Positions 1 through 64,000 of a stretch of 64,000 nucleotides of DNA are shown in pieces. The notes under the pieces were generated by a model. The model worked only from the letters and a program-made list of their open reading frames with translations. It made no database searches and was not told the origin of the DNA. The position numbers and the translations under genes were made by a program. Numbering within the stretch: position 1 is the stretch's first letter; each line of letters begins with the position of its first letter. Origin of the DNA: Anaeramoeba ignava BMAN (Eukaryota; Protista; Anaeramoebae); the NCBI GenBank assembly GCA_028826165.1, contig JAPDFW010000092.1, positions 310,001 to 374,000 on the forward strand, in the 5' to 3' direction.

Positions 1-4
1 TTAG

Positions 5-3000
5 AGTTCTAACTTGGGATTGGTACAATTACAATTTTGAAACTGATAATCTTGCTGACGAATTCAATATATTCAAACCAAGTAACTCATATCGATGCGG
101 AACATGTGGAAGATCAAGCAGTTGGGGACTTAAATCAGAATTGGTTGATTCAAATGCGATTGAGAAAGAAATTGACAATCCATTTTCTGAAGTAACATTC
201 CAATTTGATTTCAATGCGAATTCGGCAGTTATCACTTCATCAAATACTTTAAAGATTTTCCAAATATCAAATGAAAATTGGAACGCAATAGCCGGAATTT
301 GGATGGTTCAAGGATCAACTGGTGGATATGAACTACGATTTGAATATAGCGTGCCAACAGGATATGAATTGCCTAATGGTTGGCACAGCTTGTCTTTTGT
401 TATCAAGCATAATGTTTCTGAGACTCTTTATGTTGACGGTTCAAAGGTTCTTGAAAGATCAGCTACTCATGCTGGTCAGAAAATTTATGCTATGCTTTTC
501 GGAGTGATCCAACTTTGGAATTCAGGCGCAAGTGGATCGTTTTATTATGATAACATCATCGTGAAATTTCCCGATTACTACCAAGTATATGTTGATTGCG
601 ATTCGGGATCTGATTCCAATGATGGGAGATCTGAAAGTTCACCTTTTAGAACAATTTCTTATGCTTCTCAATTGGTGTCACCAGGTGGTTCAGTCACTGT
701 TCTTCCCAGTACATGTCGCGAGTCTTTTTGGCCTTTATATTCGGGAAGCAGCGCATCTAATCCGACAGTATATCAAGCCAGAGACGGATCAGAAACAGTG
801 CACATTCGAGGCTCAGAAACTATTCCACTTGCTCAATGGCATCAAGCAACAGCTGGAGATTTACCAGATGTTAATCCAGCGATTGTTTCGCATATTTACT
901 ATGCAGATTTGTCTTCATGGACACTCACTGATAATCCACTTTTTGTGATGGATGATCGACAAGATTATGAACATATGAGACTACCAATGGCAAGATATCC
1001 AAATTGGAAAATCAATGTTCCTTGGAAATATGCCGAGCCTTGGGCAACTGCAAATGGAGCGTATCAAGTGGAAAATTGTGATACTTCGCAGGATTCTCAT
1101 TGCGATACTCTTTCCTTTACAACATTGATGGACACAAACACTTTTGGCTCCATTTGTGATCTAACTGGAGCAATTATTCGAATGATCGACGGATATCAAG
1201 GTCATTACTACTACAAAAGAAACATAGTTTCTCACAACACAGGAACAAGCACAATTCAAGTTGATGAGGATTGCAGTCATGATGGAAATCCTGGAATTGG
1301 AAGATTCACAAAATATTATGTTGAAGGAAAACAATGTCTACTTGATGAGCCTGGCGAATGGTGGTTTGACAAGAATGGAACACAAAGAATATATGTCTGG
1401 CCTCCTGATAACCAGACAAGCACTCTTCCACATTTGGAAATCTCGCGGTTTACTGATGGAATTATTCTTAGTGACAAATCTTACATTACAATCAAAGATT
1501 TCACAGTTGAGTTCTTCAACGGCAAAGCATTGACACTTGAGAATTGGACTGGAAGAAAAAGCTCAAACCTTGTCTTTGATAATCTTCATGTCGCCTTTGC
1601 TGATGTTGGTATTCAAGTCGAAGCTTCTTATAGTGGAACAATTCCTGATGGTATTATCACTCAAAATATTTATATCACAAATTCAAAGTTTGAATATCTT
1701 GACAGCAGAGGTGCATACACTTTGGAGTGGTGGGATGGTGCTCCAAGCGCAAGTTCTTATCAAAGAAATCAACTCATCAATGTTTTTTTTGATAACAATG
1801 AATTCTATAATCTTTCCTTCAAATGTAATGAACTTTGCTATGATAACGCAGTTGGAATTTCTTTTGGATATGCAAATTATTTGAGATTTACAAACAATCA
1901 TGTTCATGTTGTTGCTCATAATGGTGTTCAAGTTTCAAGCAGTATTCTAAAGGATAACCAAATTTTAACAGGTCATGTTCTTATTGAGGGAAATGTAATT
2001 GAAAAGGCTTGTAGAATGCATTGTGATTGTGCTTCTTTGAAGTTTTGGGGAACTCCTCCAAATAATCATAAGTTCAAAGATATTTTAGTAACCAATAATG
2101 TTTTTGCTAATACAATAGGCTGGTCATATTGTGCATTGAATAGGTATTGGTGGACTATTACAAATGAATCAGAAATTCAAGGACAAGGAGGATTTGGTAA
2201 TTTAAAATTAAATCAAAATTAAAATCAAAATTTAAAAATTAAAATTAAAATCAAAATCAAAAATCAAAATTAAAATTAAAATTAAAATCAAATTAAAAAT
2301 TAAAATCAAAATCAAAATCAAAATCAAAAATTAAAAATCAAAATCAAAATTAAAATTAAAATTCAAATCAAAATTAAAATCAAAATCAAAATTAAAAATT
2401 AATTTAAAAATCAAAATTAAAATTAAAATCAAAATTAAAAATTAAAAATTAAAATTAAAATTAAAATTAAAATCAAAATTAAAATTAAAATCAAAATTAA
2501 AAATTAAAATTAAAATCAAATTAAAAATTAAAATTAAAATTAAAATTAAAATCAAAATCAAAATCAAAATTAAAATCAAAATTAAAATTAAAAATCAAAA
2601 TTAGGCGAATATCTTGATTATGCAACTGGAATCACTTCATTCAGAAACATCTTCTTTAATAATGCATATGCAGGATATTATGTAGGAGCAACTTATCTTG
2701 AATTACCCATTTATTTCTATAATAATTTAATAGTTGGATCTGGATTTGGTATTTCATTAGGAGGAACATCTCTTGGAGATGGTGACACAAAAAATTATCA
2801 TGGACAAAACAATATTTTTGCTAGAATTGAAATTATCCCAATTTCGATTGGACACTTTTCTTCATCTTCTTTGTTTTATGATTTTACATTTGATTGGTTT
2901 GCTCTTGATGATAACCAATGGAATGAAAACGTTTCCTATCATTCTTTACTTAATACTTGGTCAGATTTTGGAACTGTTCGTTTTTTAAATCTTACAGAAA

Positions 3001-3368
3001 TGCAAAATCAAAGTAATTGGGGACATCACTCAAAAGAAGTGGAAATCAATTTTGTTGATTACAACTCAAGTTATTATGATAGATATGCAATGAATAGTAT
3101 TCCTGATTTTCATTTAACACTTGATAATCCTGAACTAATCAACACTGGAAACTCTCAATTCCCTCAATCATTTTTGAATGTTCTTTCAGCTCATGGAAAA
3201 GATCTTGGAATTTATGGATCTTCAATTGATTTTGGTCCTTATGAATATTATGAACCAAGTGTAACTGGTGATGATAATAGTAAAGTTAATTCTGTTGGTA
3301 TTGCTGTTGGTGTTATTCTTGGTGTTTCTTTGGCTTGCTTTCTTTATTTTTGCTGGTGTTTCTTATAA
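5..3368 (+). CDS. Membrane-anchored right-handed parallel beta-helix (pectin-lyase/GH-like) protein with N-terminal lectin-like jelly-roll; 5' end outside window
   Basis: Frame is open from position 3 (RVLTWDWYNY...); TTAG at 1-4 may be an acceptor. Exons ~5-2196 and 2605-3368; the GT-AG intron 2197-2604 restores the frame (GQGGFG/EYLDYATG). Motifs: YVDCDSGSDSNDGRSESSPFRTI (typical start of beta-helix enzymes), YYVEGKQCLLDEPGEWWFD, Asn-ladder repeats, and a C-terminal TM helix VGIAVGVILGVSLACFLYFCW. Confidence 0.75.
2197..2604. repeat. Intronic (AAAATT/AAAATC)n microsatellite
   Basis: Hexamer repeat filling the intron; no G between the donor GT and the acceptor AG. Confidence 0.9.
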
Positions 3369-3539
3369 AAAGAATGGGAATATGAGCAATATGTGTCTTT
3401 CTTGGAAATTTAATACAAAAAAATGTTGCAAATGCTGCTAAAAAGGAAATTAAAAAAAAATTCCAAAAAAAAAATTTTTTTTGTTCCACTTTTTCTTTTA
3501 AAAAAATCAATAAAAAAAAAAAAGAATAAAATTTTGAAT

Positions 3540-5742
3540 TCAAAGAATTTTATCTTCAATCATTTCAATTTCTGATTTATTTGAAGAAGTCTCCATTAAT
3601 CTTTGATCTTCAATATCATTATCAATTGGTTTACGATTATCAAATAATTCCATAAATCCATCTTCATCAATAATTTCATCAATAACTTGTGAATCTAAAA
3701 TCCAAACTTGTTGTGAATTTGATAATTCTAATTTTTCATAATCAATTTCATTTGATTTGTTATTTAATAAATTTTTCTTTAATTCTTCAATAAAAAGATT
3801 AATTTGATCAACATTTGGAAGAAATTGGAATTCAGGTTCTTCAATTTCATCTTCAAATTTGAAAACTAAAGTTTTTGAATTTTGTTTTTCATCTCTTGCA
3901 AAAATAGTTGAAATTTTAGAAATTTCCCAAGAAAATATTGAATGTTCATTTGGATTTCCAACAAGAAAAATTCTATGAGATGAAATTGCAAAAGCAACTT
4001 TGTTCTTTGTTTTGGTTGTTTTTTTAATTTTTTTCAAATAATAACAAATAATAAACACAGCAACAACACTAGCAGCAGCTCCAAAATAGCAAGAATCTAA
4101 AAATTAAATTAAATATTAAATCAAATATTAAATCAAATATTAAATCAAATATTAAATCAAATATTAAATCAAATATTAAATCAATTATTAAATTAAATAT
4201 TAAATCAAATATTAAATTAAATATTAAATCAAATATTAAATCAAATATTAAATCAAATATTAAATTAAATATTAAATTAAATATTAAATTAAATATTAAA
4301 TCAAATATTAAATTAAATATTAAATCAAATATTAAATTAAATATTAAATCAAATATTAAATCAAATATTAATATCAATATATTAAATTAAATAAATTAAA
4401 TCAAAATTAAATTAAATATTAAATTAAATATTAAATTAAATCAAATATTAAATTAAATATTAAATCAAATCAAATCAAATTAAAAATTAAATATTAAATT
4501 AAATTCAAAATCAAAATATTAACAAAAATATTAAATCAAAGAACAAATATTAAAGGATAAATTAAATATTTAAATTAAATATTAAAATCAAAATTATTAA
4601 ATTAAATTTTAAATCTTTTTAAATTAAATATAAAATGAGAAAATATTAAATAAAAAATTTTCTGAAAATCAAATATTAAATCAAATATTAAAATCAAATA
4701 TTAAATCAAATATTAAATCAAATATTAAATTAAATATTAAATCAAATATTAAATTAAATATTAAATCAAATATTAAATTAAATATTAAATCAAATATTAA
4801 ATTAAATATTAAATCAAATATTAAATTAAATATTAAATCAAATCAAATATCAAATATTAAATTAAATATTAAATTAAATATTAAATCAAATATTAAATTA
4901 AAGACAAATCAAATATCAAATCAAATATTAAATTAAATTAAATATTAAATCAATTATTAAATTAAAAATTAATTTAAAATTCTTTTAAATCAAATATTAA
5001 ATCAAAATTAAATCAAATATTAAATTAAATATTAAATCAATTATTAAATTAAAAATTAAAATAAATATTAAATCAAATATTAAATTAAATATTAAATTAA
5101 ATATTAAATCAAATATTAAATCAAATATTAAATCAATTATTAAATTAAATATTAAATCAAATATTAAATTAATTCAAATCAAATTAAATATTAAATTAAA
5201 TATTAAATTAAATATTAAATTAAATATTAAATCAAATATTAAATCAAATCAAATATTAAATTAAATATTAAATTAAATATTAAATCAAATATTAAATCAA
5301 TTATTAAATCAAATAATAAATTAATTCAATTCAATTTCAAAATATTTACAAAAAACAGTTTCCCATCCAAGTTGAATATATCTCCAAGGATAAATTGTTG
5401 GAGCAATTCCAATTAAAGCAATAACAGCAAAATATTTCTTTTTCTTCTTTCTTTTGAAAGAAATCTAAAATGAGAAGGAAATCCAATCCAAAGCAATTTT
5501 TCTGAACTATCAATAGGTCTAGAACGAATTCTTGTTAAAACTGCATTTAAACTACCTTCAGGAAGAGCAAATAATTTTGCTTTAACTGAATCTGCATTTT
5601 CAAATTTCTTAATTCTTTGTCTTCCTTTTGAAAGTTCCATTGTTAATAAATGAAATCGATAAGCAAAAAGTAAATAGCAAACACAATAAAGTATAAATAA
5701 AATTGAACCCAAAGCAATAATTGTAATCCAAAATGCTTCCAT
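3540..5742 (-). CDS. 3-TM membrane protein with C-terminal PH-like domain, paralogue A (one 1-nt frameshift at ~5430)
   Basis: Exons 5742-5350 and 4096-3540, with splice sites matching paralogue B. Exon 1 is 393 nt versus 394 nt in B (A4 instead of A5 at ~5429-5432), probably a homopolymer error. The layout EKLLWIGFP-TM-TM-AFAISSHRIF resembles bacterial membrane-flanked PH (bPH_2/PuhB-like) proteins. Confidence 0.7.
4097..5349. repeat. Intronic 12-mer (AAATATTAAATC/T)n microsatellite
   Basis: Visible tandem repeat; it generates the spurious LIFD ORF. Confidence 0.9.
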
Positions 5743-6000
5743 TAATTTAAACTAAATTTTTTCAATATTGAATTTTTAAATTAAAAAGAAAAAAAATGAA
5801 AATTTGTTTTTTTGGGAATTTTATCTTTTTTTTTTTTGGAAAGGTTTGTTTGAATTTGTCAAAAAAAAAATAATTTGAAAAAGCAAAAAAAATTCTTTTG
5901 ATCTCAATCCAAAAAAAGCAAATGGAAAGAGAAACTAAAAGAAAATCAAAAATCAATAATAAAAAAATCAATATAAAAAAAAAAGAATAAAATTTGAAAT

Positions 6001-7643
6001 TCAAAGAATTTTATCTTCAATCATTTCAATTTCTGATTTATTTGAAGAAGTCTCCATTAATCTTTGATCTTCAATATCATTATCAATTGGTTTACGATTA
6101 TCAAATAATTCCATAAATCCATCTTCATCAATAATTTCATCAATAACTTGTGAATCTAAAATCCAAATTTGTTGTAAATTTGATAATTCTAATTTTTCAT
6201 AATCAATTTCATTTGATTTGTTATTTAATAAATTTTTCTTTAATTCTTCAATAAAAAGATTAATTTGATCAACATTTGGAAGAAATTGGAATTCAGGTTC
6301 TTCAATTTCATCTTCAAATTTGAAAACTAAAGTTTTTGAATTTTGTTTTTCATCTCTTGCAAAAATAGTTGAAATTTTAGAAATTTCCCAAGAAAATATT
6401 GAATGTTCATTTGGATTTCCAATAAGAAAAATTCTATGAGATGAAATTGCAAAAGCAACTTTGTTCTTTGTTTTGGTTGTTTCTTTAATTTTTTTCAAAT
6501 AATAACAAATAATAAACACAACAACAACACTAGGAGTTGAACCAGAATAACAAAGATCTATAAATTAAAATCAAATATTAAATCAAATCAAATATTAAAT
6601 ATTAAATTAAATATTAAATTAAATATTAAATCAAATATTAAATCAAATATTAAATCAAATCAAATATCAAATATTAAATCAAATATTAAATCAAATATTA
6701 AATTAAATATTAAATTAAATATTAAATCAAATATTAAATTAAATATCAAATCAAATATCAAATTAAATATTAAATCAAATATTAAATATTAAATTAAATA
6801 TTGAATTAAATATTAAATCAAATATTAAATTAAATATTAAATTAAATCAAATATTAAATCAAATATTAAATCAAATATCAAATATTAAATTAAATATTAA
6901 ATTAAATATTAAATCAAATATTAAATCAAATATTAAATCAAATATTAAATTAAATATTAAATCAATTATTAAATTAAATATTAAATTAAATATTAAATCA
7001 AATATTAAATCAAATATTAAATCAAATATTAAATCAAATATTAAATCAAATATCAAATATTAAATTAAATCAAATATTAAATCAAATATTAAATATTAAA
7101 TTAATTATTAAATTAAATATTAAATTAAATATTAAATTAAATATTAAATCAAATATTAAATCAATTATTAAATCAATTATTAAATTAAATATTAAATCAA
7201 ATATTAAATCAAATATTAAATTAAATCAAATCAATTTCAAAATATTTACAAAAAACAGTTTCCCATCCAAGTTGAGAAAATCTCCAAGAATAAAAAACAA
7301 AAAAAAGACCAATTAAACCAATAACAGCAAAAATATTCTTTTTTCTTCTTTCTTTTGAAAGAAATCTAAAATGAGAAGGAAATCCAATCCAAAGCAATTT
7401 TTCTGAACTATCAATAGGTCTAGAACGAATTCTTGTTAAAACTGCATTTAAACTACCTTCAGGAAGAGCAAATAGTTTTGCTTTAACTGAATCTGCATTT
7501 TCAAATTTCTTAATTCTTTGTCTTCCTTTTGAAAGTTCCATTGTTAATAAATGAAATCGATAAACAAAAAGTGAATAAGAAATTGTCACAAAAACAAATA
7601 AAATTGCTCCATAAATAATAATGAAAATCCAGAAAGAATTCAT
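6001..7643 (-). CDS. 3-TM membrane protein with C-terminal PH-like domain, paralogue B (316 aa)
   Basis: Exons 7643-7250 and 6557-6001 joined in frame by the GT-AG intron 7249-6558 (WETVF-Y-LCYSG). Soluble regions are near-identical to paralogue A. Confidence 0.8.
6558..7249. repeat. Intronic 12-mer (AAATATTAAATC/T)n microsatellite
   Basis: Same unit as 4097-5349, shorter array. Confidence 0.9.
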
Positions 7644-7741
7644 TAACTAAAAAATAAATCAAAAAAATAAATCAAAAAATAAATCAAAAAAATAAATCAA
7701 AAAATAAAAGTGAATTAATTCTAAATTGAATTTTTTTTTTG

Positions 7742-7870
7742 CTTTTAAACTTGATTTTGTTTTTAATAAATTAAAAATTTTGATCAATAAAAGAAAAAAA
7801 AATTAAAAAATTGATCAACAAAAAATAATTTAAAAAGATCAAATTAATTTTTTTTGAAACGTCATTTAAA
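7742..7870 (-). promoter_or_regulatory. Putative promoter module shared with the ABCC upstream region
   Basis: CTTTTAAACTTGATTTT (7742-7758), GATCAACA(n)TAATTTAAAAA..GATCAAAT (from 7813) and CGTCATT (7860) all recur at 61652-61771. Confidence 0.4.
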
Positions 7871-8004
7871 AAATATTAAACCCTTTCAATAAAAAAAAAT
7901 AAAGTAAACAAATTTTAAAAGTTAATTCAAATCAATTCTAATAATTCAAAATTTATTTTAAAATTTAAAAAAAGGAGAATAATAAAAAAAAAACTGCCAC
8001 ATCA

Positions 8005-9875
8005 TTAAATATTTTTAAATAAAATTTTATTTAAATTTAGAATAAGAAATATTAATTTTAAAAAAAGAAATTAATATAAAATTAAATTTTAAATTAATCT
8101 ACAATTTAATTTATATTTAATCTATATTTAAAAAAAGATTTTAAATTATTAAATATTTTTAAATAAAATTTTATTTAAATTTAAAATAAAAAATATTAAT
8201 TTTAAAAAAAGAAATTAATATAAAATTATATTTTAAATTAATCTACAATTTAATTTATATTTGATCTAAATTTAAAAAGATTTTAAATTATTAAATATTT
8301 TTAAATAAAATTTTATTTAAATTTAGAATAAGAAATATTAATTTTAAAAAAAGAAATTAATATAAAATTATATTTTAAATTAATCTACAATTTAATTTAT
8401 ATTTAATCTAAATTTAAAAAGATTTTAAATTATTAAATATTTTTAAATAAAATTTTATTTAAATTTAAAATAAAAATATTAATTTTAAAAAGGAATTAAT
8501 ATAAAATTATATTTTAAATTAATCTAAAATTTAATTTATATTTAATCTAAATTTAAAAAAAGATTTTAAATAATTAAATATTTTTAAATAAAATTTTATT
8601 TAAATTTAAAATAAAAATATTAATTTTAAAAAGAAATTAATATAAAATTATATTTTAAATTAATCTATAATTTAATTCATATGTTTAATCTAAATTTAAA
8701 AAGATTTTAAATTATTAAATATTTTTAAATAAAATTTTATTTAAATTTAAAATAAGAAATATTAATTTTAAAAAGAAATTAATATAAAATTATATTTTAA
8801 ATTAATCTACAATTTAATTTATATTTAATCTAAATTTAAAAAGATTTTAAATTATTAAATATTTTTAAATAAATTTTATTTAAATTTAAAATAAAAATAT
8901 TAATTTTAAAAAAGGAATTAATATAAAATTATATTTTTAAATTAATCCACAATTTAATTTATATTTCAATCTAAATTTAAAAAGATTTTAAATTATTAAA
9001 TATTTTTAAATAAAATTTTATTTAAATTTAGAATAAAAAATATTAATTTTAAAAAGAAATTAATATAAAATTATATTTTAAATTAATCTATAATTTAATT
9101 TATATTTAATCTAAATTTAAAAAGATTTTAAATTATTAAATATTTTTAAATAAAATTTTATTTAAATTTAGAATAAGAAATATTAATTTTAAAAAAGAAA
9201 TTAATATAAAATTATATTTTAAATTAATCTACAATTTAATTTATATTTAATCTAAATTTAAAAAGATTTTTAAATAATTAAATATTTTTAAATAAAATTT
9301 TATTTAAATTTAAAATAAAAATATTAATTTTAAAAATAATTAATATAAAAATTATATTTTAAATTAATCCACAATTTAATTTATATTTAATCTAAATTTA
9401 AAAAGATTTTAAATTATTAAATATTTTTAAATAAAATTTTATTTAAATTTAGAATAAAAAATATTAATTTTTAAAAATTATATTTTAAATAATAAAATTT
9501 ATTTATATTTAAATTATATTTAAAAGATTTTAAATAATTAAATATTTTTAAATAAAATTTTATTTAAATTTAAATAAAAAATTAATTTTAATTTAATTAA
9601 AAATATTTTTAAATAATCTAAAATTTATTTAAATTTAAAATAAAAATATTTTTTTTAAAATTTTATTTAAATTTAAAATAAAAATATTAATTTTAAAAAG
9701 GAATTAAATTATATTTTAAATTAATCTAAAATTTAATTTATATTTAATCTAAATTTAAAAAAAGATTTTAAATAATTAAATATTTTTAAATAAAATTTTA
9801 TTTAAATTTAGAATAAGAAATATTAATTTTAAAAAAAGAAATTTAATATAAAATTATATTTTAAATTAATCTAAA
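8005..9875. repeat. Minisatellite, ~141-bp unit, about 13 copies
   Basis: AAATATTTTTAAATAAAATTTTATTTAAATTTA recurs at 8007, 8151, 8293, 8435, 8576, 8717, 8857, 8998, 9138 ... 9778. Confidence 0.9.
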
Positions 9876-9978
9876 AAGAAATTAAAAAGATTCTTTCAAA
9901 AAAAAAAGAAAAAAATCGAAAATTATTTTTTTCATTTTTTTCATTTTTTTTAATTTTAATTTTAATAAAAAGAAAAAT

Positions 9979-12900
9979 ATGTCGAAATCATTTAGACATA
10001 GAGGAAAACAAAGACATGAATCAAAATTTGTATTTCGAATTGAATCAGTAACTGGAATTTTAACACGTTCTTCAACATCTTTTATAAAATGGAAAAGAAG
10101 AAAATTAAAAGGTGAATCAGCTAAATCAGAAATTAATACAAATGGAATTGCAACTTGGAAAGATGAATTCGTTATAAATGTTAATTTTTTTGAAAATAAA
10201 AAAACTCATAAATTTGATCCAAAAAAAATTGATATAGAAATTTATATTGTAAGTTAAATTTTTAAAAAGAAAAAAAAAAATAAAGATAAAAAAAAATAAC
10301 GAATTTTTTTTCTTTTCTTTTTTTTTAAAATAGATTGAAAATAAAAAAGGAAAAGATGTTCAAAAAAAAATTGGAAGCTTTGAAATTGATGCAGTTGATT
10401 TTGAAAAGGAATCTGATTTTTTTAGAAAAGAAGTTTCTGTTAAATTAAAAGAAAAAGCTGGATCAAGTCAAGCTAAAGTTGCTATTCTTGGAAAAGTTGA
10501 AAAAGATATAAAAACAGAAACTACAAATTTAACTGAAAATTTAACTGAAAATGTAACTGAAATTTTAACTGAAAATGAAAATGAAAATGAAAATGAAAAT
10601 GAAAATGAAAATGAAAATGAAAATCAAAAACAAAAATCAAATGAAAAATCAAATGAAAAATCAAATGAAAAATCAAATGAAAAATCAAATGAAAATATAA
10701 AACAAATTCAATTAATTCCTCAAGAAGAATCTTCAGATGGTATTTTTGATGATGATTTTGAATTTTCAGAAAATGATTCTCTTGAATTTGATTTCAAAGA
10801 TGATGTAAATGAAATTCAAAATAAACATATTAATGATTTTGAACAATTTTCACAAAAAAAAATAGAAGAAAAAGCAAATGTAAAAAGTTTTAAAAAAATA
10901 TGAAGATCAAAATTTAAATGAATAAAAAAATTGATTTTAAAATTCTTACATATTTATTTTATTTAAAAAATTAAAAAAGGGAAATGAAATCAATGATTTA
11001 AAAAATGATTCAAAAATGATTCAAAAAAAGATTTAAAAGAAGATTTAAAAAAAGATTCAAAAAATGATTCAAAAAATGATTCAAAAAATTATTCAAAAAA
11101 TGATTTAAAAAATGATTCAAAAAAAGATTCAAAAAATGATTCAAAAAATTATTCAAAAAATGATTCAAAAAATGATTCAAAAAATGATTCAAAAAATGAT
11201 TCAAAAAATGATTCAAAAAAAGATTCAAAAAATGATTCAAAAAATGATTTAAAAAAAGATTCAAAAAAAGATTCAAAAAAAGATTTAAAAAATGATTTAA
11301 AAAGTAATAAGAAAATTAATCAATTATCTGAAGAAAGAAAAAATCAAATCATTTCATCAACAAAAAAAAATGAAGATCAAATGAAAATTTTTCAAGAAAA
11401 TCGACAATTATCAAAAATTCAATCATTAAGAGAAATTCAAGCAGAAATAAAAAAAGAAGGAGATGATCTGAATCAACAAAATAATCCAGATTCAACTCGT
11501 ATATCTACTTTACAAAAGGAGATTATGACATTATTAATGAATAGGAAGAAATTAGTTACTTCTTTTAAAAATAAAAAAAAGGAATTCAAAGAAAATGAAA
11601 AAAAATTAAAAGAAGAAATTGAAAAATATAAAAAACAAATCAACGAACAACAAGTTATAATCTCTGAGAACACAAATAAAATGCAAGAATTAATGAACCA
11701 AAAACAACCAAAAAAAGATTCAAAAAATCAAAAGCAAAATCAAAATCAAAAGCAAAATCAAGAATTGCAAAATAGAAATCAAATTTTACAAACAAATATA
11801 AAAGAAAATGAAGTAAAAATCAAGAATTTACAAAACGATATCCAACAGAAAGAAAGTGAAATCAAAGGTTTTCAGACTCAAGTTGACAATTTACAAGCTC
11901 AATTAGATAGTACAAGTAAAAAATTTAAAGAAGAAGAAGAAAAACTGAAAAAAAAAATTCAAAAATTGAAAGAAGAAAACCAAGAAATTGAAGAGAATCA
12001 AAAGAAAATGAGCTTGCTTATTGCTTCGCACGAAAAAGAGAAGCAAAAATTTATGGAAGAAAGAGCGCGTTATTCTAGCAAAAAAAAGAAAAAAAGTGAA
12101 GAAAAACTTGCAAATAAAAACAATTTAAATGAGACGAAAAGTGAAAATGAGAAATTAAAGCAAGTTTCAACAAAGCTTGAAAAGGAGCTTCATTTGCACT
12201 CATTCTTGCATTCAGAAAAATGGCTGATTGAGAGACTTTTTTACTTCCCAGATTATAAATTCTGGAAGGATTATCCAACATCATCATGTTTAATGATGAC
12301 ATTTTTTTTAAGAAATCAAGCTTTTAAAAATCATATGTTTTCAGACGCTTTAAAATTGTTCCTCAATTCTCTTCATTTATTAGTGACTCACTTCAAAATA
12401 AATGATATTCCCAAATTAGCTTGGATTCTTTCAAATGTGATTTTTATTAAGGCGTTAATAATGAAAGAAAATGAAATGGAAAATAAAGAGGATTATGATT
12501 ATAGTCAAGATTTCAAATCAGTTCGTGATTCCGATTCAGAAGATAGTTTTTTCGCTGATGATAATAGCAATTTCCAGTTTAGCAAAGAAATTCAAATCAA
12601 TAAAAATTCACACGAAATTGAATTAAATGAAAATGATTTTTTTGATCAAGATTTTATGCCAATTCCAAAATTTATTAGTCAAATTGACCACATTTTCAAT
12701 ATCAGTTACACTTCATTAGTTTCTTATTACAAATCGCAAATGAATAAAATGATCTCTCAATCTTTTGTTAAGAAATCAACTGAACTCAAAATCACTAAAA
12801 GAGATTTAATTGTTGATCGATATGGCTCATCTCAAAATATTGTTGAATTTTTGGAATCAGTTTCAAAGAATTGCAAAACGAATCATCTTCCAAATGATTT

Positions 12901-13759
12901 AACTTTTTCGATCATGTCTCAATTACTCCATTCAATTTCCTCTGGTTTATTGAATGTCATGTTAAGAAGTAAATCTTGCAAGTGCGGTGTTTGTATGAAT
13001 ATGAAATATTCTTTATCAATTATTAATCATTGGTTAGATGTTTCTGGTTATTCTCGACTTTGGTAATTAAATAAAAAAAAAATATTCCAATTAAAAAAAT
13101 ATTCAAACATGAAATTAAAAAAATTTCTTCTTTAATTTAGTTCTGATTTAAGACTTGCTCGTGAAGTTTTTGATTGTATTCTATTAAATAAAAAAATTAT
13201 TGCAGACCAAAAATTTGTTGCTTGGAAAGAAATTTGTGGTTCATTAACATTATTTCAAGTTCATAAATTATTATCAAATTTCAAACCTGATCAGTAAAAA
13301 AGAAAACAAAAAATTTAATTAAAAATTTAATTAAAAATTTAATTAAAAATTTATTTAAAAATTTATTTAAAAATTTATTTAAAAATTTATTTAAAAATTT
13401 AAAAATTTATTTAAAAATTTATTTAAAAATTTCAATTTAGATTTGATAATGAACCAATTAGTCAACAAAGTTTACAAGAATTTCTTGAATTAGCAAAAAG
13501 TTTCTATAAATTAAATCCAGAATTAAGTGAAATGGTTGATGAAAATGAATTAGAAGTTGATGAAAATTTTTTGTTTCCAGTTCGTAATGATTTTCCTAAT
13601 TATAATCTTGATGATTGGGATTCAGTTGTTGTTTCTGATTCTATAATTGATCAAGTCGATATTTCAATCTTATTCAAATCAATTTATGAAAAAGATAAAA
13701 AAGAAAAAACAGATTTAAAAAAATTTATGGAATTTAATTCAAATTATATTTTTTTCTAA
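9979..13759 (+). CDS. NT-C2 (EEIG1/EHBP1-type) + coiled-coil + Dilute (DIL) domain protein
   Basis: Exons 9979-10248, 10334-10879, ~10980-13062, 13141-13293 and 13441-13759. NT-C2 motifs (FIKWKR, ATWKDEF, FDPKKI, IGSFEID) and DIL motifs (WILSNV, MKYSLSIINHW, ICGSLTLFQVHKLLSNFKPD). Needs a 1-nt correction at ~11012 (A-run) or an alternative donor at 10740. Confidence 0.75.
10990..11305. repeat. Coding 12-mer repeat (AAAAATGATTCA)n = (KNDS)n
   Basis: Tandem 12-mer in frame with the downstream ORF. Confidence 0.8.
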
Positions 13760-13839
13760 TTTTTAAAAAAGAAAAGAAAAGATTTTGATTATTTTGATTA
13801 TTTTTATTTTTATTTTTATTTTTATTTTTATTTTTGGAA

Positions 13840-16563
13840 TTAATTCTTTAAAGAAATTCCAAAAATTCTTTCAAAATGATCCAAATATTTTTTAAATTTT
13901 TCATATTTTAAAATATAAATTTTAAAATATTGAATAATAGAAAACATTTTAATAGGATCATTCATAACCAATGTAGTTTCCAAAATTGATTCAATAATAG
14001 GATCATTCAAAATGATATTTGGGGTTTTTTCTATAAATCGAAGAGCTTGAATAACCATATTTCTTGAAATTAAGAGTTGAATGATTGATTCGAAATCATT
14101 ATTTCTTTTAAGCATATCAATTGCAATATATAAAGCAGGAGGATATTTCTTATCCAAAGCAGCAAGTTGGTAAGCGACATAATTTGAGTCATCGATGATA
14201 TGAAATTGAACAAATTGATACAATTGAGAAAACTTGTTATTTTTCACTAATAATTCAATAATCATACTAAATAAAAAATGTTGAATTGGAATGTGATAAA
14301 AATTCAAACTTCGAATATATTCTGTAAGAACAGAAATCAAATATCGATCTTCAATCAATTGATTTTCTTGAACCTCCAAAAAAACATGTTTATATAAATC
14401 TTCTTGATGAAGAACAATGTATCCTTGAGCACTTTTTTGGGGAAATTGAAGAATGTTTTTGAGTCTTTCATTCGCAATTTCCATTTCGTTTTTATTATTT
14501 TCTTTTTGATCCTCTTTTTCTTTTTGATCTTCTTCTGTTTTTTCTTGGTTTTCTTCAAAATTAAGAATAATAAATTCTGTTTCAATATCTCCGTATTGTT
14601 TCTTTTTTGGAGTCTCTTTAGACAATTCCAAACTAGAATGCATTTGGTTTCCTTTTCCATTATTTTCCAAGTCTTGATTTAATTGAAGACTACTGTGAGT
14701 TCTTTTGAATTTTGGTGTTAAATCAAGAAGAAATGGATTCTTTTTATTTTGATTTTGATTTTCCTTTTTTTTCCCTTTTTTCTTTTTTTTCTGTTTGTTT
14801 GGTTTGTTTGGGCTTTTGTCTTTTACTTGAGCTTTTCCTGCTAAATTTCTTATGTGGTTAATTATATCAAAACAATATGAAAGTATCTCAAGTTTTTCAT
14901 TTTCTTCAATTGATATTTTCAAGAATTTCAACAAAACAAATTTTGAATCTGCTCTTTGAAAAAGAAATTTGATTCGATGGAATTTATCTCGAATGCATGA
15001 TGCAACTGTATTTAAATCAATATCATAAAATGAAATGAATCCTGTAAATGGATCCAAAATATAATTTGGTAAAAAATGTGCCCATGCTTTTTTGTGTAAT
15101 AAAAACAATTTTTTTTTGAGTTCATTTTCATTTTCATTTTCATTTTCATTTTCATTTCCAATTCCAATTTGATTTTGATTTTGATTTTGATTTTCATCTT
15201 CAATTTCATTTTCATTTAAATTTTCATTTTCATCTAAATTTTCATTTTCATCTAAATTTTCATTTTCATTTAAATTTTCATTTAAATTTTCATTTAATTT
15301 ATGATTTTTATCCAAAAAAAATGCTTTTTCTAAACTCAATGTAATTGGTTTGATAGATAAAGGAAATATAATTGATTCAGGCTTAACTGTATCATCTCTA
15401 ATATCATAAAACATAGTTCTTTGTGATTCCAAATCATGAAGTAGTAATAAATTATCAACAACACTAATTGCAAAATTAGATTGTAAAGCTGGAATTTCAA
15501 GAAAAGGTTTTGTAATTTCTTCCTTTGTAATTTTATATAATAATAAAAAGTTATTTTCTAATCCACTTTGAACTAATTGTGCACAATATAAATTGTTATA
15601 AAGTCGGATTAATAAAAGACTTTTATTCACTATTCCTATTCTTTTCCTGATTCTTTTCTTCATTTCTCTGTGTGCTCTTTCATTGTTTACTTTTTTTGTT
15701 TCTTCAAATATTGGATATTTTAATTCAATTTTAGGTAATTTAACAACTTGTGTTGGACGGAATTGATATCCTCTTATTTGTTTTCCATTTAATTCTGTTG
15801 ATAATAATATTAATTTATTCTCAAACTATTTAATTTTATTTTAATTTTATTTTAATTTTTTATAAATTTTTATAAATGAATTTAAATTATTTTTAATTTT
15901 ATAAATTACAGAATATGAAGCTCCATGAATTTGTGAATGTTTAAAAATATTAATCCTTTTTATATTTTTTTTATCTTCTTCAATCTAAAATTTTAAATAA
16001 AAAGAATTAAAAATTTTTTTTTCTCAATTTAAATTTTCTTTATTTAAAAAATTACAAATAAATGTTCAAGTGTATAATTTGTAATTAAAAGTAATTGTAA
16101 ATTATCAAGCCATTTAATTGATAAAATAGTGAAGTTATTTTTGTTTGCAAATTTAGATTTATAAGTTAAAGTTTTTTTTGCTTCTTTTGTTTTCAATTTT
16201 CCTTTTCTTAAAAATAACTCAAATTCTGTATTATTATTTCTAACAATAGCAAGATATTTACGATTTGGAGAAATTGATATTTCTTGAATATAATCATTTA
16301 TATTGATTTGGGAAAGTCTATTAAAAAATAATCGAAGAGAAAATAAAAAAAAAATTTATAAATTGTATTTTTGTTTTTTAAGTTGAAATTTTTTTTTTTT
16401 ACTTTATTGCTTCATTTTTTTCAAATAAATATCCAATGCATTTAAGTGTTTTATTTTTAAGTAAAATTATTTGTTGAAGAATTTCATCGAATTTAAACCA
16501 TTGATATTCATTTGGATCAAAGATAATTGGTGATTCCAATTTTACATGAATTTCTTTTTCCAT
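13840..16563 (-). CDS. RMC1: Regulator of MON1-CCZ1 complex (Mic1/C18orf8)
   Basis: Exons 16563-16403, 16317-16056, 15984-15910 and 15825-13840, all GT-AG and in frame. C-terminal Mic1 domain YLISVLTEYIRSL...LYQFVQFHIIDDS...YPPALYIAIDMLKR, with a beta-propeller-like N-terminus. Confidence 0.88.
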
Positions 16564-16676
16564 TTAAAAAAAATAAAAATAAAAAATGAAAAATGAAAAT
16601 GAAAAATATTTTTTTTGCTTTATTATTTTTTAAAGAAAAAATTGATTTTTGTTTTTGTTTTTGTTTTTTTTTGCTT

Positions 16677-18871
16677 TTATAAAGTCAAAATAATTGAAGA
16701 TAAAGAAAGAAAAAATAGAAAAACTGGATAAATTGCTAATACTTTTTTGTTTGTTGGAATAAATGGAGAAATGAAACTAATTGATGAAATAATTGACCAA
16801 ATAAATCCAATTCCAGCAAAAATAAATTTTACAACAATATTATTGAAAATTAATGATATTATTGAAGCAATATTTAAAGGGAAGATGCAATAACCCAAAA
16901 CACAAACAGTTTGGAAAAAAGATCTAAATTTTTGATTTTGAATTTGAAATTGAAATTAATTTTTGATTTTGAATTTGAATTTGAATTTGAATTTGAATTT
17001 GAATTTGAATTTGATTTTGATTTTGATTTTGATTTTGGTTTTGAATTTGAATTTGATATTGATATTGATATTGATATTGATATTTATATTTATATTGATA
17101 TTGATATTGATATTGATATTGATATTGATATTGATATTGATATTGATATTTATATTTATATTTATATTGATATTGATATTTATATTTATATTGATATTGA
17201 TATTGATATTGATATTGATATTGATATTGATATTGATATTGATATTTATATTGATATTTATATTGATATTTATATTGATATTTATATTTATATTGATATT
17301 GATATTTATATTTATATTGATATTGATATTGATATTGATATTGATATTGAATTTGAATTTGAAATTGATATTGATATTGAAATTGATTTTTGAAATTGAA
17401 TTTGATTTTTGAATTTGATTTTGATATTGATATTTATATTTATATTTATATTGATATTGATTTTTGATATTTATATTGATATTGATATTGATATTTATAT
17501 TTATATTGATATTGATATTGATATTGATATTTATATTTATATTTATATTGATATTGATATTGATATTGATATTGATATTGATATTGATATTTATATTGAT
17601 ATTTATATTTATATTTATATTTATATTTATATTGATATTGATATTGATATTTATATTGATATTTATATTGATATTTATATTGATATTGATATTGATTTTT
17701 GAATTTGATATTTTTATATTTGATATTGATATTGATATTGATATTGATATTTTTATATTTATTTGATATTGATATTATATTGATATTGATATTGATATTG
17801 ATATTTATATTGATATTGATATTTATATTGATATTGATATTTGATTTTGATATTGATATTGATATTGATATTTGATATTGATTTTGATATTTGATATTTG
17901 ATATTGATATTGATATTGATATTTATATTGATATTGATATTTATATTGATATTGATATTGATATTGATATTGATATTTATAATTTATATTGATATTTATA
18001 TTGATATTGATATTGATATTTATATTGATATTGATATTTATATTGATATTGATATTTATATTGATATTGATATTGATATTGATATTTATATTGATATTGA
18101 TATTGATATTGATATTGATATTTATATTTATATTTATATTGATATTTATATTGATTTTTTGATATTGATATTTATATTGAATTTGAATTTGAATTTGAAT
18201 TTGATTTTGAAATTGAAATTGAATTTGAATTTGAATTTGAATTTGATTTTGAAATTGAAATTGAATTTGAATTTGAATTTGAATTTGAAATTGAAATTGA
18301 AATTGAATTTGAATTTGATTTTGATATTGAATTAGATTTCTACATATTCCCTCCTAATAATAACGCATTAATAGTAACAATTCCAGAACCAATCCAAATT
18401 ATAAAAAATATTAAAGCAAAAACTAAAGAAGATTGATTTTCTGGAGCTCCATGACTTAAAATTCTAAATAAAATAAATAAAATAATATAATTTTAAAAAC
18501 AAGAAAAAAAATCATTTTATTAAAAAAAATTAAAATACACTGATAATAATAAACAAAGGAAAAGTGGTCCCCATAAATCCCCTATTTAATTTTTTAATTA
18601 TTATTTTAATTATTTTTCATTTTATTTTTTTCTTATAAATTCTTTTTACAGTCTCTAAGATTATCTTTATCTCCTCTAAATATTAAAACTTGCTTTAATT
18701 TTGTTCCTATTCTTTTTAAATCTCGTAACTTTTTTATTTTTTAATTTTTTAAATTTTTAATTTATTTTTAATTGATTTTTTTTTTACTAATGTTGCAAAA
18801 ACTGATTCATCAAGTGTATTTCCTATTTCTTCATTTGGAATCATTAATTCAGAATCTAATTGATTTGCCAT
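16677..18871 (-). CDS. YIPF6: Yip1-domain Golgi membrane protein (YIPF6/Yip4)
   Basis: Exons 18871-18788, 18728-18650, 18581-18539, 18463-18344 and 16923-16677. Spliced product has [51 protein letters not shown] and LAIYPVFLF. The ORF track misses all but the last exon. Confidence 0.92.
16924..18343. repeat. Intronic (GATATT/TATATT)n core flanked by (GAATTT/GATTTT)n
   Basis: The 1420-nt YIPF6 intron 4 is almost entirely hexamer repeat. Confidence 0.92.
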
Positions 18872-18969
18872 TGATTTTCTAATTTTGAAAAAAAAAAAAT
18901 GAAAAAAATAATTTTGAAAGAAATAATTTTTTTTTATTTAAATTTTTTTTTTTGGATTATTTAATCAAT

Positions 18970-21900
18970 TCATTTTCTTTCATTAATTCCCCAAATTCTT
19001 AAAAAACCTTCACAATCACCAGAATAAACTTGATTTAAATCTGCAAAATAAAACAAAGAAGTAGTTGGAACATTAGACTGAATTTCGATTGTAAAAATAT
19101 GATTTAAATCAAAAGCATCAAAAATATTGATATTTCCACTTTGAGTTCCAGTAAAAATCACATTTCTTAAAGTTCCAAAATCAGCTGAACTGAAAGTGGC
19201 TGAATGAATGAAACCTTGAGAATTCGGAGACAAGTTTTTTGTTGTTATAAGATGCCCATTAATTGTCCACAAATTGAGAGTGTTAATATTTTTTTGTGAA
19301 TCAAAATCAAAAATTTTTTGAGAATAAAATTTTGATGAAAAAGTAACAATATCACCAGTGATTTCACTTATTGCAAGAGTAGAAACAGGACCAACATGAT
19401 TTTCCAATGAAAAAACACAAGATAAAGAATTCATATCCCAAATAATAACAGATCCATCAAGTGATGCAGTCAAAATCACATGAAATTCAGAAGATGCAAT
19501 AATTTTTAAAATTGAATCAGTGTGTCCAAACAATTTATCTTTAAACTTAAATCCTGTGATTTTCTTTTGTGAACGGATGATTTCCCAAATATATACTATT
19601 CCTTTTTTTCCGCCTGCAATGAATATACTTCCATCATTTGGAGTTGCACAACAATAAATAATATCATCAATATCTTCTCCAAATGTTAGTAAAATTTTTT
19701 TGGATTTATTAATACTTGATAATTTGAATGAATCCTCAAATTCCTTTATTTGTATAATCATTTCCTTTTCTGGTTTTATTACGCATGTGTTTTTGTGAAT
19801 TAATATAATATTTTTTCCTTTGGAAACAATTTCTTGAATTGGTGAAGTTGTTTTCTTACTATCAATACAGGATAATAAATGTAAGTTTGAAAGTAAATCA
19901 TGTTGATTATGATAATTTTTGAGAAATTCTCTTGAAAGAAGTTCTTTTATGTTTTCATTTTCATTTTCAATTTCATTTCCATTTTCATTTTGATTTTGAT
20001 TTTCATTTTCAATTTGATTTTCATTTTCATTTTCATTTTGATTTTCAATTTGATTTTCATTTTCATTTTCATTTCCATTTTCATTTTCAATTTCATTTTG
20101 ATTTTGATTTTGATTTTGATTTTGATTTTGATTTTCAATTTCAATTTGATTTTGATTTTGATTTTGGTTTTGATTTTGATTTTGATTTTGATTTTGATTT
20201 TCATTTTGATTTTGATTTTGATTTTGATTTTGATTTTGATTTTGATTTTGATTTTGATTTTGATTTTGATTTTGATTTTGATTTTCATTTTGATTTTGAT
20301 TTTGATTTTGATTTTGATTTTCATTTTGATTTTGATTTTGATTTTGATTTTGATTTTGATTTTGATTTTGATTTTTATTTTCAATTTCAATTTCATTTTG
20401 ATTTTGATTTTCAATTTGATTTTGATTTTGATTTTGATTTTGATTTTGATTTTGATTTTCAATTTCAATTTGATTTTCAATTTGATTTTGATTTTGATTT
20501 TGATTTTGATTTTCATTTTGATTTTCATTTTCATTTTCATTTTCATTTTTTCAATTTCAATTTGATTTTGATTTTGATTTTGATTTTGATTTTGATTTTG
20601 AATTTGATTTTCAATTTGATTTTGATTTTGATTTTGATTTTGATTTTCATTTTCAATTTGATTTTGATTTTGATTTTGATTTTGATTTTCATTTTGATTT
20701 TCATTTTGAATTTGATTTTCAATTTCAATTTGATTTTCAATTTGTTTTTCAATTTCAATTTGATTTTCAATTTGATTTTGATTTTGATTTTGATTTTGAT
20801 TTTGAATTTGATTTTGATTTTGATTTTCAATTTGATTTTCATTTTCAATTTCATTTTCATTTTGATTTTGATTTTCAATTTGATTTTGATTTTGATTTTG
20901 ATTTTGATTTTGATTTTGATTTTGATTTTCAATTTCAATTTCAATTTGGTTTTCATTTTGATTTTCATTTTGATTTTGATTTTGATTTTGGTTTTCATTT
21001 TCAATTTGATTTTGATTTTGATTTTGATTTTGATTTTGATTTTGAATTTGATTTTGATTTTGATTTTGATTTTGATTTTGATTTTGATTTTGATTTAGAT
21101 TTTGATTTAGATTTTGATTTTGATTTTGGTTTTGATTTTGATTTTGATTTTGATTTTCATTTTCATTTTGATTTTGATTTTGATTTTGATTTTCATTTGT
21201 TAATTCATTTGTTAATTCATTTGTTAATTCATTTTGATTTTCATTTTCATTTTCAATTTTAATATTATTATTATTATTATTATTGTTGTTGTTGTTATCT
21301 TCTTTGAATTGAAATTCATCTTCTTTTGAAATCAACATTCTTCTTTTTGGATGTTGTCTCTTAAAAATTTGAATAGGAGTTTGCCCAAAATTTTGGATCA
21401 TAGTAATAAATCCTTTTTTTTCAGATCCATCTTGAATTGAATCAATATCGATTCCACCTTCATAACTATATGGATGGAATGCATTGCATGAGTTAACAGC
21501 TCTTTTTCCTTTTTGTTTATATCCAAATATCAAATCAATCCATAAATGAATATTTTCAGAAACATAAGGAGATTCAAGAGCTTCTGAATACATTTTAGTT
21601 AATGATCTTGGATCATGGCGATTAATTTCACCCAAAATTATGTGATCAATTATTTTTCCTCTGTGGTTTATTCCTAAATTATAACCATTTAAATTCCATA
21701 AGAATTCATGAAGGAAGAAAAACTCTGGAGTCAATTCCTTTAAAGTGTTTTGGAAATTTCCTCCAACTTCTTTTGTAAACTTGGGGATCGAAGCAAACAT
21801 TCGATCAGGAAGATCGAATTTTCCACTTTGAAAATCAACAAGCAAAGATGCAAATGGTTCCAAACGAGCCATAAAGAAAAGTACTGTTCCTGGATTTGAG

Positions 21901-24900
21901 TAATGTGTTCCATAGTTATAAGGAGGTTCTCCATTTCTTAAAAGCTCACGATAGTGCTTTTGAGCATAATTGAATTGTTCTTCTGTTTGAGCTCCCATTG
22001 GTTTTGAGAGATCTCGAAACATTTTCAAATCATTAAAATTTGTATTGTTGAAATTTGCGTCTTTGAGGATATTTGGTAATACTGGATATTGAGCCAAATC
22101 ATTGTAAGTTCTTCCTGCTAACGTGTTCAAATGCATCAAATATGCAAAATTGCTAATTTTGTGATTTTCCCAAAGTTTTGCGATTGATTTTCTTAGCGAT
22201 GATCCAATTGTTGATGATTCATAATCAATATAATGCGGTAATTCATGACTTAATATTTTCTCAAATACTTCATCTCTTTGATTCGCTTTTTCAAATGCAA
22301 AAAATAGTGTTTTACCTGTTGTCATAAAGAATTCAATTCCAACATTTTTTAGTAAATATCTTCTTTTGTGAATCTCTTTAATTTCGGAATATAAAATTGC
22401 CAAATGGTTATTAGAATTTGGATTTGTTTTTGTGGCTAATTCTCCTGTTATCGAAAGTTGAGAAAACTCTTCAATGAAAAAATGTATTTTCTTGTCTGAT
22501 ATTAATAGATCTCCTGAATATTCTGTGAGTAGTTTCACCCTAACACATTTTACTGTTATTTGCACGGTTTCATCAGATAATAATATATTCTTTACATTTA
22601 GGAAGAATTCTCGAGTTCCTGATAGCAATACTTGATAACTGAGAATATTGAACTTTATTAATTTTTTCATGATCTTTTTGGGATTAATTTCGGAATTTCT
22701 TAATATTTTCTGTATTTTTTGATTAATATATTGTGTATCCTCATTTTCATTTTCATTATTTTCATTATTTTCATTATTTTCACTTTCATTTTCATTTTCA
22801 TTATTTTCACTTTCATTATTTTCACTTGAAATTGTTGCATCTTTTTCAATCTCAGTTTTGAATCCTTGTTTTCTTTTTTCGTAAAGATAAATTTGGACGA
22901 TGAAATTATTTCGAAATCTGCAATATTCAATAGAATTTTTTGATGTGTTTTTCATTTGCAAATATCTTTTGCGGAACTCTTGTCGATCTGAAAACATTCT
23001 CTTCAGTTCTCCATCTCTAAAATTAAAAGGATTATGAGGCGAATCAAACTCAGCTAAATGATTGCCAATTTTCTTCATATCAACAAATCTTTTTTTCAAT
23101 CTTCTCCTTGTTCTATTTGGACATTCTGTCTCATCAATCTCAAACAAAACTAATTTCTCAGGAAGATTCCAGACACCTTTTTCATGTGTCATTTGTTGAT
23201 ATATATGGATGCATTTCTCGGAAACGAAAGATTCTTCATCAACGATTTTGCGGAACTTATCTAGTGCTTTTTTTCTTAATTCATTTTTCTTTTGGAATAG
23301 AAGATTGATTGCTTGATTTTGGGTTTCCTTCACTTTGTATTGGTAACTGCCTCGATTAGCTATAATATCTGCTTCCATTTCTTTAAATTTCTGATGAAAA
23401 TTCTGGGATTGAGCAAGCTCGTTTTTGATGAAAAATTGCGCTTTGGATTCTGTGCAAGACAAAATGATTTGTTTGTAATTGCTTTTGTATTGCAATTCGA
23501 GTTTTTTCCTTTTCCTTGATGATGACCCAATAATGTTTTTGGAATACTTCTTATTTTTCAATGCCTTATAAAAAAGTACTTCAATATCACGAGTTAAATA
23601 AGGAAATTTTGGTGATGTAAGTTTCGAAATCAAATATCCGAATATCACAGATGTTTCTTTGGATTCAATCATTAATGTGAAAAAGTCTTCATTTGTTGTA
23701 AAAAAATTTATGATGAATTCATGCAGTTTGTGAGAATTTGAACAATCCAGAAATGTATATGTTAATTTCATAATATTTTTATAAATATCTTCTTTGATGT
23801 TTTTGATAAATTTAGAATTTGAATGATTCATTTCATTCAAGCTTCTGTATTCCATTGAAAGAATTCCAAAGAGATGGCGAATGAATACGAAATCCTTTGA
23901 TGTCGGGAACTCTTGCTCTTCAGATGGGAATGCATTAGCAGAAAATAAGAATTGTGAAGAATTCCAGCTTCTTGTTAATTTTTTTTCTTCTGTTTCTTGG
24001 AAAAGATTGTTATTGATATAAGCATTTGATTTTGAATTTTTTAGAAAAAATTGAGTTTGTTGTGAATGATTTGCTTTTGGTAATGGAGACTGTGGGTTAT
24101 TTTCTTGCTCAGAAAAAAATGTGCAGTTTATCCAGAATAAAACTAGATCGGTGATCAATTTCTGATTTTCGACAAAATTTGAAATGAAAACCTCATCGGT
24201 TTCTTTGATTTTTTTCTGGAGATCTGTATGGAATAAAATGATCAAAGCAATTGCAATTTGTTGTTGGTATTCTCTGACTTGATTTTTGCTGAAATTTTTG
24301 ATGGACATTAAATTACAAAATACTTTCATCACAACATCTTGAATTCCTCCTTGAATTTTGCAGCTATATTCACAAATATCAATCAAGAAAAATATCAATT
24401 TTTCTTCTTTTTTCAACTTTTCATCATTTTTTGTTTTTTTTTGAGGACTTGATTTAATTGATTTTAGTTTTGCCAATGATTGGAAAGAGTTTGCAAATAT
24501 TGAGGTTTGGTTTTGATTTGCTTGAATCAATGAATTTTTTAAGTTTTGACTCATGTTCGAAAAGGATTTTTCACTAATTTCTTCTTCACTATAACTATAA
24601 CTATTACTATTATTATTACTATTATTATTACTATTACTATTACTATTACTATTATTATTACTATAACTACTCAAACTCAAACTAAAACTATCATTATTTG
24701 AGTTATTATTATTATTATTGAATGTATTTGGATTTGTTAATAAATTGGATTCGAAATTTTGTGGAAATTCCTTTCTTGTATTGGATTGCTCGTTCTTATT
24801 TTTCAAATTGATATTTTGATATAATTGATTCCTTTGTGGTTTTTGTTCTTGTTCTTCTTGGAGAATTGTTAACAACTTGCAAACATGTTCTATGATTCCT

Positions 24901-27900
24901 TTTTCAATGTATTCTTTTTGATGGTTTTGATTGAAAATTTTTTGAATGGATTCGATTATATTTATTTGTTGTGCTGCATCTTCTGTGATTTCAGAAACCA
25001 TAAAAAGCGGAACAAAAACAAAATTTTTAAAAAGCATCGAAAATAATTCGTCGAATAAATCTTTTACTGGAAATTGTTGAAGTTGGAAACCTAAAACATC
25101 AAGAGCTGAAGAAACAGTGAATGATTGAAGAATAGGTTTGAAGCCAATAATAATGTTGATTAATCTGACAAAAAGCAATCTTGTTTCATCTGAAATGTGA
25201 TTAGTCAATGAAACTAGTATAAGAGGAGACAAATTTGAAATGAAGGTTTTGACTTCTTGTTTTCGGGTTGATTCATTTTGACTCACTTCATTTTGGATTT
25301 TATCAACAAACATTCTAATCACAGAAACTCTCGACAAAGAATGATCATAAGGAAATTCGTCATCATCGTTGATAATATTAATCCCTTTGATGTTATTTTC
25401 ATCCTGATTATTTTCCCTATTTTCATTATCTAAATTTTTCTCTTGTTTTTTTTCCACAATATCTTCTAATTTTGGTTTTGTTTCTTCTGTATCAAAATTT
25501 AATAAGTTCTCGATATTCTTTTTCTTAAAATCATCAGATACAGATCTTACAATTGGCTCCATATTCATATTTTCTTCTGCTCTTCTTAAGGCAGGATACC
25601 CGCTTTTGGGAATAGGATTTCCTTTCATTTGATATTTGTTTGTATAATTTGTGCTTCTACTTTTCACAATTTTGGGTCCATTGGAATTTATGGATAAAAT
25701 TTCAGCGCGAGAATGATAATGATGTGTTTCAATGATATAACTGAAAATTGCTTCATAATCTGATTGTTTTTGTGTGAATTTTTCCATTATACCAACAATT
25801 ATATCAATTATAGCTGGGTCAAGAATTGGATCATCTCTGAAAATACTTAATAATTTAGCAAGGAAATTGAGCTTGCTTAGGCAATCAAAATTGTAAAGAA
25901 TTGAATCTGTTGTGTTGTTTGTCATTATGCTTAAAATTGTTGAGAATAATTGGATTTGAACATCTTTTTCTGCTCTTCGCCAAATTTGCCAATTCAAAAT
26001 TAAATGTTTAAATGCAGATCTATTGAGTATCAATTTATTTGGAGATGAACTCCATTGTTTTGTTTCTTTTTCATTCTCAAACTCATCTTGATTTGGAGAG
26101 GATGTAATCCCACAAAATTGAAAGCAGCACGCAAGAATTTTGGAGTCAAGATTCCAATCGTTATGAGAAAGAATTCTTGCAATCACTTGATATAATTTCG
26201 AGTTTTTCATTTCTCTCAGATTTTGGGTGTTGTTTTGAAGAAATGCTATTAATAATTCCAAACTTTTGTGTTGATATTCCTTAGTTCTGAAAAGAGAAGA
26301 AGCAAGAAAATAAACAACTAAGGATATTCCTCCAATAGAATCTATTGCCTCTTTGACTGTTGTTTTGTGTATGAATTTTGTGTGAGTATTCTTGAGATGG
26401 ATTTGTTCTTGTGTGATTTTGTGTGAATAAAGTGAATTATAAGCTGATTTCAAAGTTTGCTCGTCATTTCTTGATGATCTCTCATTTTTGAAAACCAAAT
26501 ATGATTCTTTCTTCAAATACAATGAAAATAGTAAATTTACTCGAAGTTTTTCAAGAGATGAAATGGATAAAAAGTCTTGTTGATTGGGAATTTGGTTTGA
26601 TTTGGAAGTATTAAATTGGCAAAATGAGAAAATATGATCATCAGAAGCATTAAAAGAATGAGGCATGTAATCAAACCCCAAGAAATACAAATTCAGCACA
26701 TCTGTCTGAGTGAATTGCTGAGAGAAAATGTGGACATTTCCCAGATAAAGATGATAGGCTTGAGGAAGCGATAAATTCCTTCTCCTTCTTCCAAAACAAA
26801 GTGAGTTTATTGAGTTTTTTTTGATTTCAAATGGGAAACTTGTGTTGCTTGTTTTTCTTCCGTTGATGAATAAAGCGAGATTATCTGTATCTCCAACTAA
26901 ATTGATTTTCTTCTGAGAAAAGCATAAAACAACATGATTCCATTTTGATTCTTCAAATTGTGATTCTTCAAAAACAATTTTTTTGGAATTTTGCTTGTTT
27001 TTAATGATAACCTCAAGTTTGGATTCAGTATTTAATGATATTTGCAAAACAGACTCGTTTTGTTTCTGTTTCTTCGAGTTTTTGATAAAGCTAATAAGTG
27101 GCTTGTAAGAATTTGGTATTTGCTCAGAAAAGGAAAACCAGAAACTGATTGTAATATTCTCTTGCCAATTACAAATGCTCCCAATATTTTTAACTGCAAT
27201 TTTCCCATATTTGTTTTCTGGAGAAACTTGAATACTGAAATAACTTGAAGGAGAAGTTGGAAACTTGTTCATTTTTGTTAAAATTTCAAGTATTTTAATC
27301 GGAAATGATTTTTCTTTCATGAAAGTGAACAATCTTTTGATTTCAATAACACTAATTGAACAAGAACCAAAGTGTTCAATAAGTTTGAAGCATTTTTTCT
27401 TGTAATGGATGAGAAGATGCCATTATAATTTTGGGATATTTATCAAAAATGGAAGAAAGAAAAGAAGAAGTAGATACAGAATATCGATTTGCTTCATTTT
27501 GTGAATAAAGTATAAGAGTTTTGAACACAGGTTGTATTGTTTCAATGGAAATTTTCTGAGATTTAATTTGCTTAGAAAAAAGCTCAAAGATATTATTAAA
27601 TGCAAGAGGGCATTCAATTTGAGGGAATTTTTGTTTTGGATATGTGTTTTCATAGAAAAATACTTCTGACAAAGATGCAAATTGATTTTGATTTTGATTT
27701 TGATTTTGATTTTGATTTTGATTTTGATTTTGATTTTGATTTTGATTTTGAATTTTGAATTTGATTTTGGTTTTGATTTTGATTTTGATTTTGATTTTCA
27801 CTTAAATCATCAGTATTCTTCATTTCTTGAAAATTTTCATAGAAATTTAATGTATATCCTTTGTGATAATTTTGAAGAATTGATTTAACGGAGAAAATTG

Positions 27901-30900
27901 AATAGGATTTATTACAAATATTTCGATGAGATTCAAGAAAATCTATCATAGTTTGTGTGAAAATGGGGATCTTTTGTTGAATATTTAAGCTTTGTTCTTC
28001 TGTAAATTGATAAATTCTTTGTATTTGTCCAGTAAATGCAAGATTGAGAAGAGAATCAACAATAATAACGAAGTTTGATTTATTTTCAATTATCTTAGTT
28101 TTATCAAGAGCTGCAATAAGTTCATATAATGGGCAATATTTCAGCATAGCTTCCTGATTAGTAATGTTACGATGTAAAAGAATAGCAAGAAAACGAAAAA
28201 TATTATCAACAAAAATCAAAAATGAAACTGAGGCATATTCAATTTCTTCGTATTCTCCAGAGCAAATTGAAGTGAATTTTTGCGTTGTTTCGATAAAAAC
28301 TTGGTGTAAATTTGAGAAGATGTTGTTTTCTCTGAAAATATTTTGAAATTGATGATCTGAAATGACAAATATCGAGAACAAAGAAAGTAAATCAATTTTG
28401 TTTTTCAAATCAATAACAAATAAATTGGGAAATGAATTTGATTTGGAGAAGTTTGATATCAAATCAGGAATTAATAAATTGAAGTATTCAGATTTAACAA
28501 GAACTAAATCAACAAAATTGAGGAAAATTTGATTTCTGAATTTGGGAATATCGAACAAATAAGAAATTTCATTAATTCCTTTTTTGCTTGTGAATGTAAT
28601 AATGTTTTCAGGGTTTATTTTGAGTACTAAATATAATAAACGAATTAATGTCTTTAGTAATAAAGAGCTTGTTTTTTTATCAATAATTTGATTTTTATTT
28701 TCAATTTGATTTTTATTTTGATTTTGATTTTGATTTTGATTTTGATTTTGAATTTGATTTTGATTTTGAATTTGATTTTGATTTTGAATTTGATTTTCAT
28801 TTTCAAATTGATTTTGATTTTGAATTTCATTTTCAAATTGATTTTGATTTTGATTTTGATTTTGATTTTGATTTTGATTTTGATTTTGATTTTGATTTTG
28901 ATTTTGATTTTGATTTTGATTTTGAATTTGATTTTCATTTTGATTTTGATTTTCAATTTGATTTTGATTTTGATTTTGATTTTGATTTTGATTTTGATTT
29001 TGATTTTGATTTTCAAATTGATTTTGATTTTCAAATTGATTTTCATTTTCAAATTGATTTTCATTTTCAAATTGATTTTCCATTTCATTTTCCATTTCAA
29101 TTTCAAATTGAATTTGATTTTCATTTTCAATTTCGAATTGATTTTCCATTTGATTTTTATTTTCAATTTCATTTTCAAATTGATTTTCATTTTCCATTTC
29201 ATTTTCCATTTCAATTTGATTTTGATTTTGATTTTGATTTTCATTTTGAATTTGAATTTGATTTTGATTTTCAAATTGATTTTCATTTTCAAATTGATTT
29301 TGATTTTGATTTTGATTTTCATTTTCAAATTGATTTTCATTTTGAATTTGATTTTGATTTTGAATTTGAATTTGATTTTGATTTTTATTTTGATTTTCAT
29401 TTTCAAATTGATTTTGATTTTCATCATCTTGAATTAATAAATTAGAAAAATCTTGAGTAAATTTATTCGTTTTACTTCTGAAAAAAGAAACAATTAATGA
29501 TCTTAATTTTTTAGATTCTGATGAAAGTCTTGAAACAATAAAATTGACAACACCACCAATTCTTAAATACTCTTCGAATCGACGATTTAAAGAAATAATT
29601 TTAGCAATGTGCAAAGAAATTTGAACACTTACAGATTCATCGTGTTTTGGAGATAAAAGTCTGCAATAAGGCTTTAGAGTAAATGAACTATTATCAAGAA
29701 GAACCAAGAATTTGATGAAATCCAATATTTTTTCTTGAATTGATTTTTTGTGATTTTCAAAATCATAGCAAATGAACTCAACAATATTCAATTTGAGCTC
29801 TTTTAATAAATCTAAATTGTATTCTTGAATATGATCAATCAAGACAAATATTTTGTCTTCAATATTCCAGGAAATTGAGTAATTTTTGAAAATATGGAAG
29901 AGAGTTTTGACAGAATAAAGATATTGGAAATTTGCCTCTTTACTTAAGTCATTCAATATTGTTTGTTTTGGCAAACTGGGGAAATCAAAGAAATTAGATT
30001 GTCGATATAATTTAGATAAATCGACAGCAATATTTAGCAATTCAAACATTGAATCATCCCTTTTTGTTTGATGGAAAAGAATGATACTCGAAGCTAGGAT
30101 TGAATATCCATGATTTTTTCTGAAAGAATCAACTATTTCATTGAAGGATGAGTTCAAACATTGTTGGAAAACAAAGAGAAACAATTTGAAAATATTGATT
30201 ATTATGATTGATTTTGATTCAATTTTAAAAATTGAGGACAAAAGAAGATGAACAATAGAATTAATTGAGGAAATGCTGTTTTTGTTGTTGATTTTGCTGT
30301 TGATCTTTGTGAAGATTTGGTAATTGAGAAAAATTGCTTTTAAAATCCTTAGCATTTGAGCTGAAACATCAAAAGAGGATTGGGAAGATATGATCAAATG
30401 GAAAATGATTGAGATTTGCGGTTCTTGAAGGAATTCTTGGAGATGATAATCAATTTTTGTTAAATTTTCCAAAATCAAAAGAGAAAGAAGAAAAAAAGAG
30501 TGATTTGATAAATTTTGAGAATTGATTTGAGATTGGAAATTATCATTATTATAATTAAGAAAATTTTCTTGTTGGAATAAAATAGATCGAGAAGGAGAAA
30601 AATCTGAAAAAAGAACTAATGAAGAGAATATAATCTGGATTAAACCTTTGAAAACAAAGTTGTGTTTTGAAGTAAATTGATAAATAATTTCCATGATTTC
30701 TAAATTTGATTGATTTTGAATAAAATTAAGAAAAGGGGATTTTGATTGGGAAACTGATTTTAAAGATTTTTGAAATTCTAATAACAAATAATTCATCATT
30801 TGATTGAAAAAATTTTGGATAAAAGGAAATTGTAAAGGAATTGATTGAATGCTTGTTTTTTTCATTAATGAATAAAAGGAATGAATGAATTTTTTCATGT

Positions 30901-31033
30901 GATTATTTTTTTCTTGAGGATTTCTTTGTTTTTGAGTGATTAGCCATAAGAAATGAATTTGAATTTTTTCTTTATTCTTTTTAATGTTTTGATCTCTTTT
31001 TTCCTTTTTAATTTTTTTGTATTTTCGGTTCAT
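18970..31033 (-). CDS. Giant BEACH-domain protein (ARM-like, ConA-like lectin, PH-BEACH, BEACH, WD40; LYST/Lvs-like), ~4000 aa, apparently intronless, three frameshifts
   Basis: ORFs 31033-27650, 27801-27376, 27332-19947 and 19761-18970 join through shifts at ~27750, ~27395 and ~20548, all in repeats or A-runs. BEACH motifs [50 protein letters not shown] and NFGQTP; PH motif [14 protein letters not shown]; WD40 motif LFGHTDSI...[12 protein letters not shown]. Confidence 0.85.
19952..21300. repeat. Coding (AATCAA/AATGAA)n microsatellite = NQ/NE tract between BEACH and WD40
   Basis: About 1.35 kb of hexamer repeat with no splice donor seen; coding sequence is in frame on both flanks after a 2-nt correction. 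Confidence 0.8.
28690..29425. repeat. Coding NQ/NE microsatellite in the BEACH N-terminal region
   Basis: In-frame hexamer repeat inside ORF 31033-27650. Confidence 0.85.
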
Positions 31034-31304
31034 TTTTAATTTAAGAATTTTTTTTTTTTTTTTTGATTGATTTATTTATTTCGAAGTTTTTGAAATTATA
31101 AATTTTCAATTATAAATGAGAATTTAAAAGTAAGAAAGAAATAAAGATAGATAAAACAAAATACTAAGAAAAAATGAAAAGAAAAAATGATCTTTTTTTT
31201 TTTTAAATTAAAATGATTTTTTAATTATTGAAGAACCCCTTTATTTATTAATTATTTTTTAATTTAATTTTTTTTTTATAACAGTTGGAATCTACTAAAA
31301 AATT

Positions 31305-32590
31305 TTTTTTTATTTTTTTGACTCATCAATTTAATTAAAAATTTAATTAAAAAATTTGATTAAAAAATTTAATAAATGTTAGTTTTATATTTTTGTGAAA
31401 TATAATTTCTTGCTTCTGTTTCAATTTTTTCTAAACTATTAAATTGTTTTTTCTTTTTTTGTGGAAATGGTTTATGAAAAAATATTTCTCTTGATAGAGT
31501 AACTCTTGAAAAGAAAGTTCCTGAATAATTTCTAATTTTACAAATTAGAATACAATATTTAATTTTGGATTGATTTAATTTTTATTTAATATTGATTTAA
31601 TATTGATTTAATTTTGATTTAATTTTGATTTAATTTTGATTTAATTTTGATTTAATATTGATTTAATTTTGATTTAATATTGATTTAATTTTGATTTAAT
31701 TTTGATTTAATTTTAATTTAATTTTGATTTAATTTTAATTTAATTTTGATTTAATTTTAATTTAATTTTGATTTAATTTTAATTTAATATTGATTTAAAT
31801 TTTGATTTAATTTTGATTTAATTTTAATTTAATTTTGATTTAATTTTGATTTGATATTGATTTAATTTTAATTTAATTTTGATTTAATTTTGATTTAATT
31901 TTGATTTAATTTTGATTTAATTTTGATTTAATTTTGATTTAAATTTAATTTAATTTTGATTTAATTTTGATTTAATTTTGATTTAATATTGATTTAATTT
32001 TAATTTAATATTGATTTAATTTTGATTTAATATTGATTTAATTTTGATTTAATTTTGATTTAATTTTGATTTAATTTTGATTTAATTTTAATTTAATTTT
32101 GATTTAATTTTGATTTAATATTGATTTAATTTTAATTTAATTTTGATTTAATTTTGATTTAATTTTGATTTAATTTTGATTTAATTTTGATTTAATTTTG
32201 ATTTAATTTTGATTTAATTTTGATTTAATTTTGATTTAATATTGATTTAATATTGATTTAATTTTGATTTAATTTTGATTTAATATTGATTTAATATTGA
32301 TTTAATTTTGATTTAATTTTGATTTAATTTTGATTTAATTTTGATTTAATTTTGATTTAATTTTAATTTAATTTTAATTTAATTTTAATTTAATTTAAAT
32401 TTAATTTTGATTTAATTTTGATTTAATTTTGATTTAATATTGATTTAATTTTGATTTAATTTTGATTTAATTTTAATTTAATTTTGATTTAATTTTAATT
32501 TAATTTTGATTTAATATTGATTTAATTTTGATTTAATTTTGATTTAATTTTCATTTTCATTTTCATTTTCATTTTCATTTTCATTTTGAT
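31305..32590 (-). repeat. Direct repeat R3: orphan copy of HPS4 last-intron 11-mer microsatellite + last exon (31531-31369) + 3'UTR
   Basis: Near-identical to 39921-40410. Homology stops at ~31305, where unique BEACH upstream sequence begins. Confidence 0.9.
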
Positions 32591-32630
32591 TTTATTTTCA
32601 AATTTGAATTCAATTTGTTTGGTTGTTTTG

Positions 32631-35600
32631 CTATTTTTCTATCAAATTTTCATAACAGGATAGCCAGTCAACCGGATTTATTTTCTTTAATTCTTCATAA
32701 TTAACCAAAATAACTGGATCTTCTGCAAATTGAGAAGATTTCAGAAAATGTGAGCTAGAAGAGATGTAAACATAATATTGATTGGATGGAAGAATATATG
32801 TTTCCTTTCGAGTTTTTTGCTTGTTTTCTTCTTTTTCTTTGTTTTCTTTGTTTTCTTCGTTTTGAGAAGTTTTCTTATTTTTTGATTTTTGAATCTTTTT
32901 TTTTGATATATTTTGTATCAACTGTAAAGTCTTTTCATCTAAAGTTATTCCTGATAATTTTGAATAATATTCTAAAACTGAAGTTGTTTCTTCTTTATTT
33001 GGTTTAAAATTTCTTTTGAATAAACCATCAACTTTTGGTTTATTTTGAGAATAATCTAATGTTGAAACTTGAAAGTAAAAGAGTTGTTTTTCGTTTTTCT
33101 TATTTTCAGATAAACAAACGAAATCAACAACAGAATGATCTTGGAAACACACAATCAAATCTCCGATTGAAATATGTTCCAATTTATTTTTCCTCTCTTG
33201 GTGAATGATATTTTTTATCTGAATTTCAAATAATTTGGGTTTTTTTTGATTTTCTCCTTTCAAATTTATATTTGATAATTTAAGAGAGGAATTCAAAAAA
33301 TATTTAAATCCATTCAAAACAAATAATTCTAATGCTCTCCATTTATCTCCGATTTGACATAATAAATTGATATAAGTTACTCCTTCATTTTTGAAAATTT
33401 CAAGAATTGCTTCTTTTACCCATGCACAAATTGGAACAATTTCCTTTTCTAATGATCTTACAAGGTTTCTTTGATTAATCTTCCTTTTTTCATTTTCATT
33501 TTCTTGATCATTGAAGTGACTTGATTCAAAGATTTGAGTTTCAAATAAACCCGATAATTCCCAAAAGTTAGGCAAAGAAGTAATATTTTGATTTAGGCAA
33601 ATAAGAGTTGGAAATTCAATCTCTTGTCTGATAGTTTGAGGATTCTTGAATTCTTGGATTTTATCCAGAACATAATTAACTCTTTGTTTATAATATTCAA
33701 TAGAATCTACAATACATTCACTTTCAAATTGAAGTTGAGGAAATAATTTTTTTTTCCTGTTTCGATAAGTTGTTGTTATAATATCTAATACTCTTGGAAC
33801 TTTGTTTGTAAACTGTTCCCAATAATCTATTTTTGCATCTTCTGGAATTTTTCTTTCTTTTCTTTTCCATTCGAAAATTGATTCAAATTCTAATTCACTA
33901 AAAAAAGTTGGTTTCACTCCAAATTCCTGAAAATTAATATTCGTAAGCTTACTCTGATTAAAACTTGAGCTCACAGCTGTTATTATCAACCCACTTCTAA
34001 TTTTTGGTAAATTCATGAAAATATTTAAAATATGTTTTCTCTTTTTAAATTGTTCTCTATAAAGAACATTATATTCATCAATTGCAATCAGAACTTTAAA
34101 TTCTTCGACATCTAATTTAAAAAAGTTTCGGAAAAAATTTTCGCAATCCTGAACCATTAGTTTTTTATCTTTTCGAGTAATTTTTTTTTTATTCCATAAT
34201 TTATCATCATAATCAAATCCACATTTTTGAAATAATTTTGTTCCATATCTTACAAAAAGATCTTTCATTATGTCTTGAGCAACAGAATAACTTTCAGAAT
34301 CTCTTAAACTAAATAAATCAGTCAAATAAATAACAACCCATTTTTGATTTTCATTTGAATTTTCATTTTCATTTGAATTTTCATTTTCATTTGAATTTTC
34401 ATTTTCATTTGAATTTTCATTTTCATTTGAATTTTCATTTGAATTTTGTTGATTGGATTCTTTCTTTTGTTGAACTTTCCATGGCTTTCAATTTGATTTT
34501 AAATGATTTTTCAATTTCCAAACATTGAATATAAATATAAATATAAATATAAATATCAATATAAATATAAATATAAATTTAAATTTAAATATAAATTTAA
34601 ATATAAATATAAATATAAATATCAATATAAATATCAATATAAATATCAATATCAATATAAATATAAATATAAATATAAATATAAATATAAATATAAATAT
34701 AAATATAAATTTAAATATAAATATAAATATAAATATAAATATAAATATAAATATAAATATAAATATAAATATAAATATAATTATAAATATAAAATATAAA
34801 TATAAATATAAAATATAAATATAAATATAAATATAACAAATAAAATTATAAATATAATAAATATAAAATATAAAATATCAAAATATAAATATAATATAAA
34901 TATAAATATAAATATAAATATAAATCTAAATATAAATATAAATATAAATATAAAATATAAATATAAATTTAAATATAAATATAAATATAAATATAAATAT
35001 AAATATAAATATCAATATAAATATAAATATAATTATAAATATAAATATAAATATAAATATAAATTTATAAATTTAAATATAAATATAAATATAAATATAA
35101 ATATAAATATATAAATATCAATATCAATATAAATATAAATATCAATATCAATATATCAATATCAATATAAATATAAAATATAAATATAAATATAAATATA
35201 AATATAAATATAAATATCATTTTTAAATATTTATTTTTGGATTGAAAATTTATACATTAAAAAATAAGAGAAATAAAGCAAGATGAAAAAGAGTGTAAGA
35301 TTTCCTGTTCCATTTCCTCCATATAAAATGATATTTTTCTGTGGATCCTTCCTCGATTTGTTTCATCAAAAGATTGTGTTTGTTCTCGTATCAAAATTGG
35401 AGATAAATTTCCAAGTTTTTGTTTTCAATTTCCACTAGAGAAAAAGGAAAATATTGCAAGATATTCCTCAATTTTTATTGCAATTTTCTAGTTTTGAATG
35501 TTCTTGAATTGGAATTGTTTGCAAGTTCTTTTTCAAGTTTTTCAAGTTCTTTTTGAATTTCTTTTTCAAGATCTTTTTCTTGTTGATGTTTAAGTAATTG

Positions 35601-35642
35601 TTCAACAAAAATTTTTGTTTTTCTTGAAGAGATTTTTGACAT
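32631..35642 (-). CDS. Crinkler/RHS-type P-loop NTPase + PD-(D/E)xK REase-fold protein, copy B (exon 1 frameshifted in this sequence)
   Basis: Exons 35642-35256 (many homopolymer indels versus copy A) and 34484-32631 (intact; 4 aa differences from copy A in the 564-aa ORF). Confidence 0.65.
34485..35255. repeat. Intronic (AAATAT)n microsatellite
   Basis: Hexamer repeat in the copy B intron. Confidence 0.9.
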
Positions 35643-35911
35643 TTAAAAATAAAAATAAAAATGAAAAATTTTTAATCAAAAATCTTTTTAAATTGTTTTC
35701 ATTAACGATTAGTTTATAAGTTAATATTTTCTTTTCAAATTGATTTAAAAATCATTCAATAATCAATTAAATTTTTCTCATTTTTGTTCCACTTTTTAGT
35801 TTTTCTCAAAAATTATTTCTTAATTGAAATAAAGAAAATATTAATTTAGAATAACTAAAAATGATTAAATTATAATTTATAAATTAATTCAAATTAATTG
35901 ATTTTTTTGTT

Positions 35912-36960
35912 AATTTTTATTTTTTTGACTCATCAATTTAATTAAAATTTTAATTAAAAATTTGATTAAAAAATTTAATAAATGTTAGTTTTATATTTTT
36001 GTGAAATATAATTTCTTGCTTCTGTTTCAATTTTTTCTAAACTATTAAATTGTTTTTTCTTTTTTTGTGGAAATGGTTTATGAAAAAATATTTCTCTTGA
36101 TGGAGTAACTCTTGAAAAGAAAGTTCCTGAATAATTTCTAATTTTACAAATTAGAATACAATATTTAATTTTGGATTTATTTAATTTTGATTTAATTTTA
36201 ATTTAATTTTGATTTAATTTTGATTTAATTTTGATTTAATATTGATTTAATTTTGATTTAATATTGATTTAATTTTGATTTAATATTGATTTAAATTTTG
36301 ATTTAATTTTGATTTAATATTGATTTAATATTGATTTAATTTTGATTTAATTTTGATTTAATTTTGATTTAATTTTGATTTAATATTGATTTAAATTTTG
36401 ATTTAATTTTGATTTTATTTTGATTTAATTTTGATTTAATATTGATTTAATTTTGATTTAATTTTGATTTAATTTTGATTTAATTTTGATTTAATTTTGA
36501 TTTAATTTTGATTTAATTTTAATTTAATTTTGATTTAATTTTGATTTAATTTTAATTTAATTTTAATTTAATTTTGATTTAATTTTAATTTAATTTTGAT
36601 TTAATTTTGATTTAATATTGATTTAATTTTGATTTAATTTTGATTTAATATTAATTTAATTTTGATTTAATTTTAATATTGATTTTAATTTAATTTTGAT
36701 TTAATTTTGATTTAATATTGATTTAATTTTGATTTAATTTTGATTTAATTTTAATTTAATATTGATTTAATTTTAATTTAATATTGATTTAATTTTGATT
36801 TAATTTTGATTTAATTTTGATTTAATTTTGATTTAATTTTAATTTAATTTTGATTTAATTTTGATTTAATATTAATTTAATTTTGATTTAATTTTGATTT
36901 AATTTTGATTTAATTTTGATTTAATTTTCATTTAATTTTGATTTAATTTTGATTTTGATT
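35912..36960 (-). repeat. Direct repeat R2: orphan copy of HPS4 last-intron microsatellite + last exon (36137-35975) + 3'UTR
   Basis: Near-identical to 39921-40410 and 31305-32590. Confidence 0.9.
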
Positions 36961-36999
36961 TTATTTTCAAATTTGAATTCAATTTGTTTGGTTGTTTTG

Positions 37000-39632
37000 T
37001 TATTTTTCTATCAAATTTTCATAACAGGATAACCACTCAACCGGATTTATTTTCTTTAATTCTTCATAATTAACCAAAATAACTGGATCTTCTGCAAATT
37101 GAGAAGATTTCAGAAAATGTGAGCTAGAAGAGATGTAAACATAATATTGATTGGATGGAAGAATATATGTTTCCTTTCGAGTTTTTTGCTTGTTTTCTTC
37201 TTTTTCTTTGTTTTCTTTGTTTTCTTCGTTTTGAGAAGTTTTCTTATTTGTTGATTTTTGAATCTTTTTTTTTGATATATTTTGTATCAACTGTAAAGTC
37301 TTTTCATCTAAAGTTATTCCTGATAATTTTGAATAATATTCTAAAACTGAAGTTGTTTCTTCTTTATTTGGTTTAAAATTTCTTTTGAATAAACCATCAA
37401 CTCTTGGTTTATTTTGAGAATAATCTAATGTTGAAACTTGAAAGTAAAAGAGTTGTTTTTCATTTTTCTTATTTTCAGATAAACAAACGAAATCAACAAC
37501 AGAATGATCTTGGAAACACACAATCAAATCTCCGATTGAAATATGTTCCAATTTATTTTTCCTCTCTTGGTGAATGATATTTTTTATCTGAATTTCAAAT
37601 AATTTGGGTTTTTTTTGATTTTCTCCTTTCAAATTGATATTTGATAATTTAAGAGAGGAATTCAAAAAATATTCAAATCCATTCAAAACAAATAATTCTA
37701 ATGCTCTCCATTTATCTCCGATTTGACATAATAAATTGATATAAGTTACTCCTTCATTTTTGAAAATTTCAAGAATTGCTTCTTTTACCCATGCACAAAT
37801 TGGAACAATTTCCTTTTCTAATGATCTTACAAGGTTTCTTTGATTAATCTTCCTTTTTTCATTTTCATTTTCTTGATCATTGAAGTGACTTGATTCAAAG
37901 ATTTGAGTTTCAAATAAACCTGATAATTCCCAAAAGTTAGGCAAAGAAGTAATATTTTGATTTAGGCAAATAAGAGTTGGAAATTCAATCTCTTGTCTGA
38001 TAGTTTGAGGATTCTTGAATTCTTGGATTTTATCCAGAACATAATTAACTCTTTGTTTATAATATTCAATAGAATCTACAATACATTCACTTTCAAATTG
38101 AAGTTGAGGAAATAATTTTTTTTTCCTGTTTCGGTAAGTTGTTGTTATAATATCTAATACTCTTGGAACTTTGTTTGTAAACTGTTCCCAATAATCTATT
38201 TTTGCATCTTCTGGAATTTTTCTTTCTTTTCTTTTCCATTCGAAAATTGATTCAAATTCTAATTCACTAAAAAAAGTTGGTTTCACTCCAAATTCCTGAA
38301 AATTAATATTCGTAAGCTTACTCTGATTAAAACTTGAGCTCACAGCTGTTATTATCAATCCACTTCTAATTTTTGGTAAATTCATGAAAATATTTAAAAT
38401 ATGTTTTCTCTTTTTAAATTGTTCTCTATAAAGAACATTATATTCATCAATTGCAATCAAAACTTTAAATTCTTCAACATCTAATTTAAAAAAGTTTCGG
38501 AAAAAATTTTCGCAATCCTGAACCATTAGTTTTTTATCTTTTCGAGTAATTTTTTTTTTATTCCATAATTTATCATCATAATCAAATCCACATTTTTGAA
38601 ATAATTTTGTTCCATATCTTACAAAAAGATCTTTCATTATGTCTTGAGCAACAGAATAACTTTCAGAATCTCTTAAACTAAATAAATCAGTCAAATAAAT
38701 AACAACCCATTTTTGATTTTCATTTGAATTTTCATTTTCATTTGAATTTTCATTTTCATTTGAATTCTCATTTGAATTTTCATTTGAATTTTCATTTGAA
38801 TTTTCATTTGAATTTTGTCGATTAGATTCTTTCTTTTGTTGAACTTTCCATGGCTTTCAATTTGATTTTAAATGATTTTTCAATTTCCAAACATTGAATA
38901 TAAATATAAATATAAATATAAATATCAATATAAATATAAATATAAATTTAAATTTAAATATAAATTTAAATATAAATATAAATATAAATATCAATATAAA
39001 TATCAATATAAATATAAATATAAATATAAATATAAATATAAATATAAATATAAATATAAATTTAAATATAAATATAAATATAAATATAAATATCAATATA
39101 AATATAAATATAAATATAAATATAAATATAAATATAATTATAAATATAAATATAAATATAAATATAAATATAAATATAAATATAAATATAAATATAAATA
39201 TCATTTTAAATATTTATTTTTGGATTGAAAAATTTATACATTAAAATAAGAGAAATAAGAAGCAAGATGAAAAAGAGTGTAAGATTTCCCTGTTCCATTT
39301 CCTCCATATAAAATGATATTTTCTGTGGATCCTTCCTCGATTTGTTTCATCAAAGATTGTGTTTGTTCTCGTATCAAAATTGGAGATAAATTTCCAAGTT
39401 TTTGTTTTCGAATTTCCACTAGAGAAAAAGGAAAAATATTGCAAGATATTCCTCCAATTTTATTGCAATTTTCTAGTTTTGAATGTTCTTGAATTGGAAT
39501 TGTTGCAAGTTCTTTTTCAAGTTTTTTTTCAAGTTCTTTTTGAATTTCTTTTTCAAGATCTTTTTCTTGTTGATGTTTAAGTAATTGTTCAACAAAAATT
39601 TTTTGTTTTTCTTGAAGAGATTTTTTTGACAT
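37000..39632 (-). CDS. Crinkler/RHS-type P-loop NTPase + PD-(D/E)xK REase-fold protein, copy A (748 aa)
   Basis: Exons 39632-39240 and 38853-37000 with a phase-0 GT-AG intron. Walker [13 protein letters not shown], Walker [10 protein letters not shown], sensor-like FTNKVPR; REase-like motifs WRALE, HSVVDFV and LFYFQVS. Confidence 0.75.
38854..39239. repeat. Intronic (AAATAT)n microsatellite
   Basis: Hexamer repeat in the copy A intron. Confidence 0.9.
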
Positions 39633-39983
39633 TTAAAAAATTAAAAAATAAAAAAAAAATGAAAAATTTTTAATCAAAAAAAAAAATCTTTTTAAATTGT
39701 TTTCATCAACGATTAGTTTATAAGTTAATATTTTCTTTTCAAATTGATTTAAAAATCATTCAATAATCAATTAAATTTTTCTCATTTTTTGTTCCACTTT
39801 TTAGTTTTTTTTTTTCTCAAAATTATTTCTTAATTGAAATAAGAAAATATTAATTTAGAATAACTAAAAATGATTAAATTATAATTTATAAATTAATTCA
39901 AATTAATTGATTTTTTTGTTAATTTTTATTTTTTTGACTCATCAATTTAATTAAAATTTTAATTAAAAATTTGATTAAAAAAT

Positions 39984-42805
39984 TTAATAAATGTTAGTTT
40001 TATATTTTTGTGAAATATAATTTCTTGCTTCTGTTTCAATTTTTTCTAAACTATTAAATTGTTTTTTCTTTTTTTGTGGGAATGGTTTATGAAAAAATAT
40101 TTCTCTTGATGGAGTAACTCTTGAAAAGAAAGTTCCTGAATAATTTCTAATTTTACAAATTAGAATACAATATTTAATTTAGGATTGATTTAATTTTGAT
40201 TTAATTTTGATTTAATATTGATTTAATTTTCATTTAATTTTGATTTAATTTTGATTTAATTTTGATTTAATTTTGATTTAATTTTGATTTAATATTGATT
40301 TAATTTTGATTTGATATTGATTTAATTTTGATTTAATTTTCATTTAATTTTGATTTAATTTTGATTTAATTTTGATTTAATTTTGATTTAATTTTGATTT
40401 GATATTGATTTTACTCTAAAATTAATTGAGATATTTCTTCGTTAGAGTGAAAAATATTATGACAAATTGATGAAGTTCGAAGAAATTGAAAATCATTTTC
40501 AATATAAGGATCAATATCTGAAATTGAAATTTTCTTTAAAAAACGATCAAAAATAATAGAATTTGGATTCTTTTTATAAAATAAAACAAAGTTAAATAAA
40601 ATGAATATATTTTTGATCTCTTGAAATAATTTAATTTTATCAATAAAAATACAAGATTTTGTTTAGGAGATTGTTTAACAGAATTTGGTTTTGGAGATGA
40701 AACAAGATAATTATGAAGTTTTTTCATTTTGGAATGAAATTTTGTTTGCTTTTAATTTTTTTTTAAATTTGAATTTTTTGTTTTGGAAATTAATTTTTTT
40801 TTTCTTTAAAATTTAAATTAAAGAAAATTCACAATTGTTTTAATTTTCTTCTCATCAAAAATTCTTGATAATTGTGTGATTATAATGAATGATAATTCTT
40901 TAAATTTAGAAATAGTTAATCCAAGATATTTTCCATCTTGATGTTTTTTAAGAAAAACCTAACAATTTTTATTTTAAAGAATATTATTTTAAAGAATATT
41001 ATTTTGAATATTATTTTAAAGAATATTATTTTGAATATTATTTTAAAGAATATTATTTTGAATATTATTTTGAATATTATTTTAAATATTATTTTAAATA
41101 TTATTTTGAATAATTATTTTTAATATTATTTTGAATATTATTTTAAATATTATTTTGAATATTATTGTTGATACTTCTGGTATTTTTTCACCATATCTTG
41201 AATTATATCTGAATAATTGATTCATATCTTTCTTAGAAAGTTGATCATAGCTTTCGGATTTTGTTGATTTAATTAAAACTGGAGAATTTAATCCATTTTT
41301 CTTAAGCATAGAAAATGAATATCCTTGTGAATGAGAACGTTTTATTTGATCTTGATTTGAAAAATTGTAAAAATTATAATGATTATTATTATTATTGTTG
41401 TTATTATTGTTATTGTTGTTTTCATTTTCGTTTTCAATTTGATTTTCAATTTGATTTTGATTTTGATTTTGATTTTGAATTTGATTTTGATTTTCAATTT
41501 GATTTTGATTTTCAATTTGATTTTGATTTTGATTTTGATTTTGATTTTGATTTTGATTTTGATTTTGAATTTGATTTTGGTTTTGATTTTGATTTTGATT
41601 TTCAATTTGATTTTGATTTTGATTTTGATTTTGATTTTCACTTTCATTTTCATTTTCAAAATTTTTATCATTTTTATTCTTGAAGAAAAAAACAGGAACA
41701 CTTTCCAAAATTGTGAAATCTTTTTCTGATTCTATTAATAATTGTTTTCTTAAATTTTCAGTTGAATAACCAAATAATTCAAAATCTTCAATTTTTTCAT
41801 CAGTAATTTTAAATTGTTGTAATTCTTTTTCAGTTAAATAAAGTAATCTAATATAAGAATATTGAGTTGAAACAAAATCAAGACTTCCACAAATATATTT
41901 ATTATCATAAAGTAAACAAGCATCAATACAACCATCAGTTAATTGAATTTCTTCAATAATTTGAGTTGCTAAAAGAAAAAATCTTCGAGATCCCTTTTAA
42001 AAAATGAAAAAAATGTTTGAAAATTTAAAAAGAAATTATTTTTTGTTGATTTTTTTTTACTTTTGGAAAATCAAAATATGGAAGATGATGAAAAGGAGAA
42101 AGAAGAAGATTTGTTAGATCAAACATTTTTGAAAAGAGTAATGGAACTAATTCTCGTGTTGCTTGTTCTAATAAGCTTTTAAAATAATCTTCTGAACCTT
42201 CTGCTCTCTTTAAAACATTTCAATTAAAATTCATTTATAAAATTAAAATTAAAATTCATTTATAAAATTAAAATTAATATTAAAATTAAAATTAAAATTA
42301 AAATTAAAATTAAAATTAAAATTAAAATTAAAATTAAAATTAAAGTTAAAATTAAAATTAAAATTCATTTATAAAATTAAAATTAAATATTAATATTAAT
42401 TAAATAGAATTGATTTACTTCTCGTAAATGTTTTATTGAATGATTGAAAAATTTAAAACAATCAATAAAGAAATGATGATGTTCTCTTAAAGTTTCATCA
42501 ATAATATTCAAAGAAGATTGAGCAAAAACAGAAAGTATAGAATCACCAATAGGAATAACACTAATTTTCAAAGTAGATAAAGAAACAATATCAAGATTAT
42601 TTGGAGTGAGATTTTTCATTGAGTCTCTAATTGAAAGAATTGCTCCAGCTAATTTTTCTTGCATTTGTTTATTGATTTTTGGTGGAAAAATACATAAACA
42701 TTTTTCTGGTTGTTCATCTTCATTTTCTATTTCTTCTAAACAAATTTCTTTAATCCAACAAATAAATCCTTCATTAAAAGGATTTTGAGTATTTTCTAAA
42801 TTCAT
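39984..42805 (-). CDS. HPS4: BLOC-3 subunit HPS4-like tri-longin protein (630 aa)
   Basis: Seven GT-AG exons, all in frame (1893 nt): 42805-42419, 42207-42061, 41993-41175, 40958-40833, 40748-40653, 40569-40415 and 40146-39984. The N-terminal longin (EDEQPEKCLCIFPP...QEKLAG...CFKFFNHSI), central FLLATQIIEE..CIDACLLY, and C-terminal FDR...FLRTSSICHNIF...ILENYSGTFFSRVTPSREIFF match my recollection of HPS4/CCZ1-family motifs; HPS4 is preferred over CCZ1 on the C-terminus. Confidence 0.72.
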
Positions 42806-42992
42806 TATAAATAAAGAATGAAAAAAATGAAAAAAATGAAAAAAATGAAAAATTAAATTCAATTTTAAATTTAAATCAATTTTATTCCAAAAAATCGAAA
42901 TAAATCAAAAAAAAAGAAAATCATTCAAAAAAAAAGAATTGAATCAAAAAATTAGAAAAGAAAAGAAAAGAAAAGAAAAGAAAAGAAAGAAA

Positions 42993-45900
42993 TTATTTTC
43001 TTTTTCTCGCCATTTTTGAATATTGACGTGATTGATGATAATTTTTGATTGAAACATCTGATCGACGAGAAAAAGGAGATTTCTTTTTCTCTTCAATATC
43101 CATCATCAATTGATTTTGAACAAGAGAGTTTGTATGTAAATAAGTATTTGAGGAAGTTTCATAACGCATTTTCAACTCATGAGTCTTTGCTCTACTCATA
43201 ACCTTGTTGGTTAACTCTTGGGCTTGGTTAGTCAATCTCAGAGCTCTCTCATGCTCATTCCGCAAAGCAGCTTCTGTTGCTCTCTCGAGGACATTTGCGT
43301 TTATAATATCAAGATCAACTTCTTCTTGTGCGATTTCTTCATCTGTTGTGACTTTAAGTTTTTCTGTTATGATTCTCAAGTGTTTTGAGCCGTCAACTGA
43401 TTTATATTCAATTTGGAACTGCACATAAATGGCGGGGATATTAGTATCGGTTTTGAAATCATAATTGTATGTGATGCTCTCGTCTGCAGTCACATTTCCT
43501 CGCTCCTCATAATGAATGGATTTGAACTCGTTATTTTTGTCTTTCATTTCTTCTTTTGATTGTTCAGAAGAATCATAAATAAAACAATCATTTGTGATGA
43601 AAATCTTGATTCCAACTTGGGTCGCAATTACTTGACCAGAGAGAAATTCCTTGAACTTTGATTTCATTTCCTCGGGCTTTACAATATCCAGATCGCCACC
43701 TGTTTCTTGGGCCACTTTTCCTATTTTTTCCAAATAGCAATCCGTATCATCAAAAGTTAGAACATTAACAACAATGCCTTTGTTCTTGCATTCAATGGAT
43801 AATTGTTCGTAGAAATCATCCTTCTCGTTTTTGCTCTCAACAGAACCTATCCCGACATTACTCTGTCCGTCAGTACAAAGTACTACTTTCGATCCACTTT
43901 TTAACCCTGCAATTTCAGACGAAATCAAAAGTGCTGGTCCCAATGCAGTCATCCCTCTGTGTGTCAAAGACTTGAGCTCTTCCAGTAGGATTTGTTTGGA
44001 TTGTCCTATTTCGGGGGGAATCCATTTTCTTCCTAATTCTCTTAGTTTCTCAATATCTTTTTGTTCGTCTGAATTCAATATTTTTTTGATATTTTTTGAG
44101 TCCGCATGAATTTCCACTTTGGATTCGAATGAAACAAGAGCAACTCTGGTTTCTGGATGTTCTTCTACAAAGGTCTGCATCTGTGCGCGCACTGCAAGCT
44201 TCAGGCAGTCTAGTCTTGTAGCTTGTGTTGTGATAAGTTCTTTCTTCTTTTTTTTCTTCTTCTTTTTCTTCTTTTTTTTCTTGATTTGTTTCTTGGTTTA
44301 ATTGTTGGTTTAATTGTTGATTTGCGAATGGATCTAATTGTAAGTTTAAGTTGTTGGGAATTTGAAGTCTTTGTTGGACTAATGGTTTTCTTTGTCTCAT
44401 ATGATGTTTGTTTCGTACTCTTTCTTGTTCTGGATGTCTTCCAATAAAGTTGTAAATCTCTTCTCGTGTTCCTTGAATCTAAATATTAAATATTAAATAT
44501 TGAATTAAATATTAAATTGAATTAAATTGAATTGAATTAAATTGAATTGAATATTAAATTGAATTAAATTGAATTGAATATTAAATATTGAATTAAATAT
44601 TAAATTGAATTGAATTGAATTGAATTAAATATTGAATTGAATATTAAATTGAATAAATTAAATATTAAATTAAATATTAAAAATATTAAAATTAAAATTA
44701 AATTAAATAAATTAAATATTAAATTGAATATTGAATTAAAATTGAATATTGAATTGAATCAAATTGAATTAAATTAAATTGAATATTAAATTGAATTGAA
44801 TTAAATTAAATTGAATATTGAATTGAATTGAATTGAATTAAATATTAAATTGAATTAAATTGAATTAAATTAAATATTGAATTAAATATTGAATTGAATT
44901 GGAATTAAATTGAATATTGAATTGAATATTAAATATTGAATTAAAATTAAATTGAATTAAATTGAAATTAAATTGAATATTAAATATTAAATTGAATTAA
45001 ATTGAATTAAATTAAATTAAATTAAATTGAATTGAATATTAAATTAAATTGAATTAAGAATTAAATTGAATTGAATTGAATATTAAATATTAAATTGAAT
45101 TAAATTAAATATTGAATTAAATTGAATATTAAATTGAATTAAATTGAATTGAATTCAAATTGAATTAAATTAACATTAAATTGAATTGAATTAAAATTAA
45201 ATATTGAAAATTAAATTGAATAAAATTAAATATTGAAATTAAATTAAATTAAATTGAATTAAATTAAAATTGAATATTAAATTGAATTAAATTAAATTAA
45301 ATATTGAATTGAATAAATTAAATTAAAATTAAATTGAATTAAAATTAAAATTAAATTGAATTAAATTGAATTGAATATTAAATATTAAATTGAATTGAAT
45401 ATTCAATATTGAATTAAATATTAAATATTGAATTAAATATTGAATTGAATTAAATTAAATTGAATTATTGAATTGAATTAAATATTAAATATTGAATCAA
45501 ATTGAATTGAATTGAATTGAATTAAATGAATATTAAATTGAATTGAATTAAATTAAATATTAAATATTGAATTGAATTGAATTGAATTTGAATTGAATTA
45601 AATATTGAATTGTATTGAATTGAATTAAATTAAAATATTGAATTGAATATTAAATTGAATATTAAATTGGAATTAAAATTGAATTAAATTGAATATTAAA
45701 TTGAATTGAATTGAATTGAATTAAATTAAATTGAATTAAATTAAATTAAATTGAATTGAATTAAATATTGAATTGAATATTAAATTAAATATTGAATTGA
45801 ATTGAATATTAAATTAAATTAAATATTGAATTGAATATTAAATTAAATTGAATTAAATTAAATATTGAATTAAATTGAATTAAATTGAATTAAATTAAAT

Positions 45901-46582
45901 TAAATTGTATTGAATTAAATTGAATTAAATATTGAATTAAATATTGAATTGTATTGAATTGAATTGAATTAAATTAAATATTAAATTATATTGAATATTG
46001 AATTAAATAGAATTAAATTGAATATTAAATTGAATTAAATTGATTTGAATTAAATATTAAAAATTGATTTGAATTTGTTAAAAAAAATATTACAGTATAA
46101 CGATGAGACATAGAACCTGAAATATCAATACAAAAAACAACAATTTCACCAGTTGAATCAATATTTTCTTTTTGATCTAAATCAGATTGAAAAAGAACAA
46201 AATCAGTTTCAGGTTTTTCAGGTTTTTGATTTACAAGTTCATTTGGAATTAAATTTTTTTTTCCACAAAATTCACAATTCCAAATTAAATTTGAAGGATT
46301 TTGAGGATCTTCATTTTGAAAATCAGAAAAAGAATTCAAAGCAGCTCCACATGAACAAACAAAAGGTTTTCCAATTTGATCGTGTTTGCGATTTGAAAGT
46401 GATTCAAACTGTAAATAAATAATATTGGAACTTATTTCTTCTAAATCATTTTGTGCTTTTTCTTCTTTTTCTTTTTCTTTTTCTTTCTCTTTTTCTTTTT
46501 CTTTTTCTTTTTTTTCTTCTTTTATTCCTTGTTCTTTTGATCTTAATCTTTGATGAGCAAATTTAGAAGCAAAACTTAACAT
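42993..46582 (-). CDS. Sec23/24-type Zn-finger + vWA domain protein (like the vWA region of circularly permuted Ras protein 1, without Ras)
   Basis: Exons 46582-46094 and 44478-42993, with one frameshift between ~44205 and 44280. CSCG...WNCEFCG Zn ribbon, MIDAS VFCIDISGSM, TRLDCLKLAV, GMTALGPAL and VVLCTDGQSNVGIG. Confidence 0.8.
44479..46093. repeat. Intronic pentamer-based (AATTG/AATTA, AATATTG)n microsatellite
   Basis: 1615-nt intron composed almost entirely of repeat. Confidence 0.9.
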
Positions 46583-47013
46583 CTTTTTTTAAAAATTTAA
46601 AATGAAAAAAATGAAATTATTTTTTTTTCCTTTTTTTTCTTTTTTTCTTTTTTTTTTAGTTAAATTGAGAAAAATTTAAAAACAATTTTTTGCTTTAATG
46701 AAACTATTCAAAATTTTTTATCAAACAAATTTGAAAAAAAAGAAAAGGAAAAAAAAAAAGCAAAAAAAAAAGAATTTGAATTTAAAAAAAAAAATCAAAA
46801 AAATTAAACAAAACTAACTTCAAAAAAAAAAAATCAATTTTGAAAAGAAAAAGTGGAATTGAATCGTTTCAAATTGTTTTCCTTTTAAGAAGTTCAAAAG
46901 CTTAATTCTTTTGTTTTTTTTTTTTGATTTTTTTGATGATTTTGTTTCAGAATTTCCCAACAAGTAAAAGAGGAAGAAAGGAAAAGAATTTTTCAAATGA
47001 AAATGAATTGAAA

Positions 47014-49035
47014 TTAAATCATTGGATCACCATAATTACTTTGATTCAAATCAATTGTGGGAAAATTTTGATTTGAAAAATTTACAGAATTTGAATAAGG
47101 AGGTTTATAATTGAAATTTTCTACATTTTGAGTTTCGAATTGATTTGAAACTTGATATTGAGGAATTAATTGAGGATATGAAAAAACAGGTTGAGGATAA
47201 AAATCTGTTGAGTTTTGCAAAACATAATAAGTCATAATTGGTGCATTTGATTGATAGTTTTCTGAAGGAAAGGTTTGATCAGGTGAAACATAAGTAACCC
47301 AATTATTCAAAGGTAACAAATTAGAATTTGATTGGGCAAATTGTGATTGAAAAGGAATGTTTTCTTCTAAAGGATAAAATGGTTTAGTTATTTTTTTTGT
47401 TTGTCTTGATCTCTTTGTTTGAATTAAGGCTTCTTGTAAAAGCTCTTGATTTGGATCTGAAGGTAAATTGATATCATTGTTATTTATATTGTTATTATTG
47501 ATGTTATTGTTATTGATATTATTATTATTATTGATGTTATTGTTATTATTGATGTTATTCTCATTCTTTTGATTTTCAATAATTTCTTTGGAGGAAACAA
47601 TTAGATCAGGATCAGTTGGATTTGGTCGTTTTTTGCGTGTGGATCTTGTGGATATTTTTTCAGTTGAACAATATGAACATTCCGTGTTTGATTGTTTTAC
47701 TTTTTCTTTTGGTTTTGCTTTTTTTGGTCTTCCTCTTGTTTTTCCTTTTGGTTTTTGTTTTGTTTTGGGTTTTTTGGTTTTTTTCTTTAATTGTTTAGTT
47801 CTTTCCGTAATTTCTTCAATAATTGAGGTGATTGTTTTTTGGTTTGTTTCTTCATTAAAGGAAATGGTTTCATTAACATCAATTTGATCAGGATTTGGAA
47901 AAGTTGGAGAAGTGTAATGAAATGAAGAATCCCAATTTTCTTTGAATTTTTGACTTAATTTTTGGAAAAAATATGGTGATAAAAAAGATTTTTTTAAGGC
48001 TTGATGTTTAGATTGAATTTTGAGTCTTAATTTCTCAGTTAAACCAATTAATTTCAAATTGAGTAATCTTCTCTTTTGTCTTAAAGCAATTAATTTTGCT
48101 GAATAATCTTGTAAATAAGGTAGAACATTTGCTTGTTTAAAATTCCAATGAATAGAACTACCTCTTTTTGAAGATCCATGAATTAAGCCAATACCTTGAT
48201 AAACAGATAAAACAGTGCAAATTCTTTGTTTGGCAAAGCCAGTGTTGTTAGTCAACTCTGCTCTAGTTTTTGGACCTAAAATTAAATTAAAAATTCAACA
48301 ATTCAATTTAATTCAATTCAGTTTAATTCAATTCAATTTAATATTCAATTTACCTTCAATTAATTGCCTTATAATCACAAAACTAACAATAGGTAGTGTT
48401 CTATGAATTTGATTTTCATAATTAAAATCATTTGGATTGCTTTGTTCTTTTGTATTTGGTGGTTGGCTTTTTGGTAATGGTTTACTTGAAAAAACAACTT
48501 TCCAAAATTGATTTAAAGAATAGAAATTATCAGAACGAAGGTCTTGAAAAACACCAAGTCTAATAAAAAGGTTATTAATAATTTCCAAACGATTTGCAAT
48601 TAAATTTTGAAAGTCAAGTAATTGGTGGTAATTTTCATCATCATTTTCAACTTGATTTTCATCATCATTTTCAACTTGATTTTCATCATGATTTTCATTT
48701 TGATTTTCATTTTGATTTTCATTTTGATTTTCATCATCATTTTCAACTTGATTTTCAACTTGGTTTTCATCATCATTTTCATTTTGTACATTTTGAGTTT
48801 TTTCAGTTGAATCTTTTAATCTTTGTTCAATTTCTTGTTTTTTTGGATTTTCTATTTCTTTTTGTAACCCCTTGAAATATTTGCTTTGTTGATCAATTTG
48901 TTTTTTGACTGAATCACTCGTTAGAAACAAAGATAATGCTTCAGTTAACTGAAAAGCTGGAGGTAAGTTAGCTTCTGTAAAAAGAAATCGTCCAAATTGC
49001 CAAACTAAAGGGTAAAAATCCAATGATTTTGACAT
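47014..49035 (-). CDS. Putative transcription factor with divergent E2F/DP-like winged helix and AT-hook-like motif
   Basis: Exons 49035-48354 and 48275-47014. Spliced IIRQLIEGPKTRAELTNNTGFAKQRICTVLSVYQGIGLIHGSSKRGSSIHWN, followed by a coiled coil, KTRGRPKK and a Q/P/Y-rich tail. Confidence 0.55.
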
Positions 49036-49714
49036 CAAATTTAAACAAAACAAAAAAAACAAACAAATAAACGAAAAGAAAAAGATAAAGATAAATTGGT
49101 GAAAAAAAAAATGAGTTTTTGAAATTTTTTTTTTTGTTTTTTGTTTTTTTTTTTTTTTCGATCGTTTAATTAGCCGGCAAATATGTTTCAAAATCTAGCA
49201 AATAATTTTGGTGACAATCAAACATTTAAAAAACAAATTAATTTTAAAATCGATTAATATCCCTAAAAAATTAAATGGGAATTGGCCCAAAGTAATTTAT
49301 TCGTGTTAAAAAAATTTAAGTGGATTTTTTTGATTTTAATTTATTTTTTTTTTTTATTTAAATTTCTTAATTGATTTGCTATATTGCTCTCTTTTGCCAC
49401 TATTTGTTTACTTAATTAAATAAAAAGAAAAAAAAAATTTTCTTTTTATTTTTCTTTTTATTTTTCTTTTTTAAATTTTAATTTTAATTTTTAACTTTAA
49501 TTTTAATTTTAAACTTTTAAATCTTTTTATAAATTAAAAAAGAAACAAAATTCATTTTTCTCCATTTTTTTATTTTTCTCCATTTTTTATTTTTCTCCAT
49601 TTTTTTTTTATTTTTCTCCATTTTTTTATTTTTTATTTTTCATTTTTTATTTTTCTTTTTTCATTTTTCTTTTTTATTTTTCTTTTTTCATTTTTTTTTT
49701 AAAATAATCAAATA

Positions 49715-52700
49715 ATGATTAATGAAGAAAATCAAAATAAAGAACAAAATAAAAGCGAAATTTTAATTGAAGAAATTCAAAAATTACTTTCTCAAACAAT
49801 GGGATTAATTAATCATGGAATTAAAAATAAAAATCCAAATAAAATTTCAATACAAACACAATCTCAAAATTCAATTCAAAGTCAAATAACTGAAAATTTA
49901 AAAAAAAAACTTAATAAATGGGTTGATGAAGATTCTCAAGAATTTTTAACTTCTGATGATATTAAACAATCAGAAAATCAACAACAAAATGAAATTTATA
50001 ACAAATCTCAACCAATAAATAAAAGTATTTTCTTTTTTCAATTTTAATTTTAATTTTAATTTTAATTTCAATTTTCAATTTTAATTTCAATTTCAATTTC
50101 AATTTTAATTTTAATTTCAATTTCAATTTTAATTTCAATTTTAAATTTCAATTTTAATTTTAATTTTAATTTCAATTTTAATTTCAATTTTAATTTTAAT
50201 TTTAATTTTAATTTTAATTTCAATTTTAATTTTAATTTTATTTTTAATTTCAATTTTAATTTTAATTTCAATTTTAATTTTAATTTTAATTTTAATTTTA
50301 ATTTTAATTTTAATTTTAATTTTAATTTTTAATTTTAATTTTAATTTCAATTTTAATTTTAATTTTAATTTTAATTTCAATTTTAATTTTAATTTTAATT
50401 TTAATTTCAATTTCAATTTTAATTTCAATTTTAATTTTTATTTTAATTTCAATTTTAATTTTAATTTTAATTTCAATTTTAATTTTAATTTTAATTTCAA
50501 TTTCAATTTTAATTTTAATTTTAATTTCAATTTTAATTTCAATTTTAATTTCAATTTTAATTTTTATTTTAATTTCAATTTTAATTTCAATTTAGAAACA
50601 TATAAACAACAATTAGAACAATCAATTCAAGAAAAAATAGTATCAGTTTCACTTGAAAAATGGAAAGAAAATCCAACTGAAGAATGGAATATTAATGTAT
50701 CACTTAATAATAAGTCTGAAAAAGAAAAAGAAAACGAACAAAGTATTTTCTTATTAAATATTTATAAATGAATAATTTTAAAAATAAATTTTTTTTAAAA
50801 AAAATGAAAAAACAAAAAATTACAAATAGTTAGTAATCATAAAAAGGAAGCAAATCTTGAAAATAGTAATAATATACACTTAAATTCTTCTTTAGATAAA
50901 TGGAAAGAAGATAATGATAATGATAATATTGATTTAACAAAAAAATCAACCAAAATGAATACAATATCTTTAGATAAATGGAAAGAAGAAAATGATAATG
51001 AAAATATTGATTTAACAAAAAAAACAACTAAAATGAATACAATATCTTTAGATAAATGGAAAGAAGATAATGTTAATGAAAATGAAGATGAAAATGATAA
51101 TGAAAATGAAAAAAAACCAGAAAAGAAAACTAAAATGAATACAATATCTTTAGATAAATGGAAAGAAGATAATGATAATGAAAATATTGATTTAACAAAA
51201 AAATCAACCAAAATGAATACAATATCTTTAGATAAATGGAAAGAAGATAATGATAATGACAATATTGATTTAACAAAAAAAACAACTAAAATGAATACAA
51301 TATCTTTAGATAAATGGAAAGAAGAAAATGATAATGAAAATGAAAATGATAATGATAATGAAAATGAAAAAAAACCAGAAAAAAAAACCAAAATGAATAC
51401 AATATCTTTAGATAAATGGAAAGAAGAAAATGATAATGAAAATGAAAATTATAATGAAAATGAAAAAAAACCAGAAAAGAAAACTAAAATGAATACAATA
51501 TCTTTAGATAAATGGAAAGAAGATAATGTTAATGAAAATGAAAAAAAACCAGAAAAGAAAACTAAAATGAATACAATATCTTTGGATAAATGGAAAGAAG
51601 AAAATGATAATGAAAATATTGATTTAACAAAAAAATCAACTAAAATGAATACAATATCTTTAGATAAATGGAAAGAAGATAATGTTAATGAAAATGAAGA
51701 TGAAAATGATAATGAAAATGAAAAAAAACCAGAAAAGAAAACTAAAATGAATACAATATCTTTGGATAAATGGAAAGAAGAAAATGATAATGAAAATATT
51801 GATTTAACAAAAAAATCAACTAAAATGAATACAATATCTTTAGATAAATGGAAAGAAGATAATGATAATGAAAATGAAAATGAAAATGAAAATGAAAATG
51901 AAAATGAAAATATTGATTTAACAAAAAAATCAAAAAAGAAAGCCAAAATGAATACAATGTCTTTGGATAAATGGAAAGAAGATAATGAACCAGAAAAAAT
52001 AAGTAAAATGAATACAATATCTTTAGACAAATGGAAAGAAGATAATGAAAATGATAATGAAAACGAAAACGAATACAATGGAAATGTTGATAAACATCCA
52101 AAAATAAAAACAATCAAATCCACATCAACCCTAGACAAATGGAAAGAAAAAACATCTTATGGTAACACATCACAACCAAAATCAGAAATCAACAAATCAA
52201 ATTCGCTTCCTTCAATCAATGAAAAACAAAAAGGAAAATATAAGCAAGACGAAGATCAAAAATCTGATGAATTTGACCCAATGGAATTTTCACTAAAAAA
52301 TCAAAAAAAGCCAAACACAAAATCATTTCTGGATAAATGGAAAGAAGAAGAGGAACAATATTACATTTCAAATTCATCGTTTGACGAAGCAAATTCAGAC
52401 ATAAATTCAGATTCTGCTTTTGATTCAGATTTCGAACAATCCCTTCAAGAAAATCCATTTAAACAAAACACACCAATACCAAAAACACCACAACTCAAGC
52501 AAAAACAACTTGAAACAATAACAAAATGGAAAGATAATGACAACACACTTTCCAAAAGTGAAAAGAAAAGCAAGGAATCCTCAGACGACGATGACTGGGG
52601 ATTCGAAATTGAAAACAAAAAAATAACTTCAAATGCTCTTCAGAAATTCAAAAAACAAACTGATATATCATCGCCTATGCTTAATACTCGTCCAATGAAA

Positions 52701-53996
52701 GCGCCATCAACAAGAAAAATGGTTGTTGATTGGGATAAGGATTTGAATATTCCAGTCAATGCATTTAATTTGAAAACTTTTTCAAATCCTCAAGAAATTG
52801 AAAATTTAAAAACAATTTCAGACGAAAATGACAAAGAAAAACCCAAAAAAACTCATCATCCAAAAAAAGCAAGACATCGAAAAGATCGATTAAAATTCAC
52901 ACCAAATCCCTCTTTTAATAAACATCAAGAAAATGATAATGATAATATAGAAGATGATATTCCTGATCTCTTCAATCCAAATTTCAATTTAATAAAATCA
53001 TCAAGAAATAAATCATTGAAATGGAATTTTGCAAATAAAAAAAATGCACTGAAAAAGCAAAATATCAAAACACATTCAAAACCAGCTTTAATTACTCGAT
53101 ATCATGGCTCTATGTCTTTTAAAGGTAATTATTTATAAAATTAAATATAAAATTATTTATAAAATTATTTATAAAATTATTTATAAAATTATTTATAAAA
53201 TTAATTATAAAATTAAATATAAAATTATTTATAAAATTATTTATAAAATTAATTATAAAATTATTTATAAAATTATTTATAAAATTAATTATAAAATTAA
53301 TTATAAAATTATTTTATAAAAATTATTTTATAAAATTATTTTATTAAATTATTTATAAAATTAAATATAAAATTATTTATAAAATTATTTATAAAATTAT
53401 TTATAAAATTATTAAATTATTTATAAAATTATTTATAAAATTATTTATAAAATTATTTATAAAATTATTTATAAAATTAAATATTAAATTATTTATTAAA
53501 TTATTTATAAAATTATTTATAAAATTATTTTTTATTTATTTATTAAATTATTTATAAAATTATTTATAAAATTATTTATAAAATTATTTATAAAATTATT
53601 TATAAAATTTATATATTTATATATTTAGCTGTTGGAGGAATGGTTTATAATCCAATTTTATTGAGATGGGAAAATACAACTCAAGTTCCTGAAGAAAAAG
53701 TTGATTGGGGAGATTCTTCTGATCATGAAATTCAAAATGATGATGATGATAAAAATTTAGATTTGAGTTCTTATCCAGAATTATTTTTATCTGAATCTCA
53801 AAAGAAAAAATTATTTCATTATCCAAAAGAACATAAATCAAAATTATCTGGTTGGTTTGGAAAAAATTCTTTAAGTGATTCTTATTTGAAAAATAATGAG
53901 ATTAAAAAATTGTCAATATTATATATTATCGAATTCTCTCGAAAATTTTTAGCTAAACCAAATGAAGTTTCTTCTTTAAATTTTTCTAAAAAATGA
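49715..53996 (+). CDS. Disordered repeat protein (1039 aa) with ~19 LxKWKE motifs and a C-terminal Byr4/Bfa1-like motif
   Basis: Exons 49715-50024, 50596-50742, 50830-53124 and 53629-53996 are in frame (3120 nt). C-terminal VGGMVYNPILLRWE plus acidic DDDDWG/DWD motifs. Confidence 0.65.
50025..50595. repeat. Intronic (ATTTTA/ATTTCA)n microsatellite
   Basis: Hexamer repeat filling intron 1. Confidence 0.9.
50885..52060. repeat. Coding minisatellite of KMNTISLDKWKE(E/D)N units
   Basis: 13 near-exact copies of AAAATGAATACAATATCTTTAGATAAATGGAAAGAAG with alternating spacers. Confidence 0.9.
53125..53628. repeat. Intronic 12-mer (ATAAAATTATTT)n microsatellite
   Basis: A/T-only tandem repeat between the GT donor and AG acceptor. 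Confidence 0.9.
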
Positions 53997-54286
53997 TTCA
54001 AAAACGATTCCAAAAAAAAAAATCATATTTGGGTTTTTTTTTTTAATGAATTGTTTTGTTGATCTTTTTTTTTTAGATTGAAAATGAGGAAAATTTTTTT
54101 TTCCAATTTTTCAATAAATTGATTTTTTTTTTCTTTGAAGAATTTCAAAATAAAAATTAAAATCAAAATTAAAATCAAAATTAAAATCAAAATTAAAATC
54201 AAAAATTAAAATCAAAATGAAAATCAAAATTAAAATTTAAATTAAAATCAAAAATTAAAATTAAAATCAAAATGAAAATCAATTTT

Positions 54287-56103
54287 TTAAATCAATTTTA
54301 AATTTAAATTTCGAATTCGATCTTTTTCAAGTTTTTCTTTAACATCATAAAGTACTTTTGCAACTTTAAAAGGATCATCTTCTTGAATTGCATGACCAGT
54401 ATGATAAGCAATTGATAATTGAAATTTTCCTTGCATATGAGCTATTGTCATTGGGCGATCCAAAAAATCAATATTTGAAAGAAATAAAACTTTAAAACAA
54501 CCTTGAATTGATAAAAATAATTCAGATAATCCTTCAAACCATCCATGCCAATATTTCTTTGTATGTATTAAATTTGTTCGCCATAAATATTTTGTTGTAT
54601 TGTTTTTACTTATTTTTACAAGTTGTGAAGGAACTGAAATTTTTGCTGATATTTCGCTTTTTGTTAAATGTGCTTGATATGCCCATTCAATTGCTTCGGA
54701 AATTGATGAAAAGCTATGTGGTCGATTTTTAATTACTCTTTCTAAATTTGGAAGTGATTCCATTGCTGTTCCTTCAACTGCATCAATTAATACAATACAT
54801 TCTAAAGCAGATTTATTGAAATGAAACTTTGTTTTTGGATCATTTAAAATATTATTATTTAAATCATTTGAATCATTTAAATTATTTAAATTATTTGGGA
54901 TATTTTGATTTAAATTATTTTGATTTAAATTATTTAAATTATTTGGAATATTATTATTTAAATTATTTTGATTTAAATTATTTTGATTTAAATTATTTGA
55001 AATATTATTATTTAGGATATTATTATTTAAATTATTTAAATTATTTAAATTATTTGGGATATTTTGATTTAAATTATTTGAAATATTATTATTTAAATTA
55101 TTTAAATTATTTTGATTTAAATTATTTGAAATATTTTGATTTAAATTATTTGGGATATTTTGATTTAAATTATTTGAAATATTATTATTTAAATTATTTA
55201 AATTATTTAAATTATTTAAAATATTTTTTGATTTAAATTATTTGAAATATTATTATTTAAATTATTTAAATTATTTTGATTTAAATTATTTAAATTATTT
55301 TGATTTAAATTATTTAAATTATTTTGATTTAAATTATTTAAATTATTTGAAATATTTTGATTTAAATTATTTAAATTATTTTTATTTAAATTATTTAAAT
55401 TATTTGGATTTAAATTATTTAAATTATTTTGATTTAAATTATTTAAATTATTTTGATTTAAATTATTTAAATTATTTAAATTATTTTTATTTGAATTATT
55501 TAAATTATTTGGATCATTTGAAATATTATTATTTAAACTATTTAAATTATTTTGATTTGGAATATTTTGATTTATATTATTTGAATCATTTTGATTTGGA
55601 ATATTTTCTGAATTAAATTCTTGAATTTTTTTTGCAACACGAGCAACTAAACTTCCACCCAAACTATGACCAATCAAGAACAAACGAGAAGAATCAGAAT
55701 CCAATAAATGCAAACGATGAATCAAGAAAAGAATATCAATAGTAAGAGTATTAACATCAAGAATTCTATCATTTTTGGAAACAAAAGGAAAAGTAGAACC
55801 ATGACCTCGAAGATCAAAAGCAATTAGTCTTAATTTTGATGTCTTTTTTAGATTTAAAACTACTTCACTCCATGTTAATGATGTATATCCTGCTCCGTGA
55901 ATAAATAAAAATGTTGTTTCATATTCTTTTAATTCTCCACTATAATATACTCGAAATTCTAATCCAATTTCTTCAATTTTTATATCTTCATATTTATCCC
56001 AAAAATTCTTCCATTTTAAAATTGTTTTTTTCTGTTGATTATTTTTCTTTGTTATTTTTCTTGGTTTTTTAAACTTGTTTTTTGTTTCAATTTTATTTTC
56101 CAT
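54287..56103 (-). CDS. PPME1: Protein phosphatase methylesterase 1 with ~260-aa Asn/Leu insertion; one frameshift at ~55228
   Basis: HGAGYTSLTW, DLRGHG, nucleophile GHSLGG, LIDAVEGTAMESL, RPHSFSSISEAIEW, HMQGKFQL and GHAIQED. The 1817-nt span is in frame after removing 2 extra A's in an A-run. Confidence 0.88.
54835..55610. repeat. Low-complexity (NNL/NQ)n repeat inside PPME1
   Basis: AATAATTTA/AATCAA units. Confidence 0.85.
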
Positions 56104-56331
56104 TAAAATTTAAAAAATGAAAAATGAAAAATGAAAAATCAAATTTCAAAATCAATTTATTTCCTTTTTTGAAAAAAATCAAAAACAAACCAAACAATCA
56201 AAATTAAAATCAAAATTCAAATCAAAATCAAAATCAAAATCAAAATCAAAATTCAAATTAAATCCAAATCAAATCAATTCCAAAAAAATTTCTCTTTTTC
56301 ATTTTGATTTTTATTTGATTTATTTTCCTGT

Positions 56332-59300
56332 TTAAAGAATACTTTCTTCACCATTTGCAATTTTTTTTAAATGAGCTTCAGTTTTTGGACCAGTTCTATG
56401 AACAAGTTGAGATAATAAACCATTAGGATTTCTAAGTAAAAGAGAAGGTTTATCAAATTCCTTAATTTTTCCATTTTCCAAACACATAATTCTATCTGAA
56501 TCCATAATTGTATGTAAACGATGAGCAATTGTTAAAACTGTACAATCTTTAAATTGTTCTCTTATTGTTTTTTGAATTAATGAATCAGTTTCAGTATCAA
56601 TAGAAGATGTTGCTTCATCCAAAACAAGAATTTTTGGATGTTTTAATAAAGCTCTTGCTAAACAAATTAATTGTTTTTCTCCTGCTGAGAAATTATCTCC
56701 TCCTTCTGTTACTTTTGTTTCTAATTTTTGTTCTAAACCATCAATTTTTTCATATAAATGAACATGTTCCAAAATTTCCCAAATTTTTTCATCATTATAT
56801 TCACTACTTGGATCTAAATTCTCTCGAACTGTTCCTGTAAACATTACAACATCTTGTGGTATAATTGCAAGTTTATCTCGAAGATCTTTAAGTCCAATTT
56901 GGGAAATGTCGATTCCATCAATTTCAATTTTTCCTCGATAAATTTCAACAATTCTAAATAAAGAAAGCATTAAACTTGATTTTCCTATTTTTAGTTTTAA
57001 TTTTTAAATGAATTTTTATATTGATTTTGATTTTTATATTGATTTTAATTTTGATTTAAATTTTAATTTTGATTTTGATTTTTAATTTTGATATTGATTT
57101 AAATTTTGATTTTAATTTTGATTTTTAATTTTGATTTTAATTTTGATTTTGATTTTAATTTTGATTCTGATTTTGATTTTAAAATTTACCACTTCCAGTT
57201 CTTCCAACAATTCCAACTTTTTCTTGAGGTTGAATAGTTGCTGATACTTTTTTTAAAACTGATGGAAGTCCTTCTCTATATCTCATACAAATTTTATCAA
57301 ATTGAATTTTCCCTAAATTTGGCCAATTTTTTGGAGGTCTATGATGAGGAATAATTTCAGGTTTTTCTGATTCAACTGAAGAAAATTCAACACATCTTTC
57401 AACAGAATTCATATGTTGTTCAAGCATTGCGCCATATCTAACAATCCATGTTAATAAAATTGTAACTTGTAAACTGTATGTTAAAGCAAGAGCAGCAAAA
57501 GATGAATTCATGCTGTCTTTTTGCATTACAATAATAATAGAAATGAAAAGAACAACAATAGAAGAAATTGTTTCTACTCGAATTCCAAACCATCGATTAG
57601 CACCAAAATTACAGTAAATTGCATTTGTGCTTGCATCTACTCTTGTGTCATTGATTTCAATAAATTCCTTTTGTTTTTGGAAAGCTCGAATTGTTGACAA
57701 TCCTGTTAAAGTTTCTGAGAAGTTATTATAAACAGGTGATCTTGATATTGATTCCAATCTTTGGATTTCCCTTGATGTTGAGCGATAATACTGCATGAAT
57801 TTGTAATAAATGTATGAAATAACAACTAAAGGAATTAAGAAATAAGGAGCAACACTTGCAATCACAAGTAAAACGGCAAGTAAAGCAATTGATGTTGATA
57901 TAAAATTTTCAAAATCACCTCCAACAATAAGATCAATATCAAGCATATCTTTGGAAAATCTGTTCAAAATCCTCCCAATAGGTGTTGTGTCAAAAAATCT
58001 TGTTGGAGCTCTTGTTATTGAATAGAGTAAATCATGATGAAGTGTTCTGGAAGCTCGAATAGATGCAAATACCCAAACACCTGAGAAAACAAATGCAAAT
58101 AAAAACATCCCACAAGAAATTGCAACATAAATTCCAATATAAAATTTATCTTTTTTGTCGTGGAAAATTGTTCCATCAGTCCAAATTGCAAGCCAATAAT
58201 CTGCTGCAGCTCGTAATGATTCTCTGAAAATGGCTGAAATAATCACAATAAAAAGAAAACAACATCCTCCTGCTACTTTGATGTAACGTTTGTAATAAAA
58301 AGAAGCAACAGCTCCAAATTCTCGTTCTTCTTCTTTAACAAGTTCTGCTTTTTTGTTCTCATTTTTTTGCTTGGAAATTTCTTTTTCTGTGTTTTCATTT
58401 GGCGGCAATTCAATATCAGTTCCCACTTCAAAATTATCGCCAATATCTGATTCTGTTTCTGGTTGAAGATCAATCCATTTTATCTTTTCCTTTTCCTTTT
58501 CCTTTATCTTTATCTTTTTTTTTCTTCTTTGTTTTGTTTTCGTTTAAGTTTTGATTTTCATTGTTGAAATTTTCATCTAAAATATCATCATCTGATGTTT
58601 CTGATTCATCAACTCTTTTTTCTTGATCTCCTAATAAATTGGAGAAATCAACTCCTTTATGAATCAATTCCTCAAATGTCCCTTTTGCAAATACTTCTCC
58701 GTCTTTAATAACAACAATAAAATCTGAATGAGGAAGATATTGAAGTTGATGAGTAACAAGAATCCTAGTTTTGGCTTGAAGAACCTTTCCAAGAATAGCC
58801 TGATCAAAAATATGTCTTCCAACATGAGCATCAACAGCACTAAGTGGATCATCAAAAAGAAAAACATCTGCATTTGAATAAATTGCTCTTGCAAGAGATA
58901 TTCTTTGTTTTTGGCCTCCTGAAATATTTACTCCTTTTTCTCCAATTTCTGTTGAATCTCCTGCTGGCAAAACTGCAAGATCAGGAATAAGAGCACATGA
59001 TTCGATTACTTGATTGTATCTCTTTTTATCAAGAGCATGTCCAAACAAGATATTTTCTTTAACACTTCCATTTCGAATCCAGGCTTCTTGTGAGGCATAA
59101 GCTATTGAACCTTTGATAGTTGTTTTTCCTTGAAGTTGAACCATTTCTCCTAAAATTGCAGCTAGTAAAGAAGATTTACCAGAACCAACAGGACCAATAA
59201 TCATTGTTAATTTTCTTGGTTCAAAATCAAGAGAGATATTTTTGAGTAAAACTTGTTTTTGTGATTTTTGTTCTTCCAAAGGGATTTCTTTTTTAATATC

Positions 59301-61512
59301 AATTTCATTATTATTATTATTGTTGTGGTTATTATTAGTATCATAAGTAAAAGATCCATTTTGAATTGTGATTTGAACTTCATTCGAATTTTCATCAACT
59401 CTTTGTCTGTGAATTTCTACATTTTCTTCTGGAATTTCTGGAGATAAAAGAAATGTTTCAATTCTCTTCATTGATACCTTGAAATTTGCAAGCGCAACCA
59501 TTCCCCAAGGAAGAAAAAGAAGTTGAACTCTCATCAATTCAAAAAGAGCTATTGAAGTAAACACTTTTTCAGCTGTTAATTTGTTTCCTGTCGATCCATA
59601 AACAACAAAAGTAGCCAGAGCAGTTAGAAGAGGAAGGATTGTGAAAATAACCATTAAAAACATTCTAAGAATTAAGATACTTTTCAAAATTGAGATTTCT
59701 TTGTCTCGAAGATCAAGAATTTTTTTTTTGAAAATTTTTTCCCAAGCATAAAACTTGATTACTCTTATTCCTTGAAGCAATTCATTAATAATCTTGATTC
59801 TTGAATCTGATTGCATCATCAAAAGAATATTTTTCTTGGTGAATTTCTTAAAAATGACACCATTGATTGGAAAAGAAAGAACCAAAATTCCAAATCCAAC
59901 AAGAGAAGATGCTCCAAGTAAGTTGATTAATAAACCTAAGCACACAATAACTTGAACTGGGGCTGACCAAAGAAAATGGAACGCAAAAGTGATTTCTTGG
60001 ACTTTAGTGACATCTGATGACATTAAATTGACTATTTGACCTGTACTTGATAAATTTGATTTGATTTGTTCTTCGTTTTGTTTTTCTGCTAAAGCTTTTC
60101 TTTCTTTTTTGGTTAATTTCTTTTCTTTTTCTTTTTTCAATTCTTTTTCTTTTTCTTTCAATTCTTCTTCTTTTTCTTTTTTCAATTCTTCTTCTTTTTT
60201 TTCTAATTCTTGTTCTTCTTTTTTTTCTAATTCTTGTTCTTCTTTTTTTGGTTCTTGTTTCTTTTGTTGTTGATCTGATATTTTTCTGTTGATTAATAAA
60301 GATTTCCTGTAAATTAATGAAATTAATCCTGAACGCGCTCGAAATCCTACTTTTATAACTTGATCTAGAAATAAATTTTCAGAAAATGATCGAATTATTC
60401 CACTTAAAAAAAGGAAAATAACAAGTATAATTCCTGTTGATTGTGATGCTGATGAATCACTCATATACTTGATTAATTGTTGAAGAAGAATTGGATTTAA
60501 AATACTACAAACATCTCCAAAAAATTTTGGAACACCTCCTAATAAAAACGGTTTTTTGAATTGTTTTTTCAAAGAGTTTATCAATTTAGGTCTAAAAAAC
60601 AAAATTATGAAAAAATAGAGAAAACAATTTTTTAAATTTTAATTTTGATTTTGATTTTGATTTTGATTTTGATTTTGATTTTGATTTTAATTTTAATTTT
60701 AATTTTGATTTTAATTTTTAATTTTAATTTTGATTTTAATTTTGATTTTAATTTTGATTTTAATTTTAATTTTAATTTTAATTTTGATTTTAATTTTGAT
60801 TTTAATTTTGATTTTAATTTTAATTTTAATTTTGATTTAAATTTTAATTTTGATTTTGATTTTTTTGATTTTGATTTTGATTTTGATTTTGATTTTGATT
60901 TTAATTTTGATTTTAAATTTTGATTTTGATTTTAATTTTGATTTTGATTTTGATTTTGATTTTAATTTTAATTTTAATTTTAATTTTGATTTTGATTTTG
61001 ATTTTGATTTTAATTTTGATTTTAATTTTAATTTTAATTTTAAATTTTAATTTTAATTTTAATTTTAAATTTTAATTTTGATTTTGATTTTAATTTTACT
61101 TTTAATTTGAAATTTTAATTTTAATTTTAATTTTAAATTTTAATTTTAATTTTAATTTTAATATTAATTTTTGATTTTAATTTTAATTTTGATTTTAATT
61201 TAAATTTTAATTTTAAATTTTAAATTTTAATTTTACTTTTAATTTTAATTTTGATTTTAATTTTAAATTTTAATTTTGATTTAAATTTTAATTTTACTTT
61301 GTTTGTTTCTTTTCTTCATTCCAATTTGGTTCAAGTTCTCCTGTTATTTTTGAACAAAAATCTTGTGGTCTAAGTTCAAATAAATCATTTTGAATAAGTG
61401 GTCTTTTATATCCAGTTTTAGCAAGAGAACCAAACCAAGAAAATGTTAATCTTGAAAAGATATTTGCTTTAATTTCTTTATTAGGAATATAACTAATTTT
61501 TTCTTTTTTCAT
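56332..61512 (-). CDS. ABC transporter, ABCC/MRP subfamily (short form, no TMD0)
   Basis: Exons 61512-61298, 60591-57190 (1-nt shift at ~58478) and 56984-56332. ANIFSRLTFSW; NBD1 GPVGSGKSS, ISGGQKQRISLARA, FDDPLSAVD; FFDTTPIGRILNRFSKD; NBD2 GRTGSGKSS, FSAGEKQL, LDEATS. Confidence 0.93.
60592..61297. repeat. Intronic (TTTTGA/TTTTAA)n microsatellite
   Basis: Hexamer repeat filling ABCC intron 1. Confidence 0.9.
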
Positions 61513-61651
61513 TTCTTATTAAAAAAAAAGATCAAAAAATAATAAAATTGAATTTAAAAAAAAAAATTTTTTCTTTTTTATTTAAATTAAAAAAATAAAA
61601 ATAAAAAAGTGAAGAATGAAAAAAGAAATTTATGAAGAAAATTTTTAATTT

Positions 61652-61771
61652 CTTTTAAACTTGATTTTAAAAAAAAAAATTTTTAAATTCGTCATTAAAA
61701 AATAAATAAATTAGTAATTAATTAATAAATAGATCAACAAAAAAAAATAATTTAAAAATATTTGATCAAAT
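61652..61771 (-). promoter_or_regulatory. Putative promoter module shared with 7742-7870
   Basis: Exact 17-mer CTTTTAAACTTGATTTT (61652-61668), CGTCATT (61690) and GATCAACA(n)TAATTTAAAAA..GATCAAAT (61732). Confidence 0.4.
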
Positions 61772-61914
61772 AACTAATAAAGCAAAAAAAAAAAATTATG
61801 AAATGAGTAATTAATGAGTATTTATTTAATTAGTAAATGTCTTTCTTTTTCTTTTTAATTTTAAAATTTTTTAAAATTAAAATTCTTTCAAATTGATTAT
61901 TAAATTATTATTTA

Positions 61915-62880
61915 AATAATCAAATAATCAAATCTCTTTTTAAGTTGATTAAAAATTGCTTATTTTAAATCTATTTTTGATTTAAAATTGATTTAAAGAA
62001 TTATTTTGAAATTTTTCTATTTAATTTTGATTATTAAAAATTTATTATCAAAAATAATAAATTATTTATTTTTTTTTTATTTAAATAAAAATAAAAATAA
62101 AAATGAAGAATCCAAATAATCAAAATCTCTTTTTTAAGTTGATTAAAAATTGTCATTATTTTAAATCCATTTTTAATTTAAAAAAAATTGAATTAAAGAA
62201 TTATTTTGAAATTTTTCTATTTAAATTGTAAATTATTCAAATTTATTTTTATTAAAATTTTTATTAAAATTATATTTAAAAATATGTTTAAAAATCTTTT
62301 AAATAATCAAATCTCTTTTTTTTAAGTTGATTAAAAATTGCTTATTTTAAATCTATTTTTGATTTAAAATTAATTTAAAGAATTATTTTGAAATTTTTCT
62401 ATTTAAATTGGATTATTTAAATTTATTATTTAATTATTATTTAAATATATTTAAAAATATGTTTAAATAATCCAAATAATCAAATCTCTTTTTTTTAAGT
62501 TGATTAAAAATTGCTTATTTTAAATCTATTTTTGATTTAAAATTGATTTAAGGAATTATTTTGAAATTTTTCTATTTAAATTGGATTATTTAAATTTATT
62601 ATTTATTTATTATTTGAATATATTTAAAAATATGTTTAAATAATTGGAAATAATCAAATCTCTTTTTTTTAAGTTGATTAAAAATTGCTTATTTTAAATC
62701 CATTTTTGATTTAAAATTAATTTAAGGAATTATTTTGAAATTTTTCTATTTAAATTGGATTATTATATTTATTATTAAATTATTATTTAAATCTATTTAA
62801 AAATATGTTTAAATAATCCAAATAATCAAATCTCTTTTTTTTAAGTTGATTAAAAATTGCTTATTTTAAATCTATTTTAA
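61915..62880. repeat. Minisatellite, ~172-190-bp unit, about 5.5 copies
   Basis: AAATAATCAAATCTCTTTTTTAAGTTGATTAAAAATTGCTTATTTTAAATC recurs at ~61921, 62113, 62301, 62473, 62648 and 62820. Confidence 0.9.
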
Positions 62881-63009
62881 ATTAAATATTAAATGTGTTT
62901 TTTATTTATTATTTTAAAGAAATTAATTTGATTAAAAGTAAATTAAAATTGAATTAAATTTTGAAAAAAAATTAAAAAAAAGTTTGATTTTCTTATTATT
63001 AATTAATTT

Positions 63010-64000
63010 TTAAATGAAATAAGATTCAAGTTCATCAACAACCCATTTATCATAAGAACCAGCTAAATAACTTTTAGCTTCATTTGATCTCTTAGTAATT
63101 CCATTAGGTAGATTATAACTATAACCAAAATTTGACCAACCTGTTTTTAAATCAGAATTTGAATAAAAATCACCATCACCAAACCATGGACCATAACTTA
63201 AATCAGAATAAATTGCATAACCATCATGTTTATATGTAAACTTTGCAGGTATTCTATCTCCTTTATCATTTCTTAATGAAAAAATAAATGCACTTGAATC
63301 ATTAATGTATCCTGTATTTCCATTAAATCCAACTTGAGTAAAACCTCCAAAAATAAAATTATCATTTGTTTTGATAATAACTAATGTTTTTCCTTTATTA
63401 TCAACTGCTTTATGCCAATTTTGACAATTAAATCCATCTCTTTTTGCTGAAAATCCTTTTTTCATTTTAGAAAAAAAATCATTATCATTTATCCATTCTT
63501 GTAATTTCTTAACATATTCAATATCTTTAATAATTTCTGAATCTGAAAAAATCTTTTGTAGTTCCATTTCTTGTTTCATTTATCTGATCAAAAATAGGTT
63601 TCATTTTCTTTTCTTCATTCTCTTTTTCAATTTTTATTTTTATTTTCTTTTCTTCCATTTATTTTCATTTTCTTTATTTTTATCTTCAATTTCAATTTTC
63701 ATTTGTTGATTTTCCTTCTCTTTGTTTTCAATTTCTTTTTGATTCTCTTGAATAACTTTGTTTTGAATATCAACTAAAAAAGATTTGGAAAGAAAAATAT
63801 CAAATTGTTTTAATTTATCAAAATCTTGTTTTGAAATTGAATCTTTATCAAATAATGAAGAAAAAGAATGAAATAATCTTTTCTTTTCATTCATTTTGTG
63901 TTTTTCTTTCTTTCCTTTTAATCTTTCATTTCTTTTCTCAATCCAATTATTTAAAAATTGAAAAAAATCAAATTGAAAAATTTCTTTTTTTTCTTGTTTA
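63010..64000 (-). CDS. TLDc-domain protein (probably BTB/BACK-TLDc), 5' end outside window, frame breaks at ~63580-63640 and ~63960
   Basis: TLDc motifs GFSAKRDGF..WHKAVDNKGKTLVIIKT..FIFGGFT, AFIFSL, GPWFG and YLAGS..ELESY, with a coiled-coil ORF 63894-63640 upstream. Confidence 0.8.

Follow-up and report, generated by a model that had tools for sequence, protein, structure and literature searches.

How does a tandem array come to begin and end on host sequence? In the assembly of Anaeramoeba ignava BMAN (42.8 Mb in total), the 3' end of a host gene (R) alternates with a 3-kb two-exon gene cassette (C) in the order R-C-R-C-R, as confirmed by self-BLAST, TRF and alignments. On the minus strand of the window (the whole 64-kb stretch of DNA analysed, numbered along its plus strand), an HPS4/CCZ1-like gene is followed by the array, unique DNA and a BEACH gene, the start codon of which is 274 bp away from the end of R3 (Table 1). 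Each R spans the host gene from its last intron, an 11-mer array, through the last exon to ~60 nt into the 3'UTR. An earlier note on this DNA proposed an insertion with a long target duplication, followed by amplification, and suggested that the cassette may be a self-mobilising element. The reading preferred here, to which we give about an even chance of being correct, keeps an insertion of gene-sized DNA with a target duplication of ~0.5 kb and a later unequal crossover, and ascribes the insertion to a host replication or repair process in which the gene is cargo.

Layout of the array

Table 1. Features of the array and its neighbours (window positions, plus-strand numbering)
Feature	Position	Strand	Evidence or remark
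BEACH-domain (LYST/WDFY-like) gene	19947-31033	-	ORFs 27650-31033 and 19947-27332; homologues have PH_BEACH and Beach domains
L, unique DNA from R3 to the BEACH start codon	31034-31306	.	R3 homology to R2/R1 ends at 31307
R3 = e3 + 11-mer array	31307-32598	-	self-BLAST, TRF, alignments
e3, third copy of host last exon + ~60 nt 3'UTR	31307-31570	-	
M3, 11-mer array, ~93 units	31571-32598	-	TRF
C2, second cassette	32599-35913	-	exon 2 (32631-34484) intact
C2 intron, (TATATT)n	34528-35217	-	
C2 exon 1 region	~35250-35640	-	then upstream region
R2 = e2 (35914-36179) + 11-mer array of ~70 units	35914-36955	-	
C1, first cassette	36956-39922	-	ORFs, paralogue comparison, predicted fold
C1 tail	36956-36999	-	
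C1 exon 2, stop codon included	37000-38853	-	
C1 intron with (TATATT)n	38854-39239	-	
C1 exon 1, with Walker A motif GGNGTGKS	39240-39632	-	
C1 upstream region	39633-39922	-	
R1 = e1 + 20.6 11-mer units	39923-40411	-	
e1, functional host last exon + 3'UTR	39923-40185	-	last exon 39984-40146, continuing the reading frame of the exon before it
M1, 11-mer array, 20.6 units, nearly the entire host last intron	40186-40411	-	GT at 40413-40412
Upstream exons of the HPS4/CCZ1/INTU-family longin gene	40412-42811	-	Intu_longin_1 match, ORFs

The unique parts of the three R copies (e, ~263 bp each) are 98-99% identical, share an end base 2 nt past AATAAA and make up all three occurrences of this sequence in the genome. 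Private changes are present in each of them, and e3 is the most diverged, with 4-5 such changes, including Pro to Leu. The host gene can be placed in the HPS4/CCZ1/INTU longin family (Intu_longin_1, 24.4 bits vs a cut-off of 23.7); the earlier label 'HPS4' is finer than this match resolves. The repeat first described as a microsatellite at one junction is better called a minisatellite-like 11-mer array, 227-1029 bp long, and occupies nearly the whole last intron. The order of 11-mer variants in M1, M2 and M3 carried no usable signal of the history of the array. A search for conserved synteny of the BEACH gene in A. flamelloides returned a sole protein match, P0048. Similarity at its locus is confined to the BEACH domain, and no gene next to it is HPS4-like; it is not the orthologue, so the comparison is void. 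No outgroup or empty allele was found for the HPS4-BEACH locus.

Each cassette has the anatomy first read from the ORFs: 290 bp of upstream region, exon 1, a (TATATT)n intron, exon 2 and a 45-nt tail. A conserved FNP junction in the annotated paralogue P0003 backs the splice between exons 1 and 2. An alignment of C1 with C2 over 1.7 kb of exon 2 has 13 substitutions and is free of indels; nine changes are synonymous (one of them a TAA/TAG stop variant) and four are non-synonymous, and both copies are constrained. The intron microsatellites and the 11-mer arrays are of different length as well, so C1 and C2 are distinct copies and not one sequence doubled.

This distinctness bears on whether the true locus holds a single unit (R-C-R or R-C) that was written in tandem from alleles or noisy reads. 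The assembly is Nanopore-based and was made with ABruijn (PMC11550330); the exon 1 region of C2 has ~9 one-base indels relative to C1, and the 5' part of C2 has ~15 indels, mostly of one base and many within homopolymer runs, as in an unpolished consensus. Such an artefact is nonetheless highly improbable given the clean substitutions between C1 and C2 with their synonymous excess, the very different array lengths, the private changes in all three e copies and the similar brackets at independent loci described below.

A simple tandem segmental duplication contains a whole number of units and leaves its outer flanks unchanged. Here, two units are followed by one more R, which directly borders unique DNA; host sequence thus stands at both ends of the array, as the earlier note had it, which pure tandem duplication cannot yield. 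Either an R-C-R precursor or a deletion is needed. As pure tandem duplications preserve the original outer neighbours, H|R1 (host gene to first repeat) and R3|L would be the ancestral junctions and C the newcomer.

The cassette gene and its predicted protein

The gene in C belongs to a family with at least 20 loci in the A. ignava genome, the products of which are Crinkler-like and combine a P-loop NTPase with a C-terminal restriction-endonuclease (REase) fold. Exons 1 and 2 were searched and folded separately, and the full-length view was taken from P0003. The P-loop is evident from the Walker A motif in exon 1 and is preceded by ~85 residues. Matches of the window copy to DAP3 and AAA_16 are weak (under the Pfam cut-offs), and relatives exceed the DAP3 cut-off. 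The exon 2 model (pLDDT 81) weakly resembles Cdc6/Orc1, mS29 and STAND ATPases (Foldseek E from 2e-3). The C-terminal 238-residue model (pLDDT 92) has a PD-(D/E)xK fold: PD-(D/E)xK nucleases make up nearly all of its 50 best VIA-align matches, with modest Z of 3.8-6.4, and one fungal relative has a weak Mrr_cat match. Since Foldseek against the PDB gave no match with E < 1e-3 for either model, the fold assignment draws on VIA-align and on the composition of the hit lists. At the level of predicted fold, the NTPase and REase reading of the protein stands. In the putative catalytic site, E, H and D are conserved among 29 sequences, and in place of (D/E)xK the third motif reads QxS, with Y..H..K after it.

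'Crinkler family' proteins of Mucoromycota stand closest, both as sequence relatives and as Atlas clusters. The domain order, a DAP3/STAND-like NTPase followed by an REase fold, is the same as in the C-terminal modules of CR (Crinkler/RHS-type) effectors (P-loop NTPase, (HTH) and REase), described by Zhang et al. 2016 in the account given in PMC5289972. Unlike CR effectors, the Anaeramoeba protein has no detected secretion signal or Crinkler/Ubl header (no match to Pfam Crinkler, PF20147, in exon 1, P0003 or P0004), belongs to a free-living organism and departs from the (D/E)xK triad.

Element ends and similar layouts at other loci

Could the cassette have moved itself? In such a scenario, C would be an autonomous mobile element, and its NTPase-REase protein would make cuts in the target staggered by several hundred bases, insert its own gene and thereby produce kilobase target-site duplications. 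The combination of NTPase and REase fold speaks for it, a pair tied to prokaryotic transposons by Zhang et al. 2016, in the account given in PMC5289972; so does the presence of R-C-R at three family loci with a different R at each, and cut-and-paste would fit the missing donor. The sequence of and around the cassettes, though, counts against it. Outside the array, no copy of C exceeds ~80% identity overall, with the closest paralogues at 76-80% (exon 1 alone is 91.6% identical to C104), and divergence between R copies and between C1 and C2 is just 1-2%. Homology to paralogues spans the gene and ~100 bp on either side, then stops. The two occurrences of the 290-bp upstream region in the genome are both in the array, and the tail past the stop codon is 0, 45 or 150 nt long, varying by locus, with no common cassette ends. 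TIRs are absent in all five cassettes checked, and no transposase domain was detected. The target duplications vary from 0.49 to 2.1 kb, unlike the short duplications of fixed length that mark TIR (class II) transposons.

Several other readings were discarded. At C115, paralogue homology seemed to extend into an 11-mer array, which turned out to be AT-rich similarity to a 154/155-bp satellite, the array itself not being shared. Helitron, MULE and Crypton readings lack ends, TIRs or a recombinase, and retroposition of C is at odds with the intron retained in the copies.

The layout of the window locus is found elsewhere. At C90, direct repeats of 897 bp with 94.8% identity (~1% substitutions), which correspond to the 3' part of a host ORF and downstream DNA, bracket a family paralogue. 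At C65, another paralogue is bracketed by 975-bp repeats with 99.0% identity that contain a complete class-IV aminotransferase CDS, beginning 7 nt before its ATG. The insert need not be a family member: at C62, the duplicated target is the NTPase gene itself, two copies of which flank an unrelated insert of 3.9 kb that carries a RING-kinase gene and an SH3-RhoGAP gene. Half of this insert is 88-96% identical to C95, which is donor-like; the other half reaches ~80% at best to anything. C56, a segmental duplicate of C62, has one NTPase gene, compared to gene-insert-gene in C62. Either insertion or pop-out may account for this pair, as the three NTPase-gene copies are equidistant (~98%). At C46, two cofilin copies on the same strand, 4.7 kb apart, enclose a TLDc gene, and at C70 a cassette interrupts a microsatellite in one unit of a tandem array, the other two units of which are uninterrupted.

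A direct target duplication with an insert at the junction is thus found in the window, C90, C65 and C62. In 249 kb examined as background, there are just two repeat pairs of at least 300 bp outside family genes and the C70 tandem array. One junction is in a microsatellite in all four cases, which is only suggestive because tandem repeats make up 32% of the window. At the window locus, the tail of C and the start of the intron share 9 nt (TAAAATCAA) and an A-run is found at e|L; at C90, 0-1 nt is shared. As a side observation, both background pairs are close tandem duplications within the window.

These loci change the standing of the self-mobilising element suggested earlier. The family paralogues at C90 and C65 are indeed flanked by repeats of different host DNA, as expected of such an element, but cassette boundaries differ at every locus, and at least 6 of ~10 independent family loci examined have no bracketing repeats. 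Near-identical copies are solely local or segmental, unrelated inserts show the same topology (C62 and C46), and the NTPase gene is a duplicated target in its own right. Taken together with the QxS motif, these features make autonomous movement very unlikely. Because this type of event recurs with different inserts and targets, the gene would be cargo and not the driver, and the recurring duplicate-insert-duplicate layouts point to a general insertion mode for gene-sized DNA.

The same loci bear on an account that needs ordinary events only: C would be an old neighbour of the host gene, [R+C] was locally triplicated in tandem, and the last C and some downstream DNA were then deleted, the left breakpoint setting the 'end of R'. 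The result would look identical at the window locus; the account explains why C has no close donor, the A-run at R3|L could be microhomology, and R3 is the most diverged copy. It requires three events instead of two at this locus, however, and an extra terminal R would have to arise independently at C90 and C65 too, whereas C56, paralogous to C62, displays an insert-free state. We consider it unlikely.

Somewhat less likely still is the integration, by a single homologous crossover, of a circle with C and a copy of R, either as a multimer or twice. The (R-C)2-R order with identical internal junctions exactly matches a multicopy single-crossover product, and pop-out between R copies would remake such circles. 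Insertion vectors behave in this way, giving (R-C)n-R with the host gene intact, but they require a circle that already carries R. No such circle is known here, neither plasmid-like functions nor extra copies turned up, and how a circle would acquire a locus-specific R, three different ones at three loci, is left unexplained.

Proposed origin and its meaning for gene families

An insertion with a long target duplication remains the simplest reading, recurring as it does with different host DNA at C90 and C65. The succession of steps and their mechanism are inferred as follows. The HPS4/CCZ1-like gene would have received, at its 3' end, a DNA segment with one member of the NTPase and REase-fold family. 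About 0.5 kb of target, covering the last intron, the last exon and the UTR as far as the poly(A) signal, would have been duplicated in the process, which would have produced R-C-R and left the host gene whole. The second unit would then have come from unequal crossover between R copies, an amplification step proposed earlier with which the identical internal junctions agree. The source of the duplication may be template switching that re-enters upstream of where it left, or the filling-in of a break with widely staggered ends, with one junction often in a microsatellite; a host replication or repair process is our best guess. A copying origin leads one to expect a near-identical C elsewhere, against which the identity of the best paralogues counts; the donor would have to have been lost, a fragment moved by cut-and-paste, or the repeats homogenised through gene conversion.

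Replication template switching, in complex rearrangements of the FoSTeS/MMBIR type, is known to yield tandem duplications whose junction contains a templated insertion. The Anaeramoeba loci resemble these in the direct target duplication of variable length, in foreign DNA exactly at the duplication junction, in inserts that may be multi-locus mosaics (as at C62) and perhaps in junctions located in repeats or microhomology. They differ in that the inserts are whole genes of 2.5-4 kb, the window locus has no surviving donor, the mechanism is a proposal drawn from the layout, and the events recur in a protist genome, where they seem to feed the spread of gene families. In maize, alternative transposition also gives rise to direct tandem duplications that have an Ac element at their junction, a process that needs transposon termini and transposase. 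The R-element-R order and duplicated flanks of a kilobase or longer are similar, but the Anaeramoeba cassettes are without termini, TIRs or a transposase domain.

If this recurrent insertion mode is real, genes would spread without breaking their neighbours, the ends of host genes, or even entire genes, would be duplicated along the way, and arrays could later grow via unequal crossover. R-X-R with a young R is a signature that can be counted genome-wide. For the Crinkler-like NTPase-REase family, the locus advises caution: position between long direct repeats alone is no proof of self-movement. Anaeramoeba genomes contain very large lineage-specific gene-family expansions (PMC11550330). It is possible, if speculative, that A. 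ignava has a recurrent, undescribed route of gene dispersal, in which inserts of 2.5-4 kb come with target duplications of 0.03-2 kb, host genes stay intact and R-X-R amplifies, perhaps with help in trans from NTPase-REase proteins, and that this route may underlie the large lineage-specific family expansions of the genus.

Structure of the array and its host gene

The array was resolved to the base by self-BLAST, TRF and alignments, and its layout is as proposed in the earlier note: in minus-strand orientation, the cassettes C1 and C2 are separated and flanked by three copies (R1–R3) of the 3' end of a host gene, in the order R-C-R-C-R, which starts and ends on host sequence. The host gene, previously called HPS4, is a longin family member, but the match narrows it only to the HPS4/CCZ1/INTU family. 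Its last exon continues the reading frame of the exon preceding the intron. The unique parts of the three R copies are 98–99% alike, and each ends 2 nt past AATAAA. R3 carries the most private changes, one of them Pro to Leu; R1, which is joined to the rest of the host gene, shows a single synonymous change. The last-exon sequence of R has no occurrence in the 42.8-Mb assembly searched beyond the copies in the array. The window corresponds to positions 310001–374000 of contig C82. Its G+C content is about 20%, and tandem repeats (TRF score of at least 80) make up 32% of positions 1–64000. Long 6-, 11- and 12-mer arrays occupy introns and spacers across the window, and several of those outside R resemble its 11-mer array at 75–82%.

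Features of the array and background repeat pairs in the window
Feature	Position	Strand	Remark
Longin-domain host gene, HPS4/CCZ1/INTU family			First in minus-strand order; Intu_longin_1 just above cut-off
R1, intron part	40411-40186	minus	Last intron of host gene, nearly all 11-mer array
R1, exon part	40185-39923	minus	Last exon and ~60 nt of 3'UTR of host gene
C1	39922-36956	minus	
Exon 1	39632-39240	minus	Walker A motif
Intron between exons 1 and 2		minus	(TATATT)n array
Exon 2	38853-37000	minus	Remainder of gene
R2	36955-35914	minus	
C2	35913-32599	minus	
R3	32598-31307	minus	
DNA after R3			274 bp unique, then start codon of BEACH protein gene (~3600 residues)
Background repeat pair	3499-7577		Two adjacent paralogous genes
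Background repeat pair	50889-52063		Tandem internal repeat

Exon 2 of C1 and C2 differs by 13 substitutions and no indels. Nine substitutions are synonymous (including one TAA/TAG stop variant) and four are conservative replacements; because the differences are mostly synonymous and free of indels, both cassettes are real and have been under constraint. Over its 5' ~700 bp (35218–35913; upstream region and exon 1), C2 shows about 15 indels relative to C1 and almost no substitutions. These indels are mostly one base long, many within homopolymer runs, and look like unpolished Nanopore consensus rather than decay, in a stretch apparently missed by short-read polishing.

The cassette protein

The exon junction, between FN and P, agrees with the unbroken sequence of P0003, an annotated full-length paralogue. 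Exons 1 and 2 were searched or folded each on its own. The exon 2 model (pLDDT 81) has weak matches to Cdc6/Orc1, mS29 and STAND ATPases. The model of the last 238 residues (pLDDT 92) matches nearly exclusively PD-(D/E)xK nucleases (Z of 3.8–6.4 in a search independent of Foldseek), with conserved E, H, D and QxS...Y..H..K instead of the canonical ExK. Together with the Walker A motif, these matches support the earlier reading of the product as a putative NTPase with a REase-fold domain. An exhaustive HMMER search with P0003 finds just 39 relatives, which besides A. ignava come from Jimgerdemannia (Mucoromycota), Rhodelphis and metagenomes; they have DAP3, STAND or AAA_16 matches and, in one relative, a weak Mrr_cat match. 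The closest Atlas clusters are annotated as 'Crinkler family protein' of Mucoromycota. The cassette protein shares the NTPase and REase-fold layout that PMC5289972 describes for C-termini of Crinkler/RHS-type effectors. No Crinkler header was detected in a Pfam search of exon 1 and full-length paralogues.

Family loci and their bracketing repeats

About 20 family loci are detected in the genome with P0003. The best matches to the cassette outside the array are 76–80% identical overall; in the four closest paralogues homology covers the gene and ~100 bp on each side, and the 290-bp stretch that precedes the start codon is found genome-wide in C1 and C2 only. The cassettes compared have no terminal inverted repeats, and their ends vary by locus, with a tail after the stop codon of 0, 45 or 150 nt. 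A cassette element with copies elsewhere is therefore rejected, having no near-identical copies, terminal inverted repeats or common ends. One family member lies in each copy of an inverted segmental duplication (>19 kb, 88–99% identity; L022+L027, L024+L029) near both ends of the 947-kb contig C115 (about 62000–81000 and 816000–835000), with blocks of a 154/155-bp AT-rich satellite on either side of it.

About ten of these loci were compared, and brackets of different host DNA recur at two of them, on contigs C90 and C65, where host gene and cassette share a strand as in the window. The C90 paralogue is bracketed by 897-bp direct repeats (94.8% identical, ~1% substitutions) made up of the 3' part of the upstream host ORF and downstream DNA; the upstream repeat closes in a short (GATTTT)n, which continues into 74 units in the downstream repeat. 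Aligned to P0003, this paralogue (120825–122558) reads through 16 stop codons, although its flanking repeats differ by ~1%, and is either a decayed copy or a poorly polished stretch. At C65, 975-bp repeats (99.0% identical) bracket a divergent paralogue. Each repeat starts 7 nt ahead of an ATG, contains the whole class-IV aminotransferase CDS and extends to a (TTTTAA)n, which is short in the upstream repeat and long in the other. Within a tandem array of three units, the C70 cassette splits the hexamer microsatellite of one; the two uninterrupted units serve as paralogous empty sites. Bracketing repeats are absent at C87, C82b, C104 and C56 among the loci examined. As background, the 249 kb examined contains only two repeat pairs of at least 300 bp, leaving out those involving family genes and the C70 array, and both are close tandem duplications in the window. 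On a rough estimate, three bracketed loci among about ten are far above chance.

The R-X-R topology is independent of the NTPase–REase family. Segments of C56 (176950–196949) and C62 (527850–547849) are inverted segmental duplicates with flanks 88–94% identical (L035/L036, L033/L034). In C56, a 143-bp satellite and a (TCAAAT)n flank a single NTPase gene; in C62, the NTPase gene occurs twice, on either side of 3.9 kb of unrelated DNA with a RING-kinase and an SH3-RhoGAP gene. The difference is a 5.95-kb block comprising the two-gene insert and the second NTPase gene. Here the NTPase gene itself is the duplicated target, in a 2.09-kb stretch that takes in ~190 bp of satellite and ends within the microsatellite. 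One half of the insert matches a C95 locus at 88–96% identity, and the best match to the other half reaches only ~80%, which makes the insert a mosaic. Since the three gene copies are all ~98% alike, insertion in C62 and pop-out in C56 are indistinguishable. On C46, a TLDc gene (288433–288879, plus strand) lies between two minus-strand cofilin copies 4.7 kb apart by coordinates. Given the unrelated inserts, the differing ends, the lack of terminal inverted repeats and best copies of 76–80%, the 'self-mobilising element' of the earlier note is not supported.

Origin of the array

Any number of tandem duplications keeps the original outer neighbours. If only duplications acted, the junctions of R1 with the upstream host exons and of R3 with the unique DNA before the BEACH gene are therefore ancestral, so that the original locus had a single R between these neighbours and the cassette came together with a second R. 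By sequence comparison, the best-supported history, as earlier suggested, would be insertion with a long target duplication, giving R-C-R, followed by a single unequal crossover between R copies, which would give R-C-R-C-R with identical internal junctions, as observed. Recurrence of the topology at other loci strengthens the insertion reading. Triplication of R plus cassette with deletion of the last cassette could account for this locus taken alone but is less probable overall, as it would need repeating at C90 and C65. A search from the BEACH ORF found no orthologous locus in A. flamelloides.

The main difficulty for insertion with target duplication is the absent donor: R copies, like C1 and C2, differ by 1–2%, and no other cassette copy exceeds ~80%. 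The sole part above that level is exon 1 (91.6% identical in C1 to exon 1 at C104, about 419850–420210; exon 2 only ~80%). This match hints at gene conversion among paralogues, and the exon mosaic suggests exchange between them, by gene conversion or recombination. To explain the absence, loss of the donor would suffice, as would repeat homogenisation or the capture of an excised fragment.

R ends on gene landmarks both in the window, where it can be followed from the second base of the last intron until 2 nt past AATAAA (39923–40413), and at C65, where it starts 7 nt ahead of the aminotransferase ATG (L032, about 2152–2159); this may be chance, or transcription units may shape the duplicated stretch. 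One junction lies within a tandem repeat in all four cases. This repeat junction, the variable duplication lengths and insert ends, the mosaic insert and the independence of the gene family lead us to infer a host replication or repair process, not a transposase, as the source; it could be template switching with re-entry upstream of the exit point, or the filling-in of a break with a wide stagger.
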